Shown here: positions 1 to 64,000 of the stretch, one piece after another
How the letters are laid out: each line of letters begins with the position of its first letter
Numbering within the stretch: the first letter of the stretch is position 1
IMG/VR virus record: IMGVR_UViG_3300031951_000003
Location: 1 to 64,000 of that record
Length of the DNA stretch: 64,000 nucleotides
Strand: one strand, 5' to 3'
Position numbers and translations under genes: made by a program
Notes under the pieces: model-generated
What the model saw: only the letters and a program-made list of their open reading frames with translations
Told to the model about the DNA's origin: nothing
The model's database searches: none

Positions 1-347
1 GTTCCAGAAGTTCCTGACGAACCACTTGAACCAGATGAGCCAGATGTTCCACTTGTTCCAGATGAGCCAGATGTTCCACTTGTTCCAGATGAACCTGAAC
101 TTCCAGATGAACCTGATGTTCCGCTTGTTCCAGATGTTCCATTAGTTCCAGAAGTTCCTGACGAACCACTTGAACCAGATGAGCCAGATGTTCCACTTGT
201 TCCAGATGAGCCAGATGTTCCACTTGTTCCAGATGAACCTGAACTTCCAGATGAACCTGATGTTCCGCTTGTTCCAGATGTTCCATTAGTTCCAGAAGTT
301 CCTGACGAACCACTTGAACCAGATGAGCCAGATGTTCCACTTGTCCC
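1..347. repeat. 144-bp tandem repeat (about 2.4 copies) inside the collagen-like gene
   Basis: gttccagaagttcctgacgaacc starts at 1, 145 and 289. Confidence 0.85.
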
Positions 348-3300
348 TGATGAACCTGATGTTCCACTTGTTCCTGATGAACCACTTGAACCTGATGAAC
401 CTGATGTTCCAGATGTTCCATTTGTTCCAGATGTTCCGCTTGAGCCTGAACTTCCCGAAGAACCTGATGTTCCGCTTGTTCCAGAAGAGCCCGATGTTCC
501 ACTTGTTCCTGATGAACCACTCGAACCTGAAGAACCTGATGTTCCGCTTGTTCCTGATGTTCCGTCAGTTCCACTTGAACCTGAACTACCTGAAGAACCC
601 GAAGTTCCGCTTGTCCCTGAACTACCTGAAGAACCTGAAGTTCCGCTAGTTCCACTCGAACCTGAACTTCCCGAAGAACCTGAAGTTCCGCTAGTTCCAG
701 ATGTTCCGTTTGTTCCAGATGTTCCGCTTGAACCTGAACTTCCACTTGAACCAGATGTTCCACTTGTTCCCGATGAACCCGATGTTCCAGACGTTCCAGA
801 AGAACCTGAGCTTCCTGAAGAACCTGAAGTTCCGCTAGTTCCAGATGTTCCGTTTGTTCCACTTGTTCCAGAAGAGCCTGAGGAACCACTTGAGCCTGAG
901 GTTCCAGATGAACCTGATGTTCCGCTTGTTCCAGAAGAGCCAGATGAACCACTTGAACCAGATGTTCCACTTGTTCCAGATGTTCCGTTCGTTCCAGATG
1001 TTCCTGATGAACCACTTGAACCGCTTGAACCAGATGTTCCACTAGTACCAGAGGAGCCTGATGTTCCACTTGTGCCCGATGAACCTGAACTACCAGAAGA
1101 ACCTGATGTTCCGCTAGTTCCAGATGTACCATTTGTGCCAGATGTTCCGCTCGAACCTGAGCTACCCGAAGAACCTGATGTCCCTGAAGAACCTGAAGTT
1201 CCACTTGTTCCCGATGAACCAGATGAGCCACTAGAGCCAGATGTTCCGCTTGTTCCCGATGTTCCGTTTGTTCCAGAAGTCCCAGATGAACCACTTGAAC
1301 CTGAAGAACCTGAAGTTCCGCTCGTTCCCGAAGAACCTGAAGAACCTGATGTTCCGCTAGTTCCAGATGAACCACTTGAACCTGAAGAACCTGAAGTTCC
1401 GCTAGTTCCAGAAGTTCCATTTGTTCCAGATGTTCCTGAAGAACCTGAACTTCCACTCGAACCAGATGTTCCTGATGTTCCAGATGAACCAGATGTTCCA
1501 CTTGTGCCTGATGAACCTGAGCTACCCGAAGAACCTGAAGTTCCACTTGTTCCTGATGTCCCAGAAGTTCCATTTGTTCCAGAGGTTCCTGATGAACCTG
1601 AGCTACCACTTGAACCTGATGTCCCTGAAGAGCCAGATGTTCCGCTTGTTCCTGATGAACCACTTGAACCTGACGAACCTGATGTTCCACTTGTTCCCGA
1701 TGTTCCGTTTGTTCCTGAGGTCCCTGATGAACCGCTTGAACCAGATGAGCCTGATGTTCCACTTGTTCCAGAAGAACCTGATGTTCCACTTGTTCCAGAA
1801 GAACCTGAAGAACCGCTTGAACCTGATGTCCCTGAAGAGCCAGATGTTCCACTTGTTCCGGAAGAACCTGAAGAACCACTCGAGCCTGAAGTTCCGGAAG
1901 AACCTGATGTTCCAGAAGAACCTGAAGTTCCAGATGAACCTGAAGTTCCAGATGAACCGTTTCCACCTGTTGCACCATCCAAATTGGTTGTCCAACTATT
2001 GAATGTTCCTGTTCCGTTTATTTCCAACACATATAATGTCAATGCTCCTGTCGAAGAATCATAACTTACAACATCTCCATGGAAGTGATTTGCTAATGAA
2101 TTAGAAACAATAAGATGTTGTGCAATTGTATATGATAAACCAGTGCTTGTTGTTAAAGAAGTATTAGCACTTAACGTTAGTGTTGATAAATCAATTGATG
2201 TTGTTGAAGTTCCACTGTATTGTGCACTAATTCCTGATGTTCCAGATGTTCCGTTCGTTCCAGATGTTCCTGATGAGCCACTCGAACCAGATGAACCCGA
2301 TGTTCCGCTAGTTCCTGATGAACCAGATGTTCCGCTAGTTCCAGATGAACCTGAACTTCCTGATGAACCTGAAGTTCCACTCGTCCCAGATGTTCCATCT
2401 GTTCCAGATGTTCCTGAAGAACCACTCGAACCTGATGAACCTGAAGTTCCACTTGTTCCTGAACTACCTGAAGAACCTGAAGTTCCACTTGTCCCTGAAG
2501 AACCAGATGAACCACTTGAACCTGAAGTCCCACTAGTTCCTGATGTTCCATTTGTTCCAGATGTCCCACTCGAGCCTGAACTTCCGCTTGAACCCGATGT
2601 TCCTGAAGAGCCAGATGTTCCGCTAGTCCCAGATGAACCTGAACTTCCCGAAGAACCTGATGTTCCACTTGTTCCAGATGTCCCATCTGTTCCAGATGTT
2701 CCTGATGAACCTGAGCTACCCGAAGAACCAGATGTTCCTGATGAACCAGATGTTCCACTTGTCCCTGATGAACCAGATGAACCGCTCGAACCTGAAGTTC
2801 CGCTTGTTCCTGATGTTCCATCAGTTCCACTTATTCCTGAAGAACCACTTGTTCCCGAACTTCCTGATGAACCATCAAGGCCATTTAATAAAATCCAACC
2901 ACTAAGTGAAGATGGTTCATTTGTATTATTATTTATAGTTGATTGGTATGAAAATAAACCATCTATAACCATATCGCCATCCATATAAGTTGTTCCCGAT
3001 ACATAAGCTCCTTTGAATGGAGATGTTCCTGATGAACCTGAAGTTCCAGATGAGCCACTTGTTCCTGATGTTCCGTTTACTCCACTTAATCCACTAGAAC
3101 CACTCGAGCCTGATGTCCCATCAGTCCCTGAAGAACCACTTGAACCTGATGTTCCGTCTATTCCACTAGTTCCAGAAGAACCTGATGTTCCACTTGAGCC
3201 TGAAGAACCTGAGCTACCAGATGAACCTGATGTTCCACTTGTGCCTGAAGAACCTGAGCTACCAGATGAACCTGATGTTCCACTTGTTCCTGAACTACCA

Positions 3301-5417
3301 TCTGTTCCACTTGAGCCTGAAGAACCTGAGCTACCAGATGAACCTGATGTTCCACTAGTTCCTGATGAACCACTTGAACCTGAGGTTCCGCTAGTTCCCG
3401 AAGTGCCGTCTGTCCCACTTGAGCCAGATGAACCTGAAGTTCCACTAGTTCCCGAAGTGCCGTCTGTCCCACTTGTTCCAGAAGAACCTGATGTTCCACT
3501 TGTGCCTGAAGAACCACTTGAACCTGATGTTCCGTCTATTCCACTAGTTCCAGAAGAACCTGATGTTCCACTTGAGCCTGAAGAACCTGAGCTACCAGAT
3601 GAACCTGATGTTCCACTAGTTCCTGAAGAACCATCTGTTCCACTGGAACCAGATGAACCTGATGTTCCACTAGTTCCTGAAGAACCATCTGTTCCACTAG
3701 AACCAGATGAACCTGATGTTCCACTTGTGCCTGAAGAACCTGAGCTACCAGATGAACCCGATGTTCCACTAGTTCCTGAAGTTCCGTCCATTCCGCTAGT
3801 TCCTGAAGAACCACTTGAACCTGATGTTCCGCTAGTTCCCGAAGTGCCGTCTGTCCCACTTGAGCCAGATGAACCTGAAGTTCCACTAGTTCCCGAAGTG
3901 CCGTCTGTCCCACTTGTTCCAGAAGAACCTGATGTTCCACTTGTGCCTGAAGAACCACTTGAACCTGATGTCCCACTTGTTCCTGAAGTGCCGTCTATTC
4001 CGCTAGTTCCTGAACTACCGTCTGTTCCACTTGAGCCTGAAGAACCTGAGCTACCAGATGAACCTGATGTTCCACTAGTTCCTGAAGAACCATCTGTTCC
4101 ACTGGAACCAGATGAACCTGATGTTCCACTAGTTCCTGAAGAACCATCTGTTCCACTAGAACCAGATGAACCTGATGTTCCACTTGTGCCTGAAGAACCT
4201 GAGCTACCAGATGAACCCGATGTTCCACTAGTTCCTGAAGTTCCGTCCATTCCGCTAGTTCCTGAAGAACCACTTGAACCTGATGTTCCGCTAGTTCCTG
4301 AAGTTCCATCAATACCACTAGTTCCTGAAGTTCCATCAATACCACTAGTTCCTGAAGAACCTGATGTTCCATCGATACCACTTGTTCCAGAAGTTCCATC
4401 TAATCCGCTTGTTCCTGAAGTTCCATCAATACCACTAGTTCCTGAAGTTCCATCGATACCACTTGTTCCTGATGAACCTGATGTTCCATCGATACCACTT
4501 GTTCCTGATGAACCTGATGTTCCACTTGTTCCCGACGAACCACTTGAGCCTGAAGTTCCACTAATTCCTGAAGTTCCAGATGTTCCGTCTATTCCGCTAG
4601 TCCCAGATGTTCCGTCTATTCCGCTAGTCCCAGATGTTCCGTCTATTCCGCTAGTTCCTGATGTTCCATCTGTTCCACTGGAACCAGATGAACCTGATGT
4701 TCCACTAGTTCCTGAAGAACCATCTGTTCCACTAGAACCAGATGAACCTGAAGAACCTGATGTCCCATCAATTCCACTTGTTCCTGATGTCCCATCAATT
4801 CCACTAGTCCCTGATGTTCCGTCTAAACCGCTTGTTCCAGAAGAACCAGATGTTCCATCTAATCCACTTGTTCCTGATGTCCCATCAATTCCACTAGTTC
4901 CTGAGGTTCCATCAATTCCACTAGTTCCTGAGGTTCCATCTATGCCACTTGAACCAGACGTTCCGTCTACTCCACTTGTTCCTGAAGTGCCATCTATTCC
5001 AGATGTTCCACTCGAACCAGAAGTTCCGGATGTTCCGTCTAATCCGCTTGTTCCTGAAGTTCCATCAATTCCACTAGTTCCTGATGTTCCGTCTATTCCG
5101 CTAGTTCCAGAAGAGCCTGATGTTCCGTCTAAACCACTTGTTCCTGAAGTGCCATCTACCCCAGATGTTCCACTCGAACCAGAAGTTCCGTTGATACCAC
5201 TTGAGCCAGAAGTCCCGTCGATTCCTGATGAACCACTTGAACCAGATGTTCCACTAGTCCCTGATGTTCCTCCTGTTATACTTTCCGTCAAGGCTGAAAA
5301 CGTAATTTGCCCCGAAGTTCCTGATGTGCCTCCAGTATAGTCTGTAACTATATATAACCTATCGTCTGGGGCTGCCGATAGGACTATAGGTAAATCCGTT
5401 ATTCTTGTTGTTGCCAT
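1..5417 (-). CDS. Giant collagen-like (Gly-X-X, Ser/Thr-rich) fibre protein, >1805 aa, 3' end outside the window; absent from the ORF track
   Basis: ATG at 5417. Hand translation gives MATTRITDLPIVLSAAPDDRLYIVTDY... then GTS/GSS/GID/GLD/GTN triplets. The frame is the same at base 3-5 and stays open through the non-repeat inserts at about 2877-3020 and 1970-2230. Pro at every third residue of the + strand shadow ORFs implies Gly at every third codon on the - strand. TATTTAT lies 5 nt upstream of the ATG. Confidence 0.92.
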   Translation of the reverse strand, partial: MATTRITDLPIVLSAAPDDRLYIVTDYTGGTSGTSGQITFSALTESITGGTSGTSGTSGSSGSSGIDGTSGSSGINGTSGSSGTSGVDGTSGTSGLDGTSGSSGTSGIDGTSGTSGIDGTSGTSGLDGTSGTSGSSGTSGIDGTSGTSGVDGTSGSSGIDGTSGTSGIDGTSGTSGIDGTSGTSGLDGTSGSSGTSGLDGTSGTSGIDGTSGTSGIDGTSGSSGSSGSSGTDGSSGTSGTSGSSGSSGTDGTSGTSGIDGTSGTSGIDGTSGTSGIDGTSGTSGISGTSGSSGSSGTSGTSGSSGTSGIDGTSGSSGTSGIDGTSGTSGIDGTSGTSGLDGTSGTSGIDGTSGSSGTSGIDGTSGTSGIDGTSGTSGTSGSSGSSGTSGMDGTSGTSGTSGSSGSSGSSGTSGTSGSSGSSGTDGSSGTSGTSGSSGSSGTDGSSGTSGTSGSSGSSGSSGSSGTDGSSGTSGIDGTSGTSGTSGSSGSSGTSGTSGSSGTSGTDGTSGTSGTSGSSGSSGTDGTSGTSGTSGSSGSSGTSGMDGTSGTSGTSGSSGSSGSSGTSGTSGSSGSSGTDGSSGTSGTSGSSGSSGTDGSSGTSGTSGSSGSSGSSGSSGTSGSSGTSGIDGTSGSSGSSGTSGTSGSSGTSGTDGTSGTSGTSGSSGSSGTDGTSGTSGTSGSSGSSGTSGTSGSSGSSGSSGSSGTDGSSGTSGTSGSSGSSGSSGTSGTSGSSGSSGSSGSSGTSGSSGTSGIDGTSGSSGSSGTDGTSGSSGSSGLSGVNGTSGTSGSSGTSGSSGTSPFKGAYVSGTTYMDGDMVIDGLFSYQSTINNNTNEPSSLSGWILLNGLDGSSGSSGTSGSSGISGTDGTSGTSGTSGSSGSSGSSGTSGTSGSSGTSGSSGSSGSSGTSGTDGTSGTSGTSGSSGSSGSSGTSGTSGSSGTSGSSGSSGSSGTSGTNGTSGTSGTSGSSGSSGSSGTSGTSGSSGSSGTSGTSGSSGSSGSSGTSGTDGTSGTSGTSGSSGSSGSSGTSGTSGSSGTSGTSGSSGSSGSSGTSGTNGTSGTSGISAQYSGTSTTSIDLSTLTLSANTSLTTSTGLSYTIAQHLIVSNSLANHFHGDVVSYDSSTGALTLYVLEINGTGTFNSWTTNLDGATGGNGSSGTSGSSGTSGSSGTSGSSGTSGSSGSSGSSGTSGTSGSSGTSGSSGSSGSSGTSGTSGSSGTSGTSGSSGSSGSSGTSGTNGTSGTSGTSGSSGSSGSSGTSGTSGSSGTSGSSGSSGSSGTSGTNGTSGTSGTSGTSGSSGSSGSSGTSGTSGSSGTSGTSGSSGSSGSSGTSGTNGTSGTSGTSGSSGSSGSSGTSGTSGSSGSSGTSGTSGSSGSSGSSGTSGTNGTSGTSGTSGSSGSSGSSGTSGTSGSSGTSGSSGSSGSSGTSGTNGTSGTSGTSGSSGSSGSSGTSGTSGSSGTSGTSGSSGSSGSSGTSGTNGTSGTSGTSGSSGSSGSSGTSGTSGSSGTSGSSGSSGSSGTSGTNGTSGTSGTSGSSGSSGSSGTSGTSGSSGTSGTSGSSGSSGSSGTSGTNGTSGTSGTSGSSGSSGSSGTSGTSGSSGSSGTSGTSGSSGSSGSSGTDGTSGTSGTSGSSGSSGSSGTSGTSGSSGTSGTSGSSGSSGSSGTSGTNGTSGTSGSSGSSGSSGTSGTSGSSGTSGTSGSSGSSGSSGTSGTNGTSGTSGTSGSSGSSGSSGTSGTSGSSGTSGTSGSSGSSGSSGTSGTNGTSGTSGTSGSSGSSGSSGTSGTSGSSGTSGTSGSSGSSGSSGTSG
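3127..4298. repeat. Nested exact internal duplications in the collagen-like gene
   Basis: 3565-3839 = 4024-4298 (offset 459); 3385-3530 = 3826-3971 (offset 441); about 3127-3238 = 3505-3616 (offset 378). Confidence 0.8.
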
Positions 5418-5422
5418 AGCTT

Positions 5423-5429
5423 ATAAATA
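5423..5429 (-). promoter_or_regulatory. TATTTAT upstream element (putative phage late promoter)
   Basis: 5 nt before the collagen-like gene ATG. Confidence 0.65.
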
Positions 5430-5455
5430 TTTTCTATTAATCTTTTTTATTTGGT

Positions 5456-6943
5456 TTAACATGGTTGCCATAGTCCTCCGACAACAAATCCATCACTATC
5501 TATTTGCCAATATCCTGTGAGAGAGTCGGTGCTGTTGGTATACCAATAATTATTCCCGTTGAAAGGCGTATTGAATGAACTGTCTGCAAAGAATCTCGTT
5601 GCACTATACCAATCATTCGATGGACTGTAAATTGTTTGACCCAACGTTTGTGGGTCTATACATATTGGTTGTGTTGTTTCCCCTGATGAAACTAAGAATG
5701 ATGTAATTTCTTGTTGAGCACCAATTGGGTCACCATTTTGAGCAATTAATTCTTGACCATCTTGAGTTATAATTAAAATCTCAAATACGGATGGAGTTGC
5801 TGTTGGTGAAGGAGTAAACGAAGGGGTTGGTGTATTAGTTTCTGTTGGAGTTGGTGTGTTAGTTTCTGTTGGAGTTGGTGTGTTAGTTTCTGTTGGAGTA
5901 GGAGTCGGAGATATCAAACATCCGTTAGGGTCCGAACTTGTGATTAGACCTGCTCCGCCTGTAACTCTATACCAAGCAACACCGTTGGAATAGTATCCGT
6001 CAGGTGCTGGTGTTGTAAGAGCCGAATCAGTATATAAAGTTTCCCCAATGTTAGGTCCAGGTCCATCTCCAGGTCCACTGTAGAAGTTAGTTGGTGATGA
6101 GTAAAAATTACCACACGATGTTAATGAGCTAGATAAATCATAACCTAATGAATATTCCCAATATGCTCTTGAAGCTGTAGGTGTTGTTGTCGGTGTTGCG
6201 GTTGGAGTTTCAGTTTGCGTAGGTGTTTGTGTTGGAGTCTCAGTATTTGTTGGGGTTGGAGTCTCTGTAGGCGTCTCGCTTGGTGTTACAGATGGTGTTG
6301 GTGTGTTAGTTTCAGTTGGAGTTTGAGTTGGTGTCTCACCAGGTGTTGCGGTAGGTGATTCTGTAGGTGTTTGTGATGGGGTTTCGGTTGGAGTTCCCGT
6401 CTGTGTTGGTGTAGGAGTTTCAGAAGTAGAAGGGGTCGGTGTAGGAGTTGTTGTTGGTGTCTCCGTTTGTGTTGGGGTCGGCGATTCTGTTGCAGTTGGT
6501 GTTTGACCAGGGCTTGCAGTTATACTTGGAGTTGGTGTTTGTGTCTGAGTTTCAGTTGGAGTTTGTGTTGGAGTCTCTGAAGTTGTTGGAGTCTGTGTTG
6601 TTGTTGGTGTTTCTGTAGGTGTAGAATTAGGGGTTCCTGTATTTGTTGGTGTAGGTGTAAACGTAGGTGTTACAGTAGGAGTAGGTGTAGGTGTAGGGGT
6701 AACGCATTCAAATGTAATAACAACTCCGTTGAACATTTCGGTTCTTGTCTGTGCAGAGGCATAAAGAGTTGCGGCTGAAAGGTAGGTCGAAGTCCCATAA
6801 TAGATATCGAATGGACCTAAGGCATTAGAATTCTGAGATAATCTTACAATGTAAGTGACACATCCCGTAACCGAGACCTGTTGCGTAACTACTGTATTAC
6901 AACCTTCAGCAGTATTGACACAAAAAATATTATAAAGGGACAT
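5456..6943 (-). CDS. Pro/Thr-rich stalk virion/adhesin protein with two related small aromatic- and Cys-containing domains
   Basis: ORF track 495 aa. Long (PT)n/TETPT tracts separate a small N-terminal domain from the domains ...[28 protein letters not shown]... and ...[19 protein letters not shown]...YWQIDSDG. Confidence 0.75.
5826..5900. repeat. 24-bp tandem repeat (3 copies) encoding PTPTETNT
   Basis: Unit gttggagttggtgtgttagtttct repeated directly. Confidence 0.8.
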
Positions 6944-6957
6944 CCGCGGTTTTTTTA

Positions 6958-6964
6958 ATAAATA
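6958..6964 (-). promoter_or_regulatory. TATTTAT upstream element
   Basis: 14 nt before ATG 6943. Confidence 0.65.
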
Positions 6965-7015
6965 CCACGATTATCTATTTGAATATCTCGAAACGAAAAA
7001 TTATTAAATACTTTA

Positions 7016-7342
7016 TCATGTACAAATAATATTGAATCCACATACAGCATTTTGAATGTCTATATTTACAACACAACTCTCGAGCTCAACTGTAATATTG
7101 AAAGTACAACCAAATGTACAATCTAGTATTTTTACTGACTCACATCCATTTGCATCAACCAAACGTAACATGATTTCAGGTGCGGTCTGAAATATTGTAG
7201 GAATAGTTGTATTGTAATAAACAGTTGGTGGAACTCCACTAATTGTACCAAGTAAAAACTGATTATTTCCGTATATGTCGGATATAAAAGCTTGTATTGG
7301 AAAAGTGCCCCCTGTGATTTCTGTTATTCTTACCTGAACCAT
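7016..7342 (-). CDS. Small hypothetical structural protein (single beta-sandwich, SprB-like C-terminal motif)
   Basis: The ATG at 7342 overlaps the upstream stop (TAATG) and is preferred over the track's TTG at 7354. Motif LRLVDANGCE. Confidence 0.7.
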   Translation of the reverse strand: MVQVRITEITGGTFPIQAFISDIYGNNQFLLGTISGVPPTVYYNTTIPTIFQTAPEIMLRLVDANGCESVKILDCTFGCTFNITVELESCVVNIDIQNAVCGFNIICT

Positions 7343-9480
7343 TATGTTAAACAAATTATATCATAAACAATCGACAACTCCACAACAATTTCTTGACCAT
7401 TCAATGAATTGTTTGCCGGGTTAGTTGCAATTGTTATTTGGTTGTTTATTTGGTCTATTGTTACAGTCAAAATTCCTGGTATGGAAAGTAGTAGACTCTT
7501 TATAGTATCATACCATAAATTATCACCCGGCGGATTGTTCAGAGTCGTTGCTGTGAAGAAAGTGCTTGATGCACTCAACCCCGCTGGGTTGACATTGACT
7601 TTAGCTGTGAATATTGCAGAAATCAAATCACAGTTTGTATTGTCTTGCGTCAAATCAGCGTAACCCTCGTTTAACATTTGTAGTAAACCGAGTTTAGTTG
7701 GGGAATCTATGTTAAAGATTTCTTCTCCCATAACATAACACTGATAAGATGTATAGTTGGTGTCACAGGTAATTGTTGTTGAGCGTGAAAGTGAACATCC
7801 ATTTGCATCAACAATAGAAAGACTGTATGTTCCTCCTGTCAAATTGTAAACTTCAATTTGTTGAGGGTTAGATGGGACGTTATTTGACCAATTGAATTGG
7901 AATGGTGGTGTGCCCGAAGTGATGAATGCGGTAATTTGACCATCGTTTCCTGAGCCACAATTAATACTATATAAACTAAAATCTAAGTTGTCTCCTTTTG
8001 GGATGAAAATTGTTTGAGTTTGTTGACATCCCGTTGAGTCAGTAACAGTAACAACATGGTTTCCAAAAGTTAAGTTATTAAATGTTACCGCTGTTAAATT
8101 TGTATCAACAACATTCAATATTCCATCAACTGAATAATCCAATGGTAGAGTATATCCTGGTGATGTAGTAATTCTTACACTTCCGTTGTTTTGATTACAC
8201 GTTGTTCCTGTGATTTCTGTTGAAAGTGTGAATTTATTAATTGCCAATATTATCACTTCTTGACTAAATTGGCATCCTGTAGAATCCTCAACAAATACTG
8301 AGTAAGTGTCCGCAGATAAATTCTCAAAGGTTTGAATTTGTTGTTGTCCTACAATAATTTTTTGGTTTCCTCCGTCGCCAACCAAGGTGTAGGTAAAGGG
8401 ACCTTGTCCTCCTATAACTGTGACAGTTATCAATCCATCATTACTTGAACAATAAGAATTAGTTCCAACAACACTTACAGAACTCATCCCGTTTGGTGTT
8501 AGTAAAGTAGTCCCCGTGAATATTTGACACAGTCCAGCATCTGTGACTGAGAAATTGTAATCACCAGCAGATAATCCTGATATCGTAAAATCTTGAGCAT
8601 ATGATATGAGAACTTGGCCTGTTGACGCGGAGTAATAATATGGTTGACTTCCACCTGTTATTGTGAGAGTAATTGAGCCATCGCTTTGGAAACAACTTGG
8701 ATTGGTTTCTGTTGTGAAAAACGCACCCATTTGGTCGACGTTGACGACAGCAGCATCTTTTATGTTTACACAACCAAAACCATCTTTAACTTCAACCGAA
8801 TATAATCCTTCAGTCAATCCTGTTGCAGTTGCACCTGTCTGACCATTAGACCACAAATAAGTAAAAGGTCCTTGTCCCGTTAGTCCCGTGACCATTATCT
8901 TACCAATCGGGGTTCCTCCACAACTCGAATTAGGTATGGAATATAAACCGTAGTTGGTGAGAAGAGATTGTTCAACGATAAAACTTTGGCTAAAACCTGA
9001 GCATCCACCTAAATCACTAACGGCCAAGTAATATGTTCCGGCCGAAAGATTTTCAAAAATTACGGTTGGGTTGCTTGAAAGGAAAGTTTGAACAAGTGTT
9101 CCGTCACCTGAGAAGACAGAATAATTTGCAGAAGAATAAATCGTATTAGAGGAACCAGTAACAGAACCATTGTTTTCAGCACAAGTGGTGTTCTGAACAC
9201 CGAGAACACTACAACACACTCCACTCGAAATAGGTATGTTAACATTAATTTCTTGATTTGTTGGTAAAGTGCTATCATTCACAGTCATTAGGACGACTGA
9301 ACTAAATAATCCTGATTTGGTTACTGGCGCATTTTCAGCTAATGTAACCGTCGGATAATAAGGGTCAACAAATTGGACGGTATATGGTTCTATACCACCT
9401 GAGAAAGAGATTTGGAATGCACCGCTTCCGTTATTTTGACAATCCCCTGTTACTAATAATGTATAATCAAATAATGCCAT
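7342..9480 (-). CDS. SprB-repeat-containing virion/adhesin protein
   Basis: About 7 repeats of the type DG.IT.T.TGG..PY.Y.WS......NL.AG.Y.V.V.D..GC, e.g. DGQITAFITSGTPPFQFNWSNN...NLTGGTYSLSIVDANGCS. Confidence 0.8.
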   Translation of the reverse strand: MALFDYTLLVTGDCQNNGSGAFQISFSGGIEPYTVQFVDPYYPTVTLAENAPVTKSGLFSSVVLMTVNDSTLPTNQEINVNIPISSGVCCSVLGVQNTTCAENNGSVTGSSNTIYSSANYSVFSGDGTLVQTFLSSNPTVIFENLSAGTYYLAVSDLGGCSGFSQSFIVEQSLLTNYGLYSIPNSSCGGTPIGKIMVTGLTGQGPFTYLWSNGQTGATATGLTEGLYSVEVKDGFGCVNIKDAAVVNVDQMGAFFTTETNPSCFQSDGSITLTITGGSQPYYYSASTGQVLISYAQDFTISGLSAGDYNFSVTDAGLCQIFTGTTLLTPNGMSSVSVVGTNSYCSSNDGLITVTVIGGQGPFTYTLVGDGGNQKIIVGQQQIQTFENLSADTYSVFVEDSTGCQFSQEVIILAINKFTLSTEITGTTCNQNNGSVRITTSPGYTLPLDYSVDGILNVVDTNLTAVTFNNLTFGNHVVTVTDSTGCQQTQTIFIPKGDNLDFSLYSINCGSGNDGQITAFITSGTPPFQFNWSNNVPSNPQQIEVYNLTGGTYSLSIVDANGCSLSRSTTITCDTNYTSYQCYVMGEEIFNIDSPTKLGLLQMLNEGYADLTQDNTNCDLISAIFTAKVNVNPAGLSASSTFFTATTLNNPPGDNLWYDTIKSLLLSIPGILTVTIDQINNQITIATNPANNSLNGQEIVVELSIVYDIICLT

Positions 9481-9485
9481 TCAAT

Positions 9486-12464
9486 TTAACAATTTATGCT
9501 TATGTTAATACATACGTTTAGTTTGACTGTTTCATTCATGTTTCTTGGTGTGCATGTCGAATTAGTTATTGATAAATTATTTCCATTTAGGAAATATGTA
9601 AACCCATAATCGTAGACTGCTGGTAGATATTGAATCAAAGCATTTCTCCAATTTGAATTTGTTGGAACATCCGTGAATCCATACCCTGTGTAGAAAGGTT
9701 GTTGTATAATTTTTTGTCCCGCAATTTCCAAATCAACATACCAATTTGTTTCAACTGAACTTTGAACACAATCGTTTAAGGTTAATACTTGTGCTTCGAG
9801 CATTATGTTTAGTCTATTTGCTAAAATCGATTGGAAGTTTGATACATTTGTATCACCATTTAACCAAGGATATATGTTGAAGTCAACATATTCTGTTTGA
9901 CATGTGTAATCAAAAATGTTTGTTATTATAAAACAAGGCTCAACTGGCACAGGAATTATTTCACAACCTCTTTGTCTTCTATAAACGTATTTTTGTCTGT
10001 GTAGTATTGAGTTTTCGAGTCTTGAACCTGTATTCCATATTGTGGTTGCAGGTATCATTTGCTCTACTAACTTCATCCACCACGGACCCAATCCGTTGAT
10101 GTAGTCGATTAGTTTTTGATACGTATATTTGTTGTTTGGTATACCCACTGTTTGTTCTGATTGGATATACTTCCACCAAACCGATTGAAGAGTTGGATAT
10201 CCTCCTGTTTTACCATCAGTGATATATTGTCTGTTTCTAGTATTAATCATATTCTCCCAAAAAGTTTGGTAGAATTCGAAGAATGTTTTCTTTTTTGGTT
10301 CGGGTTTGATAAAAGTTGAGTCGACTCCACCTGGAACTGGATATCCAATTGTCAGACCTGATTCAGGAATCGGGTAGTCGTATTTTCTTGAAGAAACCCA
10401 AACGTCGTAAACAAGTCCTTGTGAAGCATTCAAAAACAAATCTATGTTTTTAACATTCAATACGAGTTTTTCATTGTCCGCATAATAATAAGCGTTGAAA
10501 TTAGCATCCCTTGAAACTCTTATCTTGTCATCCTCTTCAAGCCACGACTTATTATTGTCAACAACTTTTTTAAGTTTGAATCCCTCGGTCATATAAGGAA
10601 AATCTCTGAACCTATCGAGATATTTTTGACCATATGTAAATGGTTGTAGTTGAGTTTGAATATCGTAGTTCTGACCTGTATAGATTTGTCCTGTAATTTG
10701 AACCTCATCTGGACTTCTATGTTGTGGTGTGCTTTCATACCAACCAGCACCCAATTGGAAGAAATAAGATTCCGTATTTACGGGAGCCTTAGGAAATCCT
10801 TGAGCGTCTATTGGATAATCATCTAGATTTATCTGAACATCTTGATAGGTGTCAACAGTTGTGAAGGCTGTAAAGGTTTTTCCTTTTATTTTATATGTAG
10901 AACCTGGTAGATAAGCCGGTGTGTTTTGAACATAAGTTCCACCTGTTATGGCCGCATATTGTGTGTCGAACTGTTCCATGTTGATTTTTTGGTCAGCCAA
11001 ATAGATGTGCTCGTTGAATTCTATTAACGACTCGGGTGCACCAATCAATCTCATCATAAACTCAACACTTCGTCTCGTTCCTTTTGATTTGAAAAGGTAT
11101 GCTGAGTTGAGAATCAAATTCCTATAAAATGCGTAGTTGATTTCAGTTGGTGTAAGGGCTCTCGCATAACCTGGATATGAAGGTGTTTGTGTATTTCCAA
11201 AAATCGAATCTAAAAAGTCCGTATCAGTAATAGGTGAAAAATTTGAACTCCATCCCAAGGTTTGAGATAGGTTAACTAACAATTGAGATGGGATGTCATT
11301 ACCAACATTATAATTTACAGAGTTCATAAACGCTAAAGCGTCGATGAAGTTTTTGACTTGGTCAAAACTTCTTCCGTAAATTTGAAAAATCTTTTCGGCT
11401 TTCCTTCCTAATGTATCAAATTCTTTCAATGAATCTGAAACAAAAAATCTTGAAATTAAATTTGTTTTATATGAATCAAGATTTACCGCAATTGTTTCCA
11501 ATTGTGTCAAATACTCTTCGAATAAGAAAGAACGAATATCTAAATTCCATGGACCGTCCTTAGGCCATGTTACAGATTGGTTGTTTGTATAAAACTGACC
11601 CCCTTCCGTTTGCTGTGGTATTTGGAACACAGCTGTGTATTCAGGTCTAACCAATCTATTCATCAGAAACTTTTCAACCTCATCCAAACTCTCAGCAAAA
11701 ATTCTGTCAACTATGAAATCATTCGGTCTTATTTGATACTCTTGAATACTTGTTGTTGCGGTTTGTCCAAAAGGTGCACCGGAAACAGTGAATTTGATTA
11801 TACCACTTGATAATGTTTGAGAGGGTGTAAATGAAATAACTTTGAAAATATCATCATTGATTGATACGCAGTAATCTAAGTAAGTATTGTAGAGATTCCT
11901 ATAAGGTGACACACCAATTTCTCTCATGTTTAGGTTTGTGGCCGCACTTACAGAATAATCAACGTCAAATGGGTTTTTGATTCTATTAACACTTACTTCA
12001 AAACTTGTTTCATCATAAATCGGGTCATACGCGACATTCTGTGCTGTAAATCCAGTTAGGAAATCATCGTTCAAAAATTGAATATCTAAAGAAGCAGGAA
12101 ATACACTTATAATATGAGTAATTGATACTTGAAATCTTTTTGATAGTGAACCATATAATGTGAAATTTGTAACCTGAGACAAATCATAGTTCGGGTAAAC
12201 CCTGAATTGAGTCGCTTGAATTCTTCTACTCTCAGCAAGTGTATCAACATCAAGATAATCCAAATCTATAGGCTCCGAAAAAGCACCAACATTAAATCTA
12301 CGATTCACTTTCTCCACAATAGAAGTTGTGAATTCGAAGTTACCTTGCGTGAGACCGCCCCCTTCAACTGTCTGCAATCCTACAATATTGTCAGAGAAGG
12401 TAGCCGCCCCACTTCCTGGTCTTGGCGGATAGAAAAATTTAGTTGTTCTTCTTGATGTCGCCAT
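9486..12464 (-). CDS. Baseplate wedge protein (P2 gpI / T4 gp7-like domain)
   Basis: 992 aa. Motif AYLFKSKGTRRSVEFMMRLIG resembles the Y..KGT..SI..L...G signature. Lies in the baseplate cluster. Confidence 0.6.
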   Translation of the reverse strand: MATSRRTTKFFYPPRPGSGAATFSDNIVGLQTVEGGGLTQGNFEFTTSIVEKVNRRFNVGAFSEPIDLDYLDVDTLAESRRIQATQFRVYPNYDLSQVTNFTLYGSLSKRFQVSITHIISVFPASLDIQFLNDDFLTGFTAQNVAYDPIYDETSFEVSVNRIKNPFDVDYSVSAATNLNMREIGVSPYRNLYNTYLDYCVSINDDIFKVISFTPSQTLSSGIIKFTVSGAPFGQTATTSIQEYQIRPNDFIVDRIFAESLDEVEKFLMNRLVRPEYTAVFQIPQQTEGGQFYTNNQSVTWPKDGPWNLDIRSFLFEEYLTQLETIAVNLDSYKTNLISRFFVSDSLKEFDTLGRKAEKIFQIYGRSFDQVKNFIDALAFMNSVNYNVGNDIPSQLLVNLSQTLGWSSNFSPITDTDFLDSIFGNTQTPSYPGYARALTPTEINYAFYRNLILNSAYLFKSKGTRRSVEFMMRLIGAPESLIEFNEHIYLADQKINMEQFDTQYAAITGGTYVQNTPAYLPGSTYKIKGKTFTAFTTVDTYQDVQINLDDYPIDAQGFPKAPVNTESYFFQLGAGWYESTPQHRSPDEVQITGQIYTGQNYDIQTQLQPFTYGQKYLDRFRDFPYMTEGFKLKKVVDNNKSWLEEDDKIRVSRDANFNAYYYADNEKLVLNVKNIDLFLNASQGLVYDVWVSSRKYDYPIPESGLTIGYPVPGGVDSTFIKPEPKKKTFFEFYQTFWENMINTRNRQYITDGKTGGYPTLQSVWWKYIQSEQTVGIPNNKYTYQKLIDYINGLGPWWMKLVEQMIPATTIWNTGSRLENSILHRQKYVYRRQRGCEIIPVPVEPCFIITNIFDYTCQTEYVDFNIYPWLNGDTNVSNFQSILANRLNIMLEAQVLTLNDCVQSSVETNWYVDLEIAGQKIIQQPFYTGYGFTDVPTNSNWRNALIQYLPAVYDYGFTYFLNGNNLSITNSTCTPRNMNETVKLNVCINISINC

Positions 12465-13372
12465 TAACTAGTAATTGATGTAAAATTCTTACTGAAATCA
12501 ATATTATCACCTCTGTTCTGTCTAACCTCATATAATAATGCATTGAATTGGTCTCTAATTTCATACAAGTTATACTGTCTGTAAATGTTATTTTGACTAT
12601 CATAGATGGTGTAGATTCCATCGTCGATAGATTTGGTTTGATTACCATAAAGTGCAATTGCAAGAGATGATATATCGTATTCGACCATTTCAATTTCAAC
12701 AGTTACAGGATTGAAAAAGGTGTTTGTTATTATTATTCCTTGGTCAGGTTGTCCAATATACGGTGTTGCATTTGGTCTGTTTGTTGGTGATGAAGATGGT
12801 GATACCGTCAGGAATAACAAGTTAGAATTGTTATCAACGTATCTATATCTGATTGACTTTTGAGATGTATTAACCTCATTTGCAACCACCGCCTCACAGT
12901 AGAAACAAGAAGTTACAACTCTGAAGAAGTTTGGAATCTTCGAACCATCAGGATTAAGATATTCGATTCTGAATCCCACCAACCCTTGTGGAACAAATTT
13001 GTTAAGGAATTGTGGGTCAACGTTGTTTAAGTCAATCACAAGTCCTTTGACATTAGGTAATGCACTTAAAACACCACAATCTGTGATTATTGTTCTTATC
13101 TGAGCTGGTCTCAAATATAGAGTATAGATTCCCAAAGCATTGAACTGATTTGCAGGAAGAGTTAGATTATATAATCCTCCTATTACTTCAACCCCTGAGT
13201 TTCCTCCTGTTTCAGTGTTTTCGAAATATGGTCTCAATATTGTTTGAGCATCGAGTTTACTTAAAACGAAGTTATCTGTGGCGTCTCTTGTCGGGGTATA
13301 ATTCATTATGATTTCAACATCTTCTGGTGAAACATCTGAAGGTCTTATCGTGCCATATGAGCCAATTGCCAT
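12464..13372 (-). CDS. Hypothetical virion structural protein
   Basis: 302-aa ORF in the baseplate cluster. TATTTAT 16 nt upstream. Confidence 0.7.
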   Translation of the reverse strand: MAIGSYGTIRPSDVSPEDVEIIMNYTPTRDATDNFVLSKLDAQTILRPYFENTETGGNSGVEVIGGLYNLTLPANQFNALGIYTLYLRPAQIRTIITDCGVLSALPNVKGLVIDLNNVDPQFLNKFVPQGLVGFRIEYLNPDGSKIPNFFRVVTSCFYCEAVVANEVNTSQKSIRYRYVDNNSNLLFLTVSPSSSPTNRPNATPYIGQPDQGIIITNTFFNPVTVEIEMVEYDISSLAIALYGNQTKSIDDGIYTIYDSQNNIYRQYNLYEIRDQFNALLYEVRQNRGDNIDFSKNFTSITS

Positions 13373-13388
13373 ATAAAATTATTTTTCT

Positions 13389-13395
13389 ATAAATA
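13389..13395 (-). promoter_or_regulatory. TATTTAT upstream element
   Basis: 16 nt before ATG 13372. Confidence 0.65.
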
Positions 13396-13397
13396 GT

Positions 13398-14504
13398 TTA
13401 TGTATCTTTTTTAATGACATTAAAAAAACCATAACCATAGTTTATCATGTCACCCAAGTTGTCCACCTCACCAAGTCTTTGGACCCTTTCGTAAGCACTG
13501 TTCTTCCCTCTCTCAACAAATACGTTTGTTTGAATCTGAGGTTGGTCCATTACTTTAAGCAAAGTTTCATTTTTTGTTATCGGCACCGCGGTTATGTTAT
13601 ATTCGGTTAAACCAGATGATGGTTGATAGAAAATTGTAGTTCCATCTCCATAGTCAATATAGTTGGTGTCTTGGATAGTGTAAGCAGTAAAACCATTTCC
13701 AACATTAGTAATTGAACCCCACAGCACCCCATTATTTATGATTGGTAAATTGATTCTTTGATTAATTGTTAAATTACCGTAAGGTTTCAATTCTGTGATT
13801 CTAGACCTACTTACCCCTGACACCGTAAACGGAATTGTTATATATTTCGAACTCACTTGGTCTTGAACATTGTTTTCTGCATCACCTGAAAATATATAAT
13901 CATATGAAACAGGGGTTCCAATCCAATTACCAAATGATGGTGCAAAGAAACATTCACCTTGTGGATTGAATATTGTTACTTTACTGTAAGGAACTGAAAT
14001 TGTTTTAGTGACAGTTGTTACACCCCAAGGGTTGATTTGTTCCAACGTGATTTTGTAATCTTTTGTAGTTCCAACTGGCGGAGTGGGATATGTATGGTTT
14101 ATTGAATTGGGTGCATAATTTGTAATTGATTGTTTTGGTGAATTATCACCCCAATCGACTCTGTAGGCAGAGAGCTGCAAGAAATTTTGGAATTGGTCCG
14201 AAGTATTATAAACATAATATGTCATTGGACTTCCAGTAGTTGCTGAGAACAAAAAATTCGCCACAACATCTTTCTGTAATACCGCTCCGTCAAAAGGACT
14301 ATAATAGCCACAATCAACCGCACTTTGTCTAAGTAATATCGGAACCGACACCTCCTTCAATAACGAGGACCCACCAGGTCCTGAACTCACAACCTTGGTC
14401 ATTGCAGAATATACACCGACTGAAGTATTATTGTAATTTACAACAGCAATATCCCCTTTTACGGTCTCAGGTGAAATAATAACCTTATAGTAATCTTGAC
14501 TCAT
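13398..14504 (-). CDS. Hypothetical structural protein with a PKD-like Ig domain
   Basis: 368 aa. YRVDWGDNSP...INHTY resembles the PKD W.FGDG...HTY motif. ATGA overlap with the upstream gene. Confidence 0.6.
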   Translation of the reverse strand: MSQDYYKVIISPETVKGDIAVVNYNNTSVGVYSAMTKVVSSGPGGSSLLKEVSVPILLRQSAVDCGYYSPFDGAVLQKDVVANFLFSATTGSPMTYYVYNTSDQFQNFLQLSAYRVDWGDNSPKQSITNYAPNSINHTYPTPPVGTTKDYKITLEQINPWGVTTVTKTISVPYSKVTIFNPQGECFFAPSFGNWIGTPVSYDYIFSGDAENNVQDQVSSKYITIPFTVSGVSRSRITELKPYGNLTINQRINLPIINNGVLWGSITNVGNGFTAYTIQDTNYIDYGDGTTIFYQPSSGLTEYNITAVPITKNETLLKVMDQPQIQTNVFVERGKNSAYERVQRLGEVDNLGDMINYGYGFFNVIKKDT

Positions 14505-15433
14505 GGATTTATATATTCAAACCATTTTATGGGTATACTTGTTCCCAATCTTTGTCCAGCAGTATTATACACCTGATATGTTTGTGTTGGATAATCTATT
14601 TGAACTGTGTAATAAAAATATTGTGTGTTGTCGAATGTATTTCTTTCTCCTACCGACATACATGACTGTGGTCCCAAGGTTCTATCAACATTAAATGGAG
14701 TTGGCCATTGTTGTTGACAAGGAGGAGTCGAACTTTGAGGGTCCCATCCTCTACCTGTCATCATTTTGGTAAATTGACCAGTTCCTGCGTTATAAAACTT
14801 GGCTGACATATAGAATGTTGATATGTTCAAAAATTCTCTTTTCTTTAACCAGTAGATAAAGAAACCCTCTTTGTCTCCGATGAAATCCAAAATAAACTTT
14901 GGTTTCTTTACTGAGACTGTGGCTCTTTGCATTCGAGTGTCCATCTTCAGACCTTGTTGGGTTGGTATGATGATTGTTAGGTAGTTTGTTTGTCTTTTTT
15001 CATCAGGAGTGTCATAAAGGTCCAACTTAAAAAACGAGTTCGTAAATGAGTTATTATAGTAGTATAAGTCTTGAGGTGTAAATCCTTCTCCTAAGTAGTT
15101 AATCTGCCAATTATTCAAATCATTAATCGAACCACCTGAATAAAAATAAAATTCATAATTACATACAGTAGAGTCTGAACCTCCAACTATATTTGATTGA
15201 GTTACTTGGCCCGTCGTTGGATTGATAAAGATTGAGGGGCTGTTATGTGGGGCGTGACTAAATCTTGTTACCTCAAAGTCTCTACCATCACCAATAACCT
15301 CTTTAACTATTTGAGTTTCATATTCATCAATAGAGTCATCCAAACCCAAATAATCCCAAGTCATCTGAATCGGAATATTAATTTGTTTGGATATTCCCCC
15401 CTCTCTTAAAATTTGAAATTTATTCACATCCAT
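14501..15433 (-). CDS. Hypothetical structural protein
   Basis: 310-aa ORF overlapping both neighbours in the operon. Confidence 0.7.
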   Translation of the reverse strand: MDVNKFQILREGGISKQINIPIQMTWDYLGLDDSIDEYETQIVKEVIGDGRDFEVTRFSHAPHNSPSIFINPTTGQVTQSNIVGGSDSTVCNYEFYFYSGGSINDLNNWQINYLGEGFTPQDLYYYNNSFTNSFFKLDLYDTPDEKRQTNYLTIIIPTQQGLKMDTRMQRATVSVKKPKFILDFIGDKEGFFIYWLKKREFLNISTFYMSAKFYNAGTGQFTKMMTGRGWDPQSSTPPCQQQWPTPFNVDRTLGPQSCMSVGERNTFDNTQYFYYTVQIDYPTQTYQVYNTAGQRLGTSIPIKWFEYINP

Positions 15434-17114
15434 CTATCAAAGGTTTAATTGGTTCATCTACACCTAAAATAGATTCATTGTAATCTATTCCCTCAGGTAT
15501 TAATCTAAATACGGCAGATACAAAAGGGTAATGCGCCGTGTTAAAGAAAGGATAATCCACACCCCTGTTTGAACTATCTTTGAATCCATATGTGTATAGG
15601 TCTCTCCATCTGAATTCTCTGTCTTGGGTAGAATAAAAAGCCCAGCTTGGTATATTCTCAATCGCGTCGACATTTCCTGTTTCGATGTAATCTGAAAATA
15701 TTCTTATGGTCATAGGGATATGTGGCTCATAGTAAAAACCAGGTGAGTTCGTATTACTGTTATTTGTTGTTTGAAACACACTTTGATTGTATTTTATTTT
15801 TTGATAGTATTTTGATATGACCCTTTCGATTTGTTCATAATCATTCCACTCACAAAAATCACCATCAATAACATCTGCTCTTTTCAAGTCTAAATTATAA
15901 GTGAATGTCTTTGTTACACCACTTGTCAAAGTATATGCTGATGTTTGAATAGATGAGTTTGACTGTGTGTTATTCAAATCCCACCACGGATTAATATTTT
16001 TTGAAAGATTGAATTCCCATCCCTGTTTTATTCCGACACCATTATTAGGCTGATTGAAATAACCTGAATAACCTTTATTTATCACAGTTAGATTAATCTC
16101 GTTTAACGGTCTACCGTTGTTATCTTTTAGGGAAGCGAAATCCAAATCGTATGCGGACGTGAACGAATAAGCGTTACTACTTGTCTTCTGAGAAACCCTC
16201 GTGACTTTATTGGGAGTAATCGAACTGTATTCAAATTTTCTTTCTTCACCAAAAACATTTTTTTCAAAACCAGCTTTTGTTACAATGATATCGTCCAAAT
16301 TTGTCACAACCTTTAGTTTTTTGATGTAGTATTTCGATTTAGTCTCATTAAGATTATCTGGATTGATAACTCTTTTAAAAGTTCCTCTAGTTCCGTTGTT
16401 GAAAGTAGAGCCAGTGTATCCAACATTTAAAACATTGAAGATATAAGGGTCAGATTCAACTAATCCGTTACCTAAAGAATATACTTGGAAAATCTTTTCA
16501 TTCCTATATGTGAGTGATAGTTCGACATATTCATTAGGTAAAACTCCATGAGGAGCAATACATCTAAAACTTATTATGTTGTCACCATTTTGTTGTGAGT
16601 TAAATATTTCAAATGGAATTCCGTCTCCTGCAACCCAATTGATTGGTGTGTTATTAGAATAATATGTTAATTGTTTATTATATTGGTTTTCGTAAGGATA
16701 TGTTAGATAATATGTCCAATTGTAGGTATAAGCACTTTTAGATTTATATGGAAAATGTTGGTCTTTAACATCGGGTCTGTAGAAATCAAACTCATAAAAC
16801 TGAGGGAATCCTTTCCAAATTGTGCTGACCGTTGAAACCTCAGGGTTTACATAAAACAGATTATTTCTAAATGGAATGTATTCAGTTGTTCCTGTATAAG
16901 TGTTGGAATACAAATAACTAAGTTTGAATGTCGGTCTGAAGACTGTAGATTCCTGTCTCTCATCGTCATAAACCTGAGCTAAACTTATTGTTTGACTTCT
17001 ATCATATTCAGTAATTTCTTGTTGTTTTTCTTGTAAGGTCAAGGTGATTTCCTGGTCAACAAAAGGAGCACTTTGGAAAGTCAGACTACTCGGTATAATT
17101 TTATAGTTATTCAT
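15420..17114 (-). CDS. Hypothetical structural protein
   Basis: The ATG at 17114 (MNNYKII) overlaps the upstream stop and is preferred over the track start at 17162. Confidence 0.7.
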   Translation of the reverse strand: MNNYKIIPSSLTFQSAPFVDQEITLTLQEKQQEITEYDRSQTISLAQVYDDERQESTVFRPTFKLSYLYSNTYTGTTEYIPFRNNLFYVNPEVSTVSTIWKGFPQFYEFDFYRPDVKDQHFPYKSKSAYTYNWTYYLTYPYENQYNKQLTYYSNNTPINWVAGDGIPFEIFNSQQNGDNIISFRCIAPHGVLPNEYVELSLTYRNEKIFQVYSLGNGLVESDPYIFNVLNVGYTGSTFNNGTRGTFKRVINPDNLNETKSKYYIKKLKVVTNLDDIIVTKAGFEKNVFGEERKFEYSSITPNKVTRVSQKTSSNAYSFTSAYDLDFASLKDNNGRPLNEINLTVINKGYSGYFNQPNNGVGIKQGWEFNLSKNINPWWDLNNTQSNSSIQTSAYTLTSGVTKTFTYNLDLKRADVIDGDFCEWNDYEQIERVISKYYQKIKYNQSVFQTTNNSNTNSPGFYYEPHIPMTIRIFSDYIETGNVDAIENIPSWAFYSTQDREFRWRDLYTYGFKDSSNRGVDYPFFNTAHYPFVSAVFRLIPEGIDYNESILGVDEPIKPLIDGCE

Positions 17115-20100
17115 CTGCACTATATTTTGTCTTAAATTTATCCAAAGCAGACGCACCTGCAACTAATCCAAAGTAAAACTGGTTTGGAGCACCAATCATA
17201 AAATTGTTTGTCCAAGTTCCAGCCGTTGCAGAATATTGTTGGTTTTGGTTAACAGCAAAAATATAACCTCTTTGATATATGTCACTTACGTTGTTGTATG
17301 AACCACTGAAATAAGATGGTGCATTCGTAAATCTTCTACTCAAAGATTGATATTCGTAAGAGATAATACCATCTGATATGTTCGTTTTCCAATTATTTTT
17401 TTCAGTTCCAAAAATTGAATTACCGCCTTCTAAACCCCACTGATAAAAAGGAACTCTTTGTGATTTAATACCGAAAGGATATGTCAGTGCATTTGCGTTA
17501 GATGCTGGTCTGAAGTTAATAACCCCTGGTGAAATATAGTCTTTTATCTGTAAATCTGCAGTTGAGGATGAGAAGAATATTCCCATAACATTATTACCTG
17601 CGGTTTGTAAAACTACAACAGCATTGTTCGGGTCATTTGCATCAAAAGGATAAAATTCTGTGCTGAAAGGAACTATTCCAATTTCACTATTAATTGACAT
17701 CATTTGAACCAAGTCGGCATCCACCCTATTCTTAGGTTGAATAATTCCAACTGTCGATGACCTCGTGAATAAACTATTGATTGAGTTATCTCTCAATCCC
17801 AACATTTGTTGTAAGAAAGTCGCACTCGTGATTCTAGAAAGAACAAATAGGTTTACAATATCTGATGTGTCGGAGTAACTTGTAGGATTCAGATTTGACA
17901 TCACATAAGCCTTTGCGGATGCCTCCATTATAATTTCTTGGTAAAACGAATCCTTCATACCCAAATTTATGATTGTTGTTGGAAATAAAAGATTTCTCGA
18001 ATTAATTGAATATTGTGGCCCTAATGTATTTGCGGGGGAACCTATAAATCTCGAAGATGTTGAACCACTTAAAAATGGACTACTTCTAAAATAAAAATTG
18101 TTTGTATCACTATCAAAATAAGTTAACCTTGAAGGATACTTTGGTGCCAAAGGTTTATTGTTCAAATCAAAAAATACATCTATTTGGATTGGGAACATAA
18201 ATAAAGAACCGTTTATCCAATTATTCGTAAATGATTGAGACAAAACCCCTCTACACAAACCATAGTTAAATCGGAATCTATATGCCCACTCATTAAAATT
18301 TCTAATATCTTTTCCAATATCCAAAAGTGGTCTTCGTAAGAACTGGTAACATCCGCTTACTACTGCATCAGTTTCAGTGCATCCTGTATTCACTTTAAAT
18401 GTCGTTCCATTTCCCTCGTAACATTTGAGTGAAACTATTTGTGAACAAAGATTTAATGTATCTATAACGTTGGTGTAACTGTATTGTCCTACAATATCTG
18501 CGGTTGTTATGTCCGCACCTGTGCTGTAAGCATCCACTGAAATTGCACCTTCACCATACGCAGAGATTTGATAAATTGCAAAACCAATGTTTTGTTGTAA
18601 CAAAGCGGGATTCAATGTCCAAGTTCCACCATCCAAGTTATCTGAAGAGGGTAATCTGTCGGTTCTCATCACATTTAGAGTGTTAGTGGAAATATTCATT
18701 GGATTACCTGTAAATGATGGTAAGAACACATTTGTGTAATAGGTTATTTCTACATCTTTGGGTCTCCTTCCAGATTCTTGAACATAAAAGAAAGCTGCAC
18801 CAGAAATATCTTCAGCTGTATTATATTTTCCAACACGTTGTGAAGGTGTTGTTACAATAGATGAGTATGCACCATTATATGGGCTAGAAACGACTCCGTT
18901 TGAAAAATCTAATGAACCAGATGGATTAGTTGTTCTATCCAAACTACTATAATATCCCACGTTGAAAGTTGTGAATGCTGACCACTGTTTTCCTATTTCA
19001 GTCGTGTTATTTATACCACCCCTGAAGAAATGAGATGGGTAAAATATTTCAGATTGACCATTTTGTGTGAATGGTTGAACGCTCATTATATTGGAATTAA
19101 GTTTCTGGATTGGAATATTAAGTCTTGTTTCTGCGGTCAAGGTTAATGCATCAGGGTCATTGAAACCAAAAAGAACTCCTAAACCGTATTTGTTCACGTA
19201 GGTTGGTGAATACGGGTCAACACCTCTTTGTAAGATTGTGATATACTGATTTCCATAATCTTGGAAAATTTGTGAATAAGGAATTTCGTTGGTGTAATAT
19301 CCGTTGAGCCAACCAGTGTTGATACAAATACCAAGAATTTTAATGTGTTTCTGATTATTTCCAATAATAACCGTCCCTGAATTTACAATTTGCGGTAAAG
19401 ATTCATCTGGAGCTCCACCAAATAAGTTTATCGCTTGATTTATTGTTAGTGCAGTAATTACTTGATAATATTCGATATCCGCCGGATATGTATACCCCGT
19501 TATCTCGGAACCTCTATTTAATTGGTAGGTTGTTGTGAGGTTACTATAAGGGTTGTTAGGGTCACAATATCCCACATTATATGTTGATGGACCAGGATTA
19601 AGAGCCTGTCCATAAATACCACTTGTTTGTGGTGTATTTCCTGTGAAATTAAAGTTAACGTCGGTTGTATCTAAGGGGTTAACAAAACTTAACAATGTGC
19701 CAGTTTCAAGTTTGTCTGACAAAAAGATTGTAAGTGTATTATCCAAGTGATTAACCAAATTATTTGGTGAATTAAATGTAACTTTGATACGATTAACACC
19801 ATCAAAATATTTTTTTCTCGTGTTAAAAATATTAACTCTTTCACCTAAGGGGAGATAATTTGAGTAAGCGAAAAAATCAACAGGACAACCATCTATAAAA
19901 ATACTACCATCATCCCCTGAATCCATAACCTTGTATGAGTTTCTACTGAATGGGTCACCGTCATTTCCACCCGCAGCACTTGCGAATGCAAGTGCCACCG
20001 CATCTCTACTATCCTCATCGAACGACTGAACATAAGGGCTTGCTAATAATTTTTCATAATATTGAATTGAATCTGAGAATCTTGAGAGTAATCCACTTTG

Positions 20101-22161
20101 ACTTGATGTTAATGATTGGTCTTGAGATATATCTTTTGGTTTACACTCGCAACCTTGGCAGTCTGGATATGTTAATACCGGTAGGGATATAACTTTTATT
20201 TTCTGACCTCGGAAAATTTGGTATATTTTATTTATAGCAAAAATAGATAATCCATATTTTATTGAAATTGCTAAGTTTTTCCCTGCAATTGCTAAAGTAT
20301 CTTTTGCTTCTGTAGTTTTTTGACCTGCCAAAAATTTTAAAGCAGCACCAGCAATAGATGCAACTCCAGTTCCAACCAAGTTTGCACCAGCCGCAGTTAA
20401 CTTACCAGCTTCAATATAAAGTTTAATACCTTTAATAACACCTTTTCCGAAAAGGTATAAATGATATCCAACTAAAGCCGCAAATAAACCAATAAGGATA
20501 TTTTTCAAACCCAACAAAAGATTTAAAAAGAAGACTATAAAATGGAGTGCAATTAAAAGTGGGATTGAAACAATCTGAAGGAGTTGAAGTAAAAGTGAGA
20601 CAATAAAAAATAAAAAGTCAAAGTTTTTGAACCCTTCGTTTACCGGAAATTTATTCACTGTGTCAGAACATGAATCATCATCAATTTCTTTGATTCCTAT
20701 AAACCTTCCTCTACCCCCATCTTTATATTGGTCTATCAAACCTGAAACTGTATAAACTCTATTATATTCGAATTGATAAAATGTGTCTTCACAGTTTATC
20801 ATCTCATTAAGTTTTGTTGTTGCGTCCTGAACAGAAAACCCGTTAGTATAACCTGACCAATCTAGCCCAAAATAATAAGAACTTTTTAGTTGATTTCTTT
20901 GTTGTAAAGGAGGGTTAACATTAGGATTGTTTGGGTCAACCGCAGTGCTACTCCAACCATACTCTCTAACGTTTGGAACTAAAAAATACGGTCTTTTGAC
21001 AGATTCACTTAGACTATTTGATTGTTGCCATTTAATTTTAAATCTATATTTTCCCTTAGTGGGAATTCCAATCGTTGGGTCGTTTGATAGAATTTTTTCA
21101 CCAAACTCGTTTGTGACTAAATAATCCAAATTCATTGGGAGTTCTACCAACCATACCCCATTTTCGTCTATTAAATTTCCACTTTGTTCCAATCTGTATT
21201 CTTCAAGAATTGGATTGCCGCTCAAGTCAGTATTAATTGTTTGTCTTACTGCAAGTATTTGACCAGGTCCTGCAACAAGTGAACATAGGTTACCGAAATT
21301 ATCTCTCGGTTTACCACCCCTTATTGTTATAGAACCTAATTTCAAATCGGGTCTTAACCTAAACTTGTCAGGTGTGGAATAAACCGAACCCATGAAAACA
21401 GAAGTAGGCTGTATGTCAATGTTTGCATCATCCCTCAAATCAAAATCAAGTCGGTTGATTGCTATTTGACAAACATCAGGGTCACCCCATAAAGGACTAA
21501 CTTCAATTGTTCTATTCAAATTTACAATTTGAGGAAGAGAATTCAAATCAGTTGAGCTTCTAAATCTATTTCCCGCCACTTGTGATTCCGTTGCCCTTCC
21601 AATTCTAATTAAATCTTGTGGTGTCAATGAGAATTCACCCATGTCCGACAAATCAACGTCCATCACAAATTGTTGATTACCAACCGGAACTCCCATTATC
21701 ATGTAGTCCCCACTTTCGTTTGTTTTTGCGGTAAATTTGTAATACCTATCGTATAACTCAACAACCGTAGACGCGGTCAATGCATCAAGCCTACTTGGTA
21801 AAGTTCCTGTAGGATTGTGTCCGCTATGTGACCTTTCGTAAGGTAGGAGATTGTATCGATATCCATCTTCATTTTTGTCTTCAGGAGACTTATAAGGATA
21901 TATACTTGAAATGATAGGGTTCGATTGGTCTACCTCAGTGATAGGAACAAAAACCGAGACCCTTGCGTTGGGTAATCCAAATCCGTTATTAGCAGTAACT
22001 CTTCCTACAACCACACCGTAATCAGCACAAGCTCTTATATAAACATCCGTTTGTTGTATTGTCAAAGACAGAATTTCTAAAAATTCAAAGTCTTGGTCGA
22101 GTTGAACATTAATTGTTTTGTTTACACCTAATTCGGTTCTTATTCTATAGGATTGACCCAT
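17107..22161 (-). CDS. Large baseplate-cluster protein with an N-terminal carboxypeptidase-regulatory-like beta-sandwich and an internal hydrophobic helical segment
   Basis: 1684 aa from ATG 22161. Motif GVVVGRVTANNGFGLPNARVSV...TNESGDYMIMGVPVG. Hydrophobic run FDFLFFIVSLLLQLLQIVSIPLLIALHFIVFFLNLLLGL. Confidence 0.7.
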   Translation of the reverse strand: MGQSYRIRTELGVNKTINVQLDQDFEFLEILSLTIQQTDVYIRACADYGVVVGRVTANNGFGLPNARVSVFVPITEVDQSNPIISSIYPYKSPEDKNEDGYRYNLLPYERSHSGHNPTGTLPSRLDALTASTVVELYDRYYKFTAKTNESGDYMIMGVPVGNQQFVMDVDLSDMGEFSLTPQDLIRIGRATESQVAGNRFRSSTDLNSLPQIVNLNRTIEVSPLWGDPDVCQIAINRLDFDLRDDANIDIQPTSVFMGSVYSTPDKFRLRPDLKLGSITIRGGKPRDNFGNLCSLVAGPGQILAVRQTINTDLSGNPILEEYRLEQSGNLIDENGVWLVELPMNLDYLVTNEFGEKILSNDPTIGIPTKGKYRFKIKWQQSNSLSESVKRPYFLVPNVREYGWSSTAVDPNNPNVNPPLQQRNQLKSSYYFGLDWSGYTNGFSVQDATTKLNEMINCEDTFYQFEYNRVYTVSGLIDQYKDGGRGRFIGIKEIDDDSCSDTVNKFPVNEGFKNFDFLFFIVSLLLQLLQIVSIPLLIALHFIVFFLNLLLGLKNILIGLFAALVGYHLYLFGKGVIKGIKLYIEAGKLTAAGANLVGTGVASIAGAALKFLAGQKTTEAKDTLAIAGKNLAISIKYGLSIFAINKIYQIFRGQKIKVISLPVLTYPDCQGCECKPKDISQDQSLTSSQSGLLSRFSDSIQYYEKLLASPYVQSFDEDSRDAVALAFASAAGGNDGDPFSRNSYKVMDSGDDGSIFIDGCPVDFFAYSNYLPLGERVNIFNTRKKYFDGVNRIKVTFNSPNNLVNHLDNTLTIFLSDKLETGTLLSFVNPLDTTDVNFNFTGNTPQTSGIYGQALNPGPSTYNVGYCDPNNPYSNLTTTYQLNRGSEITGYTYPADIEYYQVITALTINQAINLFGGAPDESLPQIVNSGTVIIGNNQKHIKILGICINTGWLNGYYTNEIPYSQIFQDYGNQYITILQRGVDPYSPTYVNKYGLGVLFGFNDPDALTLTAETRLNIPIQKLNSNIMSVQPFTQNGQSEIFYPSHFFRGGINNTTEIGKQWSAFTTFNVGYYSSLDRTTNPSGSLDFSNGVVSSPYNGAYSSIVTTPSQRVGKYNTAEDISGAAFFYVQESGRRPKDVEITYYTNVFLPSFTGNPMNISTNTLNVMRTDRLPSSDNLDGGTWTLNPALLQQNIGFAIYQISAYGEGAISVDAYSTGADITTADIVGQYSYTNVIDTLNLCSQIVSLKCYEGNGTTFKVNTGCTETDAVVSGCYQFLRRPLLDIGKDIRNFNEWAYRFRFNYGLCRGVLSQSFTNNWINGSLFMFPIQIDVFFDLNNKPLAPKYPSRLTYFDSDTNNFYFRSSPFLSGSTSSRFIGSPANTLGPQYSINSRNLLFPTTIINLGMKDSFYQEIIMEASAKAYVMSNLNPTSYSDTSDIVNLFVLSRITSATFLQQMLGLRDNSINSLFTRSSTVGIIQPKNRVDADLVQMMSINSEIGIVPFSTEFYPFDANDPNNAVVVLQTAGNNVMGIFFSSSTADLQIKDYISPGVINFRPASNANALTYPFGIKSQRVPFYQWGLEGGNSIFGTEKNNWKTNISDGIISYEYQSLSRRFTNAPSYFSGSYNNVSDIYQRGYIFAVNQNQQYSATAGTWTNNFMIGAPNQFYFGLVAGASALDKFKTKYSADE

Positions 22162-22175
22162 CAACTAGTTTTTCA

Positions 22176-22182
22176 ATAAATA
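22176..22182 (-). promoter_or_regulatory. TATTTAT upstream element
   Basis: 14 nt before ATG 22161. Confidence 0.65.
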
Positions 22183-22255
22183 GTTTAACTGTAATTTTCA
22201 AAGACGAAATCACACACCACTTAAAAATAAGTGAATTGATTACGAAATAAACTAA

Positions 22256-24094
22256 TTAAGAAAAGGTTACAGATTGGAAATTCTTAACTAAGATTTTGAT
22301 ATCTTTTGTTGGGTATCTAACTTGGTAAACCTGTGAGGGTTGTGCAAAGATTGTATTGTCTACAGGTTGTATCTGTTTTGTTTCTGGGTCTGAATATTCC
22401 ATTGACGTTTCGGCTGAAGAATATTGACCACCTACTTTATTAAAAACTTTTACGTCAGCAACTGTCAGAACTCCGTTTTGGTTTTGAACAATACTTTCGA
22501 GTTCAGATAAATTTACATTCTGACCCATTTCTCTTCCGAGTGGGTCCATGTATGCAGAGATTCTATCCACTACAGCGGTAATAACTTGTCCTGAATTTTG
22601 TGCGGAGTCGAGAACAATTGAAATTTCAAAAGAAAGGTCAATTACTTCTGCAGTCAAAATCGAAATATAGTCGTTCATCATTCTGTAATTAGAAAGATAA
22701 GTTGCAACATTTTGTCTCAACGTGTTTGAGACAATACTTGTTAGTTTTCCTGAGGTGTCATATGATAATAATTGGATGAGAATCTTATTATCATTTTCGG
22801 TAATTGAAACTTTGGCAGGTGCACCATATTGTGATGGCATTGTTCTTATCAATGATTCATAATCTTGAACCGTAACAGCTCTTTTTTGTGCCGAAAAGTT
22901 GAATGAAACATAGTTTCTAACCTCTTCTACTGTTGGAACTCCAGCACCTCCAACAGCTGCTGTTACGTTATTACATCTCAATGAGTTAACCACTGACGAA
23001 TTAGTCGATTCTGATGGTCCGTTAACATAAAACGAAACCGTTCCGATTTGATTGATTACATTTGTTCCCAAGTTTGTTGCCAATCCACCACCGATTCTAT
23101 ATTGAATAAACAGTGTCGAATTAGGGACTAAAGCCGCACCCAAAGACATATTATTAGAGTATCTTTGTATTTCAGCAGTCAAACCTAAAGTTGTAAATTC
23201 ATCTAATGCATCTTGTGCGGTATTTGTTCCGCCTCCGAAAGTTAATTTTTTGAATCCTTCGGCTGTGTATTCTGAAATAAACCTATTCTGAGTTTGAATA
23301 TATCTTCCTACTTTTATACCAGGCTGGTCTGAAACTTTGGTCGGGTCTTCAACAAAGATTCTGTCTTCGGCCAATGAGTCAACTTCATACCACCTATTCT
23401 GTGCCCCCAAGAATTCAGCAACTGAAGGGATGTTAGTATATTCAGTTCCATTTTTCAACAATACACTTGTGATACCTAGAACATTTTTTTCAGGTAGGAA
23501 TAACTCTAAGAATGGTCTTACATCATTCGGGGTAATAACCCTTTTGAAAACCTTTGTAATACCATTTACGACAAGTTCTCTCTTGGTAATTGTATAATTT
23601 ATCAAGACATTGTTTGCGTTGAAATTTGGTATCTTCAATCTGTTTGGAAAACCTTGAGAGTTGTATGGTGATGCAAAATCAATATCATTAATATTTTCAA
23701 AAACAATCCCACCACCGGTAAACTGTGAACCTCTCGTTAAAACTCCGAGGTATCTTTCATCTTCTTTGTCTCCAAAGGCTGGAACGGTAATTGAAAAGTC
23801 AACAAGTGCAACTGAAGGTCTTTGACCAGGAACCTTTAATCCATAAGTTCTTGCTATGTTATAAACAGATGACCTTTGTTGTGCGTATTGTAATACTGTT
23901 TCTTGAATACTTCTATCGATATTGTAATGTAAATTGTCGGCAATCGCGGCATTCATGTCTAAGAACACTGAAAAAACAGATGCATCATTAAAGTCCTGAA
24001 TTAATTCAGGGTAGAATGTTCTGACGTAATTAAGAAGCTCGGTTCTTATTGCTTGATAATCTCTTGTAGTATATGATATTTTTCTGTTCGCCAT
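22256..24094 (-). CDS. Baseplate wedge protein, J / T4 gp6-like
   Basis: Motifs SYTTRDYQAIRTELLNY, ETVLQYAQQRSSVYNIARTYG and RAVTVQDYE. Adjacent to gp25. Confidence 0.88.
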   Translation of the reverse strand: MANRKISYTTRDYQAIRTELLNYVRTFYPELIQDFNDASVFSVFLDMNAAIADNLHYNIDRSIQETVLQYAQQRSSVYNIARTYGLKVPGQRPSVALVDFSITVPAFGDKEDERYLGVLTRGSQFTGGGIVFENINDIDFASPYNSQGFPNRLKIPNFNANNVLINYTITKRELVVNGITKVFKRVITPNDVRPFLELFLPEKNVLGITSVLLKNGTEYTNIPSVAEFLGAQNRWYEVDSLAEDRIFVEDPTKVSDQPGIKVGRYIQTQNRFISEYTAEGFKKLTFGGGTNTAQDALDEFTTLGLTAEIQRYSNNMSLGAALVPNSTLFIQYRIGGGLATNLGTNVINQIGTVSFYVNGPSESTNSSVVNSLRCNNVTAAVGGAGVPTVEEVRNYVSFNFSAQKRAVTVQDYESLIRTMPSQYGAPAKVSITENDNKILIQLLSYDTSGKLTSIVSNTLRQNVATYLSNYRMMNDYISILTAEVIDLSFEISIVLDSAQNSGQVITAVVDRISAYMDPLGREMGQNVNLSELESIVQNQNGVLTVADVKVFNKVGGQYSSAETSMEYSDPETKQIQPVDNTIFAQPSQVYQVRYPTKDIKILVKNFQSVTFS

Positions 24095-24099
24095 CTATT

Positions 24100-24570
24100 T
24101 TAAATATTGACAATTATAAAATCACTTTGACCAAACGCATTCCTTTCGGTTGAATAGTCAATTCTTAATTTTGCGGTATATTCAGAAGTCCCTTTACCCG
24201 GGAAACGATATATTGATATATCACCAGGACCTGCGATGTTTGGAGTATTGGCTGAATCGATTTCCTCTTGGATATCAGCAGGTTCTATTGTTATATTATT
24301 CAAAAGTAACTCTGGCATAAATTGGGAAACCGCATCTCTGATATCTGATTCGATTGCTGCAAATGTCAACCCATCGAAAGGTTCAAATATAAATTCATAA
24401 AGTCTCGTTCCGAATTCTGGTAGAAAATATCTCGAACCCTTTCTTGTAAGAATTAAATGTAGAAGGTCAGCTTTGATTTCCTGAGCCTCAAATTCAGTAA
24501 GTGCTAAGTAGTCTCCTTTCCTCGAATCCCTAAAGGGGAAATTTATACCATATGTAATTCCATCTGCCAT
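24100..24570 (-). CDS. gp25: Baseplate wedge subunit, gp25/GPW family
   Basis: YGINFPF...IKADLLHLILTRKGSRYFLPEFGTRLYEFIFEP. Confidence 0.9.
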   Translation of the reverse strand: MADGITYGINFPFRDSRKGDYLALTEFEAQEIKADLLHLILTRKGSRYFLPEFGTRLYEFIFEPFDGLTFAAIESDIRDAVSQFMPELLLNNITIEPADIQEEIDSANTPNIAGPGDISIYRFPGKGTSEYTAKLRIDYSTERNAFGQSDFIIVNI

Positions 24571-24575
24571 ATTGT

Positions 24576-24582
24576 ATAAATA
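24576..24582 (-). promoter_or_regulatory. TATTTAT upstream element
   Basis: 5 nt before the gp25 ATG. Confidence 0.65.
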
Positions 24583-24590
24583 TAGTTGGA

Positions 24591-24779
24591 TTATTTTTTT
24601 AATATAGTATTTCCTCTTTCAGCTCTCGGTTCGAATGGACAATGTCTACAATTATTTCCACAACAATATCCTCTGTTAGTGTGATAATTCTCTGTGAACA
24701 CTATTCTACCGTTCTCTTCGTAGAAATAAGAAGGGTCAAGTTTTTTAGGCTCGACCCTTTTATCTTCATTATTTTTCAT
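24591..24779 (-). CDS. Small Cys-rich protein, DUF5522-like
   Basis: YFYEENGRIVFTENYHTNRGYCCGNNCRHCPF. Starts 3 nt after the RNR stop. Confidence 0.75.
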   Translation of the reverse strand: MKNNEDKRVEPKKLDPSYFYEENGRIVFTENYHTNRGYCCGNNCRHCPFEPRAERGNTILKK

Positions 24780-24782
24780 AGG

Positions 24783-26645
24783 TTATACCAATGTAATCTC
24801 ACAAGCTCCTCCAGCACATGCTAGTTCTCCACTTAAATCAGTATCATCATCATTTTCAACAATTTTTGACAAATCAACATCTTTTAGCGTTTGTAATAGC
24901 TCTTCGTATTTTTCTTTTGTGCAATCTTCAAAAGGTGCTTGAATATATGTTCCACCATTGTAAGGTAAAACTGAAAGTCCATTATAATGTTCCTTATTTT
25001 CCCACATCCATTCACCAACTGCCGGCCATTCATGTTCACGAATAGAAACTGTTGCAGATACGTTATGTGCATTTGAACCATTTCTATGACCTGGTTTAAT
25101 CCATTCTTGTTGAACCTTTTTAACTCTTTCTAAGAGTTGAATGGGTGATTCATTTCTTAAGATAGACCCTTCAGGTGCCTTTTGTGGTATACTAATAACT
25201 GCAGTGTCATGTGGTCTGAAATATTCATCTTCAACAAGTTCAGGATGATTATTCTTTAGGTGTGTGTATATTGCTTCGTTTTTACCAACTCTAACTCTTC
25301 TGATATAGTAATCGTTATGCCATGCGTGAATACCTGATGAAGTTCCAAGTGTTAGTGAGGTAGTTCCTGCCGGTTTTACTGTTGTGGTTCTAGCCGACTT
25401 ATTAATACCAATTAGGGATGTTACTCTTTCATTTTCTTCTTTTACCACTTTAGCCGCTGATTTCATGTTGAGACCCATAACCGCTCCTGAGCCAATTCCT
25501 GTCATTGAGATACCAATAAGGGCATCTTTTTCTGTAGTTCTTTGCCAAATTGGTCTTAGATAATGGAAATCAGTATATCCTGCCTGAAGAGTGCCAATGA
25601 AAGAAGCAGCCTTAACTCTATCTTCGTAATCTTCTTGAGATACGACATTTGAAACGTTCACTTCAGTCAAGTTACAGAATTGGAAAGGACGAAGTGCAAT
25701 TTCACAACATGGGTTAGTTCCCCAATCTTTGTCATTACTTAAGTAGATACCAGGTTCGCCAGCACCACTTGCTTCGATTCTTTTCCAAAGGTCCATAAAA
25801 TAGTCCTTTGTAATTTTGTGTCTCATCAATACTGCTGAGTTATTAGCTCTTCCTCTTTGTGGATTTTGTTCCCACCAAGCACCACTTTTACAACCAATCA
25901 TATCTTCATCAGTTGCTGAGAATAAACAAATCAAAGCCGCTCTTCTGATACCACCAGCTAACACTGCGTCCGCAATGTGACATACCATGTCATGAACTTC
26001 GATTGGAGTTAATTTTTCTCCATCTTCTTTCGCTTCTAAAATACCTTCTAATTTGATTAGACATTCTTTCAGTGGTTGAGGACCAGGAGCCTTACCACCC
26101 GATGTTACAAGTCTAGCACCTTTTGGTCTGATATCACTATAATCAAACTCGATATGAGAACCACCAAAGAAGTATGACTTGACTAATACTTTAACAGCAT
26201 CAGCCCATCCCTCGATAGAGTCTGCAACTAACCATCTTCTACCTCTCTCTTTATTTGGTTTTCTAACCTCAGGTAACAACTCAACATGGTGTTTTTGAAC
26301 TGAGTATCCAACACCTGTTCCACCTAAGAGTAAGAACATGATTTCAGAAAATACTCTCCAATCATCAATCGGTGCAAATGCACAGTTGTAAATTCTGTTT
26401 GGAGAAATTTCAATGGGTTTACCTGCAAATTGCATTGACCTCATTGAAGGAAGAACTTGTTTTCTATAAACGTATTTATAGTTCTCTCTGATTTCTTCTT
26501 CTAGTTTGGGATACTTTTTGATATGCATCTCCATGTTTCTTGTGACTAATTCTTGCCACGTTTCTCTTCTCTTAAGTTCGGGAATATACTTAGCATACTT
26601 CATGTATACTGTAATCTCCGATAAAATCCTGTTCGAAATGTCCAT
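24783..26645 (-). CDS. nrdJ: Class II (adenosylcobalamin-dependent) ribonucleoside-triphosphate reductase, monomeric type
   Basis: Motifs NCAF, GGIRRAALI, TNPCCEI, CNLTEVN and TTVKPAGT. C-terminal LACAGGACEI redox Cys pair. No ATP cone. Confidence 0.93.
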   Translation of the reverse strand: MDISNRILSEITVYMKYAKYIPELKRRETWQELVTRNMEMHIKKYPKLEEEIRENYKYVYRKQVLPSMRSMQFAGKPIEISPNRIYNCAFAPIDDWRVFSEIMFLLLGGTGVGYSVQKHHVELLPEVRKPNKERGRRWLVADSIEGWADAVKVLVKSYFFGGSHIEFDYSDIRPKGARLVTSGGKAPGPQPLKECLIKLEGILEAKEDGEKLTPIEVHDMVCHIADAVLAGGIRRAALICLFSATDEDMIGCKSGAWWEQNPQRGRANNSAVLMRHKITKDYFMDLWKRIEASGAGEPGIYLSNDKDWGTNPCCEIALRPFQFCNLTEVNVSNVVSQEDYEDRVKAASFIGTLQAGYTDFHYLRPIWQRTTEKDALIGISMTGIGSGAVMGLNMKSAAKVVKEENERVTSLIGINKSARTTTVKPAGTTSLTLGTSSGIHAWHNDYYIRRVRVGKNEAIYTHLKNNHPELVEDEYFRPHDTAVISIPQKAPEGSILRNESPIQLLERVKKVQQEWIKPGHRNGSNAHNVSATVSIREHEWPAVGEWMWENKEHYNGLSVLPYNGGTYIQAPFEDCTKEKYEELLQTLKDVDLSKIVENDDDTDLSGELACAGGACEITLV

Positions 26646-26672
26646 TTTTTGTAGTTTTTGTTGTGTAAGTTT

Positions 26673-26702
26673 TTATCAAAAAATCGTCGATTTTTATGAT
26701 AA
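26673..26702. promoter_or_regulatory. Imperfect palindrome upstream of nrdJ overlapping the TATTTAT element
   Basis: ttatca-aaaaatcg-t-cgattttt-a-tgataa. Confidence 0.5.
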
Positions 26703-26705
26703 ATA
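26699..26705 (-). promoter_or_regulatory. TATTTAT upstream element
   Basis: 53 nt before the nrdJ ATG. Confidence 0.5.
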
Positions 26706-26706
26706 T

Positions 26707-26729
26707 GCGGTCGAACACTTTCCGACCAC
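26707..26729 (-). terminator. GC-rich hairpin between the helicase and nrdJ
   Basis: - strand gtggtcgg-aaagtgt-tcgaccgc (8-bp stem with two G-U pairs), followed by atatttat. Confidence 0.4.
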
Positions 26730-26779
26730 AAAATTAATTAAAAAAAAATAAGTTTTTTTGTTATAAAGTAGATATTTAA

Positions 26780-28159
26780 TTATGGATTTTTTTGTTGCTC
26801 TCTTTCTTTTCTTTTCTCGAGAAGCTCCTTAACTCTATCTCTTTTTCTTTCTTCTTGTTGTTCTTCAAAACCTAAGAAGGTTACAGATGATTCCGTATCT
26901 ATTTCAAGTAATTCGTTGTTGAATTTACAGTTTTCGAATACAACACCATCTTTACCTAAACGAGACTTAGTAATTGCAATAGTTGCTAAGTTCATTTCTT
27001 TTTGTTGTAGTGTTTTTGCCACGGTTATGATGACGTGACCGACTTGGGCTTTCTTAATTGAACCTCCCATTTGGTCAGTAGTAACAACCTCAGATGAGAT
27101 TGAACTTCTATTACCTTGGGTTGCTGTCCAACCAGCTATGTCAAGTTCATGACACATGGCTTCGAATGCTCTCATAATTGAACCTTCGGCTTTCCATTCG
27201 TCTTTAGCACTTGATTCTGGTAGAACACAATCAATATAGTCCATTACTATCATATCAATCCTTGTTCCATCCGCTATCATTTTTCTGACCTGATTCTTTA
27301 TTTGATTCATGGTCATTGTATCTGAAGCTAATTTCTTAAGAACTAATTTGTTTTGCATCGTTTCCTTAATCTCAGTAATTTTTTCCATAACTTTTTCTTT
27401 ATGGAAAACCAAGTTATCGGGTTCTATGCCAGTCCAAATGGTAAAATGTTTTCTTTGGATAATTTTTGGGTTGTCCTCAAAAAATATTTGAAGAACGTTA
27501 TATCCCATATTGAAAGCTGTATTAGAAATTTTTGTGAGGACGGTTGTCTTACCAACACCTGTTGGTGCCAAGATAACACCAATCTCACCTTTCGCTAAAC
27601 CACCTTTGAGTAGTTTGTCAATTCCTGCAATACCCATTGGAATTGGGTGTCTATAATCTTCAACAAGAACATTTTCCAAATCGTTGAATACGTCTGATTG
27701 TCCTTTCTCGATTTCACCAACTTGAAGAGCCTCTCTAACAAGACCTTCGACTTTATCGTAGGATTCGAAATCACCCTCAGTGATTATCTTTTGTGCCTTG
27801 TCCATTGCTTTCTGTAACTCTTGTTGTTTACAGAATTTCAATGCCTTCTCTTGAACGAACTGAGTTCCTTCTAATGGTGCATCTTTTACTTGATTGAGAG
27901 TATCTAAAACAATTTTAGCTACAAGTTCTTGACTAACCTCGGACTTTATAATTTGTTCTAAAGTTTCGAAGTTTGGTGTTGATTCATATTTTACATAATA
28001 CTCTTTAATCATTTGAATAATGATTTTAAAGTATTTGTTATCGAAATATGAACTCTCAATAACATCCAAGATTGAACTTGAAAAGTCCTTATCAAGGATT
28101 ATTTGATTTATTAATTGTATCTGAAATGTATTACCTAAGTAGTCAAAATTCTTATTCAT
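26780..28159 (-). CDS. dnaB: Replicative helicase, DnaB / T4 gp41-like
   Basis: Walker A APTGVGKT, Walker B MIVMDYID, ATQGNRS, ITKSRLG. Confidence 0.92.
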   Translation of the reverse strand: MNKNFDYLGNTFQIQLINQIILDKDFSSSILDVIESSYFDNKYFKIIIQMIKEYYVKYESTPNFETLEQIIKSEVSQELVAKIVLDTLNQVKDAPLEGTQFVQEKALKFCKQQELQKAMDKAQKIITEGDFESYDKVEGLVREALQVGEIEKGQSDVFNDLENVLVEDYRHPIPMGIAGIDKLLKGGLAKGEIGVILAPTGVGKTTVLTKISNTAFNMGYNVLQIFFEDNPKIIQRKHFTIWTGIEPDNLVFHKEKVMEKITEIKETMQNKLVLKKLASDTMTMNQIKNQVRKMIADGTRIDMIVMDYIDCVLPESSAKDEWKAEGSIMRAFEAMCHELDIAGWTATQGNRSSISSEVVTTDQMGGSIKKAQVGHVIITVAKTLQQKEMNLATIAITKSRLGKDGVVFENCKFNNELLEIDTESSVTFLGFEEQQEERKRDRVKELLEKRKEREQQKNP

Positions 28160-28198
28160 AAACTCTCTGTGATTCCCCCCTTATAATTTAAATAGTCC

Positions 28199-28648
28199 TT
28201 AGATAAGGTCAAATTCCAAATACTCGTGAGTTAATTTTTTTGCTGAAAAAATGTCAGTTAATTCTCTAAGTAATTCTTTCAAGAATGGTCTTACGTCAAC
28301 TGTATAACGAACTTTTGGTGGATAAAGTTTTCCATCAATTCTTCTATGACAAATTGTCGTGTCGCCCAACTTGACATAAAGGTTGAAAAATTCAGGACCT
28401 TCTGTGAACGATGTTTCCATAATTGCTGGATTATCATTGATGGCGTCCTTGTTATCCATCATGTAAATCACAGTCTTCATTTTTAGATAATAATGGAGTT
28501 CCTCACTGAATGCCTTCATGAATCCATAAAGTTCCATAGAGTTCTTAGCTTTCGGGTTGTAACCACGAACATTAAAAAACCTCTGAACAACAATGTTTTC
28601 ATTGAGGGTCAATAGAAATTCCATTTTTGTGCTGTCTTGCTCTTTCAT
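28199..28648 (-). CDS. Hypothetical protein in the replication block
   Basis: 149-aa ORF filling the gap between the oxygenase and the helicase. Confidence 0.75.
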   Translation of the reverse strand: MKEQDSTKMEFLLTLNENIVVQRFFNVRGYNPKAKNSMELYGFMKAFSEELHYYLKMKTVIYMMDNKDAINDNPAIMETSFTEGPEFFNLYVKLGDTTICHRRIDGKLYPPKVRYTVDVRPFLKELLRELTDIFSAKKLTHEYLEFDLI

Positions 28649-28675
28649 GTTTGTTTAATTTTTGTTTGTATTTGC

Positions 28676-29416
28676 TTAAAATTTAAATAAGTTATCTGTT
28701 TCATTTATACCCAATTCTTCTTCTTTGTAGAAGATAACTGTGTGTTTGTTTTTTACTTCTTCATCGGTGAAGTAATAAAGTGCTAATGAATATCTTGACA
28801 CATCATCAGGTGTTTTTAATGGTAGTGGATGCCCATGAGGTGCATCTTCAATAGAAAAAATAACCGCTCTATTGAATATTGGTTCTATCTCTATTTCTTT
28901 TTTCCAAGGGTCTCCACCCCATAACTCTAAATTACCTCCCCATTCTTTCAACCAAGTTTCATTTAAATAAAGTAATAGATTTAAGTTACGTTTCCATTTT
29001 TTACCAGGGTGTTGGTTATAATCAATGTGAATAGATAACTTACCCCCTTTATTTATTTTATGTATTCCCCCTCCCAACATTATAGGGTCTCTATATAATT
29101 TCTCAAACCCTGTTAAATTTTCTAAAAATTTAATAAATGGTTCTGAATTCATATACTCTGTAATCATATTGGTAATAGGAAGGTAGTTTTTAAACTCTTC
29201 CATATCGGTAGAATGTGTTGGGTAATATAATTTGTTTTTCTCAAACTCTTCAACCCATTCTTCTTCATTAGAAAACCATTTCTTGTGTTTTTTAATTTCT
29301 TCTAAACAACTTTTTAGTAAGAAGTCTGGTAAAAAATTATCAATCACAATGTATGGAAAAGGTTTCGCAGTTTGATACTGAATTTTCAGTTTATCTGATA
29401 AAGTGTAGTCTATCAT
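28676..29416 (-). CDS. 2OG-Fe(II) oxygenase (prolyl-4-hydroxylase-like)
   Basis: HxD in HIDYN, distal His in HGHP, 2OG-binding Arg in RYSL, and LNLLLYLN..W...GGNLELW. Confidence 0.88.
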   Translation of the reverse strand: MIDYTLSDKLKIQYQTAKPFPYIVIDNFLPDFLLKSCLEEIKKHKKWFSNEEEWVEEFEKNKLYYPTHSTDMEEFKNYLPITNMITEYMNSEPFIKFLENLTGFEKLYRDPIMLGGGIHKINKGGKLSIHIDYNQHPGKKWKRNLNLLLYLNETWLKEWGGNLELWGGDPWKKEIEIEPIFNRAVIFSIEDAPHGHPLPLKTPDDVSRYSLALYYFTDEEVKNKHTVIFYKEEELGINETDNLFKF

Positions 29417-30405
29417 TTCTTTCGTTTTTCTTTTCTTATTAATTTTAAAAAAGGTTTGAGGAAATTAACCCATGCCTCATCATTTGTGGGGAGATATTTG
29501 AAGAGTCCGTCCTCCATCATCAATCTCATTAAGTTTTTATATCCCCTATCTGTTGGGTCTATGGTGTCTGTGTAGATTTGTTCTACTAAGGTTTTACCTT
29601 CGTCGGTTATTAGGGGTGTATTCAAATCAACAATTTGTTTATTTATTCTGTAGAACTGTTCTCCAAGTATACCGCTTTTTGTCTTTCCTGTCAAAATATT
29701 AGATAAACTTTTAATAGGTTTTTTTTGCGGGATATTTCGTGCATAATCCAATATTTCTTCGATAGTGCATTGTTTTTCAAGCATAATCGGAAAAAGTTTT
29801 ACTAAAGTTTTTTCACCCAGGCCTTCGATACCATCTATATTATCTGACTTATCACCTGTCATGATTTTTGTCAAAGTAACGTTGTAATGTGGAATATCCA
29901 CTTTATTGATTGTTACCTTATCCCCGTTCTTTAGATAACCTTTACCTACGGGTGAATAGATGGTCACCCTTGGGTTAATTAACTGTGTTAAGTCTTTGTC
30001 TGCCGAGAATATGATAATCTCTTCATCGGTCGCTATTTGAGTATAATAGGATATTAGGTCGTCAGCTTCATTGTTAATCATTTCGACTTGTCGCACATAG
30101 ACCTCCTCCAAATACATCTTTACTCTTGCCTTTTGTTGCAAGTAAGATTCGTATTTGTATTCATTCATGTCTTGACGACGATTACCCTTGTATTGTGGGT
30201 ATAAAGATTTTCTGATTGATGAGTTAGAATCACCGTCCCAAAATACAATCACTTTATCGTGATTATGCATCTCTAAAAATCTCCTGATTGTGTTGATGAA
30301 GTGATATACTCCACCTATATGAGAACCGTCACTATAAAGGTCTCTGACCCCGTGAAATCCAATTTTGAATAGGTTGTCCCCATCCACCAACAATGTCTTC
30401 GTCAC
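29413..30405 (-). CDS. 5'-3' exonuclease / flap endonuclease (T4 RNase H / Pol I N-terminal type)
   Basis: LLVDGDN, VFWDG, EADD, SADKDLTQL, GDKSDNIDGIEGLGEKT. GTG start. Confidence 0.92.
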   Translation of the reverse strand: MTKTLLVDGDNLFKIGFHGVRDLYSDGSHIGGVYHFINTIRRFLEMHNHDKVIVFWDGDSNSSIRKSLYPQYKGNRRQDMNEYKYESYLQQKARVKMYLEEVYVRQVEMINNEADDLISYYTQIATDEEIIIFSADKDLTQLINPRVTIYSPVGKGYLKNGDKVTINKVDIPHYNVTLTKIMTGDKSDNIDGIEGLGEKTLVKLFPIMLEKQCTIEEILDYARNIPQKKPIKSLSNILTGKTKSGILGEQFYRINKQIVDLNTPLITDEGKTLVEQIYTDTIDPTDRGYKNLMRLMMEDGLFKYLPTNDEAWVNFLKPFLKLIRKEKRKK

Positions 30406-30428
30406 ATATTCAATTTAATGGTGAACAA

Positions 30429-31430
30429 TCAATCTTCTTTTTCTTCTGTGAGTGTAAAATCCCCTTCAGCACCGATAATATCTTTCCAATAGTCGGCGTA
30501 TTCTTTTTTGTAGGCCTCGATAGACGCTTTTTCTTCGGTTGAATCTTTACCAGCCAAGAACCCGTGAGGAGTAACAATAATCTTTCCGTCATCAAAACCC
30601 AATCCGTTGATGTGATTTTTCATAACTGAGATTTTACTTCTTACTGCAAATTTCACTGAGCGTTTGTCTTTGGTAGCAGTAATCTTGGTAGTTCCAGCAC
30701 CTTTTTGATTTCCGAAAAGGAAAACTAATGATGAGTTTAACCAAACTGATTCTCCACCTTTAGCCTTAATCTTTGGTTGACCAAAAGGATTGTCGGGTAG
30801 TTCTACCCATGGTTGGTTGATAATAATAAGTGTATTTTCGTATTCGGTGTCTGCCTTTCTAGAGCCTGAGATTCTTTGGTTGATACCCATACCAATTTTA
30901 TCTGATAACACAGATGCGTTGTGTTGTTTACCACCTTTACCTTCGTATGTCATTTTACAAGGAACAGAACCAACTGAATCCCATATAAAACATAAACTGT
31001 AATTCAATTCCCCTTTTTCTTGTGCATCAAGGAGTTGATTGATGTAGTCTGTGATTTGTTCAATGTAACTGAAATTGTTATTGAATAAGAAAAATCCATC
31101 CCAATCAAGTTCGCCTGTTTCTTTATCAACAACTTCTTCGCATTGGAAACCCATAAGTTTGGCGTGGTCAAAACTCCATTTCTGTTCTGTGATTATGAAT
31201 ACAGGAAGTATTTCTTTCTTCTGAGCATCTACCGCAGCTTTGATGGCTGCAGTTGTTTTACCTGTATCTGAGTGCCCGAGGAACATGTTGATATGTCCAA
31301 CTGCGGGACCTGGAAGTCCAACTGCATCCAAAAAGTCAGAACCTAAGTCCAAAAATCTTTGTGGTTTATATCTTGCTGAAGTTGAGAACTTCTTTTTTAA
31401 ATTACCGAAATCGTTTTTCTTAATAGCCAT
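30429..31430 (-). CDS. uvsX: RecA/UvsX-like recombinase
   Basis: Walker A GHSDTGKT, Walker B FIWDSVG, IIINQ. Confidence 0.85.
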   Translation of the reverse strand: MAIKKNDFGNLKKKFSTSARYKPQRFLDLGSDFLDAVGLPGPAVGHINMFLGHSDTGKTTAAIKAAVDAQKKEILPVFIITEQKWSFDHAKLMGFQCEEVVDKETGELDWDGFFLFNNNFSYIEQITDYINQLLDAQEKGELNYSLCFIWDSVGSVPCKMTYEGKGGKQHNASVLSDKIGMGINQRISGSRKADTEYENTLIIINQPWVELPDNPFGQPKIKAKGGESVWLNSSLVFLFGNQKGAGTTKITATKDKRSVKFAVRSKISVMKNHINGLGFDDGKIIVTPHGFLAGKDSTEEKASIEAYKKEYADYWKDIIGAEGDFTLTEEKED

Positions 31431-31448
31431 ATTGTGTTACATAAAAAT

Positions 31449-31471
31449 AAGGGCGGCTCAACACCGCCCTT
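31449..31471 (-). terminator. Intrinsic terminator-like hairpin after SSB
   Basis: aagggcgg-tgttgag-ccgccctt followed by atttt on the - strand. Confidence 0.7.
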
Positions 31472-31480
31472 GTTATAAAA

Positions 31481-32338
31481 TTAGAATGGTAAATCTTCGT
31501 CTACTTCAGAATCTGCTTGTGGGTCTTGAACCTTTTTGGTAGTTGGTTTTGATGAACCACCGAGTGTTTCCTCAGAAACTGTGCTGTCACCATAAACATA
31601 TCCACCTTTTTCAGTATCCCACTTTGGAGTTTCACCTCTTGCGATTGCCTCAAGGTACTCAACAGGTTTCTTACTGTATACATCAGTCCAACTTAACTCA
31701 TCGTTAATCCACTCTTTAGCTTGGTCCTTGTCTGTATGAACAGGAGCCGGGTCATCATACATAATCGCAGATACGGTTGTGTATTCTTTACCCTTAGGTG
31801 TTTTGGATTTAGCAAGTTCGATGATAAGGTCACGACCATTCTCAGGGTCAGTAACATCACCTTTGTTTCTCCAAATTGGAATGATTTTATCTAAGATACC
31901 TTCGTTCTTGTAGTTGTGTTTGAATCTCCAAAACTTTGGTCCATCAGCTTCGTTATCTCTGTCGATAACTTTTACGATGTAAAACTTACGAGATTTGTAT
32001 TGCTTAGCAAGTTCCTTGTCAGATTCCTTACCTGTGCTCATCAATTCTTCATAAACTTCGTTAAGTGGAGAACGCTCATTGTCGTTTTTTCCTGGGTCAT
32101 AGAACTTTTGCCATTGACCTCCTACTTGGATTTCGTGATACCAAGCCTCTTTGAATGGTGAGGAACCATCTTGTGTAGGGAGAATTCTAATTCTTCTCTG
32201 ACCTGATTTCTCTTTATCACCAAGGATTAAAGCGAAATACTTTTTCATTCTTTCGTCTTGCGACATTTTGGATTGGGCCCCGCCCCCGATTTGATTTTTT
32301 TCATACTGCGCCAATACGGCATCTAATACATTTGTCAT
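31481..32338 (-). CDS. Single-stranded DNA-binding protein, T4 gp32-like
   Basis: RRIRILP...PFKEAWYH, FYIVKVIDRD, GRDLII, acidic C-terminus SEVDEDLPF. Confidence 0.85.
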   Translation of the reverse strand: MTNVLDAVLAQYEKNQIGGGAQSKMSQDERMKKYFALILGDKEKSGQRRIRILPTQDGSSPFKEAWYHEIQVGGQWQKFYDPGKNDNERSPLNEVYEELMSTGKESDKELAKQYKSRKFYIVKVIDRDNEADGPKFWRFKHNYKNEGILDKIIPIWRNKGDVTDPENGRDLIIELAKSKTPKGKEYTTVSAIMYDDPAPVHTDKDQAKEWINDELSWTDVYSKKPVEYLEAIARGETPKWDTEKGGYVYGDSTVSEETLGGSSKPTTKKVQDPQADSEVDEDLPF

Positions 32339-32363
32339 TTTGAATTGTTTTTATTGTTTATTA

Positions 32364-32392
32364 ATTATAATTGGGAAATCCCTATATGTCAA
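32364..32392 (-). promoter_or_regulatory. Perfect sigma70-consensus promoter for the SSB/recombination operon
   Basis: TTGACA (32392-32387), 17-nt spacer, TATAAT (32369-32364). Confidence 0.85.
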
Positions 32393-32395
32393 ATT

Positions 32396-32419
32396 AAAAA
32401 GGGACCTTTCAGTCCCTTT
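32396..32419 (-). terminator. Intrinsic terminator immediately upstream of the sigma70 promoter
   Basis: aaagggac-tgaaag-gtccc-ttttt on the - strand. Confidence 0.75.
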
Positions 32420-32422
32420 ATT

Positions 32423-33106
32423 TTATCTGTTAAATTCGTTTTCGTAACTATCTACATCACCAGGTTGGAATGAGTTTTTGATATCATTCACGTTGATGTT
32501 TTTAACATCATCCGTTGTTAACACATAATCATGTTTACCTGTTTTTTCCATCTCTTCTTTTTTATCCTCAAAAAAGTCTGTAAGTTTTTGATTGAATGGA
32601 TATGAATCATATGTTCTTAGTTCTAACTTTTCTTGTGGAGTTTTCTCTCTATACTTTTCAATCTTCATCTCCAAAGAGTTAAGTTTAGACATAAGTCCAT
32701 CCATTTCCTTGAGCTTGGATTCGAGGTTATTTAATTGACCAAATAAATTATTAAAATACTCATCTTGTTTCTTTTCGATGTTTTTTTGACTATCCACTAA
32801 ATCAGTAACTTCTACCTCTTCAGTTCCATCACCTTCACCCTCTTCTGATTTTCCCTCATCGTCAATTTTCTCTACGTCAGGGTCATTCTCTACATCAATA
32901 GGTTGAGGTGCTGTGTCTGTAGCTGGTTCCTCACCAGCTGGTGGTGGGGGAACCGCTCCGGCTTCGGGTGCTGCTGGCGGAGGAGGAATTGCACCTGGGT
33001 CTTCAGGTAATGGTAGTTCTGCTTGTTCTACAATGTATTTGTTAATTTGTCTGTAGCGTTCAATCTCGCTAATAATTTTTCTATCTAAACTCATAGTTTT
33101 AACCAT
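32423..33106 (-). CDS. Acidic Pro-rich / coiled-coil protein (possible prohead core or internal protein)
   Basis: PPPPAAPEAG tract, D/E-rich middle, heptad C-terminal half. The start may be the ATG at 33094. Confidence 0.65.
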   Translation of the reverse strand: MVKTMSLDRKIISEIERYRQINKYIVEQAELPLPEDPGAIPPPPAAPEAGAVPPPPAGEEPATDTAPQPIDVENDPDVEKIDDEGKSEEGEGDGTEEVEVTDLVDSQKNIEKKQDEYFNNLFGQLNNLESKLKEMDGLMSKLNSLEMKIEKYREKTPQEKLELRTYDSYPFNQKLTDFFEDKKEEMEKTGKHDYVLTTDDVKNINVNDIKNSFQPGDVDSYENEFNR

Positions 33107-33323
33107 TTAGTAATTGCTTTATACCTCTTGAAGTTTCAACCCTTACTTTTCTGTTTGCAGTTTGCATGTGTCCGGCTCTTTCGATTAGACCATCTCTTTC
33201 TCTAACTACGTAACAGTCTCCTGTTTCTAAGTCGCAAACTTGTTTAGTTCCATCACCCAAATCTTCTTCAGAAAATTTAACCGATTTTCCTAAATAATTG
33301 TCCAATGTTGATTTTAAACTCAT
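33099..33323 (-). CDS. Small hypothetical protein
   Basis: 74-aa ORF with TATTTAT 13 nt upstream. Overlaps the next gene. Confidence 0.7.
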   Translation of the reverse strand: MSLKSTLDNYLGKSVKFSEEDLGDGTKQVCDLETGDCYVVRERDGLIERAGHMQTANRKVRVETSRGIKQLLNG

Positions 33324-33336
33324 AAAATTCTTTATT

Positions 33337-33343
33337 ATAAATA
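33337..33343 (-). promoter_or_regulatory. TATTTAT upstream element
   Basis: 13 nt before ATG 33323. Confidence 0.65.
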
Positions 33344-33353
33344 TATTGTTATG

Positions 33354-36300
33354 TTATAAAGTGAAAGGAGGACTTGTTGCTCCGGCATTTATAGGAACAG
33401 GGTCTGATGTGTTCGGGAAGATGTGTGTATAACTGCTCGATTTATATCTTACGGAAGCTTGGAATCTACCTTTTGCACTTGTCTCAACCAAATTAGTATA
33501 TTTTGTGCCAGGATTATTTGTTATTACAATGGACTGAATTTCTATCTCAGGTATTAAAACTAACTCAAATTCACCTTTCTGAATCAAGTTCGGACAACTG
33601 AATTGTAAAGTAACATAACCTCCCGTAGGTTTTTTAATATTGTAGATGTCGGGTCCCGAAAAATTAGGTAGTTCACCACTGTTAGTATTACTCACTATAA
33701 CTAATGAGCCTGGCGGTGTTTGGGTCGATGGGGTTGCAGGTGGAACATAAATTAAAAAATTGTAATTTTGTCGGACTGTTTCCTGTGTTGACGTATTATT
33801 AGCTAATATCTTAATTTGTGTTGTTATTTCTATTTCGTCGCCCTCATAGTCCTCAAGTTCACCCTGAAACTCAGCACTTATTAATGCCGCTCTCGAACAG
33901 GTGAATGTTTGTTTATCTTGAGAAACGAAACCAACAAGTCTAGTGTTTTGTCTACTTTCAACAGTTCTTGTGATTGAATTATTTGGACCCTTCTTTATTG
34001 TATATAATGTGTAGGACATTACGGGTTGGTCATCCATCTCCCACGTTCCACTATTAGGAGATATTTTAACAACTAACAACTCATCACCACCAATTGTGTT
34101 TTTGGTTTGAGTTATAATCTCAAGAGGATTTGGTCCAGTCTGTTGTGGATTAGTAATAACACCTGATGCAGCCGCAGTAACATTACTTGCGTTGTTTACA
34201 TATGAACCTGGAGATGAAGCCGCTGATGGTGAAATTGATGGGTCAAAATTGAAAGTAGAAACTGTTGTAAATGTTCCATAGAAAGTATCGACTTTAATGT
34301 TTCCTGTTGATACTGTAGTTCCCACTTCGGGGACAACTACTCTAATAGTTTGAGGATTGACTATGGTTATATTTCTCGGTTCAACTTGAACACCGTTTAT
34401 GAATACGGCTATTGTTGAATCCAAGCAGTTACCTTTGATTTGAACTATTGTTCCTGAGTTACCAATCGTTGGCGCAAATGTTGTTATGATTGGAGGTGGG
34501 CATGTTTGTCCAGGATTAGGTGGTGGAGGTGTAGGGACTGTTGTATCTTTTTGAATCTCTTTTGCTTCCTTATCATTCTTTTCTGCTAATTCTTTTGGTA
34601 TTATTCCAAGTTGAACCGCAGAAACATAGGCTTCTTGCATTGTTCCAATCACCGTTGAAAATTCTGACTCGGCATTCAACTCGTAGTAGTTCTCAGCAAC
34701 ACTCTCTTTCGGCCAATAACACACGTAATATTTTGTTAATTTCAATTGTCTAATTCTTTCCAAATTGTTTTCCAATCTAGACCTCATAAAACCAATATAT
34801 TCCTTGAGACTATTGAATGCAGCAATTGGTAATGAATTTGACGAACCTGAGGATGTCACGTTAACACAACAATATTTTTTATTGAAATATAAATTTGTTG
34901 TTTGAATTGGTTGGAAATTTTTATCGAGTGATAATAATGAAAAGTTGTGATTATATCCAACAAACTTTCCCGCATCTGTGTTCGAGCTTTTGACAAAACT
35001 ATTCACATATGAAATCGCATATATGTAGAATCTCAATAATGTGTTGTCTGAACCAGGAATTTCTCTTTCCAATGCCTCCTTGAACTTCTGAGGTGTGAGT
35101 TCTGTTACGGTTCCAGATTGAACCTCATATCCTTGATATGTTATCACGTCAACTTTTGATGTGCAACTATTTTGAGCATCCAATGTATTATTTGAAACCT
35201 GAACTACTTCGTCTGTTTTCTGTTGTTGTGTATTAGCAATAGGTTTAGGAACGTCTTTCTTAATTTTCAAAATTGCCTCCAATCTTGTTAATAAGTTTTG
35301 ATTAATACTTTGTAGGAAAGAATCAATTGCAGGTAAATCATAAATTCCTTGTCTGATACCAGTAAAGGTTGTTTGGAAATTTCCAGGCTGTATAGAGTGG
35401 TTGATACTATCAATCAGATAAGGTCCGTTAAACATTGGGACATGTCTCAAATTGAAATACATTGTTGGTTGAATAATAGCATTTCCTAAACAAACCACAG
35501 AACATTTATAACTTCTTTGTTTATAAAGATTATAGAGTGACACGTTTTGTGTTGCGACATTTCTACCTGTGGATTGGTTTACAATATTCAATTGAGTGTT
35601 AATTGATTCCGAGGTTGCCACTCCTGACGCTTGCTCGACTTGGAATGAATAGAATATGTTTTGATTTCTATTTCCGATATCGACATTAAAACCAACGCAC
35701 TTATTTGATGTCGCCCAGTCTTTTTTTCCCTCCTGATTCTCAATCAAAGGATTTTCAGACGCCCTTCTCATTTCAAATCCATCATCACGAAATCTGAAAT
35801 TTCCTTTTGGTAAATCCAAATATTGTGATGGTTTTCCAACATATGTGCAAACCATTTTAGGTGATGAATTTCTATAATCAACATTCAAGAAAGTTCCCCA
35901 CATGTTATTTGCAAATTCCAAAGAACCCTCAGGTTGAGGTATTGTTGTTCCGTCCACATCTTGAATATTATAGAAGTTTACATAAGCCGGAAGGTTCATT
36001 ACTGTAAAGTTATTCTTAATTAGAATACCACTTATCAAAGTGAAGATACTCATGGCATTATTCAGAGAGTTTCTTCCAATCATATTTTTCAACTCGAAGA
36101 TATCTAAGAGAACGGTCTGTCCAATGTTTCTTGAAGCCCTATCCAAGAATAAAATGTCTTCGAATAGAGTTTTTGTTTTGTAATCACCACCAGCAATCCA
36201 TTTATCATTTAAGGCTTTGAACACTTCCCAGTTCTCGACTTTACTTTGTTGTCCCGTAAAAACACTATTTATCGTTCCTTGAGGTATTTGACTTTGATTT

Positions 36301-39300
36301 GGTAATGCCTTGTTAAGCTTAGCCAATAGGTCATTCAAGAAATTACTTTGTAATAATTCCTCAGAATTTAGTAAATCCTGTAGAGCGTTCTTGAACTGAG
36401 CGACGGTAGAATTTGGATTACTCAACTTATAAGTTGCATACATCTTTATTATAGGACTCAGTATTGTAACGTTGGGTAAGGTAAATTCGATGTTGTTATC
36501 TATGAAGAAATCAGTTATGTAAGAACCATTCGAAGAATACTCAACACTCGGTATGGATGAGAATCCAACTTCAAGTTCCAAAGCTAACCAAGCATCAACA
36601 TTTTGTGTCTTTGAAAGAGTCAATGTTGTTGACCCGCCTATACTCGGTAAAGAACCTTGAACATATGGTTGAAATTGTATAGGGTCAGTAACCTCAGGTT
36701 GTCCACCATGTGAAAGGTAGGAATCCAAAGTTCTTCTCTTGTAATTTGAAGGATTTCCATATTTAAAAAGAACATCATATTCCATGAAGGCTCTGAGTGT
36801 GTTCTGAGAATTTGAATATTGTAAATTTATAACTTCGTTGAAATACTCTGTTTCATTTGTTGCCGGAAGTTGTGGAATCACGGTAATCAAACTTTTGAAT
36901 AAGGATTGGAAGTTTCTAAAATTAATATCACCTGATACTGAGGTTTCACCAATACCAAGATTTGTTGGTGCTGTATCTGCATCAGTAATTGGCTTACAGA
37001 AGTTTAAAAACTCTTGTTCAAAACTATCTAATATTTTTTTATCGAAAACCGAAAAAATCTCTTCAATGTTCGAATACTCATTAGAATCTAATAATATGAA
37101 TGGTGATTGTTCGTCAGTGTTAGGTAAAATTCTATTAACGTATTGTTCTGGAGTTGGTTTGACAACCGCTGAACCGTCAAAATACCCATAGTTAGGAGCC
37201 GACCACATTGTTCTTACAGAACCGTTGTAAACCGCACTATTATTATTTAAATTAACAACTGTACTTGATTGATTATTTGTATTTACAATACACTCGTCTG
37301 ATGTTTGGTTAACGGAAGAACCGAAGGATGGAACAACAAAATAAATTGTTTGTTTCGTCACACTATCAGTTCCACAATTTTCCTCAGTAGATGAAATCCC
37401 ACCAGGGATTAGAACGGACCAAGTTGTAAGTCTCAGAACTTTATCTTCCTGTTGGGTTTGTATATTCGATTGAACGTAGTTGTAGACTTTCATACCACCT
37501 TTAATGGTGTTCTGAATTTCGGCATTTGTATAGTCTTTATATACATCATAACCTATACAAAACTTATAAAAATCATTTATCACTTTAGGGTAAAATCCAA
37601 CCTGTAGATTCACATTAGTTGTATCTGTTTTTTCCAAAGCAATTTCTCTATCAGCAGTTCCATATTTGAATGAATAAGTTTGACTTGGAGAGTTCTGTAT
37701 TGGCGAAAAGTTTTGAACTTGATTAAAATTTGTCCACGCTGTTTGTAATATATCTGTATTCGATTGCTTGTAGACTTTGTATCTATGCCATATCGAACCA
37801 AATTTCAAAATCCAAGCATAGGGTAGTTTGTGAATTGCACCAAATTTTTTGAAACATGATGCAATATAATCTAAATCAGTTTGGGCACCATTGGCTTGTG
37901 TTTTATATTTTTCTCTCAAGGAAGCTAAAGGTAAAGAATTTATAAAAAGATAACCTGCTTGAACGTATGGATACGCTAAGCTCGCTCTTTGGTTCTGAAC
38001 CCCATTCTGTATTGCATTAACAAAATATGGTGTGTTCAACATTGACGTAGTTGTCAATCTCGGAAACTCGTTTTCTAACGGGACATCTTCAGAAAAAGTT
38101 GGTGGGGTGTGAATATAGTAACCCTCGGTCGCCATGAAGTCAATCGGGGTTCTCGTTTGATAAAAAGAACTCAAACTAACATCATTGTCAGCCAAATCAG
38201 TAACTGTTGAATTAGGGTTGTCATTTTTTAGATATGAAAAATTTGTAACTGGTCTTTTTTCATTGACGTTATAAATGTTGTTGAAATTTGATATTATTTT
38301 TCTAGCGTCAAAAATTGTAAGAACTCGGTTGGTGTTATATACTTCATCCAAAGTTGACCCATCTCCGTTCGATAAATTTTTTATATTCCACTGAGGGTCC
38401 GTGAAAGGGATAGTATCTGTCACATTTGGTATGTTCGTTGAATTTGTTACCAAACTTTCCAATGCTAAAGACTGTGCTGTGGATTGAGGTAGCTTACCCT
38501 GTTCATCTAAATTCAGAATTGCAAATGAATTTTCAGTCAAATTTCTCAAGTATGGTGTTACATAAAAATCCCTAATAAAATCTTGCCATGCTCTTCCAGT
38601 CCCTTGGTTTGATATGTTCTCCAAAAATGACAAATAATTACTTGAGTTAATTGCGTAATTCTTCAACTTCATTGTTATGTATGGAGAATTTAATCCTAAA
38701 CTTTTAACAATATTGTTAACTTCTGTTTCTGTATTTAACTTAATTAACTCATCTATTTGATTTTGATTAGCCCTAATGTAATTAGAGTATCTCGATGTTA
38801 CCAATTGTCTTTCATAGATTTCATAGAAGAACTTAATCTCTTCTTTATTAGTGTATGCAACCCCAACTGTTGGAAATTCAATTGCGTTAATGTTAATAAG
38901 ATTTGTTTCTATTTGGTTGTCTAAAGGTGGCGGCGCTAATGGGGGATTAAATTTCATGGTGAGACCTCTCATATATTCTTCCACAAATTGCACCTCTGGC
39001 CATTTAGAATAGTCCCAACCTCCCGTTAACTCAACAACAGTCGGGTCTGCAATATATTTGAGTTGGAATCTACCTTTTTTATCCTCCGGTGTTTCAACAA
39101 AAAACTGTGGCCATGGGTAAACAGGTATTTCAGCGTATTTTAAACCTGTTGAACTTTCAATCGCTTGTCTTGTTATTTTAATTTCATCAACGGTATCTGA
39201 ACCAGGTGCTGACGATGGATTTTCTAGAATCGCCTTTTTTCTGACATCATCATATTTTAAAGCCCAAGCCGAAGTGTGAACATCGTCTAAAAGTCTTATG

Positions 39301-41042
39301 AATGCCTCTGCTGATGCCATAAGAACTGCGATAATATTTCTAACTGTTGGTTTGAAGCCAATACCGTTTGTTCCACTCTCAATTTTTTCTAAGAGTTTCT
39401 TCGTAATTGAGTCTTCAAACTCTGAAAGTTTTTTATTTGCTTGGGTTTCAAGAAGTGCAATTATTTTGTCAAATCTGTTTTTACCCTCAAAAACAAAAAA
39501 AGGAGGTCTTACATCTTCTAATGTTGTTTGACCGTTTACATTTTTTGTTTCATATATTGGTGTTGTTAAGTTTTTTAGCTGGTCTTTCAATTGATTAATC
39601 TGCGTAGGATTCGGTTTCAAAATACCCGTTTGGATTTTTGTTGTTTCCTCCCAATTAATCTGACTTTCTGTAGGTGCTGGTTTGATACTAATTGTAGAAT
39701 ATACAATCGGGTTAGTAATTTTAGATGGTCCGTCATCCCCTAAAGTTGGATTTTTTGAAAGTTGTAAATTATATTCTGTAATAATTTTCTGTAACTGTGA
39801 TTCGGCCTCTAACTTAGCTTTCAAATCAATTTCTTTGAAGAAATACGCTCTCTCACCTGTTTTTAGAATAACTGGGTTAGGGTTCAAGTATCTATTGAAC
39901 CATGACGTTTGACCTCCCCTTACACCTTCAAAATAGTTTCTGAGTGAAGTTTTATAGTTTCGAATGTTAGTCAAAGGCGCAACTTCAACAGGGTTAAACT
40001 GACTAGCAACGTTTTGTTCAAATAACTCAAGAGCGTTTACAAATTGTGGGAATGAATACTCAGGGAAGTCAGGAGGTATCAAACCCTTGGATTTATATTC
40101 ACTATAAACTTCTCGTATTTTTTGATACCCTCTCTCTGCAGTTATTTGGACAGTATTCTCATTTTGTCTTCCGTCTGTGGCGGTAAGAAGTTTAGTTTGG
40201 GTTGCAGCATTTGTTTCCTGTGATTTCAGATTAGATTGTGGACCAACAGGGTTTGTTGTTACATTGAATTGTTGAGAATACATGTGCGGTGTCGCAATAA
40301 GATGTCCTACCGCAATCTCATTTAATATATTAAACTTATATCCTTTGAAATCTAAATCAATTTGATAATTCCCACTAAACGTGTTGAACCTGGCATTAAA
40401 GGTTTCCAAATTCAATTGATATCTTATTGCTTGACCATAAAAACCTTTGAGTGTTAGATAAAATGGTGGATATGGTAAGTTAAAGAAAGCCGCATAGGGT
40501 GAGTTATTACCCAACTGAAATAAGGCTCTTCCTTGAATATCCTCCAAAGAAATTCTCACACTTGGTATGAAGGACATGTTTGTGTCGATAGTGATTTGTG
40601 TAATCCCCAACAAACCGTTATCCAACACATCAGATAAATCATTTGGTCTATCGACTATATAAGCCTTAGTCCCATCTTTAGGAACAACAGTTCCCGTATA
40701 CATTTGATTGACCCCTTTAAACTTTGTTGTGTTGTCTCCAGTAATCTCATCATAATAACCTGTTCCTAAGAATGAATCTTTTGTCGGTTTTAAAAAATTC
40801 ATTTTCGCTATTGAAACAATTCTTACTCTATCTTCGGGTGATGCCCCCACAGCAAGTTTTGTTCTTGGTAACACTTCGGCTTCCAAGTTAGCATACATAA
40901 CTAAATTTTCGTGGTCGACTAATCTTTCTCTTATCTTTCCGAAAGCATCAATTGTTTTGTTTGGGTCGACTACGATAATGTTGTTATAATCAAACTCGAC
41001 AAGGATATTCCCACTGTTGTCCGCTTGTACATTACCTGCCAT
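33354..41042 (-). CDS. Giant baseplate hub protein (gp27/gpD-like barrel elements, lysozyme-like domain, IPT/TIG domain)
   Basis: 2562 aa. YKCSVVCLGNAIIQP...YLIDSINHSIQPGNFQTTFTGIR (hub C-terminal strands). PIITTFAPTIGNSGTIVQIKG...IRVVVP (IPT/TIG). Lies directly after the gpX-like gene. Confidence 0.65.
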   Translation of the reverse strand: MAGNVQADNSGNILVEFDYNNIIVVDPNKTIDAFGKIRERLVDHENLVMYANLEAEVLPRTKLAVGASPEDRVRIVSIAKMNFLKPTKDSFLGTGYYDEITGDNTTKFKGVNQMYTGTVVPKDGTKAYIVDRPNDLSDVLDNGLLGITQITIDTNMSFIPSVRISLEDIQGRALFQLGNNSPYAAFFNLPYPPFYLTLKGFYGQAIRYQLNLETFNARFNTFSGNYQIDLDFKGYKFNILNEIAVGHLIATPHMYSQQFNVTTNPVGPQSNLKSQETNAATQTKLLTATDGRQNENTVQITAERGYQKIREVYSEYKSKGLIPPDFPEYSFPQFVNALELFEQNVASQFNPVEVAPLTNIRNYKTSLRNYFEGVRGGQTSWFNRYLNPNPVILKTGERAYFFKEIDLKAKLEAESQLQKIITEYNLQLSKNPTLGDDGPSKITNPIVYSTISIKPAPTESQINWEETTKIQTGILKPNPTQINQLKDQLKNLTTPIYETKNVNGQTTLEDVRPPFFVFEGKNRFDKIIALLETQANKKLSEFEDSITKKLLEKIESGTNGIGFKPTVRNIIAVLMASAEAFIRLLDDVHTSAWALKYDDVRKKAILENPSSAPGSDTVDEIKITRQAIESSTGLKYAEIPVYPWPQFFVETPEDKKGRFQLKYIADPTVVELTGGWDYSKWPEVQFVEEYMRGLTMKFNPPLAPPPLDNQIETNLININAIEFPTVGVAYTNKEEIKFFYEIYERQLVTSRYSNYIRANQNQIDELIKLNTETEVNNIVKSLGLNSPYITMKLKNYAINSSNYLSFLENISNQGTGRAWQDFIRDFYVTPYLRNLTENSFAILNLDEQGKLPQSTAQSLALESLVTNSTNIPNVTDTIPFTDPQWNIKNLSNGDGSTLDEVYNTNRVLTIFDARKIISNFNNIYNVNEKRPVTNFSYLKNDNPNSTVTDLADNDVSLSSFYQTRTPIDFMATEGYYIHTPPTFSEDVPLENEFPRLTTTSMLNTPYFVNAIQNGVQNQRASLAYPYVQAGYLFINSLPLASLREKYKTQANGAQTDLDYIASCFKKFGAIHKLPYAWILKFGSIWHRYKVYKQSNTDILQTAWTNFNQVQNFSPIQNSPSQTYSFKYGTADREIALEKTDTTNVNLQVGFYPKVINDFYKFCIGYDVYKDYTNAEIQNTIKGGMKVYNYVQSNIQTQQEDKVLRLTTWSVLIPGGISSTEENCGTDSVTKQTIYFVVPSFGSSVNQTSDECIVNTNNQSSTVVNLNNNSAVYNGSVRTMWSAPNYGYFDGSAVVKPTPEQYVNRILPNTDEQSPFILLDSNEYSNIEEIFSVFDKKILDSFEQEFLNFCKPITDADTAPTNLGIGETSVSGDINFRNFQSLFKSLITVIPQLPATNETEYFNEVINLQYSNSQNTLRAFMEYDVLFKYGNPSNYKRRTLDSYLSHGGQPEVTDPIQFQPYVQGSLPSIGGSTTLTLSKTQNVDAWLALELEVGFSSIPSVEYSSNGSYITDFFIDNNIEFTLPNVTILSPIIKMYATYKLSNPNSTVAQFKNALQDLLNSEELLQSNFLNDLLAKLNKALPNQSQIPQGTINSVFTGQQSKVENWEVFKALNDKWIAGGDYKTKTLFEDILFLDRASRNIGQTVLLDIFELKNMIGRNSLNNAMSIFTLISGILIKNNFTVMNLPAYVNFYNIQDVDGTTIPQPEGSLEFANNMWGTFLNVDYRNSSPKMVCTYVGKPSQYLDLPKGNFRFRDDGFEMRRASENPLIENQEGKKDWATSNKCVGFNVDIGNRNQNIFYSFQVEQASGVATSESINTQLNIVNQSTGRNVATQNVSLYNLYKQRSYKCSVVCLGNAIIQPTMYFNLRHVPMFNGPYLIDSINHSIQPGNFQTTFTGIRQGIYDLPAIDSFLQSINQNLLTRLEAILKIKKDVPKPIANTQQQKTDEVVQVSNNTLDAQNSCTSKVDVITYQGYEVQSGTVTELTPQKFKEALEREIPGSDNTLLRFYIYAISYVNSFVKSSNTDAGKFVGYNHNFSLLSLDKNFQPIQTTNLYFNKKYCCVNVTSSGSSNSLPIAAFNSLKEYIGFMRSRLENNLERIRQLKLTKYYVCYWPKESVAENYYELNAESEFSTVIGTMQEAYVSAVQLGIIPKELAEKNDKEAKEIQKDTTVPTPPPPNPGQTCPPPIITTFAPTIGNSGTIVQIKGNCLDSTIAVFINGVQVEPRNITIVNPQTIRVVVPEVGTTVSTGNIKVDTFYGTFTTVSTFNFDPSISPSAASSPGSYVNNASNVTAAASGVITNPQQTGPNPLEIITQTKNTIGGDELLVVKISPNSGTWEMDDQPVMSYTLYTIKKGPNNSITRTVESRQNTRLVGFVSQDKQTFTCSRAALISAEFQGELEDYEGDEIEITTQIKILANNTSTQETVRQNYNFLIYVPPATPSTQTPPGSLVIVSNTNSGELPNFSGPDIYNIKKPTGGYVTLQFSCPNLIQKGEFELVLIPEIEIQSIVITNNPGTKYTNLVETSAKGRFQASVRYKSSSYTHIFPNTSDPVPINAGATSPPFTL

Positions 41043-41355
41043 AATAAAAGAATTGGTTGTCTATTGCCGCTTTATAATCTTGTAATGATGGTATCAATGG
41101 AAATGGAATACTCAAAATTGCACCATCGAAAATATTATTTTCTAAACCCCCAAACTGAGGGTTGGCTTGTAATATCAACCAACCAAAAAATGGTGAGTTG
41201 TAATATTCTTGTGAGACTCTATCTAACCTACTTCTACCAACTTTATAAATGTAAGCCTTATCGGTTGGTTTTGAAGGCAATTGAACATAAGGGACAACTG
41301 TTTGTTCTCCATTAATGATAAATTGACTATATCTATTCCAATATGGATACGCCAT
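41032..41355 (-). CDS. P2 gpX / LysM-like baseplate protein
   Basis: RLDRVSQEYYNSPFFGWLILQANP...GAILSIP. Confidence 0.75.
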   Translation of the reverse strand: MAYPYWNRYSQFIINGEQTVVPYVQLPSKPTDKAYIYKVGRSRLDRVSQEYYNSPFFGWLILQANPQFGGLENNIFDGAILSIPFPLIPSLQDYKAAIDNQFFYYGR

Positions 41356-44300
41356 TAGTTAAGTTTTGCTTTAGATATTAATGCCCCTGAAATGTCATCA
41401 TTCCAAGTGGCTTGGTCGTTCGAGCTGTTTGTTTGTGCAGCCAAACTTTTAATCCAAGATTTTTCAAGGTCGAACAAACTTGGGTCAGGAAACACGTTTT
41501 CCGTTGAAAATCCAAGGATTCTATTCTTTTTGGGGAATGGTGTATAGATTAAGAAATCTTTCAACTCATTCTTAGCCACACTATCCAAGAATCCTTTAGT
41601 TATGTTATTTTCCTCAATATATAAAGGTTTGGATTTTACAATCCAAAAGTCGTCAAAAATCTTACTAACGTCGGCTGTTGAATCTCCTATGAGTGCAGTG
41701 TTATTAATAACGTCTCCGATAATTGATTGTTTGAATGTTTGATATTTCTTGTCATCCAAAATGTCATCAGAGAATATCATATATTGTCTTTTGAAATTAC
41801 CGTTTGTGAACTCATCCTTTTTTGAAAAAGGTTCAAACACTACGTCGGTTGAAGGTGCTCCGTCTGCAATTCCATTCTCAGTTTTATAAACCATAACACC
41901 ATCATAAGTTAAATTGTCTTGAGAATAAACAAAAGAATTTGTCGCCCAAATAATATCATTAAATTCTGAAATATTATCTCTCACTTTTTGTAAATCAATC
42001 ACCAACTCATCCAAGGTATCAGTTGCAGAAGTGGATGAAACATCTACTTCAGATAATCCTGATATTTCATAAACCGTCACATCACCTTTCGCTGATTGGA
42101 ATCCATCGAAAGCAAAACCAGTCGTATAATCATAAGTAATTATGTTGGCTCTTGACCAACTTTGAATATATTGTGTCTCCAGTGTAACCAACTCTTGTGT
42201 TATTTGGGTTACGGCATTTTGGAAAACACCCCTCTTGTTTTTAATAACATTTGAATAGTTTGTCTTAATTGCATTTATTACTCTTGGAGTCAGATTTTTT
42301 GTGGTATCTGAAATGAAGTTGATAAATTGGTCATCATCATTTGTAATGTCTTCCTCCAAATTAGCAAATATCTGATTGAATCTGTTCTCAACATTATTTG
42401 GTTTTCCAAAAATGTATATTGATACTGGTGCGGTATCCACAGATGTTCCTCCGTATGTATAATTTCTCTCAGCCATCCATTGTTGCCTTACCGCGTTATT
42501 ATACTGAGATGTGATTGTAATTTGTTTGTTAACAACATTTTGAAAATAAGTTTGAGTTTGATTGACAAAATTTACCATGAAATCAGAATATGAAATAGTT
42601 CCGTTTTCACCAAAAGGTTGATTCGTTCTGTTTAGAATACTACCGATTGTTTGGTTATTATTTTGTCCATTATTTGGTGCCGCTTGATTAGCTGCAGGTG
42701 GTTTTGGTGGAACCGCCATTGCCAGAAACTCGTCATCTAAGACTTTCAAGAAATCCTCTTGTGCTGTAACATCGGCTCTGTCATCATATATCTCAGTATT
42801 CGCATAATAATTGAATGTCAAAGCGTTTTGTAATCTATCAACAGATTCTTTTAGACCGCTACCCCCAACGAACTTGAAATTCAAACTAACATTTGCAATC
42901 ATTGGTTGAACCCCTATACCCTCAGGATTTATGTCCAACTCCTCATATTGTAATGATAAACTCTCAGGTATGATTTTGGTATTATAAAAATCACCAATTC
43001 TCAAAACTAAAACTGGAGGTGCTCCAAATGTTGTGTTTACAGCATTGTTGTATTGTAACACAGGTGAACCATTGACTTCTTTGATTGTAGGAATTGTGTC
43101 ACCAGGTCTCATACACTGTTGTAAGAATGTTAACCTCGAGTTTAATCCCTCTGGTGTCATTGAGTGGAATGCCGGTGTGAAGAACTTTAGTTTGTCTTTT
43201 AGGTTGTCAAAAACCATAGGTGTTTCTGCCTTTATTGTCTCAAAGTAATCACACTCAGATAGAAGGGACCTAATAACCCTTTTAGTAATGTTATCTCTTC
43301 TTCTCCATTCTCTTGAAATCTCCTCTGTCTCAGTTGTTGTTACAACTGTATTAGACACTAATACATCGGTATATTGAGGTGTGGGAACTGGTTCAGGGGT
43401 GTTGTCGGTGGTATTATCTATGATATTATAGATATAAGCCCTCCTACAGGCCATTGCTCCTGGTGTGAAAACATCTTTAGCTTGAACTTGTATATCTCCA
43501 CCCACAACGCTACTATCGGTGTCAGTGCAATTATATGAGTTTCCCAAATTTTTAACAGATAAATCATATGGTTCAGGTCCTTCAAACTTTCTTGGTTGAG
43601 AAATGAAAGATTCTCCAAACCCTTTACCAGCTTGAACTAATAATCTCCCTTCACTAACGTATTGGGACAATTTAGGGTTTTTATTGAAAAATAATTGAGC
43701 AGACTCAATTCTTCTTTTTGATAACTCTACGTTATAACTTTGTGTTTGTGGTGCGGAACAACTTGAGTCAATTACGATTGTAATAGACCCTTTAGTTTGT
43801 TTTAATTTTGCAACTAAATCATCAATTAGTTTTTGAGCAACTTTAAAGTTAGTATCTACAACAACATCGAAAAAACTTTTTGTATCTGCACTTGTGTCAT
43901 ACTTTGCACGTTGACCATCATATATCAGTTTCTGCTGGTCATATCCTGTAACGTCCCCTTTTTTTGGATAATCATTTGCGAAATACAAACCAACATCTTT
44001 ATATTTTAATAGTTCACTTTCAGTGGGTCCAGGTTGACTGATGTCTTGACCTTGTCCACCATCAACCCCTGTTTGAATCTCAAGTTTAGACCATTCAATT
44101 TGTTCTCTTGTCAACTTCTTTGAGGTAATAGCTTCTTGTAATTGATACAAGTCATTCGGATTGATTGTGTAATACTTCTTAGCTAATTCATATAAATCGT
44201 ATTTCCTACATCCCGCAAAGAATGAATCTATAATACTATTAACTCTTGTTCTATTGGTTTCATTTGCAAGAACCTTGTTGACTATAACATTCAAAACTGA

Positions 44301-46376
44301 AGGATGGTCAACAACTATCTTCCAAGCCAAAGTCCCACCTCTACTTGTTGACTTATATGTATATATTGGCTCTGGTCTACCAAGGAACTCACTAGTGTTC
44401 CATGACGCAGATACGTTTTCATTAAAGGTAAGTCCATAAGGTGGGAACCACATAACCCTTCCTCCATTAGGTCCTCTCTCACAAACAGGTAAATCAGAGA
44501 CTGATGCTCCTGGTGTAGAAGAGGTTCTCCAAGCAAGATTTTCCAATGAGAACATGTATTTTTTTGCAAATGCGGTATTTGTAGTTCCTATTAAATTTGT
44601 AGAACTTTGACCACCTTCTTGTTTGTTTGGAGCAATGTTCAAATTATATGTGTTATCTAAAACTGAATCTACAAATCTTCTTCCATTAATTGTTATACCA
44701 TCTACCTTTTGTAAATCATTATATTGAAGATATGGAGTATCCTTAGCAAAAACTCTACAATATTCTGTTCCAACTTCCTGTCCTACAGCCCCTTCGTATC
44801 TATAAACTCTAGAACCCTTTGTCATTTCTTTATATCCGTCGTTGAAAACTTTGGATACTTGGTCTATGGCATTACCTACGTGTTGTAATCTTTTTCCTCC
44901 TTGTGGTTGACTGTCTATTAATCTTTGAGTGTCATCAAGAATTGAACCCTCTCTAAATCTTCTTTCAGTTGATTCTGTTGAGTTATAGGATGATGGTCTG
45001 AAATCTTCATCTTCTCTTGTCACCTCCCCACCAAGACCCACTCTCTTACCAGCATTTCCCTTGTATTTCGGTGAAACCCAAGTAAACCCACCTTCGATAC
45101 CACCACCGTCACTATACGTTGGTCCATTAGCACCTAATTTTACATCTTGACTAGGTCCTTCATAAAGTTGAGCTAACTCAGTTGGTCCAAAAACAGGAGA
45201 TTGTTGGACTACCCCAAACTCATTTACGGGTAATGCACCCGCAGGAGAAAAGACTTGTGATGGTTCTGATGTTCTTGAACCAACATAATAGTTACTATTG
45301 TCTGATAAACCACCAACAATTGCACCAGCGGCTCTGTCCAAGAAAGTTCTTTCGTAGTTCGGTTTGAATTTGTTAAAATCGATGTTGGCGAAAAGTCTAG
45401 ACTTTTGTCCTCCACCTGTGTTATTAAGGAAGAGTTGAGAACCTGATTGAGGGGCACCTAAAAGTCTATTGAAAAAGTTTCCAACAGCACTTCTTCTAAA
45501 TGCATTCTGTAGTTGTTGTATTGTTGTTGGCTGTCCTGAATTTATTGATGGGTCCCAATAAGAACCTGGGATTGGGGATACAGGTAATATACTTCCAGCA
45601 AGTCTGAGCGCAAAATCTGTTGCGGCTAATATTGGGTTACTTGGGGTTGTAATAGTCCAGTTTGGTTCCAACAATGGAACTCTTCCTGTTATTAAATTCA
45701 AAACATCGTTCCCGCTGTCAACATTGAATAGATTTACTCTACCTAATGTATTTTGTCTTATTTGTGCAGCAATTCTTTCCTCAAAAGATTTCCTCAAGGT
45801 TTGAGCTCCCAACTTGGCAATGAAGGAATCTTGACTCAATAACCCATTACTACCCAGTGGGTCTTTGGTTAATAGAATAGTAACAGGTCCATATAATGAA
45901 GGGACGAATGTTGTCGGGTAGGGTTGATTATTATATAATCTTGTTCCACCTATAACAAAATTAGGTTCAGTAATATATTCCCCACTGTCTAACAGAGCTT
46001 CAGAACCATTTGAATATGCGTTAACCGTTTTCCATCTCAACGATTCAGGTTCGGCCTGACCAAGTAATCTTGCATCTTGTTGACCTGGTCCATATTCTCC
46101 TTGATTTGACTTCGTATTAAGTAATCCTGTCGGGTCTGGTGCTTGTTTATATCCACCGTCTGACCCCCATTGGTTGAGAGGGTAGAGTCTGTTAGCAAAA
46201 CTAGGTTCATCAATAAGTTGGTCTGGACTGTCTTGAACAGAAGAATCGCTTTGGATATATTCCGTGTCTATCGGTTGTGACGGTCTATTAGGAGCCTTAG
46301 CATATGGTGTAAGGTTCCTTGTGAGTAACTTTTTTCTGAATCCTGAGGAAGATGAAAATTCTAATAAACTCGCCAT
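41355..46376 (-). CDS. Large tail-tube initiator-like protein (two gp48/CIS-tube-like domains flanking an OmpA-like domain)
   Basis: WFPPYGLTFNENVSASWN...FLGRPEPIYTY; FGAPPVLVLRIGDFYNTKII; IDSSCSAP..QSYNVELSKRRIES...GKGFGE. Follows the tape measure gene. Confidence 0.65.
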   Translation of the reverse strand: MASLLEFSSSSGFRKKLLTRNLTPYAKAPNRPSQPIDTEYIQSDSSVQDSPDQLIDEPSFANRLYPLNQWGSDGGYKQAPDPTGLLNTKSNQGEYGPGQQDARLLGQAEPESLRWKTVNAYSNGSEALLDSGEYITEPNFVIGGTRLYNNQPYPTTFVPSLYGPVTILLTKDPLGSNGLLSQDSFIAKLGAQTLRKSFEERIAAQIRQNTLGRVNLFNVDSGNDVLNLITGRVPLLEPNWTITTPSNPILAATDFALRLAGSILPVSPIPGSYWDPSINSGQPTTIQQLQNAFRRSAVGNFFNRLLGAPQSGSQLFLNNTGGGQKSRLFANIDFNKFKPNYERTFLDRAAGAIVGGLSDNSNYYVGSRTSEPSQVFSPAGALPVNEFGVVQQSPVFGPTELAQLYEGPSQDVKLGANGPTYSDGGGIEGGFTWVSPKYKGNAGKRVGLGGEVTREDEDFRPSSYNSTESTERRFREGSILDDTQRLIDSQPQGGKRLQHVGNAIDQVSKVFNDGYKEMTKGSRVYRYEGAVGQEVGTEYCRVFAKDTPYLQYNDLQKVDGITINGRRFVDSVLDNTYNLNIAPNKQEGGQSSTNLIGTTNTAFAKKYMFSLENLAWRTSSTPGASVSDLPVCERGPNGGRVMWFPPYGLTFNENVSASWNTSEFLGRPEPIYTYKSTSRGGTLAWKIVVDHPSVLNVIVNKVLANETNRTRVNSIIDSFFAGCRKYDLYELAKKYYTINPNDLYQLQEAITSKKLTREQIEWSKLEIQTGVDGGQGQDISQPGPTESELLKYKDVGLYFANDYPKKGDVTGYDQQKLIYDGQRAKYDTSADTKSFFDVVVDTNFKVAQKLIDDLVAKLKQTKGSITIVIDSSCSAPQTQSYNVELSKRRIESAQLFFNKNPKLSQYVSEGRLLVQAGKGFGESFISQPRKFEGPEPYDLSVKNLGNSYNCTDTDSSVVGGDIQVQAKDVFTPGAMACRRAYIYNIIDNTTDNTPEPVPTPQYTDVLVSNTVVTTTETEEISREWRRRDNITKRVIRSLLSECDYFETIKAETPMVFDNLKDKLKFFTPAFHSMTPEGLNSRLTFLQQCMRPGDTIPTIKEVNGSPVLQYNNAVNTTFGAPPVLVLRIGDFYNTKIIPESLSLQYEELDINPEGIGVQPMIANVSLNFKFVGGSGLKESVDRLQNALTFNYYANTEIYDDRADVTAQEDFLKVLDDEFLAMAVPPKPPAANQAAPNNGQNNNQTIGSILNRTNQPFGENGTISYSDFMVNFVNQTQTYFQNVVNKQITITSQYNNAVRQQWMAERNYTYGGTSVDTAPVSIYIFGKPNNVENRFNQIFANLEEDITNDDDQFINFISDTTKNLTPRVINAIKTNYSNVIKNKRGVFQNAVTQITQELVTLETQYIQSWSRANIITYDYTTGFAFDGFQSAKGDVTVYEISGLSEVDVSSTSATDTLDELVIDLQKVRDNISEFNDIIWATNSFVYSQDNLTYDGVMVYKTENGIADGAPSTDVVFEPFSKKDEFTNGNFKRQYMIFSDDILDDKKYQTFKQSIIGDVINNTALIGDSTADVSKIFDDFWIVKSKPLYIEENNITKGFLDSVAKNELKDFLIYTPFPKKNRILGFSTENVFPDPSLFDLEKSWIKSLAAQTNSSNDQATWNDDISGALISKAKLN

Positions 46377-46389
46377 CAATTATTTTTCT

Positions 46390-46396
46390 ATAAATA
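46390..46396 (-). promoter_or_regulatory. TATTTAT upstream element
   Basis: 13 nt before ATG 46376. Confidence 0.65.
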
Positions 46397-46412
46397 GGTT
46401 ATATAGTATTTT

Positions 46413-48263
46413 TTATTTGGCTTTGGCTATACCAGATGCTGTTGAAGGATTCTTTTGGCTAACCTGAACCATATAATTTTGGACCCCAATTTCTCTAAAT
46501 TTATCACTTAAAATTTTAACTATCTCTTGTTTTTGCGTTTCGTTTAAGGTTTGGTTTCCTTGGATGTTCAAATCAACTTTCAATACACCAAACTCCACTT
46601 TTGAATTTACCTGTGTCCCATAAGGAATCTTACCTTCTTTGGCTAAAGATTCTGCTTTTTTCGAAGCGTCATTCAAAATTTCAGCTTGTTTACTTGCCTT
46701 TGTGTTAGTTGTTTCTTGACCAAGAACTTTACCGAGCACCCACGAACCAGCAGCTTCAACTTTATTATCTGTATTGAGTTTGTTTTTTGATTTTTCTAAA
46801 GCACTTTTTATTGCTTTATTCAAATCATTTTTTATATCATCAAGTTCAGTTCCAAAACTTGCCATGTATTTTTGGATAACCGACAACTTATTTGTGTTTG
46901 GGTCTGCTAATTCATCAACAATACTTCCCATACCCGACATGAATTTTTGAACCTTTTCTCTAACTTCTTTTGTTCCACCTATATCCGAAAGTTCACCACC
47001 AATTGTAGAGATAACATTTCTTGCACCCTCAAATCCTCTTAAGACAGGAGAAGCAGAGGCAAGTCCACCAACCAACTTATTTCTTATTGCAGATACGTCA
47101 GCCTCAATTGACTCCGTATAATTCATTTGACTTCTAACCAAATCCTCTAAAGTTTTTGGTCCTTTTTTTTGTTCCTGTATCAATTTGTCAAATTCTGTTT
47201 GAGTAACTTGTGAAAGTTCTTTTGTAATATACTCACCAGACTTTTCATCTTTGATTTTTACTTCATAGGTCCCCTCACTCGTCATTGTGGCTATGTTAGC
47301 TAAGTATTGTTTGTCCTCTTCACTTGCAATAGAAAGACCTGCAGCACTTACCGCAGATAATCTCCTGTCCAATTCTAAAGCAGCTAAAGACATTTCTCTA
47401 AGTTCTTTAGCACTCATTTGAGTTTGATTTGCAATCTCATTAATTGTCAGAACTCCCTGTGGATTGATTTTGAATGTTTTAGTTTCCTCATCGAAATAAG
47501 AAAACTGTTTTGTCATTTGGGCTAAACTATCTTGTAAACCTGATGGGTCGTTGATGGATTGATTCATCAGTTGAAAAGGGTCAACTAAGTTTCCTACGGA
47601 AACACCTAATCTTTGGAATGCTGATGCTACTTGAATTGCACCCTCAGGGCTCAGAACCTTTTCCGCCAATTGAAAAGTTTGGTTCATGTCAAACCTTAAC
47701 ATTGAGGCTTGTGCTGCCATTTTTGTTAAACCTTTCACACCACCCTCAAACTGATAACGGTTGAGTTGGTCCATGTTTGCAGTCATGTCTTTGACAACCT
47801 CAGCAGCGTTTCCTCCTATACTTTGAACATACTGTATTGATGACTCTAAATTCTTTCCAATGTCTTTCACAGACATACCAACATTCATGAAACTGTTGGT
47901 AAGACTCTCTGCACTCAGGTCTAGAATTTTATTTGCAGCATATAACTTTTCGATTTGTTCTTGTGTTGCCAACACATTCCTGTTTGCCGCTTTGGCAACT
48001 CCTTCGATTGCACTACTAACATCTTGAACTGAACCTCCAAGTCTAAGAACGTCAGGAACTGAATCCGCAACTGCCTGCTGAAGTTCAACTACTCTTTGTC
48101 TTCCTTGGGTGAATACCTTATTGATATCGGTTGAGGCCTGACTCAATCTTGTGACCGCTGAAGCAAAGTCTTCTACACCAATATCTAAAAGCGATTTTAT
48201 CCTTGCGGCAAATCCTTCTGGTGTTGTTTCCCCGCCTATTTGTCCTCCGTAATCTGCTTGCAT
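46413..48263 (-). CDS. Tape measure protein
   Basis: 616 aa, Ala/Gln/Leu-rich helical composition, canonical position after the tube and chaperone. Confidence 0.72.
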   Translation of the reverse strand: MQADYGGQIGGETTPEGFAARIKSLLDIGVEDFASAVTRLSQASTDINKVFTQGRQRVVELQQAVADSVPDVLRLGGSVQDVSSAIEGVAKAANRNVLATQEQIEKLYAANKILDLSAESLTNSFMNVGMSVKDIGKNLESSIQYVQSIGGNAAEVVKDMTANMDQLNRYQFEGGVKGLTKMAAQASMLRFDMNQTFQLAEKVLSPEGAIQVASAFQRLGVSVGNLVDPFQLMNQSINDPSGLQDSLAQMTKQFSYFDEETKTFKINPQGVLTINEIANQTQMSAKELREMSLAALELDRRLSAVSAAGLSIASEEDKQYLANIATMTSEGTYEVKIKDEKSGEYITKELSQVTQTEFDKLIQEQKKGPKTLEDLVRSQMNYTESIEADVSAIRNKLVGGLASASPVLRGFEGARNVISTIGGELSDIGGTKEVREKVQKFMSGMGSIVDELADPNTNKLSVIQKYMASFGTELDDIKNDLNKAIKSALEKSKNKLNTDNKVEAAGSWVLGKVLGQETTNTKASKQAEILNDASKKAESLAKEGKIPYGTQVNSKVEFGVLKVDLNIQGNQTLNETQKQEIVKILSDKFREIGVQNYMVQVSQKNPSTASGIAKAK

Positions 48264-48279
48264 AATTTAGTAATATTAT

Positions 48280-48286
48280 ATAAATA
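48280..48286 (-). promoter_or_regulatory. TATTTAT upstream element
   Basis: Directly after the terminator, 16 nt before the tape measure ATG. Confidence 0.65.
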
Positions 48287-48314
48287 CAAAAGGACTGATT
48301 TTTCAGTCCTTTTG
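48287..48314. terminator. Bidirectional-type terminator between the chaperone extension and the tape measure
   Basis: caaaaggactga-tttt-tcagtccttttg perfect 12-bp inverted repeat. Confidence 0.8.
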
Positions 48315-48467
48315 ATTTTCTTCAACCCATTTATCCAAAATATATCTTCTCACAAAAAGAGGCATTTTTTCAAAATCGGTCCAACTTATATTCAACAATC
48401 TATTCAAATAATAGAATTCATCAATTTGACCTTTCCTATAATCCGAAGAAAGGGCGAAAAAATTCAA
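48303..48467 (-). CDS. C-terminal extension of the tail assembly chaperone (GT/gp51-like), probably reached by frameshift
   Basis: Hand translation (L)NFFALSSDYRKGQIDEFYYLNRLLNISWTDFEKMPLFVRRYILDKWVEENQKD*. No ATG before residue 35. Overlaps the chaperone 3' end in the +1 frame. Confidence 0.75.
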   Translation of the reverse strand: MNFFALSSDYRKGQIDEFYYLNRLLNISWTDFEKMPLFVRRYILDKWVEENQKD

Positions 48468-49185
48468 CCCCAAAACCAACGTTGACTGTTAGTCTTTCTC
48501 CTGATGGGGCTATTACTTCTCTTCTCAAATCCAATTTAGGTTCATTTTCATCCATGAACTTACGAATATACTTGGAGTCCATAATTGGCATTTGTTCTAC
48601 AAACTTGGCAATTTCCGCTCTGTCACTAGTTCCATTTACCTCAACAATTTCTTTATTAAGCCTGAGAGTAACTTTTGGTGCAACTCTCCCTTGGGGATAT
48701 GTATCTATGATTTTTTGTATTTCGTTTATCTCACCATATGTAATAGGTTTGAGTTTGACTGTTGAATTTGATTTTGGTAAAGTAGTGATAAAAGTTCCGT
48801 CTTCATTTGGTTTTTGTCCTTTATTTACATTCAATTCGTCCAATACAATTGTCGCAGGAAAAGTCTTTTTGGTTTGTGGGTCGGTAAGGTTTAAGTTCAT
48901 CTCTGGTCCAAAACCTGTGTTTCTTAAAAATACTAAAATAGCTTCCACATCTCCTTCCAATAAATCATCAATCCTCATGTCAGGTTCGTATAATTTATTT
49001 CTCAAAAGATTAGTGGTAATATCCAATCCACCAGCCATAAGAATGTTTTCATCAGCTGCGGTCAGATAACCAACCTTCACAGATTTCTTTTTATTCTTGT
49101 AAAATACCCCTTCAGATGGTAAGGGCACGATATCGTGAGGTAATGTTAAATTACTCTGTGCATAATTTCTTGTTTGTTCATCCAT
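48436..49185 (-). CDS. Tail/hub assembly chaperone (T4 gp26-like)
   Basis: VPLPSEG..Y...VKVGYLTAADENIL, LLEGDVEAILVFLR.TGFG, KLKPITYGE, MPIMDSKYIRKF. Lies between the tube and the tape measure. Confidence 0.8.
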   Translation of the reverse strand: MDEQTRNYAQSNLTLPHDIVPLPSEGVFYKNKKKSVKVGYLTAADENILMAGGLDITTNLLRNKLYEPDMRIDDLLEGDVEAILVFLRNTGFGPEMNLNLTDPQTKKTFPATIVLDELNVNKGQKPNEDGTFITTLPKSNSTVKLKPITYGEINEIQKIIDTYPQGRVAPKVTLRLNKEIVEVNGTSDRAEIAKFVEQMPIMDSKYIRKFMDENEPKLDLRREVIAPSGERLTVNVGFGVEFFRPFFGL

Positions 49186-49195
49186 AAAAAAAAAA

Positions 49196-49222
49196 TAACC
49201 GTAGAGTTTATGTCTACGGTTA
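49196..49222 (-). terminator. Terminator after the tube gene, ending at the chaperone start codon
   Basis: taaccgtaga-cataaac-tctacggtta followed by T10 and then ATG. Confidence 0.75.
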
Positions 49223-49255
49223 AATATAATTAGAAACGATTTTTTATAAAGAGTA

Positions 49256-49744
49256 TTAGTAAACTAACACACATCTATCCATTCTCAATCCACAAGTAAT
49301 ATCTGCAAGAGCGTCCTGACTGTAAGACAGACTTCCGAAGTTTGCACTTGTTAGGAAGGTTCCATAGAGAATCCATTTTTCTACCACCACCCCTGTTGGG
49401 TCCAACATCTCAAGGTCAATATCTTTTTTATAACCCGCTGCGTAACCCATACGACCTGTTACCGACTCAGCGTGTAGACGAACCCATTCCATAAGTGCTT
49501 GTGCAGCTGAAGGACCAATTGGGTCTCTAAATTTTACCTGAATTTCATCCCAGTTAAATCTACCTGCAACAAATGTTGAAGTGTTTAAGAATTGAATTTC
49601 AGTTGAGTTTATCTTGATAGATGGTCTTGAAGCAGACTCCACGAACCACTCATTAATACCTAAACTTGACGGAAACCTTAGAATGAATCGATTCTGACGT
49701 TTCGGTTCGTAAGGTATGGGCATTTTCATCAGTAAATCAGCCAT
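49256..49744 (-). CDS. gp19: Tail tube protein, T4 gp19-like
   Basis: EPKRQNRFIL, VAGRFNWDEIQVKFRDP, YKKDIDLEMLDPTG.VVEKWIL.G.F. Confidence 0.92.
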   Translation of the reverse strand: MADLLMKMPIPYEPKRQNRFILRFPSSLGINEWFVESASRPSIKINSTEIQFLNTSTFVAGRFNWDEIQVKFRDPIGPSAAQALMEWVRLHAESVTGRMGYAAGYKKDIDLEMLDPTGVVVEKWILYGTFLTSANFGSLSYSQDALADITCGLRMDRCVLVY

Positions 49745-49778
49745 ATAATTAATTTTTTGTTTTCAGTGTTTATATGTT

Positions 49779-49785
49779 ATAAATA
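49779..49785 (-). promoter_or_regulatory. TATTTAT upstream element
   Basis: 34 nt before the tube ATG. Confidence 0.65.
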
Positions 49786-49836
49786 TAGTCTGTTAGAAAA
49801 TATTTCTCTTTACTTTAATTTTTAAAAAAAGTATTC

Positions 49837-50667
49837 TTATTGCACTTCCTTCTTAGTTCCTCCAGCAGTAGAATATGTTTTAACTAAATTATCTGGTTTA
49901 TCTTTAAAGGCTTTTCTCATTACTTCTACATTTCTTGGGTCATCGTCTGAAAAACCAATTGATGGTTTAGATGGTGTAAATTTGTTTCCTATGTCGTTTT
50001 TTAACCATGCTCTTTTATTAAGTAATGCTGCCATATTCTTAATGTAGTCCACAAAATCATTCATCGCTCTAACCTTCGCCTCCTCGGGATTTGTGGCACC
50101 CGACTCATCTCCAAAAGAAACGGGATGGTATTTGTTTAAATCCAAATAAAGGTCGATAAGTTCTTTATCAGATAAATCTTCTTCACCTGTAAAGTTCCTA
50201 TATTTTTTTAAATTTTTGATTAGTTCATCTTTGGATATCCCGCCGAAATCATTTACAATATAATTGTAGACGGATTGTTTCAGGGTTTCGGGATTATGAC
50301 CCCTTGCAGTGATTATTGCAAATATTGAACCATTATTTATTGCTTCTCTAAAGTCATCAAAAGCTGGTCCCTTCTTTGCTTGCATAGAATCAATCAAAAA
50401 GTCTTTGTCTCCTTCAGTTCGAAAGTTTCTAAACGGATTGTCACCGAACCCAACAATCTTATGTCCGTTATATTCAAAATCTTCTTTTCCTACAATGTGT
50501 CGGTATTCTGCAAAATCTTCGGTTGACATACCTACCTCTTCTCCGTCTGAATCTTTCAGAATTATCTTTGTCGGCATGTGCACAATATTGTCATCCCAGT
50601 CGAAAGCGTAATATTTTAAATCCGGGGTTTTCTCGTCTTTGAAACCTTCTGTAATCTCTTTTCTCAT
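49837..50667 (-). CDS. HAD-superfamily phosphatase-like protein
   Basis: Motif I AFDWDDNI, motif II IITARG, motif IV GFSDDD. Confidence 0.7.
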   Translation of the reverse strand: MRKEITEGFKDEKTPDLKYYAFDWDDNIVHMPTKIILKDSDGEEVGMSTEDFAEYRHIVGKEDFEYNGHKIVGFGDNPFRNFRTEGDKDFLIDSMQAKKGPAFDDFREAINNGSIFAIITARGHNPETLKQSVYNYIVNDFGGISKDELIKNLKKYRNFTGEEDLSDKELIDLYLDLNKYHPVSFGDESGATNPEEAKVRAMNDFVDYIKNMAALLNKRAWLKNDIGNKFTPSKPSIGFSDDDPRNVEVMRKAFKDKPDNLVKTYSTAGGTKKEVQ

Positions 50668-50678
50668 TTAGTATGGCT

Positions 50679-50710
50679 AAAAAATGGGGGGATTTTGTCC
50701 CCCCGTTTTT
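50679..50710 (-). terminator. Terminator after the sheath gene
   Basis: gggggga-caaaa-tcccccc followed by attttt on the - strand. Confidence 0.75.
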
Positions 50711-50711
50711 A

Positions 50712-53700
50712 TTAGATATTTTCGAACGAAGCTCCTGTTGGTGTAATAAAGAATTCAATATCTATGAATTCGAGAGCCTTCGTTGGTTTTAAGTAAATCT
50801 TTCCTGTTAATGTGTTTCTGTCTAAATCTTCAGGTGAAGAAGATACTGTCACACGGAAATCATATAGACCTCTATCTCTTCTAATTGAATCAAGGATTGG
50901 GTTCACACTATCCAAGAATTGTTGTCTTACTACTTGGTCGTTCTGTTCGAACAGTAATCTTACAGCCACCGCTGAAATTAACTTACGAGCCTGAAGTAAC
51001 AATCTTCTTACGTTAAGTCTGTTTAGAGCGGTATCCGCAACCTGTAGGGTTTTGTTACCCCAAATTACAGTTCCAACGTCCGCAAAAGTTGCAATAGGGT
51101 TGATTCTTCCTTGATAAAGAGTATCTCTATCCTCTTGAGTCAACTTCAATCTTGCCTTTATTGAATTTACAAGACCTCTTGTGTAACCCGCTGACGCGAA
51201 CCATGGGAAGGATATGTTATCTGTAAGAGCTAAATTTCTACAAACTTCACCTGTTGGTGGTAAGTAAATCTGTGTATTGTTTACTGTATCTCTCACCAAA
51301 ATCCAAGGATAGTAAGTAGATGTATAGTTAGAATCAATTCCTGTGTTATCTAAGTTATCAACCGCTTCCTGAGGATAAATAATATCCAAAGAGTTTGTTC
51401 CATCAGGAGTATACATGTTATAATCTGGTGTCGTTGCTATATAAACAGAATCAGCCCTTTGGAACTGAATCATGTCGATAGCTTCTTCAACAAGGTTTGA
51501 GTTATTGTAATAATCGATACTTGAAGTTGCAAATACATTGATATTAGTAGCTTCAGGATTTCTGAACGTAAGAATACCTAATAGATAAGCATAATAGTCA
51601 GTGTTAGCAAAATCTTGTGTATTGTTTTCAACCACAATTCTCTTAAATAAACCTTGACCAGTTGCTGAAGGATATCTTGATGATGCAGATGCACCCGCCA
51701 AGTAACCTGATGCTCCCAATTGGAATCTATCTTGGTTTGTTCTATATTCTCTATAAATGTCCCAACCATCAAACCCACCAGCGAAACATACTGTGTATTT
51801 TCTTGAGTAGATAAAGTAGTAAGGATTTTCTTGTGTTTCTGGGTCAAATCTGAAATCAGCAACCCCACACTCAAATGCCGGTGTTCCACTTGTTTGATAA
51901 ACATTACCAATAGTAACTACAGTTGCACCTGAGTCCATATGGAAACCTTTACTTAAGTAGTTCCAAGTAGCACCCTCGACAGGGATTGGAGCAATGACCC
52001 AAGAAGGTGGATTTTGTTTACCTTTATAAGAAAGGAATGATTCGTCAATTCCGAACTGAGTTGAAAAACCTAAGTAACTTCTTCTCACTATATCACCAGG
52101 TGACTCGACTAAATTATCACCTCCAGTTGCTGCACCGAAAGGTGGGTTATAGATAACTTCACCAGGGAAGTAGTATTTTGTTTTGAACTTTGGAACAGGA
52201 GATGGATTACTAACAGATGCATATTCTCTTTGAGTGTATCCGTAGAATCCACAAGGAAGTGCATCTATTGGTGCCTCTTCAGACATTTCAACCATCACAT
52301 ATTTTGATATTAAAGCAAACTCACCATTAGAAGAACCAATCTTTTTAGCCACAAAGTTATTTGAAGCTGGGTCCATAGTGCAATTTGTGAATTTCTCAAT
52401 CACAACAGGGTTCGCATCGGTGTCAAAGAAATTTCTAACTAAAACATCAAATGTCATGTTGTTAAAAGACAAGTTCGCGATTGAAACTTTTACTTCAACG
52501 TTAGCTGCATCTCCATCAGAGATTGATATGAATCTGAATAATTTATAAACTTTATTACCTCTCAACTCTGAAACCAAGAATGGTGTCATAGGTGATTGAT
52601 ATTTTTCTACGTTATAAGCAATTGAACTTGGGTCTTCTGTTCTTGCTCCAGGTAAACCAATCAACTGACAATCTAATCCACGGATATAACTTTGATTATA
52701 AGCATAAGCCAAAGAAGCTGGATAAACTTCCTCAACGAATACAGGAACCTCCTGTCTAGATTTTCCGAAATTGTCCGTCCCTAATACTTTAGTTATAAAC
52801 TTAGAAGAAAGTGCCGACAATGAAACTTCAAAACTGAAATTATCATTATCTTTCGTTATACCTGATAACAAGAAGGTTTCGTAAGGATTAATTGTAACCC
52901 CTGAGTATTGTCCCGAACAAACCATAGTTAATGCACTCAATCCTGAAACAGTTCCACCCGAGTTTACCTCGTAAATTGGACCGTGAGCATTACTTGCTGC
53001 ACTATTTTCAAAAAGTGATATACCTCTTGAACGGATTGTCGCTACAACCATGTTATTATATTCACTGAAAGCAGTTCCTGACCATGTATATACATTACCA
53101 GAAATACTACCCGAGAAACTATTAGAAGCTCCTGTTGCTATTGATGAAACAATATAGTCCATAGAATAACCTGAATAGTTATCATTGGAATAGTTGTTAA
53201 AGTTTGCATAGAACCAAGAATCATTCAAACCACTTGTTAAATCATTAAGAGGATAATTTATATTATCACAATTATATACGTTGACTAAGTTACGTCCTGT
53301 AGACAAACTATAATAGTCACTTTCTGGAATTGCACCATATACATTTGCAGTTGTTGAAGACAATGAATTTGTTGTTAGAACATCTTTCACAAACCCTAAA
53401 ATATCGGATTGGATATTAGATGTGCTTCCGTCACTCATTCTATAAAGTGAAGTCAACGAATTGTTAATTTGTGAAGGGAATGAATTAAGAAAAGAAATTG
53501 TATTCCCTGTCGAACTTCCTGTAAAGTTTACCACCCAAGGGGTAGCTGTTGCAGGATTGAAACCAACCGTAGTTGGGTCAACATTAGCAACAACTTTGAT
53601 ACTCCAAGACGGACCTGCGTCGTATCCTGAAAGACCAAGGATTCTTGTTACGAACAATTGATTAGATTGTTGTAAGTAAGATTTGGCAATGTAAGCCGCT

Positions 53701-53936
53701 TCATATTTAGGGATTTGTGTATTAACAAATTTTACAGGCTCGGACCCCCCGAAATATGCCTGAAATTCATCGTAGTTCGTTATAAAAATCGGTTCAAATG
53801 CGGGACCCTTAATTGTTTCCCCAACTAAACCTAACGTAGTAACACCCACACTCTGAGCCACGAATGATAAATCCGTTTCAGAGGTATAAACACCAGGTGA
53901 AACATAAACTTTTTGATTTGCTTGTGCTGTTGCCAT
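50712..53936 (-). CDS. gp18: Contractile tail sheath protein (enlarged)
   Basis: YVSPGVYTSETDLS, VGETIKGPAFEP, YYPW, PWFASAGYTRG, LYQGRINPI, IWGNKTL, NRLNVRRLL, PTKALEFI. Confidence 0.95.
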   Translation of the reverse strand: MATAQANQKVYVSPGVYTSETDLSFVAQSVGVTTLGLVGETIKGPAFEPIFITNYDEFQAYFGGSEPVKFVNTQIPKYEAAYIAKSYLQQSNQLFVTRILGLSGYDAGPSWSIKVVANVDPTTVGFNPATATPWVVNFTGSSTGNTISFLNSFPSQINNSLTSLYRMSDGSTSNIQSDILGFVKDVLTTNSLSSTTANVYGAIPESDYYSLSTGRNLVNVYNCDNINYPLNDLTSGLNDSWFYANFNNYSNDNYSGYSMDYIVSSIATGASNSFSGSISGNVYTWSGTAFSEYNNMVVATIRSRGISLFENSAASNAHGPIYEVNSGGTVSGLSALTMVCSGQYSGVTINPYETFLLSGITKDNDNFSFEVSLSALSSKFITKVLGTDNFGKSRQEVPVFVEEVYPASLAYAYNQSYIRGLDCQLIGLPGARTEDPSSIAYNVEKYQSPMTPFLVSELRGNKVYKLFRFISISDGDAANVEVKVSIANLSFNNMTFDVLVRNFFDTDANPVVIEKFTNCTMDPASNNFVAKKIGSSNGEFALISKYVMVEMSEEAPIDALPCGFYGYTQREYASVSNPSPVPKFKTKYYFPGEVIYNPPFGAATGGDNLVESPGDIVRRSYLGFSTQFGIDESFLSYKGKQNPPSWVIAPIPVEGATWNYLSKGFHMDSGATVVTIGNVYQTSGTPAFECGVADFRFDPETQENPYYFIYSRKYTVCFAGGFDGWDIYREYRTNQDRFQLGASGYLAGASASSRYPSATGQGLFKRIVVENNTQDFANTDYYAYLLGILTFRNPEATNINVFATSSIDYYNNSNLVEEAIDMIQFQRADSVYIATTPDYNMYTPDGTNSLDIIYPQEAVDNLDNTGIDSNYTSTYYPWILVRDTVNNTQIYLPPTGEVCRNLALTDNISFPWFASAGYTRGLVNSIKARLKLTQEDRDTLYQGRINPIATFADVGTVIWGNKTLQVADTALNRLNVRRLLLQARKLISAVAVRLLFEQNDQVVRQQFLDSVNPILDSIRRDRGLYDFRVTVSSSPEDLDRNTLTGKIYLKPTKALEFIDIEFFITPTGASFENI

Positions 53937-53969
53937 TATTAAATTATTCTATGCAGATTTATTTTAATG

Positions 53970-53976
53970 ATAAATA
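53970..53976 (-). promoter_or_regulatory. TATTTAT upstream element
   Basis: 33 nt before the sheath ATG. Confidence 0.65.
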
Positions 53977-54055
53977 TTCTAATCTGAATGAAAAAACTTG
54001 ACTTTTGAATATCTATTTGTAAATGGTGAGAATAAATTCTACCTTTTTTCTACCT

Positions 54056-54217
54056 ATGAATAAAAAGAAAGAAATAAAGAATATAAAGATAGCACCTGAG
54101 GTTCACGAGGTATTGAAAAAATACTGTGATAAAAGGGGGATAAAGATTTATAAATTCTTAGAAAATTTAATATTAGAGAAGTGTAAAGAAAAGAAAGATT
54201 TGTATGGGGAGGACTAA
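54056..54217 (+). CDS. Small ribbon-helix-helix DNA-binding protein
   Basis: KNIKIAPEVHEVLKKYCDKRGIKIYKFLENLILE follows the RHH pattern. The ATG at 54056 is preferred over 54023. Confidence 0.65.
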   Translation: MNKKKEIKNIKIAPEVHEVLKKYCDKRGIKIYKFLENLILEKCKEKKDLYGED

Positions 54218-55254
54218 ACCAACTTACTATCAAACTTTATAGAACCTTCTTTCAGGTTGTCTTGTTTCATTACGGATATTGTAAGAATGTCGTTGGTTGT
54301 TATTTGTATTTTATTAACATTCGAACCGAAATAATCTCCATTAATAAAGACATCAAAATTAGAGATGTTCTCAGAACCAACCCAAGTCATATCTGCAGTG
54401 AAATCAATGAACTCAGACAAAGAGTCATTACCAACCACGTATTGAAAATTTGACAAAAACTCGTCAGGATTTTCAGGAAACTTCCTTCTTCTTTTACTAA
54501 TCGTAGATGTGTCAAGTTCCACAACTTGAGCGACGCGAGCAATGGCTGGTTTCACCTGAAACTCCTCCTCATCAATCAAGTAACCCAACATTGTAAAATC
54601 ATATGATTGAACATAATACTTCCTTGACTCCAATGTCATTTGTGATTCATCTGAAATATTGTTCATAATTATCGGAACATACTGCCCTTTTATGAAGGTA
54701 TAGGCTTGACGCGAAGAAAACTTCTGAAGTGTAATTTTATTTAACTGATTCAATTCTCTCATTCTGTTACACACAATCTTCACACTATAATTAATATCAA
54801 CAGGAACTGGTTGTGGAATTGTATATATGTCCATACCTTGTTCGTTACCATTCCAAGTCGGAACAGATGCATAATAAAATTGTTTTCTGTTTGGTATTGT
54901 GTATTGTAAAGATGGATTGGTTCCGTATTTCACCTCAGGATTTCTCACAACAGTAACGAATGGAGGTTCGACATTATAATCTAAGTTAACAAATGTTGCA
55001 GTTTCAACATACTGACTCCAATTTTGTGTTGTCAATAGTATGTCAATCATCGGAACAGTTTTACCTCCAGTAACAACCTTCAAATCGTTTTTTACAAAGT
55101 CCAACATACCTCTGTCCAAATCCGCATGTAATACTGATTTAGGAAGATAAGTCCCATCCTTATTAATATATTCTAAGAGTTGCTCCCTCCTTGCAGAAAG
55201 AGTCTTCTTGGGAACTAATGGTAAAGTTGGTATGACTTGTTTTGGTAATGGCAT
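54214..55254 (-). CDS. Tail completion / terminator protein (gp15-like)
   Basis: Position between the neck gene and the sheath. PQPVPVDINYSVKIVC...LNQL resembles the terminator fold. Confidence 0.6.
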   Translation of the reverse strand: MPLPKQVIPTLPLVPKKTLSARREQLLEYINKDGTYLPKSVLHADLDRGMLDFVKNDLKVVTGGKTVPMIDILLTTQNWSQYVETATFVNLDYNVEPPFVTVVRNPEVKYGTNPSLQYTIPNRKQFYYASVPTWNGNEQGMDIYTIPQPVPVDINYSVKIVCNRMRELNQLNKITLQKFSSRQAYTFIKGQYVPIIMNNISDESQMTLESRKYYVQSYDFTMLGYLIDEEEFQVKPAIARVAQVVELDTSTISKRRRKFPENPDEFLSNFQYVVGNDSLSEFIDFTADMTWVGSENISNFDVFINGDYFGSNVNKIQITTNDILTISVMKQDNLKEGSIKFDSKLV

Positions 55255-55255
55255 A

Positions 55256-55948
55256 TTAATTATTTTTAGTCATTGAACCCACAGTTTTAAGTGCATTCCA
55301 ATGAGAGTCTGACTTGGATGAACTCGCCCCAATCACAATCCCTTGTCCTCTCCCGACTGAGTTTCCAACAAAAACATTTGAAGCAGGAACTCCGTTGTTC
55401 ACAGCATTTCTTACATTATTTTTCGTTTCACTTCCAGCAGCATATGGCTCAATGATGAACAAGTTATTTTTATTTTGACCCAAGACATTTGAAATCTCAT
55501 TAGATTTCCTGCATCCCGCACTGAAAAGATAAATCGGGATTCCTGGGTTTTTATTGATAAAATCTATAATTGTAGAGGATGGTGTGTTAAACCTAAAACC
55601 TTTAACATTCTTTTCAGTTCCAATCCCCTGTTTCAATAAACTTACTTGTGAATCTATATTTAAGTCACCAGACCTATTATCTAACCCCCCAACTAAAATT
55701 GCATCATACTCACCAGATGTTTTTTGTGATGAGGAACCTTTTCTCACAATTTTCAAACCAAACTCTTGTTCCATCGCACCTCTTGTCAAAGGTCCTAACT
55801 TACCATCCACTCCATCTTTGTTTGGACCATACTTACCCAAATCATACCCCTTTTTTATCAGATACTTTTGTATGATTTCAACATTTGGGTCATAGGATAT
55901 TTGTTCTAATAAAAAACCCAATTGTGATTCTTTTAAAATAAATCTCAT
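55256..55948 (-). CDS. Peptidoglycan-binding domain protein with an alpha/beta-hydrolase-like C-terminal domain
   Basis: VEIIQKYLIKKGYDLG...GVDGKLGPLTRGAM (PG_binding_1). IYLFSAG candidate nucleophile elbow. Confidence 0.6.
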   Translation of the reverse strand: MRFILKESQLGFLLEQISYDPNVEIIQKYLIKKGYDLGKYGPNKDGVDGKLGPLTRGAMEQEFGLKIVRKGSSSQKTSGEYDAILVGGLDNRSGDLNIDSQVSLLKQGIGTEKNVKGFRFNTPSSTIIDFINKNPGIPIYLFSAGCRKSNEISNVLGQNKNNLFIIEPYAAGSETKNNVRNAVNNGVPASNVFVGNSVGRGQGIVIGASSSKSDSHWNALKTVGSMTKNN

Positions 55949-55950
55949 AA

Positions 55951-56466
55951 TTAGATTCCGTTAAATTCGTTTTCACTAACCCATGTGGCAACAACAGTTC
56001 TATAGAAAGGTTTGTAACCACCATAGGTGTGTTTATTGTCTGACTTTACATATCCATCATCACTAACAACATAATATCTTACTCTATCTTCACTTTCATA
56101 ATATCCAAAATAATCACCCATGAATATATCAACACCCATGTCATCCAAAGTTTTTTGGTAAATACTAAATCTCATATTACCTGGTTCTTGTAACTCAACT
56201 CTAGAGTTACCAACAGTTTTATTTGTAGGAGCCATAACCTGAACGTAACCCTTCAATTCAACGGGAGCTAAGAACTGAATACCATCTTCCAAAACTTCAC
56301 CATATACATCATCAGTTTTGGTTTTGTATCTATCTATTCTATATAAAATTACGGTGAAATTCATATCACCAATTAACCACTCCTCACCCATACCAATGTC
56401 GAGAGCGTAATCCTCACCGCCAAAAAATTTACCGAGTCTTGTAATTGGAACTAATTTCTCTGCCAT
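55951..56466 (-). CDS. Neck / head-closure protein, T4 gp14-like
   Basis: VILYRID..KTKTDDVYGE...PVELKGY...GDYF. Upstream of the tail completion gene. Confidence 0.65.
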   Translation of the reverse strand: MAEKLVPITRLGKFFGGEDYALDIGMGEEWLIGDMNFTVILYRIDRYKTKTDDVYGEVLEDGIQFLAPVELKGYVQVMAPTNKTVGNSRVELQEPGNMRFSIYQKTLDDMGVDIFMGDYFGYYESEDRVRYYVVSDDGYVKSDNKHTYGGYKPFYRTVVATWVSENEFNGI

Positions 56467-56487
56467 AGTCAGCTGAACTTGTTTATA

Positions 56488-56516
56488 TTGATAAATACTT
56501 TTAAGTTTATTATATT
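56488..56516 (+). promoter_or_regulatory. sigma70-like promoter for the SET-SNF2 operon
   Basis: TTGATA, 17-nt spacer, TATATT, ending 8 nt before the ATG at 56525. Confidence 0.55.
56491..56497 (-). promoter_or_regulatory. TATTTAT upstream element
   Basis: 24 nt before the gp14-like ATG. Confidence 0.65.
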
Positions 56517-56524
56517 TAATCCAA

Positions 56525-56920
56525 ATGGAAATTCAAAGAAATACAAAACTACAAGTAAGAAAAAGTTCAATTCACGGTTGGGGGGTTTTCGCATGTGAAG
56601 ACATAAACGAGGGTGAGGTTATTGAAGAGTGTCCGATTCTTAGATTACCTGTTCAAAGAGGAGAAACAAACTACACCTTAATTGACTATACATTTGTATT
56701 TCCAAAAGGAGAGAATTGGCAAAACCACGTTATTGCTCTTGGATATGGTTCACTATATAACCATTCCGAAAACTATAACGCAACATGGGAAGACGATTTG
56801 GACAAAGACATTTTAAGATTTAAAGCAACAAAACCAATTTCGAAAGATGAGGAAGTCACAACTTATTATGGTGATGAAAGTTATTGGTCTGACGGTAGAA
56901 GTCACATTGAAGTAAAATGA
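56525..56920 (+). CDS. SET-domain protein (putative protein lysine methyltransferase)
   Basis: SSIHGWGVFA...I.EGEVIEE, GSLYNHS..YN, ATKPISKDEEVTTYYG. Confidence 0.9.
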   Translation: MEIQRNTKLQVRKSSIHGWGVFACEDINEGEVIEECPILRLPVQRGETNYTLIDYTFVFPKGENWQNHVIALGYGSLYNHSENYNATWEDDLDKDILRFKATKPISKDEEVTTYYGDESYWSDGRSHIEVK

Positions 56921-58677
56921 GCTTATCAGAAATATCACTCGAGTCAAAAGCACTAACACTTCTTGAACAATATGAGGGGTATAACAATTATATCTTGGAA
57001 CTACAAAGGAAATCCCAAGTAAATAAAAAATTCTACCCAACAAGAAGTCAATCAGAATACATAATCAATAACCACGACAAACAACCCAAAGTTGCCAAAA
57101 AGTGGGTAATTTTAGACGCATATTTTGCACAGAAATTAGCTGACGACAAGATGTATACTGAAATCCCACAAAAAGTCTGGGTTGAAAAACTTCTAGCGGA
57201 GAAGGACAAAGCTTATCATATTTGGGGAAAGATTTGGGACTCTGAACAACTACATGATTTTTGGTTACCCAAGGCTTCTATAATAAAAGACAACACCGTT
57301 AAAGACGTTGTCATCGATTTTGAAAAATATTCAAACAGACCCCCGTTAAACCATCAAAAAGAATCCATTCAGAAACTGGTTGAAAATAAAAAATATATTT
57401 TGGCCGATGATATGGGTTTGGGTAAAACAACCTCAACTATAATTGCAGCCTTAGAAACAGGGGCTAAAAAGGTTTTAATCATATGTCCCGCAACTTTGAA
57501 GATAAACTGGAAGCGTGAAATTGAAAATTACTCTGACAGGACAATATACATAGCGGAGGGTAAAAACTTTAGCACAGAACACGACTTTGTAATCATAAAC
57601 TACGACATTCTAAAAAACTTCCATGACCCTAAAAAGAAAGATGATTCGCAAATTCTTAGAGCCAATTTTGATTTGGTTGTTATTGATGAAGCACACTATA
57701 TCAAAAATGCTCAAGCACAAAGAACCAAACTTATAAACGACTTCATAAAAAAAATTGACAGACTTTGGTTATTAACAGGAACACCGATGACATCAAGACC
57801 AATTGATTATTATAATTTATTGAGTCTCGTAGATTCCCCTGTTGCCAAGAACTGGATGGCCTACGTCATAAGATATTGCAGTGGATATCAATTCAAGGTC
57901 GGAGCAAGGAAAGTATGGAACGTAATGGGTGCGTCTAATTTAGATGAACTAAGGGATAGAACCTCGAATACAATCCTAAGGAGATTGAAAGAAGACGTTT
58001 TGGATTTACCTGAAAAAATTATCACACCTGTTTATCTCAGACTCAAATCAAAGGACTATGAAGAACTCATGGGGGAATATTATAATTGGTATGATAAAAA
58101 CCCCGACGAGTCAAAATCGTTAACAGTTCAATTTTCAAAACTTACAAAAGTTAGACAAGTTATTGCCAACGAGAAAATATCTCAAACAATAGAACTTGCC
58201 GAAAACATATTAGAGCAGGACAAAAAAGTTATCATATTTTGTAACTTCACAGATTCACTAAATCAAATTGTTCAACATTTTGGAAAAACTGCCGTCAAAG
58301 TTGATGGGTCAATGACAAAACAAGATAGACAATTTAGTGTTGACCAATTTCAAGAAAATGATAAAATAAAAGTTTTTGTCGGTAACATAAAGGCTGCGGG
58401 TGTTGGACTTACTTTGACTTCCGCAGAAGCGGTTATTATGAACGACTTATCATTCCTACCATCGGACCACTCTCAGGCTGAAGATAGGGCATACAGATTT
58501 GGACAAAAAAATAATGTGTTAGTCTATTATCCAATATTTGAAAACACAATCGAAGGCGCGATATATGACATACTTAATAATAAGAAGCAAGTCATCGCGA
58601 CCGTTATGGGTGACAATCAAAACATCGGTGACACTGCCGAAGAAATTCTGAAAAGAATAAACGAATTACGCCCTTAA
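56917..58677 (+). CDS. SNF2-family helicase/translocase (SMARCAL1/HARP-like)
   Basis: LADDMGLGKT, IDEAH, LTGTP, LRRLKEDV, GVGLTLT, QAEDRAYRFGQ. ATGA overlap with the SET gene. Confidence 0.92.
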   Translation: MSLSEISLESKALTLLEQYEGYNNYILELQRKSQVNKKFYPTRSQSEYIINNHDKQPKVAKKWVILDAYFAQKLADDKMYTEIPQKVWVEKLLAEKDKAYHIWGKIWDSEQLHDFWLPKASIIKDNTVKDVVIDFEKYSNRPPLNHQKESIQKLVENKKYILADDMGLGKTTSTIIAALETGAKKVLIICPATLKINWKREIENYSDRTIYIAEGKNFSTEHDFVIINYDILKNFHDPKKKDDSQILRANFDLVVIDEAHYIKNAQAQRTKLINDFIKKIDRLWLLTGTPMTSRPIDYYNLLSLVDSPVAKNWMAYVIRYCSGYQFKVGARKVWNVMGASNLDELRDRTSNTILRRLKEDVLDLPEKIITPVYLRLKSKDYEELMGEYYNWYDKNPDESKSLTVQFSKLTKVRQVIANEKISQTIELAENILEQDKKVIIFCNFTDSLNQIVQHFGKTAVKVDGSMTKQDRQFSVDQFQENDKIKVFVGNIKAAGVGLTLTSAEAVIMNDLSFLPSDHSQAEDRAYRFGQKNNVLVYYPIFENTIEGAIYDILNNKKQVIATVMGDNQNIGDTAEEILKRINELRP

Positions 58678-58682
58678 CATAG

Positions 58683-58895
58683 ATGGAGAAAGTAACTAAT
58701 CACCAAGGAGTTGAATTGAGAGTTGGTGATAGAATTAAAATTATATCAGACAAATTACATTCAAAATTACTAGCTAACGTTGACCTAAATGAAGAGGTTG
58801 TCATAACAAGTTTTTCAGAAAACGGAAAAATTATATATCATCATAATACATTAGCCCTACCAACCAACAGTGACATTTATGTTAAAATAAATTAA
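58683..58895 (+). CDS. Small hypothetical protein (SH3/KOW-like)
   Basis: 70-aa ORF containing LRVGDRIKI. Starts 5 nt after the SNF2 stop. Confidence 0.55.
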   Translation: MEKVTNHQGVELRVGDRIKIISDKLHSKLLANVDLNEEVVITSFSENGKIIYHHNTLALPTNSDIYVKIN

Positions 58896-58925
58896 AGTCA
58901 ATCAAACCTTAAAACAATTCTGAGT

Positions 58926-58932
58926 TATTTAT
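58926..58932 (+). promoter_or_regulatory. TATTTAT upstream element
   Basis: 22 nt before the SOD ATG, on the + strand like the gene. Confidence 0.65.
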
Positions 58933-58954
58933 ATAAAACGAATAACTCGCCAAT

Positions 58955-60493
58955 ATGAAAAAAATAGAAGAAAGAATTCAACAAATTGAAAAACAAATTA
59001 CCGAAAACCATATCGAAACAGAAAAACAATTGTTGATTACAGAAATGAAAAAAATTGGAATAGAAAAACTACCCTATTCTTATTCAGCCCTCAAAGGATT
59101 CATCGACGCAGAAACGATGAATTTCCACTACAACAAACACTATAAGGGATATGTAGATAAATTAAATGCCGCCCTGTCAAAGAAAAAACATGGAGATTTA
59201 GACTTAGAAAAAATTGTCAAAAACATTAGTCGATACGACCAAGTAGTAAGGAACAACGCTGGAGGAGCATTCAATCACGCACTTTTTTGGAATATGTTGT
59301 CTCCAACACCAAAAAAATTAACAGGGGAATTGTATAAAAAAATTACCAAAGAATACGGTAGTTTCAATCTATTCAAAAAGAAATTTGAAACTGTTGCAAA
59401 GGATAGATTTGGCTCAGGTTGGGTATGGTTAATTTTAACCTCAAAAAATACTTTGAAAATAATGTCGACACCAAATCAAGACAATCCACTTATGAATGTT
59501 ATCGAAGGTGGAGGTTTCCCTCTATTAGGTTTGGACCTTTGGGAACACGCCTACTATTTGAAATACAGAAATAAGAGAGACGAATACATTTCAAATTTTT
59601 GGAAGGTGGTCAATTGGGATTTTGTTCAGAAACTTTATGAAATGAAAGTTGAAACAAAACTACTAGAGTCGAACAAATTTCAAGGAATAATTACTGAATC
59701 AAAAGAACCACAATTCTGTAATCCAAAAGAAGTATTGTTCTATAGAGACTTGATTAATAATTACGCAATCAAAAAAAGATATCAGGAGGGAGTATCCTAC
59801 GTTCTAAAAAAAGTATTTTCACATTTTTGGGTTGAGGGTAATACTGAAGAGATGTCAGGATTTTATGGTGTAGAATCACCCGAGGGTAGGTCTATACTCA
59901 ATAACCTTAATACAAATTTCAATACATTTTGTTTATTGGTAAAAGCAGTAAACAAACAGATTGAATTAATTGGAAGGTCAGAAAAGAAGTTTGATTTTTC
60001 AAAAAAAGAAAAAAGAACTCTAAAGGAAACAACTAGATTTATTTCAGCATTGGACCACTTCAGAAACGAAATCTTTACAGAGAATAACGAAGACTTTATC
60101 AATATAATCAAAGTCCTTAAAAAACTTTGGGATAGGGGTCAAAAGTCTGAAGACAACGCAATTAAAAAAATAGAAGACTATTTTGATGGTAATGCTAAAA
60201 TTGAAAAGATTGGTTCACATGGTGGAAAACAAGACGCCTTCAAAGGTATTGATGTAAATGTGATTTTAGATGGAAAAAAGTTTTCTGCACAGGTTAAACC
60301 ATTCTCTAATGTTTCAATAATCGAGGACAGAGTTAAACTTTTGGATACAGGAAATGTTAAGCATTACGAAGTCGATTGGTATATTTTTATTAATCCTAAA
60401 ACAAATAAGATACTTATATTCAAAAACGACCCTATAAGTGATAAAAACCAATATGTCTTCAACGTTAGTTCACTACTACACGAAATAGAATAA
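58955..60493 (+). CDS. sod: Fe/Mn superoxide dismutase fused to a C-terminal PD-(D/E)xK-like domain
   Basis: SOD motifs LPYSYSAL, HYNKHYKGY, NAGGAFNH, RFGSGW, NQDNP, LDLWEHAYYLKY. C-terminal GQKSED / GIDV / AQVKP. Confidence 0.88.
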   Translation: MKKIEERIQQIEKQITENHIETEKQLLITEMKKIGIEKLPYSYSALKGFIDAETMNFHYNKHYKGYVDKLNAALSKKKHGDLDLEKIVKNISRYDQVVRNNAGGAFNHALFWNMLSPTPKKLTGELYKKITKEYGSFNLFKKKFETVAKDRFGSGWVWLILTSKNTLKIMSTPNQDNPLMNVIEGGGFPLLGLDLWEHAYYLKYRNKRDEYISNFWKVVNWDFVQKLYEMKVETKLLESNKFQGIITESKEPQFCNPKEVLFYRDLINNYAIKKRYQEGVSYVLKKVFSHFWVEGNTEEMSGFYGVESPEGRSILNNLNTNFNTFCLLVKAVNKQIELIGRSEKKFDFSKKEKRTLKETTRFISALDHFRNEIFTENNEDFINIIKVLKKLWDRGQKSEDNAIKKIEDYFDGNAKIEKIGSHGGKQDAFKGIDVNVILDGKKFSAQVKPFSNVSIIEDRVKLLDTGNVKHYEVDWYIFINPKTNKILIFKNDPISDKNQYVFNVSSLLHEIE

Positions 60494-60499
60494 TAAAGA

Positions 60500-60506
60500 T
60501 ATTTAT
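60500..60506 (+). promoter_or_regulatory. TATTTAT upstream element
   Basis: 5 nt before the gp13-like ATG, on the + strand like the gene. Confidence 0.65.
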
Positions 60507-60511
60507 TTGAT

Positions 60512-61639
60512 ATGGCAGCACTACCAGAACCAGAAAGAAGTAAAATTTATACAAGAGTCAAACACTTGTTGGGAGCACCCTTAAGAAGTGTAGAATTAGA
60601 AGACGAAATGATGGACTCGCTAATGGAATTATCTATTGGTGATTATGAAGAATATATTCTACAATGGCTAATCGATTCACAATGGGTTAACTTAGTAAAC
60701 CTCAATATGAATGAAAAGTCTGTTGCCAGAGCTTTGGTTACAAGGACAATGGACTTCGAACAACAATTTGCATATTCGTATTCTAAGATTGTTGGACTTC
60801 AGACCGTAGGACCATGGGTCTTGAAGAAAGATTATTTCATAATTGAAAAGAATGTTCAGACATACGAAATACCAGCCAACAGAGAAGTCAATGAACTTCT
60901 TTGGTTTAGTAATCAGGCTTGGACAGCATTCGGACTTGGAGGTCTTGGTGGATTTGGATTCGGTGGTATAGGTTTGGGTGCCAATGAAGCAGGATACGCT
61001 CAGATGGGATACCAAGGTTCTTATTTTATGATGTCTGGTTTTGATTACCTCATCAGAATGCAAGAAGCAAATATCTTGAATAGAATTCTCGGTGGTTCTA
61101 TGACATATAGGATTACCGCATTACCTGATGGTAAAAAGTTGATACACTTGATGAATACCCCTGGTGGTAAATTTAACTGGGCTAATTTCAACATGTATGC
61201 TGGTAAAGCGGTTTGGTATTGGTATTATGATGTAACACCAGACAGTAGAGCTGATTGTCTTAAAAACAATCCTGACATTATCAAACTACCGACTGACGTT
61301 CCTCTTGAATCCTTGAGTTGGGAAGATATCAATGTTCCTGGACAACAATGGATAAGAAGATGGTTTACAGCATATTGTAAAGAAACCTTAGCAAGAGTGA
61401 GAGGTAAATACAGTGGGAATCTTAAGACACCTGATTCTGAAATTACAATGGATTACACCAGTCTTTTAACTGAAGCCAAGGATGAAAAATCTAAACTGAT
61501 GGAAGAATTGACGGGCGCTGAAGGATGGCTTACAAGACTAAGACCTGAAAAGGTTATGGAAAGAGAAGCACAAATTGCTGAAAATTTAAATAAACAAATG
61601 AAATTCAGAGCAATGCCTCGTCAAATCTACGTAATCTAA
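60512..61639 (+). CDS. Neck protein, T4 gp13-like (head-tail adaptor)
   Basis: RVKHLLGAPLRSVELEDE, WIRRWFTAYCKETLARVRGKY, AKDEKSKL. Confidence 0.78.
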   Translation: MAALPEPERSKIYTRVKHLLGAPLRSVELEDEMMDSLMELSIGDYEEYILQWLIDSQWVNLVNLNMNEKSVARALVTRTMDFEQQFAYSYSKIVGLQTVGPWVLKKDYFIIEKNVQTYEIPANREVNELLWFSNQAWTAFGLGGLGGFGFGGIGLGANEAGYAQMGYQGSYFMMSGFDYLIRMQEANILNRILGGSMTYRITALPDGKKLIHLMNTPGGKFNWANFNMYAGKAVWYWYYDVTPDSRADCLKNNPDIIKLPTDVPLESLSWEDINVPGQQWIRRWFTAYCKETLARVRGKYSGNLKTPDSEITMDYTSLLTEAKDEKSKLMEELTGAEGWLTRLRPEKVMEREAQIAENLNKQMKFRAMPRQIYVI

Positions 61640-61640
61640 T

Positions 61641-61976
61641 ATGGCAATAGTAAAATCAATCCCATCCAAAAGAATTATTAATGGTCATGCAATCAATACA
61701 TCTGAACTTTCAGTTGTATCCGAATTGGATTATAGAACCAACGGTGAATTTTGTATAATTGTTAGAGGAATCCCACAATCATTTTTAGTCTTAGATTCAA
61801 AAACAACAGACCATGTTGTAGTCAAAGCTATGACTATGGTAACAGTAAGACCCGATGTCGGAAAAATTGACGAGGAATGGGACGAAATTGTATTAGATAA
61901 GTTTGCCTGTGTAGAATTCCAATACGTTGGAGGTAATTGGTATATTCTTTCTTCAGACGGTCTTAAGCAATCCTAA
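61641..61976 (+). CDS. Small beta-rich hypothetical (probably structural) protein
   Basis: 111-aa ORF starting 1 nt after the gp13-like stop. Confidence 0.65.
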   Translation: MAIVKSIPSKRIINGHAINTSELSVVSELDYRTNGEFCIIVRGIPQSFLVLDSKTTDHVVVKAMTMVTVRPDVGKIDEEWDEIVLDKFACVEFQYVGGNWYILSSDGLKQS

Positions 61977-64000
61977 TTTAGTTTCCCAATTTTCTTCGGC
62001 TAATTCATACATGTAATTAGGGTCAAGTCCACGTTTTTCCCAATAAGATAGTTCATCCGATGTTATATCTAAAACATCTTCTTGAAGTTTATCTTGGTCT
62101 CCATCTTCGAATGGCATACCGTTGATTAGTTCACATTGTTCTCCCGTAAAAATTCCCCTTTCTTCAGGATTCGTAACAAGTAGTTGGTCACGAACGTCTT
62201 GTTTATAAACAACAAGTAAAGGTTCAATTCTTTTGTTGAAAGTTACAATTGCTCTTGGAACATTATATTCACCTGTCAGATTGGGGTTATTTTCTAATAT
62301 GTTTGCATCCAACATGTAACAATTAATCTGAACACTGTCTCCCTTTTTTTGGACATCACCATGAGAGGCTTTGACACCATTATTAACATACATAATAACA
62401 TCTCCCAAGTTTACACCTATCCCCGTTTGAAGTGCAAGTTCCATGTGTGCCATACGGGACATTGTATTCCCTGCTTTAGTCTTTTGGGTTAATCTTTTTT
62501 TATAATCCTCGAGTGTTAACTTAACTTTCGCTCTTTGTGCAATCTTTGAAAGGGGAATTTGTTGGTTGAATATTTTTTGAAGATACTCATAATAATATTC
62601 CACGAAGTCTTTACCCTTACCCTCCAAAAGTAATTTGATACCTTTATCCAAAAACTCCTCGATATACAATGGAAGTTTTTTTGATTTGATGGAATTGCCA
62701 GTCAATTTAATCTTTCCTTTGGCGTCCATGACCGCATAATTTTTTCTGGCAAGATTAATACATGAAGGCCACACACCATCAGTATCGAGAGCCATCTCAC
62801 CCCTCATGAATATGTCATTGTATTCTGCAACGTCCGCTTCAGGACCTTTATAAACTTTTCCCGCCTTTACCTTCCAATTCAACCCACGACCAACATAGTG
62901 ATGACTTTCCACATCATCGGGACTGGAGAAGTTTACACCGTCTGTATCCATTACAAGTGGGACATAACCCTTAGACATAAAAAATTTAATCATTTGTCTC
63001 AGATATTGTCTACCTGTGCAAGTAATCTGTTCCCCCATATACATGTCACCCCAAGCAAAAACTTGTGGAGCAGACAAAGCACCAAACATGGAGTTGATGA
63101 ATATTTTGATGGGCAATTGTTTGTTTGAATATGATGCGGACTTTTGTGGGTCAGACTTTTCAAACTCTTCCGCAAGTTGTTTGTAACGAATACGTGTGTC
63201 ACGGAAATACTTCAACATTCCTTTCATCGCACCTGTCACATCACAATCAGGAAATACATCATGCACAAGCTGAATAGAGGGGTATAGAGAGGAGAAGTCG
63301 AGCTTTAATACATTCTTACTATAACCAACCTTAAGTAGTCGAGAAAGACCTCCTACGAAGTCTGTCTTCGATTGTTTGGCAGGGATTGCCAGTCCGTGTT
63401 TGTATGACCAAGCAAGCATCAGCATTTTCCAAAGAGTCGCAGTTCCCATGGTTGATACTCTTTCGTAAGTCGTAGGAATCATAGATGCAAGTAGAAATGA
63501 CGCTTGGTTAAATTCTTTATCCACAGCCAAGGTTTCTTCCAAGTCATCATCAAGATATCTCTCAACAAGATTGTCACCAGTAGTTTTGATATAAATGTCA
63601 TTTCTTTTTTCACATACCTCATCAATCTTTGGGTCCAAACCAACCTTCTTGTAATTACCGTTTTTAATATTTAACCAATATTCTTCCTTAGCGGCATAAA
63701 ATTTTCCAATGTCCGTGTGTTCGATATAAACACGGTCAGGAGCCTCTTTATTAATAAACTTTGTGATATACTTCAAACCAGCCGCCTTGATATTTGAATT
63801 GATGGCTTGAGCTCTTCGAACAGCATGAATTATATCGATTACATTATATCCCCAAATTGATGTTTGAAGAAAATCTTCGACTTCATTTGCTAATTTGAGA
63901 ATCGTATCTTTTCTTGTGTATGAGTGTTGGGGATGTAAGGATTTAATCGCCTTCCTCATATCTAAACCAAGTCTTTGACCTCTTTCGAATATCCAGTGCC
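61953..64000 (-). CDS. Family B DNA polymerase (5' end outside the window)
   Basis: LDFSSLYPSI, KIFINSMFG, MDTDG, ExoIII YLDDD. The frame stays open upstream of the track start (HWIFERGQRLGLDM). Confidence 0.93.
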   Translation of the reverse strand, partial: HWIFERGQRLGLDMRKAIKSLHPQHSYTRKDTILKLANEVEDFLQTSIWGYNVIDIIHAVRRAQAINSNIKAAGLKYITKFINKEAPDRVYIEHTDIGKFYAAKEEYWLNIKNGNYKKVGLDPKIDEVCEKRNDIYIKTTGDNLVERYLDDDLEETLAVDKEFNQASFLLASMIPTTYERVSTMGTATLWKMLMLAWSYKHGLAIPAKQSKTDFVGGLSRLLKVGYSKNVLKLDFSSLYPSIQLVHDVFPDCDVTGAMKGMLKYFRDTRIRYKQLAEEFEKSDPQKSASYSNKQLPIKIFINSMFGALSAPQVFAWGDMYMGEQITCTGRQYLRQMIKFFMSKGYVPLVMDTDGVNFSSPDDVESHHYVGRGLNWKVKAGKVYKGPEADVAEYNDIFMRGEMALDTDGVWPSCINLARKNYAVMDAKGKIKLTGNSIKSKKLPLYIEEFLDKGIKLLLEGKGKDFVEYYYEYLQKIFNQQIPLSKIAQRAKVKLTLEDYKKRLTQKTKAGNTMSRMAHMELALQTGIGVNLGDVIMYVNNGVKASHGDVQKKGDSVQINCYMLDANILENNPNLTGEYNVPRAIVTFNKRIEPLLVVYKQDVRDQLLVTNPEERGIFTGEQCELINGMPFEDGDQDKLQEDVLDITSDELSYWEKRGLDPNYMYELAEENWETKLGLLKTV

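What the first reader, a model, noticed from the sequence alone, without database searches (positions are those of the whole stretch)
58922..58948. Late element buried in the left arm of a hairpin that covers the SOD translation start region
Seen: GAGTTATT-(11 nt)-AATAACTC is an 8-bp inverted repeat ending 6 nt before the ATG at 58955, and TATTTAT (58926-58932) overlaps its left arm. The gene lies downstream of the sigma70-type SET-SNF2 operon. Established: T4 genes e, soc, 49 and I-TevI are silenced on long early transcripts by a hairpin, and become translatable when a late promoter starts inside the hairpin. Inference: the same early-off / late-on switch operates here.
Basis: partly seen in the sequence, partly recalled or inferred. 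Interest (0 to 1): 0.6.

Follow-up and report, generated by a model that had tools for sequence, protein, structure and literature searches.

The report
Promoter buried in conserved RNA hairpin
Just before a superoxide-dismutase fusion gene of an uncultured giant phage sits a small RNA hairpin, preserved across dozens of related phages, whose first half holds the gene's own promoter; this matches a phage T4 design that keeps a gene untranslated until its own promoter fires, here in a phage whose host seems not to use ribosome-binding sites.

Summary
GAGTTATT (58922-58929) and AATAACTC (58941-58948) form a stem that ends 6 nt before the ATG at 58955, and TATTTAT (58926-58932) overlaps the left arm. 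An 8-bp inverted repeat alone is not unusual (34 in the window, about 19 expected by chance). The case rests on comparison. 32 of 36 distinct relatives keep the stem. Two pairs swap GC for AU. In the nine core pairs, 35 cells are G.U on the sense strand and none are A.C. Loop length varies from 3 to 12 nt. So this is a selected sense-strand RNA helix. TATTTAT is the phage's main upstream signal (106 upstream segments against 4.4 expected in the complete 321-kb relative). It heads mostly virion genes. About 50 genes have it 4-6 nt before the ATG, which predicts leaderless mRNAs. By that geometry SOD's own transcript starts in the loop and lacks the left arm. Read-through RNA from a conserved host-type SET-SNF2 promoter carries the whole hairpin. 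The T4-like switch is therefore plausible but unproven. The AUG and positions -1 to -6 stay unpaired, the phage uses no Shine-Dalgarno sites, and no transcript data exist. Three other genes show similar promoter-spanning hairpins.

The parts
58922..58930 (+). 5' arm of the RNA hairpin (GAGUUAUU plus U58930, which pairs with G58940)
   Evidence: Kept in 32 of 36 distinct relatives, with GC/AU swaps at the 2nd and 3rd pairs.
58926..58932 (+). TATTTAT, a -7/-10-like promoter element of the phage's main (virion-gene) promoter class. Here the preceding base is T, a minority variant.
   Evidence: Invariant as TTATTTAT, 17-23 nt before the ATG, in all 36 distinct relatives, including those without the hairpin. 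106 upstream segments against 4.4 expected in the complete genome.
58931..58939 (+). Hairpin loop. The start of the gene's own transcript is predicted at about 58937-58938.
   Evidence: Inferred from the 4-6 nt motif-to-ATG peak in about 50 genes and the 4-5 nt -7-element-to-TSS spacing in F. johnsoniae (PMC6847099). Not mapped.
58940..58948 (+). 3' arm of the hairpin (G + AAUAACUC), at positions -15 to -7 of the SOD leader
   Evidence: Every one-sided change in relatives is A<->G opposite an invariant U.
58955..60493 (+). 512-aa fusion gene: helical N-terminus, Fe/Mn SOD (aa 36-226), helical middle, and a PD-(D/E)xK nuclease-like C-terminal domain (aa ~394-512)
   Evidence: Pfam Sod_Fe_N and Sod_Fe_C. 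Atlas leads. Invariant D427, D433, Q446, K448. VIA Z 5-6.6 to Hjc, splicing endonuclease, NhoI, I-Ssp6803I, DpnI, RecU and PvuII.
56488..56518 (+). Host-type (Bacteroidota -33/-7) promoter of the SET-SNF2 operon: TTG (56488-56490), N20, TATATTTA (56511-56518), 6 nt before the ATG at 56525
   Evidence: TTG-N20-TATATTT(A/T/C) is conserved in relatives while the spacer drifts. The sigma-70 scan flags the same place.
56525..58677 (+). SET-domain gene (56525-56920) and SNF2-family helicase gene (56917-58677), overlapping by 4 nt. This is the upstream unit whose read-through RNA would carry the whole hairpin.
   Evidence: Pfam SET, SNF2-rel_dom and Helicase_C. No terminator-like site on the + strand between 56525 and 58955.
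58683..58895 (+). 70-aa ORF found only in the window's subclade. In most relatives the SNF2 stop lies 9-15 nt before the hairpin.
   Evidence: The hairpin stays 4-7 nt from the SOD ATG whether or not this ORF is present.
60500..60506 (+). TATTTAT 5 nt before the ATG of the next gene (60512-61639): predicted leaderless, same promoter class
   Evidence: Weak adaptor-like PHROG match.
6945..6969 (-). A second promoter-spanning hairpin inside the window: CGUGGU, then the rest of TATTTAT and an A-tract, then ACCGCG. Its 3' arm ends 1 nt before the ATG of gene 5456-6943.
   Evidence: -11.9 kcal/mol, z -3.2. Relatives covary, e.g. CGGG/CCCG. Coordinates.

Best explanation
The window is part of a ~321-kb jumbo phage from lake metagenomes. 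Its host probably belongs to the Bacteroidota. The DNA at 58922-58948 encodes a sense-strand RNA hairpin directly 5' of the start codon of a SOD-nuclease-like fusion gene. The 5' arm overlaps TATTTAT, the phage's own -7/-10-like promoter element, which heads mostly virion genes and may be read by host RNA polymerase carrying the phage-encoded sigma factor. Transcription from this promoter should start 4-5 nt after the motif, inside the loop, so the gene's own mRNA has a ~17-nt unstructured leader without the 5' arm. RNA that reads through from the conserved host-type SET-SNF2 promoter contains both arms and folds the hairpin over -7 to -33. In a host that ignores Shine-Dalgarno sites and relies on an open, A-rich leader, this should lower SOD-fusion translation from read-through RNA and allow it from the promoter-proximal RNA. 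That is the same logic as T4 genes e and I-TevI. Shown: the helix, its conservation and sense-strand covariation, the motif's genome-wide placement, the upstream promoter's conservation and the absence of a terminator. Inferred: the TSS position, the early and late timing, the role of the sigma factor and any effect on translation.
For: Helix and selection: 32 of 36 distinct leaders keep a stem of 8-13 bp, -5 to -12 kcal/mol. 93% of cells are paired against 33-48% when partners are slid. Two pairs swap GC/AU with no unpaired cell. The core pairs show 35 G.U-type and 0 A.C-type cells. Loops range from 3 to 12 nt. The hairpin stays 4-7 nt from the ATG, while its distance to the upstream stop varies from 9 to 26 nt and a 70-aa ORF comes and goes. 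Motif as promoter: 106 upstream segments against 4.4 expected. It occurs in all four divergent intergenic regions checked. It often follows canonical terminators. There is a spacing peak of 4-6 nt to the ATG in about 50 genes, matching the F. johnsoniae -7-to-TSS spacing. The motif is kept even where the hairpin is lost. Class: annotated motif genes are 8 virion and 2 other; motif-free genes are 3 virion (all operon-internal) and 12 other. Upstream unit: conserved TTG-N20-TATATTT and no terminator. Energetics: opening -20..+12 costs 4.9-11.7 kcal/mol on long RNA against 0.2-5.2 on short RNA in 18 of 18 representatives. Host context: no SD use; structure over -20..+20 and adenines at -3, -6, -12 and -13 tune initiation in F. 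johnsoniae. Recurrence: three more motif sites have conserved hairpins reaching or pairing the AUG. Precedent: PMC3014915.
Against: The AUG and -1 to -6 are unpaired, so opening -6..+12 costs about the same on long and short RNA in most lineages. The window's own stem is the weak end of the range (-6.1 kcal/mol). SOD's motif has T at -1, which at most 8 of 106 sites share. One nested clade lost the canonical stem with SNF2 still directly upstream. Its predicted replacement pairing is only modestly better than shuffles (z about -2) or not significant. Genome-wide, TSS-bridging complementarity is only modestly enriched (8 of 102 at <= -10 kcal/mol against 1.6% shuffled and 3.5% non-motif). It is also not confined to genes lacking an upstream terminator. 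At two of the other hairpin sites the upstream genes may themselves belong to motif-driven units, so 'early-off' may not be the general meaning. There is no TSS, RNA or ribosome data.
Confidence: 0.5

Rival explanations
1. The hairpin is an intercistronic stability element. It blocks 3'-to-5' exonucleases and so protects the upstream SNF2 (or 70-aa ORF) message after processing. The overlap with the SOD promoter comes from tight gene packing.
For: In most relatives the stem begins 9-15 nt after the SNF2 stop codon. It must form on read-through RNA. No U-tract follows, so it would not terminate transcription.
Against: Its distance to the SOD ATG is fixed at 4-7 nt while its distance to the upstream stop varies. 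It stays with SOD when the 70-aa ORF is present. The 5' arm always includes the promoter motif. The three other promoter-spanning hairpins pair or abut the AUG itself. The clade that lost it keeps SNF2 upstream with no replacement 3' stem.
Confidence: 0.15
2. The hairpin is a translational coupling device. Ribosomes terminating on the upstream gene melt the 5' arm, so on polycistronic RNA SOD is translated only when the upstream gene is.
For: Where the stop is 9-12 nt upstream, a terminating ribosome's footprint would reach the first bases of the 5' arm (inference).
Against: In the window the stop at 58895 is 26 nt before the stem, out of reach. In L052 and L159 the upstream context is different. 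Coupling does not explain why the promoter motif is always inside the structure.
Confidence: 0.08
3. The pairing masks the AU-rich promoter sequence (UUAUUUAU) on read-through RNA, protecting long transcripts from endonuclease attack at a single-stranded AU-rich site. It does not control translation.
For: The constant partner in every variant is the motif segment, and its pairing partner differs between clades.
Against: About 100 other copies of the motif are not masked. The whole genome is AU-rich. In all four cases the 3' partner is the initiation region, which the masking idea does not predict.
Confidence: 0.07
4. The inverted repeat is a DNA operator for a dimeric regulator that controls the SOD promoter.
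For: A palindrome overlapping a promoter is a classic operator layout. Paired changes in both arms could follow a change in protein specificity.
Against: There are 35 G.T-type and 0 A.C-type departures in the core, and these break DNA symmetry but keep RNA pairing. Arm spacing varies from 3 to 12 nt. The arm sequence does not recur in the genome beyond chance (13 against 8 for the control).
Confidence: 0.05
5. It is a chance inverted repeat in AT-rich DNA with no function.
For: About 19 such 8-bp repeats are expected by chance in 64 kb, and 34 are seen.
Against: Conservation with compensatory and wobble changes across a clade whose SOD proteins differ by up to 29%.
Confidence: 0.02

Closest known systems
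Phage T4 gene e (lysozyme) and I-TevI, with soc and gene 49: an inhibitory RNA structure on early read-through transcripts, with a late promoter in the DNA that encodes its 5' strand
   Same: A gene downstream of an earlier unit with no terminator between. A stage-specific promoter inside or overlapping the 5' strand, so promoter-proximal RNA cannot fold. The structure is conserved in related phages (PMC3014915). The product here probably includes a nuclease-like domain, as for gp49, I-TevI, mobE and segB.
   Different: In T4 the structure sequesters the Shine-Dalgarno site and/or the AUG. Here it covers -7 to -33 and leaves the AUG free, and the phage has no SD sites. The promoter motif is TATTTAT, not TATAAATA. 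The host is probably Bacteroidota. Nothing here has been tested by experiment.
Aeromonas phage Aeh1 mobE hairpin that sequesters the ribosome-binding site (cited in PMC3014915)
   Same: A small hairpin at the initiation region of a phage nuclease gene that limits translation from upstream-initiated RNA.
   Different: It acts by sequestering the ribosome-binding site. No SD exists here.
Bacteroidota primary-sigma promoters (-33 TTG / -7 TAnnTTTG, with 4-5 nt from the -7 element to the TSS)
   Same: The SET-SNF2 promoter fits TTG-N20-TATATTT(A/T/C). Nine full matches lie in upstream regions against 1.65 expected. The phage motif TATTTAT shows the same short spacing to the predicted start.
   Different: TATTTAT lacks the terminal TTTG and needs no visible -33 element. 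It is probably read by a different specificity factor (inference). A phage sigma gene exists.
Phage N4 virion-RNAP hairpin promoters
   Same: A promoter associated with a hairpin-forming inverted repeat.
   Different: N4 hairpins are a defining DNA feature of every promoter in that class, with short stems and 3-nt loops. Here only a few of about 100 motif sites have a hairpin, loops vary from 3 to 12 nt, and the wobble pattern points to RNA.
Rho-independent terminators
   Same: A stem-loop between two genes on the same strand.
   Different: AU-rich stem and no U-tract. The scan does not call it. The phage's real terminators are GC-rich stems with T-runs.

Membership tests
T4-type RNA-structure / late-promoter translational switch (e, soc, 49, I-TevI) | The target gene lies downstream of, and on the same strand as, an earlier transcription unit with no terminator between | tested here: met
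   Conserved host-type promoter before SET. No terminator-like site between 56525 and 58955 on the + strand. 'Earlier' timing is inferred from promoter type and gene content.
T4-type RNA-structure / late-promoter translational switch (e, soc, 49, I-TevI) | [quoted passage not shown] | tested here: met
   TATTTAT at 58926-58932 overlaps the 5' arm at 58922-58930. In relatives the whole motif is inside the arm. The motif's promoter identity rests on genome-wide placement.
T4-type RNA-structure / late-promoter translational switch (e, soc, 49, I-TevI) | Transcripts from that promoter start inside the structure and lack its 5' strand | not testable with these tools
   Predicted TSS at 58937-58938 from spacing rules. 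No RNA run holds the locus.
T4-type RNA-structure / late-promoter translational switch (e, soc, 49, I-TevI) | The structure sequesters the Shine-Dalgarno sequence and/or the start codon | tested here: not met
   The AUG and -1 to -6 are unpaired in the window and most relatives. The phage has no SD usage. The cost of opening -6..+12 is about equal on long and short RNA. This feature is met at two other genes of the same genome, where the AUG is paired.
T4-type RNA-structure / late-promoter translational switch (e, soc, 49, I-TevI) | The structure is conserved in related phages | tested here: met
   32 of 36 distinct leaders, with covariation and a wobble pattern confined to the sense strand.
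T4-type RNA-structure / late-promoter translational switch (e, soc, 49, I-TevI) | Translation is repressed on long transcripts and active on promoter-proximal ones | not testable with these tools
   Only computed opening energies are available.
Rho-independent terminator | A GC-rich stem followed directly by a U-tract | tested here: not met
   2-3 GC pairs, followed by GCCAAUAUGAAAAAAA. Absent from the terminator scan.
N4-type hairpin promoter | A hairpin is present at all promoters of the class, with fixed short stem and loop geometry | tested here: not met
   Most of the 22 motif sites in this contig show no unusually stable fold around the motif, and only 4 have z of -2.7 or lower. Only 8 of 102 have TSS-bridging complementarity at <= -10 kcal/mol. 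Loop is 3-12 nt.
Dimeric-regulator DNA operator | Symmetric half-sites at fixed spacing, with changes that keep DNA symmetry | tested here: not met
   Variable spacing. 35 asymmetric G.T-type cells against 0 A.C-type.
Bacteroidota -33/-7 promoter (for the upstream SET-SNF2 unit) | TTG, then 19-21 nt, then TAnnTTTG, 4-5 nt before the TSS | tested here: inconclusive
   TTG-N20-TATATTTA at 56488-56518 is conserved in relatives, but the last base is A, T or C where the consensus has G. The TSS is not mapped.

The most novel reading that the evidence does not exclude
Promoter-spanning hairpins are a recurring device in this clade of Bacteroidota jumbo phages, seen at four or more genes. They make translation depend on which promoter produced the RNA. 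At the SOD fusion gene, a helix over -7 to -33 alone, with the AUG left free, is enough to block SD-blind ribosomes. If so, this would be a natural, evolution-tested probe of how ribosomes that ignore Shine-Dalgarno sites choose start codons. It would sit beside an unusually large set of about 50 leaderless phage mRNAs made from a new -7-like promoter class.
Probability: 0.3. Interest if true: 0.7.

Novelty: new variant of a known kind. Interest (0 to 1): 0.5.

Why it matters
If the switch works, the T4 design of hiding a gene on early RNA and starting the late RNA inside the hairpin is not confined to enterobacterial T-even phages. It would have arisen independently in a jumbo phage with different host transcription and translation signals. 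It would also show that, in hosts without Shine-Dalgarno recognition, structure placed only upstream of the start codon can gate initiation, which bears on the open question of how Bacteroidia ribosomes select start sites. In practical terms, the analysis defines a new phage promoter motif (TATTTAT, 4-6 nt before the ATG), predicts about 50 leaderless mRNAs, and provides four conserved hairpins as ready-made reporter constructs. The product, a SOD joined to a probable PD-(D/E)xK nuclease-like domain, is an unusual protein whose timing may need tight control.

Tried and rejected
1. Megablast of 56500-61700 against annotated phages found no match. tblastn with the SOD protein found only the SOD domain in unrelated phages.
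2. The hairpin arm GAGTTATT does not recur in the genome beyond chance (13 against 8 for the control), so there is no sign of a repeated operator.
3. RNA evidence: the run search listed three tiny lake metatranscriptomes holding next to none of the sampled words. Laying them on 5,301 letters gave zero coverage. None was listed that holds the stretch, which says nothing about expression.
4. Classic sigma-70 consensus: only 14 matches at 11/12 or better in 321 kb, 3 of them intergenic. In the local scan, 40 found against 34 in shuffles. I dropped this as the early promoter class in favour of the Bacteroidota -33/-7 type.
5. My first occlusion measure (MFE of long minus short leader) was confounded by upstream terminators. 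I replaced it with a duplex measure, which shows only modest enrichment.
6. The idea that hairpins occur only where no terminator precedes the promoter is not supported: 5 of 60 co-directional genes without a terminator, 3 of 15 with a terminator and 2 of 27 divergent.
7. Fourth site: 92.7% paired against 35-58% slid, but 66 of 500 shuffles reach the observed covariation, so it is not significant alone.
8. The replacement pairing in the L160 clade has z about -2, and L159's is not significant. I treat this as suggestive only.
9. Foldseek against the PDB returned only SOD chains. Pfam and PHROGs gave nothing for the C-terminal half.
10. A full-text search for TATTTAT with 'promoter' and 'phage' found no paper.
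11. The large protein searches, complex prediction and alternative genetic codes were neither needed nor used.

Full report
WHAT IS IN THE SEQUENCE. GAGTTATT is at 58922-58929, the 11-nt spacer at 58930-58940, AATAACTC at 58941-58948, six more bases follow, and the ATG is at 58955. TATTTAT is at 58926-58932. Folded as RNA, the stem gains a U.G pair (9 bp, 9-nt loop) at -6.1 kcal/mol, with z -4.8 against shuffles. The ORF 58955-60493 encodes 512 aa with Fe/Mn SOD domains at aa 36-226. The bare observation is not statistically striking. The window holds 34 perfect 8-bp inverted repeats with 3-12 nt loops, against 18.6 +/- 5.5 in Markov resamples. TATTTAT is not over-represented overall (27 against 22.4). 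The phrase 'covers the translation start region' overstates it: the helix spans -7 to -33, and the AUG and -1 to -6 are free.

WHAT THE GENOME IS. The window lies in a 105.6-kb IMG/VR viral contig that is about 35% complete. Relatives include complete genomes of about 320 kb. One of these, G001 (321,283 bp, direct terminal repeats), has the same coordinates as the window over 1-64000. It is a myovirus-like jumbo phage with sheath, tube, baseplate, portal and collagen-like fibres. Its genes carry no Shine-Dalgarno signal: 22 of 386 have an SD-like tetramer at -18..-4, against 28 in a control window. Bacteroidota-type promoters (TTG-N19-21-TAnnTTTG) are enriched upstream of genes, 9 against 1.65 expected. 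The classic sigma-70 consensus is not enriched. A Bacteroidota host is therefore likely; this is an inference.

THE MOTIF IS A REAL PROMOTER-LIKE SIGNAL. In the 105.6-kb contig, 22 of 50 TATTTAT copies are intergenic, on the sense strand and within 64 nt of a start, in the 4.4% of the DNA that is intergenic. In G001 the motif occurs in 106 upstream segments against 4.4 expected, and it is by far the strongest upstream word. It sits in all four divergent intergenic regions I checked, where a promoter must exist. It often follows a canonical GC-rich terminator and T-run directly. Its distance to the ATG has two peaks: about 50 genes at 4-6 nt and about 30 at 12-17 nt. [quoted passage not shown] So the first peak predicts leaderless mRNAs. 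For SOD, at 22 nt, it predicts a start at about 58937-58938, inside the loop. Among annotated genes, those with the motif are 8 virion and 2 other, and those without are 3 virion (all operon-internal) and 12 other. 'Late' is thus a fair but indirect label. G001 encodes one sigma-70-family factor and no detectable RNAP beta-prime, so a phage sigma reading TATTTAT is possible but untested. SOD's copy has T at the preceding position, which at most 8 of 106 sites share.

THE HAIRPIN IS UNDER SELECTION AS SENSE-STRAND RNA. The SOD fusion gene occurs in hundreds of viral contigs, at 71-100% identity among the loci kept. There are 36 distinct leaders, and all keep TTATTTAT 17-23 nt before the ATG. 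32 keep the stem, usually longer than in the window (11-13 bp, -8 to -12 kcal/mol), with the whole motif inside the 5' arm. On a 24-sequence alignment, 93% of cells are paired against 33-48% when partners are slid. Two pairs alternate GC with AU and have no unpaired cell. In the nine core pairs there are 35 G.U-type cells on the + strand and no A.C-type cells. Loops range from 3 to 12 nt. This pattern fits an RNA helix in the sense transcript. It does not fit a DNA operator or an antisense RNA. The stem keeps a fixed distance to the SOD ATG (4-7 nt). Its distance to the upstream stop varies, and a 70-aa ORF is present only in the window's subclade.

THE UPSTREAM UNIT. SET (56525-56920) and SNF2 (56917-58677) are preceded by TTG-N20-TATATTTA (56488-56518). 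This is conserved in relatives while the spacer drifts. No terminator-like site lies between it and SOD. Read-through RNA carrying both arms is therefore expected, and the selection on pairing requires that such RNA exists.

HOW IT PROBABLY WORKS. Opening -20..+12 costs 4.9-11.7 kcal/mol on a read-through RNA and 0.2-5.2 on an RNA that starts at the predicted TSS. This holds in all 18 representatives tested. Opening -6..+12 costs about the same on both in most. In F. johnsoniae, initiation is tuned by structure over -20..+20 and by adenines at -3, -6, -12 and -13, and bS1 is positioned near -12 to -15 (PMC6847099). So a helix over -7 to -33 could depress initiation, but this is an inference. 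The design matches T4 gene e and I-TevI, where long early RNAs fold an inhibitory structure and late promoters lie in the DNA encoding its 5' strand (PMC3014915).

RECURRENCE AND LIMITS. Three more motif sites in the same genome sit in unusually stable hairpins. At the 502-aa gene at 98771 in G001 coordinates, the first bases of the motif pair with the AUG. This holds in 39 of 44 distinct relatives, and the serine codon varies between UCA and UCG, both of which pair. At gene 5456-6943, a GC-rich stem encloses the motif, ends 1 nt before the AUG, and covaries. At the 125-aa gene at 64782, the AUG pairs with an upstream CAU. There is one compensatory swap and several G.U variants, but the covariation is not significant on its own. 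Genome-wide the feature is a minority one: 8 of 102 motif genes at <= -10 kcal/mol, against 1.6% in shuffles and 3.5% in non-motif genes. It is not limited to genes without an upstream terminator. One nested, long-branched clade (L158-L164) lost the canonical SOD stem. A predicted replacement pairing of the motif with AUGAAUAA is only modestly better than chance.

THE PROTEIN. The C-terminal domain (aa ~394-512) matches PD-(D/E)xK nucleases in the top VIA ranks: Hjc, splicing endonuclease, NhoI, I-Ssp6803I, DpnI, RecU and PvuII. The Z-scores of 5-6.6 are modest. Atlas leads and the invariant D427, D433, Q446 and K448 agree. A nuclease-like fusion partner would give a reason for tight timing, as with T4 gp49 and I-TevI, but this is speculation.

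VERDICT. The structure is real and selected. The promoter assignment is strong. The switch is the best available explanation at about 0.5 confidence. It works like the T4 switch, but it fails one defining feature (sequestering the SD or AUG), so I class it as a new variant and not as a member. No transcript data were available.

Noticed in passing
G001 (complete relative; same coordinates as the window over 1-64000), genome-wide; in the window e.g. 24576-24582(-), 60500-60506(+), 5423-5429(-): About 50 of 386 genes have TATTTAT exactly 4-6 nt before the ATG. With the 4-5 nt -7-to-TSS spacing of Bacteroidota, this predicts an unusually large set of leaderless phage mRNAs. A second peak lies at 12-17 nt.
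   Followed up: partly
window 58955-60493 (aa ~394-512 of the product): The SOD is fused to a conserved C-terminal domain with a probable PD-(D/E)xK nuclease fold (VIA Z 5-6.6 to Hjc, NhoI, I-Ssp6803I, DpnI, RecU and PvuII; invariant D427, D433, Q446, K448). The 512-aa architecture is kept in all the relatives retrieved.
   Followed up: partly
window 6945-6969 (- strand); G001 98746-98783 (+); G001 65156-65182 (-): Three more conserved hairpins span a TATTTAT promoter element and reach or pair the start codon of the next gene. At G001 98771 the AUG pairs with the first three bases of the motif in 39 of 44 distinct relatives.
   Followed up: yes
window 56467-56524: Divergent promoter region. 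The - strand TATTTAT (56491-56497) lies directly beside the + strand TTG (56488-56490), inside the spacer of the host-type SET promoter. The two promoter classes therefore overlap physically and might compete.
   Followed up: partly
window 58683-58895: A 70-aa ORF with no family match sits between SNF2 and SOD only in the window's subclade (window, L019-L028, L113). Elsewhere the SNF2 stop lies 9-15 nt before the hairpin.
   Followed up: partly
window 56525-58677: A SET-domain protein gene overlaps an SNF2-family helicase gene by 4 nt (ATGA). Such chromatin-type enzymes are an unusual pairing for a phage, and the pair is conserved in many relatives.
   Followed up: no
window 1-5417: A collagen-like tail-fibre gene (1805+ aa, running off the window end) has 44-48% GC against about 35% elsewhere, and long ORFs are open in several frames on both strands because of the repeat composition.
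   Followed up: partly
G001 291706-292503 (- strand): A 265-aa sigma-70-family factor is encoded inside an operon. No RNAP beta-prime domain was detected anywhere in the 321-kb genome, so the phage probably redirects host RNA polymerase.
   Followed up: partly
G001 76727-76733 (-) and 76747-76753 (+): Two TATTTAT elements lie back to back, 13 nt apart, in a 52-nt divergent intergenic region, one for each flanking gene.
   Followed up: no
window 24783-26645 and 61953-64000: Ribonucleotide reductase and DNA polymerase genes have a TATTTAT copy far from the start (53 and 64 nt). These are the only non-virion annotated genes with the motif, which could mean a second promoter or a different timing class.
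   Followed up: no
window 5456-6943; G001 69804-71822, 72788-76717 and others: Several large paralogous genes match phrog_15511 (unknown function). Most are headed by TATTTAT, so they are probably virion proteins.
   Followed up: no

What the first reader, a model, noticed from the sequence alone, without database searches (positions are those of the whole stretch)
58990..59705. Candidate prohead-protease sites bracket the SOD domain: a capsid-packaged polyprotein
Seen: QITE/N and LITE/M occur in the N-terminal leader just before the SOD core. KLLE/S and IITE/S occur in the linker right after it (about 59660-59701). The gene has the TATTTAT element. Established: T4 gp21 cleaves internal head proteins after (I/L)-X-E. 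Inference: the protein is packaged in the head and cut into free SOD and free nuclease-like modules that are ejected with the DNA. Caveat: (I/L)xE is short and also occurs by chance (e.g. ILSE near the NrdJ N-terminus).
Basis: inference. Interest (0 to 1): 0.65.

Follow-up and report, generated by a model that had tools for sequence, protein, structure and literature searches.

The report
Phage SOD–nuclease fusion with protease sites
A freshwater jumbo phage encodes a superoxide dismutase fused to a nuclease-like domain, and conserved T4-type head-protease motifs sit exactly at the module boundaries, so it is probably a capsid-packaged cargo cut into two enzymes, though no protein data show this yet.

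Summary
Gene 58955-60493 (+) encodes 512 aa: a 30-aa leader, an Fe/Mn SOD (36-226), a short linker, then a 260-aa domain ending in a PD-(D/E)xK nuclease-like fold.

In this one sequence their number is not above chance (10 seen, 6.9±2.3 expected). Comparison makes them significant:
- E precedes the SOD core in 246/246 distinct leaders, with I/L at P3 in 242.
- An [ILVM]xE lies 5-14 aa before the nuclease-like domain in 227/248 distinct sequences (background 20%), mostly followed by S/G/A.

The window's contig is a 35% fragment. Complete 317-321 kb relatives with an identical SOD gene carry a T4 gp21-family protease in a T4-like head gene block. The capsid protein's INE|A aligns with T4 gp23's cleavage site.

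[IL]xE[SAG] is enriched 3.6-fold at N-termini across the proteome (T4 control 2.0-fold). TATTTAT is a genuine promoter-like element.

In related phages the same locus holds leader-SOD alone, leader-nuclease alone, or the fusion.

Packaging, cleavage and ejection remain inferred. Verdict: partly supported, a new variant of the T4 internal-protein scheme. Confidence about 0.5.

The parts
58926..58932 (+). TATTTAT promoter-like element, 29 nt upstream of the start codon
   Evidence: Read directly. The heptamer occurs upstream (60 nt) of 108 of 398 ORFs in the complete relative against 6.5 expected.
58955..60493 (+). Whole gene: 512-aa leader-SOD-linker-nuclease-like fusion protein (P0001)
   Evidence: ORF and translation. 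More than 117 full-length homologues at 66-98% identity; further clades at about 50% and about 30% identity.
58955..59044 (+). N-terminal leader, residues 1-30, predicted helical; candidate sites I15-T-E17 (58997-59005) and I28-T-E30 (59036-59044), then M31-K-K-I-G
   Evidence: Leader is exactly 30 aa in 193 of 246 unique sequences. E at -1 is invariant (4.32 bits) and I/L at -3 scores 3.2 bits; other positions score about 1.3-2.6 bits. Helix prediction has low confidence.
59060..59632 (+). Fe/Mn superoxide dismutase domain, residues 36-226
   Evidence: Pfam Sod_Fe_N E=1e-22 and Sod_Fe_C E=1.4e-39, both above the curated cut-offs. H108, D194, E197 and H198 are invariant in 117 homologues.
59645..59701 (+). 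Linker, residues 231-249, with candidate sites L236-L-E238|S239 (59660-59668) and I246-T-E248|S249 (59690-59698)
   Evidence: In 117 homologues L236, E238, S239, [IL]246, E248 and S249 are kept while 237, 240-244, 247 and 250-253 vary. The motif persists in distant fusions and in stand-alone forms.
59702..60127 (+). Helical N-terminal half of the C-terminal module, residues 250-391; no known family
   Evidence: AlphaFold model m815c7ad9e359, pLDDT 94. No Pfam or PHROG match and no clear structural match. It occurs without the nuclease core in a 394-aa family.
60128..60490 (+). PD-(D/E)xK nuclease-like core, residues 392-512, with invariant E399, D427, D433, Q446, K448 and Y471
   Evidence: VIA-align: Hjc Z 8.3, I-Ssp6803I Z 7.5, NhoI Z 7.5. 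Foldseek top hits I-Ssp6803I, Hjc, SPARDA nuclease and restriction enzymes. Invariant columns.
60500..60506 (+). Second TATTTAT element, 12 nt before the next gene
60512..61639 (+). Downstream neighbour: T4 gp13-like neck / head-tail adaptor protein, a virion gene on the same strand
   Evidence: phrog_211 head-tail adaptor Ad2, E=1.1e-9. The orthologue in L098 carries Pfam Phage_T4_gp13.

Best explanation
The gene encodes a late-expressed cargo protein of the phage head.
1. An N-terminal 30-aa helical leader brings the protein into the prohead core. This role is like the capsid targeting sequence of T4 internal proteins (inferred).
2. The phage's T4 gp21-type serine protease then cuts after Glu in [I/L]-x-E: after E30 (and perhaps E17), removing the leader, and after E238 and/or E248 in the linker (inferred).
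3. The result is a free Fe/Mn superoxide dismutase starting at about M31 and a free protein of about 265 aa whose C-terminal half has a PD-(D/E)xK nuclease fold.
4. Both would stay in the DNA-filled head and enter the host with the DNA (inferred, the least certain step).

Shown here: the domain architecture, the conservation and placement of the motifs, the protease gene and T4-like head module in complete genomes of the same phage, the T4-like site in the capsid protein, the proteome-wide N-terminal tag, and the modular gene history.
For: 1. Protease. Peptidase_S77 at G001:107549-107980, E=1.5e-22, above the cut-off, in three complete relatives; two of them carry a 100% identical SOD gene. 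It matches phrog_207 head maturation protease at E=6e-43. It is 32% identical to T4 gp21, including the ELNHP and SSRG blocks.
2. Gene order. Portal (assigned by position only, not family-tested), small proteins, protease, acidic scaffold-like protein and MCP follow T4's 20-67-68-21-22-23 order.
3. Site rule. BLASTP aligns the MCP's INE59|A60 with T4 gp23's LTE65|A66. T4 gp21 cuts after L/I-X-E (PMC9026906).
4. Boundary motifs. SOD boundary: E 246/246, I/L 242/246, variable P2; P1' is A or G in the 9 leaders that lack Met. C-domain boundary: 227/248 against 20.5% background, with P1' S/G/A in 80%.
5. Proteome-wide tag. [IL]xE[SAG] is 3.6-fold enriched in the first 15 residues. Control motifs with D/K/Q/N/R at P1 or V/F/M/A/G/K/R at P3 give 0.5-1.2-fold. 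The same statistic in T4 is 2.0-fold and recovers ipII, ipIII, gp22 and gp24. Tags persist in orthologues of a relative whose proteome is 64% identical: 17/25, against 10/250 among untagged proteins.
6. Tag and promoter. Tagged genes associate with TATTTAT (odds ratio 6.6, P=1.6e-7). That element precedes head, tail and baseplate genes but lies within 45 nt of none of the 7 recognised replication genes.
7. Modularity. The slot between the SNF2 helicase and the gp13-like neck gene holds leader-SOD only, leader-nuclease only or the fusion. The SOD-leader HMM hits the N-termini of stand-alone nuclease-like proteins (20.1, 9.6 and 7.3 bits) against at most 5.9 bits in 397 other N-termini. One stand-alone form begins MKYIITE|G, the same short tag seen on other phage proteins and inside this linker.
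Against: - There is no protein-level evidence at all: no virion proteome, and no cultured relative carries the fusion.
- The motif count in this single protein is not above chance (P=0.13).
- The leader is I/L/E/K-rich and probably a coiled coil, where [IL]xE arises easily.
- P1' at the SOD boundary is Met in 237/246 leaders, which also fits an ancestral or internal start codon.
- The leader shows no significant similarity to other proteins of the phage (best E 0.19) or to the T4 CTS.
- A nuclease stored next to the genome needs a safeguard that is not identified.
- The catalytic triad has Q where D/E is usual.
- The protease gene is not on the window's own contig.
- The conservation counts come from related sequences.
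Confidence: 0.5

Rival explanations
1. Uncleaved cytoplasmic bifunctional enzyme. The fusion works as one polypeptide in the infected cell, for example an antioxidant auxiliary gene coupled to a DNA enzyme. The leader is a coiled coil for oligomerisation, and the conserved [IL]xE residues are structural features of helices and linker.
For: The motif count is not above chance in the single sequence. The leader is predicted helical and heptad-like. Phage SODs are usually read as auxiliary metabolic genes (PMC12542629). No protein data exist.
Against: - A structural role does not explain absolute invariance of E at -1 with a freely varying P2.
- It does not explain the S/G/A preference after E at the second boundary.
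- It does not explain reuse of the same short tag at the N-termini of dozens of unrelated late genes, specific to [IL]xE.
- It does not explain the free recombination of leader, SOD and nuclease modules.
Confidence: 0.2
2. Packaged, but only the leader is removed. The protease trims the N-terminal propeptide as in T4 internal proteins, while the SOD-nuclease stays fused in the head. The linker motifs are relics of the N-terminal tag of a once separate gene.
For: The linker tag matches the N-terminal tags of stand-alone genes, so it could be inherited. T4 substrates with enzymatic roles are mostly cut only near the N-terminus (PMC9026906).
Against: A relic would decay. Instead, two linker sites with S at P1' are kept across 66-98% identical homologues while neighbouring linker residues vary, and also in clades with about 30% identity.
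Confidence: 0.15
3. Separate products arise by internal translation starts at M31 and M230 rather than by proteolysis.
For: M31 follows the invariant E in 237/246 leaders. M230 is present in 110/117 close homologues. T4 uses internal starts in genes 17 and 21 (annotation).
Against: P1' is A or G in 9 unique leaders. M230 is L in 7 close homologues and absent in distant fusions such as P0130 and P0133. No TATTTAT element lies inside the gene ahead of either Met. This does not explain the [IL]xE conservation.
Confidence: 0.06

Closest known systems
T4 internal proteins IPI/IPII/IPIII and Alt: capsid targeting sequence plus gp21 processing
   Same: A short N-terminal propeptide ends in [L/I]-x-E. 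A gp21-family protease is encoded in a 20-21-22-23-like head module. The capsid protein site aligns with T4 gp23 E65|A66. The cargo is diverse and fast-evolving while only the tag is conserved. Enzymes such as Alt are delivered with the DNA (PMC3012670).
   Different: The leader here is 30 aa and coiled-coil-like, not the 10-aa T4 CTS, and shows no sequence similarity to it. The cargo is a two-enzyme fusion with candidate internal sites. Packaging is not demonstrated.
Processed head and inner-body proteins of giant phages phiKZ, 201phi2-1 and SPN3US
   Same: These are jumbo phages with a diverged gp21-like protease. Many head proteins are cut after Glu, and propeptides carry several redundant sites (PMC9026906).
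   Different: Those proteases use S/A/G-X-E. Here the motif is the T4-type I/L-X-E. The capsid protein is closest to those of far-T4 phages: Microcystis phage Mel-JY01, Flavobacterium phage immuto and Rhodothermus RM378.
Virion-packaged Cu,Zn superoxide dismutases of giant eukaryotic viruses (Megavirus chilensis and others)
   Same: A virus-encoded SOD is carried in the particle for use at the start of infection (review PMC9405923).
   Different: They are an unrelated enzyme family (Cu,Zn rather than Fe/Mn) in eukaryotic viruses, with no protease-tag mechanism. I found no phage precedent.
Hjc / I-Ssp6803I / type II restriction endonucleases (PD-(D/E)xK fold)
   Same: The core alpha-beta-beta-beta topology is shared. 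An acidic residue sits at the start of strand 2 (D433), xK lies in strand 3 (K448), and a helix Glu is present (E399).
   Different: Q446 replaces the usual D/E. An extra 140-aa helical domain precedes the core. There is no sequence-family membership. Z scores of 7.5-8.3 are moderate.

Membership tests
Substrate of a T4 gp21-type prohead protease (CTS-bearing head cargo) | The phage encodes a gp21-family (Peptidase_S77) protease | tested here: met
   Found in three complete relatives, two with a 100% identical SOD gene. Not on the window's own contig, which ends about 2 kb before it.
Substrate of a T4 gp21-type prohead protease (CTS-bearing head cargo) | This phage's protease uses the L/I-X-E rule | tested here: inconclusive
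   Indirect only. The MCP's INE|A aligns with the T4 gp23 site. Scaffold-like and core-like proteins are rich in [IL]xE. N-terminal enrichment is specific to [IL]xE. No cleavage data exist.
Substrate of a T4 gp21-type prohead protease (CTS-bearing head cargo) | L/I-X-E motifs lie in exposed N-terminal or inter-domain segments and are conserved in homologues | tested here: met
Substrate of a T4 gp21-type prohead protease (CTS-bearing head cargo) | The protein is physically present in the capsid and its termini match the predicted cuts | not testable with these tools
   Uncultured phage; no proteome available.
Substrate of a T4 gp21-type prohead protease (CTS-bearing head cargo) | The N-terminal leader is sufficient for capsid targeting | not testable with these tools
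   Only a hint: the leader is portable between SOD and nuclease modules. It shows no significant similarity to the scaffold or to other proteins.
Fe/Mn superoxide dismutase | Both Pfam domains score above the gathering thresholds | tested here: met
   Sod_Fe_N 80.8 bits (cut-off 27); Sod_Fe_C 134.7 bits (cut-off 20.9).
Fe/Mn superoxide dismutase | Metal ligands (3 His, 1 Asp) and the D-x-W-E-H signature are present | tested here: met
   H108, D194, E197 and H198 are invariant in 117 homologues. H58 is present in the FHYNKH segment of the window's protein. The assignment of ligand positions rests on my knowledge of the family.
PD-(D/E)xK nuclease superfamily | Restriction-endonuclease-like alpha/beta core fold | tested here: met
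   Model pLDDT 94. Nearly all top hits are PD-(D/E)xK enzymes: Z 8.3/7.5/7.5, and Foldseek probability 1.00 for I-Ssp6803I.
PD-(D/E)xK nuclease superfamily | Catalytic D...(D/E)-x-K motif | tested here: inconclusive
   D433 and K448 are invariant and in the expected strands, but the middle residue is an invariant Q446.
PD-(D/E)xK nuclease superfamily | Membership of a described sequence family | tested here: not met
   No Pfam or PHROG hit. The profile search against PDB sequences gave nothing meaningful.

The most novel reading that the evidence does not exclude
This abundant lineage of about 320-kb freshwater phages uses a general [I/L]-x-E N-terminal tag to load dozens of unrelated proteins into the head. 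One of them is a polyprotein that the prohead protease splits into an Fe/Mn superoxide dismutase and a PD-(D/E)xK nuclease, both delivered into the host with the DNA. That would be the first antioxidant enzyme known to be carried and injected by a bacteriophage particle.
Probability: 0.35. Interest if true: 0.75.

Novelty: new variant of a known kind. Interest (0 to 1): 0.6.

Why it matters
If true, it extends the T4 internal-protein paradigm (tag, package, cleave, inject) to an uncultured, widespread group of freshwater jumbo phages, and to a new kind of cargo.

Phage SODs are normally read as auxiliary metabolic genes expressed during infection. A pre-packaged SOD would instead act in the first seconds of infection or inside the particle.

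A co-packaged nuclease suggests attack on host or competitor DNA.

The conserved tag would also give a sequence-only way to predict the head cargo of such phages. It is also a natural example of modular cargo fusions that could guide protein-delivery engineering of the T4 type.

Tried and rejected
- Motif count as evidence: rejected. 10 observed against 6.9±2.3 expected.
- Protease on the window's own contig: Peptidase_S77 and S78 were both absent. The contig is a 35% fragment, and the protease was found in complete relatives instead.
- Leader or linker HMMs against the phage proteome: no significant hit. The weak linker hits clustering at N-termini did lead to the tag analysis.
- Single-sequence AlphaFold of the whole protein: unusable, pLDDT 35.
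- P0122 as a 'stand-alone' nuclease-like protein starting at the linker Met: rejected as an artefact of a 1.3-kb contig that begins inside the fusion gene. Genuine stand-alone forms were confirmed by context instead.
- Pfam, PHROG and PDB-sequence searches of the C-terminal module: nothing.
- Pfam scan of ten tagged proteins: only a weak PG_binding_1 hit.
- T4 gp55-like late sigma factor: one weak match (E 0.002) and no PHROG support. The 'late' class of TATTTAT therefore rests on which genes it precedes.
- Literature: no report of a phage virion-associated SOD.
- Not used: the look-up of sequencing runs, read laying and complex prediction. They cannot show proteolysis or packaging.

Full report
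**What is there.**
Window 58955-60493 (+) is one open frame of 512 aa. Pfam places an Fe/Mn superoxide dismutase at residues 36-226: Sod_Fe_N E=1e-22 and Sod_Fe_C E=1.4e-39, both above the curated cut-offs. Ligand-type residues H108, D194 and H198 are invariant in 117 homologues.

Residues 1-30 form a leader that normal SODs lack. Residues 231-249 form a linker. Residues 250-512 match no Pfam or PHROG family.

An AlphaFold model of residues 240-512, built on 66 diverse homologues, is confident (pLDDT 94). Its last 120 residues match PD-(D/E)xK nucleases:
- Hjc, Z 8.3
- I-Ssp6803I, Z 7.5
- NhoI, Z 7.5
- Foldseek's top hits are the same kinds of enzyme.

The invariant residues E399, D433, Q446-x-K448 and Y471 sit where the catalytic residues of that fold sit, with Q in place of the usual acidic residue. 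'Nuclease-like' is therefore justified at fold level. Activity is not shown.

**The observation.**
Taken alone they are not evidence. The protein has 10 [IL]xE against 6.9±2.3 in shuffles (P=0.13), and the leader and linker are rich in I, L and E.

**The genome.**
The window's contig is an IMG/VR fragment of 105.6 kb, estimated 35% complete. It contains no Peptidase_S77 or S78.

The same SOD gene, 100% identical, lies in complete records of 317-321 kb, one with terminal repeats. The overlap with the window's contig is identical over 15 kb, and window coordinates equal those of record G001.

All three complete relatives searched have a Peptidase_S77 match (E about 1e-22, above the cut-off). This protein also matches phrog_207, head maturation protease (E=6e-43). 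It is 32% identical to T4 gp21 across the blocks holding ELNHP and SSRG. It lies about 2 kb beyond the end of the window's contig.

The surrounding genes, in order, are:
1. a 612-aa protein in the position of T4 gene 20, which I take to be the portal from gene order only (it was not family-tested)
2. a 232-aa protein with 12 [IL]xE
3. the protease
4. a 525-aa very acidic scaffold-like protein
5. a 603-aa capsid protein (phrog_138).

This is the T4 order 20-67-68-21-22-23.

BLASTP aligns the capsid protein's INE59|A60 with T4 gp23's LTE65|A66. From my knowledge of T4, that is the gp23 maturation cut, the one that removes the first 65 residues. T4 gp21 cuts after L/I-X-E (PMC9026906).

By capsid protein the phage is a far-T4 myovirus. 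The nearest cultured relatives are Microcystis phage Mel-JY01, Flavobacterium phage immuto and Rhodothermus RM378, at 37-43% identity.

**Conservation of the boundary motifs.**
I collected full-length fusions at 66-98% identity, a second clade, SOD-first proteins of other lengths, and C-domain relatives from an exhaustive search.

At the SOD boundary, 246 distinct leaders all have E immediately before the SOD core. Of these, 242 have I or L two residues earlier. The residue in between takes 13 identities. The residue after E is M in 237, A in 8 and G in 1. E(-1) and I/L(-3) are the most conserved positions of the leader.

At the boundary of the nuclease-like module, 227 of 248 distinct upstream segments carry [ILVM]xE ending 5-14 residues before the domain (mode 8-9). 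Random windows of the same proteins do so in 20.5% of cases. The next residue is S, G or A in 80%.

In the close family the linker keeps L236, E238, S239, [IL]246, E248 and S249, while residues 237, 240-244, 247 and 250-253 drift. Fusions with only about 30% identity in the C-domain still have the motifs at both boundaries.

These sequences share ancestry, so the counts are not independent. The pattern is nonetheless that of a gp21-type site: fixed P3 and P1, free P2, small P1'.

**A proteome-wide tag.**
In 398 ORFs of the complete relative, [IL]TES occurs 17 times, and 11 of those are within the first 15 residues. More than 20 proteins begin with a short tag of the form M-x-K-x-x-x-[IL]-x-E-[SA], followed by an amphipathic helix. 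They include the capsid protein, the protease and genes next to the capsid gene.

Enrichment of [IL]xE[SAG] at N-termini is 3.6-fold. The same test with D, K, Q, N or R at P1, or with V/F/M, A/G or K/R at P3, gives 0.5-1.2-fold.

As a positive control, T4 gives 2.0-fold by the same pipeline, and the list recovers ipII, ipIII, gp22 and gp24.

In a relative whose proteome is 64% identical (median), 17 of 25 tagged proteins keep the strict tag. Several of these are only 37-52% identical overall. Among untagged proteins, 10 of 250 orthologues are tagged.

The second linker site of the SOD fusion (G-I-I-T-E|S) is the same tag that starts other proteins of the phage (M-K-Y-I-I-T-E|S). It also starts one genuine stand-alone nuclease-like protein, M-K-Y-I-I-T-E|G, which has an in-frame stop upstream.

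**Promoter.**
TATTTAT precedes 108 of 398 ORFs within 60 nt, against 6.5 expected. It sits at two preferred distances from the ATG, 11-13 nt and 19-23 nt.

It stands before the portal-position, protease, scaffold-like, tail and baseplate genes, the SOD gene and the gp13-like neck gene. It lies within 45 nt of none of the seven recognised replication or nucleotide-metabolism genes.

Tagged genes carry it far more often than untagged ones (odds ratio 6.6, P=1.6e-7). Calling it 'late' is an inference. A T4 gp55-like sigma factor could not be confirmed.

**Gene history.**
The slot between the SNF2 helicase and the gp13-like neck gene is modular.
- One syntenic relative has only leader-SOD, 237 aa.
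- Others have only a leader-bearing nuclease-like protein, 290-292 aa. One of these has TATTTAT 23 nt upstream.
- The window has the fusion.

An HMM of SOD leaders scores the N-termini of stand-alone nuclease-like proteins at 20.1, 9.6 and 7.3 bits. The best score among 397 other N-termini of the phage is 5.9 bits. The leader therefore travels with whichever module comes first. That fits a targeting role better than a role in SOD catalysis.

One apparent stand-alone form (P0122) was an artefact of a truncated contig and was discarded.

**Interpretation.**
The protein is a head cargo of the T4 internal-protein type, processed by the gp21-like protease at the leader and in the linker to give separate SOD and nuclease-like proteins. 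I put this at about 0.5.

Packaging, cleavage and ejection are all inferred.

The main rivals are:
- an uncleaved cytoplasmic fusion whose motifs are structural (0.2)
- packaging with removal of the leader only (0.15)
- internal translation starts at M31 and M230 (0.06). This is weakened by A or G at P1' in nine leaders and by the loss of M230 in distant fusions.

**Comparison and novelty.**
The mechanism is that of the T4 CTS plus gp21 (PMC3012670; PMC9026906), and of the multi-site processing seen in phiKZ-like phages.

Three things differ here:
- the 30-aa leader
- the two-enzyme fusion with sites at the module boundary
- the cargo.

Virion-packaged SODs are known in giant eukaryotic viruses (PMC9405923). 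I found no phage case, and phage SODs are treated as auxiliary metabolic genes (PMC12542629). I rate it a new variant of a known kind.

Noticed in passing
G001 (complete relative) 196-217 kb cluster, plus 100272-100742 and 102702-103283 next to the capsid gene; in the window, 55256-55948 (-): More than 20 mostly unannotated genes start with the same short tag (M-x-K-x-x-x-[IL]-x-E-[SA]) followed by an amphipathic helix ending [IL]-K-E-Q. Most sit behind TATTTAT. The window's 230-aa protein with a weak PG_binding_1 match starts M-R-F-I-L-K-E-S. These are candidates for a large set of head-packaged proteins.
   Followed up: partly
Proteins P0451 and P0491 (relatives): Some relatives carry an extra 130-aa N-terminal domain with an HExxH-like motif fused in front of the leader-SOD. 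An [IL]-Y-E sits just before the retained leader Met. This is another polyprotein-like arrangement.
   Followed up: no
Proteins P0460, P0466 and about 20 others of 394 aa: This family has leader-SOD fused only to the helical first half of the C-terminal module (HMM positions 4-129 of 255), without the nuclease core. The helical half therefore seems to be an independent domain.
   Followed up: partly
Upstream regions across the genome; in the window 58926-58932 and 60500-60506: TATTTAT lies at two preferred distances from start codons, 11-13 nt and 19-23 nt. This implies very short or absent 5' leaders on many mRNAs.
   Followed up: partly
window 1-5417: Long ORFs are open in several frames on both strands (up to 1805 aa) over repetitive units of the CCAGATGA(A/G)CC type. 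The first 416 bases of the window's contig do not match the end of the complete relative.
   Followed up: no
G001:94048-94239 (+), outside the window: A weak match to the T4 late sigma factor gp55 (E 0.002, 27% identity over 64 aa) lies inside a 248-aa ORF with no PHROG hit. It is a possible late-transcription factor.
   Followed up: partly
window 56525-56920 (+): A 131-aa protein whose orthologue in a relative carries a Pfam SET domain. It lies just upstream of the SNF2 helicase gene.
   Followed up: no

What the first reader, a model, noticed from the sequence alone, without database searches (positions are those of the whole stretch)
58955..60493. Superoxide dismutase fused to a restriction-like PD-(Q)xK nuclease domain
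Seen: an intact Fe/Mn-SOD (about 59065-59640, all four metal ligands, with GG..NH and NQD suggesting Mn/cambialistic type) is followed by about 280 extra residues ending in WDRGQKSEDNAI...GGKQDAFKGIDV...KFSAQVKPF. Established: G...E, (P/I)D and (Q/E)xK form the PD-(D/E)xK catalytic pattern, with QxK typical of Mrr-like and type I/IIG nucleases. Phage SODs known to me are usually stand-alone. Inference: an antioxidant enzyme and a DNA-cutting or DNA-binding domain are co-delivered, possibly for protecting incoming DNA from ROS, excluding competitors, or degrading host DNA.
Basis: partly seen in the sequence, partly recalled or inferred. Interest (0 to 1): 0.75.

Follow-up and report, generated by a model that had tools for sequence, protein, structure and literature searches.

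The report
Phage superoxide dismutase fused to nuclease
A roughly 320-kb freshwater jumbo phage makes one protein that joins a complete manganese-type superoxide dismutase to a restriction-enzyme-like DNA-cutting module that related phages carry on its own; the architecture is real, widespread and undescribed, but what the pairing achieves is still inferred.

Summary
Window 58955-60493(+) is one intact 512-aa ORF with four parts: a 35-aa helical leader, a complete Mn-type Fe/Mn SOD (aa 36-232), a helical domain (233-394) and a PD-(D/E)xK nuclease domain (395-512).

- **Not an artefact.** Contigs from three independent studies bridge the domain junction with no differences. All 80 IMG/VR loci examined hold the full 512/517-aa ORF in the same gene order.
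- **New finding.** The helical+nuclease module is an older, apparently virus-only gene family. In sister phages it is a stand-alone ~285-aa protein in the same slot, right after an SNF2 helicase.
- **SOD origin.** The SOD was captured once (monophyletic, nearest to Bacteroidota SODs) and grafted onto the module's 5' end. It is the phage's only SOD.

"Mrr-like" membership, "co-delivery" and the proposed functions are not shown. Most likely this is a bifunctional replication-module enzyme: a DNA nuclease carrying a tethered ROS-defence SOD.

The parts
58955..60493 (+). Whole fusion gene (512 aa plus stop)
   Evidence: Intact ORF. The same 512/517-aa ORF is complete in 80/80 IMG/VR loci. Junction-spanning contigs from 3 independent studies show 0 differences.
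58955..59059 (+). N-terminal helical leader, aa 1-35
   Evidence: Predicted as one long helix, H2-32, at pLDDT 53-67. It weakly resembles the N-termini of stand-alone module proteins P0140 and P0124.
59060..59650 (+). Fe/Mn superoxide dismutase, Mn-type, aa 36-232. Ligand codons: H58 59126-59128, H108 59276-59278, D194 59534-59536, H198 59546-59548.
   Evidence: Pfam PF00081 and PF02777 above the cut-offs. Ligands and second-sphere residues are invariant in 33 homologs. dN/dS is 0.008-0.037.
59651..60136 (+). Helical domain of the module, aa 233-394, function unknown. Conserved C255, S313, N316, N321, C326 and N333.
   Evidence: AF2 helices at pLDDT mostly 80-97. No convincing fold match. Conservation.
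60137..60490 (+). PD-(D/E)xK nuclease domain, aa 395-512. Codons: E399 60149-60151, D427 60233-60235, D433 60251-60253, Q446 60290-60292, K448 60296-60298.
56917..58677 (+). SNF2-family helicase, conserved upstream neighbour of the module
   Evidence: Pfam SNF2-rel_dom plus Helicase_C, and phrog_62. It lies upstream of the fusion in 80/80 loci and upstream of stand-alone modules in L002, L003 and L168.
58683..58895 (+). 70-aa ORF between the helicase and the fusion, no known family
   Evidence: No Pfam or PHROG hit. Detectable in only 20 of 80 related loci. No separate ORF occupies this position in L002 and L003, where the module gene starts 12-13 nt after the helicase stop.
60512..61639 (+). 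375-aa conserved downstream neighbour (weak match to the head-tail adaptor phrog_211)
   Evidence: phrog_211 E 1.1e-9. Orthologs follow the module in L002 (82% identity), L003 (60%), L007 and 80/80 loci.
61641..61976 (+). 111-aa conserved downstream gene, unknown function
   Evidence: Present in 78/80 loci. No family hit.
61953..63959 (-). Family B DNA polymerase (convergent; its end overlaps the 111-aa gene)
   Evidence: Pfam DNA_pol_B and phrog_262. Present in 78/80 loci.

Best explanation
Shown: the gene encodes one polypeptide of four parts, namely a helical leader, a complete Mn-type Fe/Mn SOD, a ~160-aa helical domain and a ~120-aa PD-(D/E)xK nuclease domain with an E399 / D427 / D433 / Q446-x-K448 site. 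The helical+nuclease module belongs to an unnamed, apparently virus-restricted family. In sister phages it is a stand-alone ~285-aa protein in the same slot of the replication module (SNF2 helicase, module, 375-aa gene, 111-aa gene, convergent PolB). A bacterial SOD of the type found in Bacteroidota was captured once and grafted in frame onto the 5' end of that gene. Both halves have since been kept under purifying selection in a globally distributed ~320-kb freshwater jumbo myovirus lineage whose host is probably a Bacteroidota bacterium.

Inferred mechanism: the module is a metal-dependent DNA endonuclease that works on DNA in the phage's replication and recombination programme alongside the adjacent SNF2 helicase. 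This is analogous to T7 endonuclease I and to the VRR-NUC/SNF2 pairings seen in other phages, which debranch replication or recombination intermediates and possibly break down host DNA. The SOD half is an active superoxide scavenger, the only one the phage has, and serves the ROS-defence role proposed for freshwater phages. Fusion guarantees co-expression with the replication genes. It would also tether the SOD to DNA-bound nuclease, and so to the phage's replicating DNA. The obligately dimeric SOD would in turn hold two nuclease modules together.

The confidence of 0.5 is for the whole statement including the inferred mechanism. The shown, architectural part alone I would put near 0.9.
For: - ORF and SOD domains. 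SOD ligands are invariant.
- Fusion is real: contigs from 3 studies bridge the junction with 0 differences and no indels; 80/80 IMG/VR loci have the full ORF; more than 160 protein clusters at 90% identity.
- PD-(D/E)xK fold: AF2 pLDDT 82.6. Every top structural match to aa 394-512 is a PD-(D/E)xK nuclease. Language-model neighbours carry RE_MjaI, Mrr_cat, Hjc or RE_TaqI. Sub-threshold Pfam hits recur to the same clan.
- Live active site: the motif residues are the most conserved positions in the whole family. dN/dS is 0.23 or lower.
- Module is ancestral and stand-alone in the same slot: L003, L002, L007, L168.
- Single SOD capture: the 10 fused SODs are monophyletic, SH-aLRT 100.
- Bacteroidota link: 72 of 79 nearest cellular SODs are Bacteroidota; 0/32 ORFs have an SD motif.
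- Replication context and missing resolvase: SNF2 and PolB flank the gene. The complete 317-kb genome has no Endo VII, RuvC or Hjc Pfam match.
- Only SOD in the genome.
- ROS-defence role of freshwater phage SODs is proposed in PMC6802176.
Against: - No activity, expression or localisation data. The one metatranscriptome laid showed no fusion transcript.
- The module evolves 2-3.5 times faster than the SOD and the flanking genes. In L002 it is only 35% identical to this one while the flanks are about 80% identical. That fits a specificity- or conflict-driven nuclease better than a housekeeping resolvase.
- More distant family members are not next to an SNF2 helicase.
- A second paralogous nuclease exists in the same genome.
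- No sequence profile reaches a curated nuclease family.
- The homodimer prediction gave no verdict.
- DNA tethering of the SOD is pure inference.
Confidence: 0.5

Rival explanations
1. Offensive, restriction-like nuclease. The module cuts host or competitor DNA by sequence or modification state, for nucleotide salvage, host shut-off or superinfection exclusion. The phage's own DNA is protected by its methyltransferases, and the SOD is a co-expressed passenger.
For: - Language-model neighbours carry RE_MjaI, RE_TaqI or Mrr_cat.
- The module is the fastest-evolving part of the locus, with cassette-like replacement between nearly identical flanks.
- The genome encodes N6/N4 and Dam-like methyltransferases and a second paralog.
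- Distant members sit beside thioredoxin and thymidine kinase, which are nucleotide-supply genes.
Against: - No methyltransferase is adjacent; the nearest are about 200 kb away.
- The syntenic slot is fixed in every relative, unlike homing endonucleases or mobile R-M cassettes.
- No Pfam restriction family reaches threshold.
- dN/dS is low, with no sign of positive selection.
Confidence: 0.28
2. The PD-(D/E)xK domain is a catalytically silent DNA- or protein-binding anchor whose only job is to place the SOD (or, in stand-alone forms, another partner) at a site in the cell.
For: PD-(D/E)xK folds are sometimes reused as binding domains; this rests on general knowledge, not on a test here. No activity data exist.
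Against: The canonical catalytic residues are the best-conserved positions of the family: D433 and K448 at 100%, Q446 at 97% and E399 at 93-96% across 48-110 diverse members. Inactive derivatives normally lose them.
Confidence: 0.06
3. Virion-packaged or injected protein: SOD and nuclease are delivered with the DNA to protect it or to attack the host at entry (the 'co-delivered' reading).
For: The downstream 375-aa gene weakly matches a head-tail adaptor PHROG. Packaged SODs are known in some giant eukaryotic viruses (from memory, not tested here).
Against: The gene sits between the SNF2 helicase and PolB. No structural-protein family matches it. No proteomic or signal evidence exists.
Confidence: 0.06
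4. Assembly or gene-calling artefact: two separate genes (SOD and nuclease) wrongly joined.
For: None found. A weak 'joint' 59602->60525 appeared in three runs, but with only 19-20 nt of flank.
Against: Unitigs from three independent studies cross the junction with 0 differences and no indels. 80/80 IMG/VR loci, including four contigs of 317-321 kb, have the uninterrupted ORF. The homologs number more than 160 clusters.
Confidence: 0.01

Closest known systems
Bacterial Mn-type Fe/Mn superoxide dismutase (SodA-like; Pfam PF00081 + PF02777), especially those of Bacteroidota
   Same: Both Pfam domains are complete. All four metal ligands and the second-sphere His, Tyr, Gln, Trp and Glu residues are present. 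The closest cellular SODs are 47-55% identical.
   Different: The SOD is embedded in a 512-aa protein between a 35-aa helical leader and a 280-aa nuclease module. It forms its own long-stemmed phage clade.
Stand-alone phage-encoded SODs and the 'phage-mediated ROS defence' of freshwater phages (Kavagutti et al. 2019, PMC6802176)
   Same: Same habitat and the same presumed benefit: scavenging superoxide during infection. A homologous 501-aa fusion is already in UniProt/BFVD, labelled only 'superoxide dismutase [uncultured Caudovirales phage]'.
   Different: No record in the phage collection carries the C-terminal module, so its SOD matches are not this fusion. Four full-text searches and two paper look-ups found no description of the fusion or its C-terminal domain.
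Minimal PD-(D/E)xK nucleases: archaeal Hjc resolvases, NhoI and the Eco15I N-domain, I-Ssp6803I (PDDEXK_5), DpnI, PvuII
   Different: Sequence identity is 6-12% and no profile-level match exists. It has Q instead of D/E before the Lys, an extra invariant Asp (D427) six residues before the beta2 Asp, a mostly beta C-terminal half and a unique 160-aa helical N-domain.
T7 endonuclease I (gp3) and phage SNF2-helicase + VRR-NUC pairings (functional analogy, from established knowledge)
   Same: Each is a phage PD-(D/E)xK nuclease encoded in the replication module. Here the nuclease lies directly downstream of an SNF2 helicase. The phage lacks classical resolvases.
   Different: No sequence or specific structural match to T7 endo I or VRR-NUC was obtained. 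The analogy concerns context only.

Membership tests
Fe/Mn superoxide dismutase (PF00081 + PF02777) | Both Pfam domains above the gathering score | tested here: met
   80.8 bits against a cut-off of 27, and 134.7 bits against 20.9.
Fe/Mn superoxide dismutase (PF00081 + PF02777) | Four metal ligands (His, His, Asp, His) plus gateway His/Tyr and the outer-sphere Gln | tested here: met
   H58, H108, D194, H198, H62, Y66 and Q175 are present and invariant in 33 homologs. G103-G104 together with a C-domain Gln indicate the Mn or cambialistic type; that criterion comes from established knowledge.
Fe/Mn superoxide dismutase (PF00081 + PF02777) | Superoxide dismutase activity and metal content | not testable with these tools
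   Needs an enzyme assay and metal analysis.
PD-(D/E)xK nuclease superfamily | Core alpha-beta-beta-beta-alpha-beta fold | tested here: met
PD-(D/E)xK nuclease superfamily | Acidic residue on alpha1, Asp at the start of beta2, (D/E/Q)xK on beta3, all conserved | tested here: met
   E399 lies in helix 379-409, D433 starts strand 432-438 and Q446/K448 lie in strand 441-449. They are 96-100% conserved in 110 representatives. No 3D residue-level superposition was available.
PD-(D/E)xK nuclease superfamily | Significant profile match to a curated family of the clan | tested here: not met
   The window protein matches no Pfam nuclease family. Among 68 members there are only sub-threshold hits: DUF6602 x3, Mrr_cat_2 x3, RE_EcoO109I x2, PDDEXK_5, NERD and Mrr_cat.
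PD-(D/E)xK nuclease superfamily | Metal-dependent nuclease activity | not testable with these tools
   Needs a biochemical assay.
Mrr-like / type IV modification-dependent restriction enzymes (PF04471, PF13156) | Pfam Mrr_cat or Mrr_cat_2 match over threshold | tested here: not met
   The window protein gives no hit. The best E-value is 0.0013, in 3 of 68 family members.
Mrr-like / type IV modification-dependent restriction enzymes (PF04471, PF13156) | QxK variant of the catalytic motif | tested here: met
   Q446-V-K448; Q is kept in 107/110 and K in 109/110.
Mrr-like / type IV modification-dependent restriction enzymes (PF04471, PF13156) | Cellular defence context with a modified-DNA-reading N-terminal domain | tested here: not met
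   The family's nearest clusters are 89-100% viral. The gene lies in a phage replication module. The helical N-domain has no match to a known reader domain.
Type II restriction-modification system | Cognate methyltransferase encoded next to the nuclease | tested here: not met
   The neighbours are the helicase, the 70-aa, 375-aa and 111-aa genes and PolB. The phage's two methyltransferases lie at about 255 and 277 kb, while the fusion is at about 55-57 kb of G001.
Holliday junction resolvase Hjc (PF01870) | Pfam Hjc match | tested here: not met
   No match anywhere in the complete genome G001.
Holliday junction resolvase Hjc (PF01870) | Hjc-like fold and homodimer | tested here: inconclusive
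Free-standing homing endonuclease (I-Ssp6803I-like, PDDEXK_5) | Sporadic, mobile distribution or insertion into a host gene or intron | tested here: not met
   The slot is the same in 80/80 loci and in the stand-alone relatives. PDDEXK_5 is hit only once among 68 members, at E 0.029.

The most novel reading that the evidence does not exclude
The fusion is a functional unit rather than two enzymes sharing a promoter. One version: the nuclease module anchors the phage's only SOD onto replicating phage DNA, giving site-directed protection against superoxide- and Fenton-driven damage in sunlit, oxic lake water. The other version: the redox state sensed at the SOD or at the two conserved cysteines (C255, C326) of the helical domain gates nuclease activity, linking DNA processing to oxidative stress. 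Either would be a new principle, a DNA-targeted antioxidant or a ROS-gated nuclease, in virus biology.
Probability: 0.12. Interest if true: 0.8.

Novelty: new variant of a known kind. Interest (0 to 1): 0.55.

Why it matters
Fe/Mn SODs are almost always stand-alone enzymes. A conserved, abundant SOD-nuclease chimera in an environmentally widespread jumbo phage lineage is an unexpected architecture. This lineage's sequence is near-identical in freshwater metagenomes from at least 14 studies.

The finding also brings to light a sizeable virus-only PD-(D/E)xK family of about 230 clusters at 50% identity. No Pfam or PHROG model covers it, yet it occupies a fixed slot beside the SNF2 helicase in these phages.

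It gives a clean natural experiment as well. Sister phages have the same locus with and without the SOD, which makes it possible to ask what phage-encoded ROS defence is worth, and whether physical coupling to DNA enzymes matters. Practically, current annotation labels these proteins simply 'superoxide dismutase' and so hides the nuclease half.

Tried and rejected
- **Family searches on the C-terminal half.** Pfam and PHROGs gave nothing significant. The only hits were Pox_polyA_pol_N at E 0.16 and phrog_34249 at E 0.01 over 29 residues.
- **PDB sequence-profile searches with A1 and A2.** Only chance hits appeared (RPL27, retinol-binding protein, a lectin) and were rejected.
- **tblastn of the module against 50,697 phage records.** No match.
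- **PHROGs on 10 distant family members and other fusions.** Nothing informative.
- **The search for related loci.** The diverse alignment A2 was too divergent to seed a scan. Single distant proteins P0127 and P0219 gave no confirmed loci.
- **Swiss-Prot fold search.** Only RNase III models matched, at TM 0.22 or lower and probability 0.38 or lower; rejected as noise. The best AFDB hit, an 'HNH domain protein', had TM 0.27 and rmsd 18 A and was not used.
- **Complex prediction on a module homodimer.** No verdict (score 0.00); this is not evidence either way.
- **Direct DNA repeats flanking the SOD segment** (a possible insertion scar). None convincing.
- **Leader-homology test.** Only 2 of 38 stand-alone proteins matched in register above the shuffled 99th percentile. 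The idea that the SOD was inserted behind the module's own N-terminal helix stays a weak suggestion.
- **Metatranscriptome run X20.** Only a 127-nt piece of the next gene and a 37-nt SOD-like piece from another organism were laid, so there is no expression evidence.
- **The 'joint' 59602->60525.** It rests on 19-20 nt of flank and was treated as probably spurious.
- **Sigma-70 promoter scan.** No enrichment over shuffles.
- **Full-length AF2 model (pTM 0.56).** It gives no usable inter-domain geometry with the outputs available.
Full report
**1. The observation.**
Window 58955-60493 (+) is a single uninterrupted ORF of 512 codons.
Pfam places Sod_Fe_N at aa 36-116 and Sod_Fe_C at aa 123-226, both far above the gathering scores.
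The metal ligands are H58, H108, D194 and H198. The gateway and outer-sphere residues are H62, Y66, Q175, W196 and E197, and the G103-G104 pair is also present.
All of these are invariant in an alignment of 33 fused homologs that reaches down to 44% identity.
By the usual criteria (established knowledge), GG plus a C-domain Gln indicates an Mn-type or cambialistic enzyme.
The strings quoted for the C-terminal part are present.
- a 35-residue helical leader precedes the SOD;
- the SOD ends near aa 232;
- the ~280 extra residues form two domains.

**2. Is the fusion real?**
The 2.1-kb stretch is held almost word for word (at least 96% of sampled words) in about 19 lake and freshwater DNA runs from at least 14 studies.
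When four runs were laid on it, contigs from three independent studies crossed the SOD/C-terminal junction (about nt 59640) with zero differences, and no indel was reported anywhere. These were X11 59411-60136, X12 59536-60506 and X19 59119-59760.
A protein search found more than 160 clusters at 90% identity, nearly all exactly 512 aa and carrying both SOD domains.
The shorter 283-, 333- and 343-aa entries are contig-edge fragments that start at internal Met codons such as M230 and M170.
In IMG/VR, 126 loci encode close relatives. All 80 that were fetched contain a complete 512-aa (76) or 517-aa (4) ORF with the SOD motif.
Misassembly is excluded.

**3. What the C-terminal half is.**
Pfam, PHROGs, a PDB sequence-profile search and tblastn against 50,697 phage genomes gave nothing significant.
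An AlphaFold2 model of aa 228-512, built on 29 homologs, is confident (pLDDT 82.6, pTM 0.72). It shows a helical domain followed by a long helix and a beta-rich domain.
An exhaustive structural comparison with 48,161 PDB chains aligned aa 394-512 to PD-(D/E)xK nucleases. The leading matches were:

|---|---|
| NhoI | 6.9 |
| I-Ssp6803I | 6.6 |
| Hjc | 6.3 and 5.9 |
| DpnI | 5.6 |
| Eco15I N-domain | 5.4 |

tRNA-splicing endonucleases and PvuII followed.
Foldseek against PDB, AFDB clusters, BFVD and the ESM Atlas agreed, returning I-Ssp6803I, Hjc and models labelled 'PD(D/E)XK endonuclease' or PDDEXK_5.
Language-model neighbours are viral clusters in which some members carry RE_MjaI, Mrr_cat, Hjc or RE_TaqI.
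E399 sits on the helix before beta1, D433 opens beta2, and Q446-x-K448 lie on beta3. That is the canonical arrangement.

A profile search of 1.84 billion representative proteins found 230 relatives. In the 110 that span the motif, residues are kept as follows:

| Residue | Kept (of 110) |
|---|---|
| G395 | 106 |
| E399 | 106 |
| D427 | 109 |
| G431 | 106 |
| D433 | 110 |
| Q446 | 107 |
| K448 | 109 |
| Y471 | 107 |

These are the best-conserved positions of the whole family, which argues for a live active site.
Scanning 68 diverse members against Pfam gave only sub-threshold hits, but they recur to the PD-(D/E)xK clan (DUF6602, Mrr_cat_2, RE_EcoO109I, PDDEXK_5, NERD, Mrr_cat, Card1_endonuc).
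I therefore accept superfamily membership at the level of fold and motif. I do not accept membership of Mrr or any other named family.
The 160-aa helical domain (aa 233-394) has no convincing structural relative. Weak RNase III and TssK similarities were rejected.

**4. The module is the older gene and the SOD is the newcomer.**
Many relatives found are 245-300 aa proteins without an SOD. Their genomic contexts show the following.
- **L003:** an SNF2 helicase 72% identical to the window's is followed 12 nt later by a 290-aa stand-alone module, then by the ortholog (60%) of the window's 375-aa gene.
- **L002:** the flanking genes are 78-88% and 82% identical, yet the module is stand-alone (287 aa) and only 35% identical to this one.
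- **L168 and L007:** these repeat the pattern. In L007 stop codons lie just upstream of the start.

The slot 'SNF2 helicase, module, 375-aa gene, 111-aa gene, convergent PolB' is therefore ancestral, and one sub-lineage has an SOD grafted onto the module's 5' end.
A tree of the SOD domain puts all ten fused phage SODs, including the deepest at 44-47% overall identity, in one clade with SH-aLRT 100 on a long stem. That indicates a single capture.
In the module tree, fused and genuine stand-alone forms interleave. Together with the L002 case, this points to later SOD losses or cassette exchange between related phages. Some 'stand-alone' rows in that tree are fragments, so the number of events was not counted.
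The first ~17 residues of the fusion resemble the N-termini of stand-alone proteins P0124 and P0140. This hints that the SOD was inserted behind the module's own first helix. The statistical support is weak, with 2 of 38 above the shuffled 99th percentile, and no DNA repeat scar remains.

**5. Selection.**
Where synonymous sites are not saturated, dN/dS is 0.008-0.037 for the SOD, 0.02-0.13 for the helical domain and 0.06-0.23 for the nuclease domain.
Both halves are maintained.
The module's amino-acid divergence is 2-3.5 times that of the SOD, the helicase or the 375-aa gene. Within the close clade the module is 64-78% identical, against 82-94% for the others.

**6. The phage and its host.**
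The window lies in a 105.6-kb IMG/VR record.
The identical gene sits in contigs of 317-321 kb. One of them, G001 (317,210 bp), is rated 100% complete by CheckV.
The window encodes a tail sheath, a baseplate wedge, ribonucleotide reductase, a DnaB-type helicase, the SNF2 helicase and PolB. This is a jumbo myovirus without close cultured relatives; the helicase is at most 32.5% identical to any isolate's.
Of the 79 nearest cellular SODs, 72 are from Bacteroidota.
None of 32 ORFs has a Shine-Dalgarno core upstream, against an 8.9% background, and the leaders are A-rich. This is typical of Bacteroidota and their phages (established knowledge).
A Bacteroidota host is therefore likely, but it is inferred.
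The best 'cellular' SOD hit, in a MAG labelled Polynucleobacter, is actually a related phage contig with the helicase and a 517-aa fusion.

**7. Genome-wide context in G001.**
- The fused SOD is the only SOD.
- There is a thioredoxin and a glutaredoxin at about 272 kb, and no peroxiredoxin.
- No Endonuclease VII, RuvC or Hjc family match exists.
- There are N6/N4 and Dam-like methyltransferases at about 255 and 277 kb and no C5 methyltransferase. Neither is near the fusion at about 55-57 kb.
- A second, distant member of the nuclease family lies in a 455-aa protein at about 175 kb. It has the same G-x3-E, D-x3-G-x-D, Q-x-K signature.

**8. How it most likely works.**
The architecture, the conservation of both active sites, the ancestry and the context are shown. 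The rest of this section is inferred.
The module is a metal-dependent DNA endonuclease of the replication and recombination programme. It is encoded immediately after an SNF2 helicase in every close relative, and the phage lacks any classical junction resolvase.
The best functional analogies are T7 endonuclease I and the SNF2 + VRR-NUC pairs of other phages. These come from established knowledge and concern context only.
The SOD half supplies the ROS defence proposed for freshwater phages (PMC6802176).
Fusion ensures co-expression. It would also place the SOD on DNA-bound nuclease, and the SOD's obligate dimerisation would pair two nuclease modules.

The main rival is a restriction-like or host-DNA-degrading nuclease. 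It is favoured by:
- the QxK motif;
- the restriction and homing enzymes among the top fold matches;
- the fast evolution and cassette-like replacement of the module;
- the phage's own methyltransferases;
- neighbours such as thioredoxin and thymidine kinase in distant members.

It is disfavoured by the fixed slot and the absence of an adjacent methyltransferase.
I put the two at roughly 0.45-0.5 and 0.28. A silent anchor domain, virion delivery and artefact are each minor.

**9. Novelty.**
Both domains belong to known superfamilies. A 501-aa homolog already sits in UniProt/BFVD labelled only 'superoxide dismutase'.
Four full-text searches and two paper look-ups found no description of an SOD-nuclease fusion or of this module family.
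It is best rated as a new variant (a new domain architecture) of known kinds, plus an unnamed virus-only PD-(D/E)xK family.
Interest is moderate to fairly high. The architecture is surprising, abundant and testable, with natural SOD-plus and SOD-minus alleles. No evidence yet shows that the two activities cooperate.

Noticed in passing
L002 3-3983 and L168 333-3197 (orthologs of window 56917-58677): The SNF2 helicase orthologs in sister phages are interrupted by large in-frame inserts. In L002 (1326 aa against 586 aa here) two ~360-aa inserts sit exactly at the Walker A (GLGK|TTST) and DEAH (DE|AH) motifs. In L168 Pfam reports Intein_splicing. These are probably inteins; the window's helicase has none.
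   Followed up: partly
G001:C1:174769-176136 (-) = L173 2270-3637 (-), outside the window: A second, distant paralog of the nuclease domain (A2 profile E 1.4e-8) lies in a 455-aa protein of the same phage. It has the same signature: GETAE ... GNVIDMVFGVD ... LVQVK.
   Followed up: partly
window 3-5417 (-): An ORF of at least 1805 aa that runs off the window is made almost entirely of Gly-Ser/Thr-Ser triplets (S 40%, G 31%, T 18%). Its ordinary N-terminus reads MATTRITDLPIV.... This collagen-like repeat protein, probably a fibre, explains the GC jump to 44-48% and the long spurious ORFs on the opposite strand.
   Followed up: partly
window, 32 ORF starts across 5456-63959: No ORF has a Shine-Dalgarno core (GGAG/GAGG/AGGA) at -20..-4, against an 8.9% background, and the leaders are 45% A. 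This is the pattern of Bacteroidota and their phages.
   Followed up: yes
L008 (CAYVBV010000039.1, 15.9-kb contig of a MAG labelled Polynucleobacter): This contig carries the phage SNF2 helicase followed by a 517-aa SOD-module fusion. It is almost certainly a phage contig binned into a bacterial MAG, and it should not be read as host evidence without further checks.
   Followed up: partly
window 59602 -> 60525: One contig in each of three runs shows a 'joint' that skips 922 nt, from the end of the SOD to the start of the next gene. The flank is only 19-20 nt, so it is probably a relative's conserved word or an artefact. If real, it would be a variant lacking the module.
   Followed up: partly
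L169 633-1758; L171 7001-10106: In a more distant clade of the module family, the stand-alone module overlaps the start of a thioredoxin gene (L169). In L171 and L172 it lies near a PolyA_pol-family enzyme and a thymidine kinase. These are nucleotide-supply or redox neighbours rather than an SNF2 helicase.
   Followed up: no
window 33354-41042 (-), 41355-46379 (-), 17107-22164 (-): Three giant ORFs of 2562, 1674 and 1685 aa lie in the structural region and were not annotated here.
   Followed up: no
window 58683-58895 (+): A 70-aa ORF sits between the helicase and the fusion with no family match. It is detectable in only 20 of 80 related loci, so it is poorly conserved or fast-evolving.
   Followed up: partly
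window 61953-61976: The 111-aa gene (+) and the PolB gene (-) converge and overlap by 24 nt at their 3' ends.
   Followed up: no
P0209 (1109 aa, L005 8001-11330), P0263 (829 aa, L170), P0191 (583 aa), P0226 (597 aa): The helical+nuclease module also occurs at the C-terminus of other large phage proteins whose N-terminal parts match no Pfam or PHROG family. A 1113-aa marine-phage protein in BFVD is similar. The module is therefore a recurrent fusion partner.
   Followed up: partly
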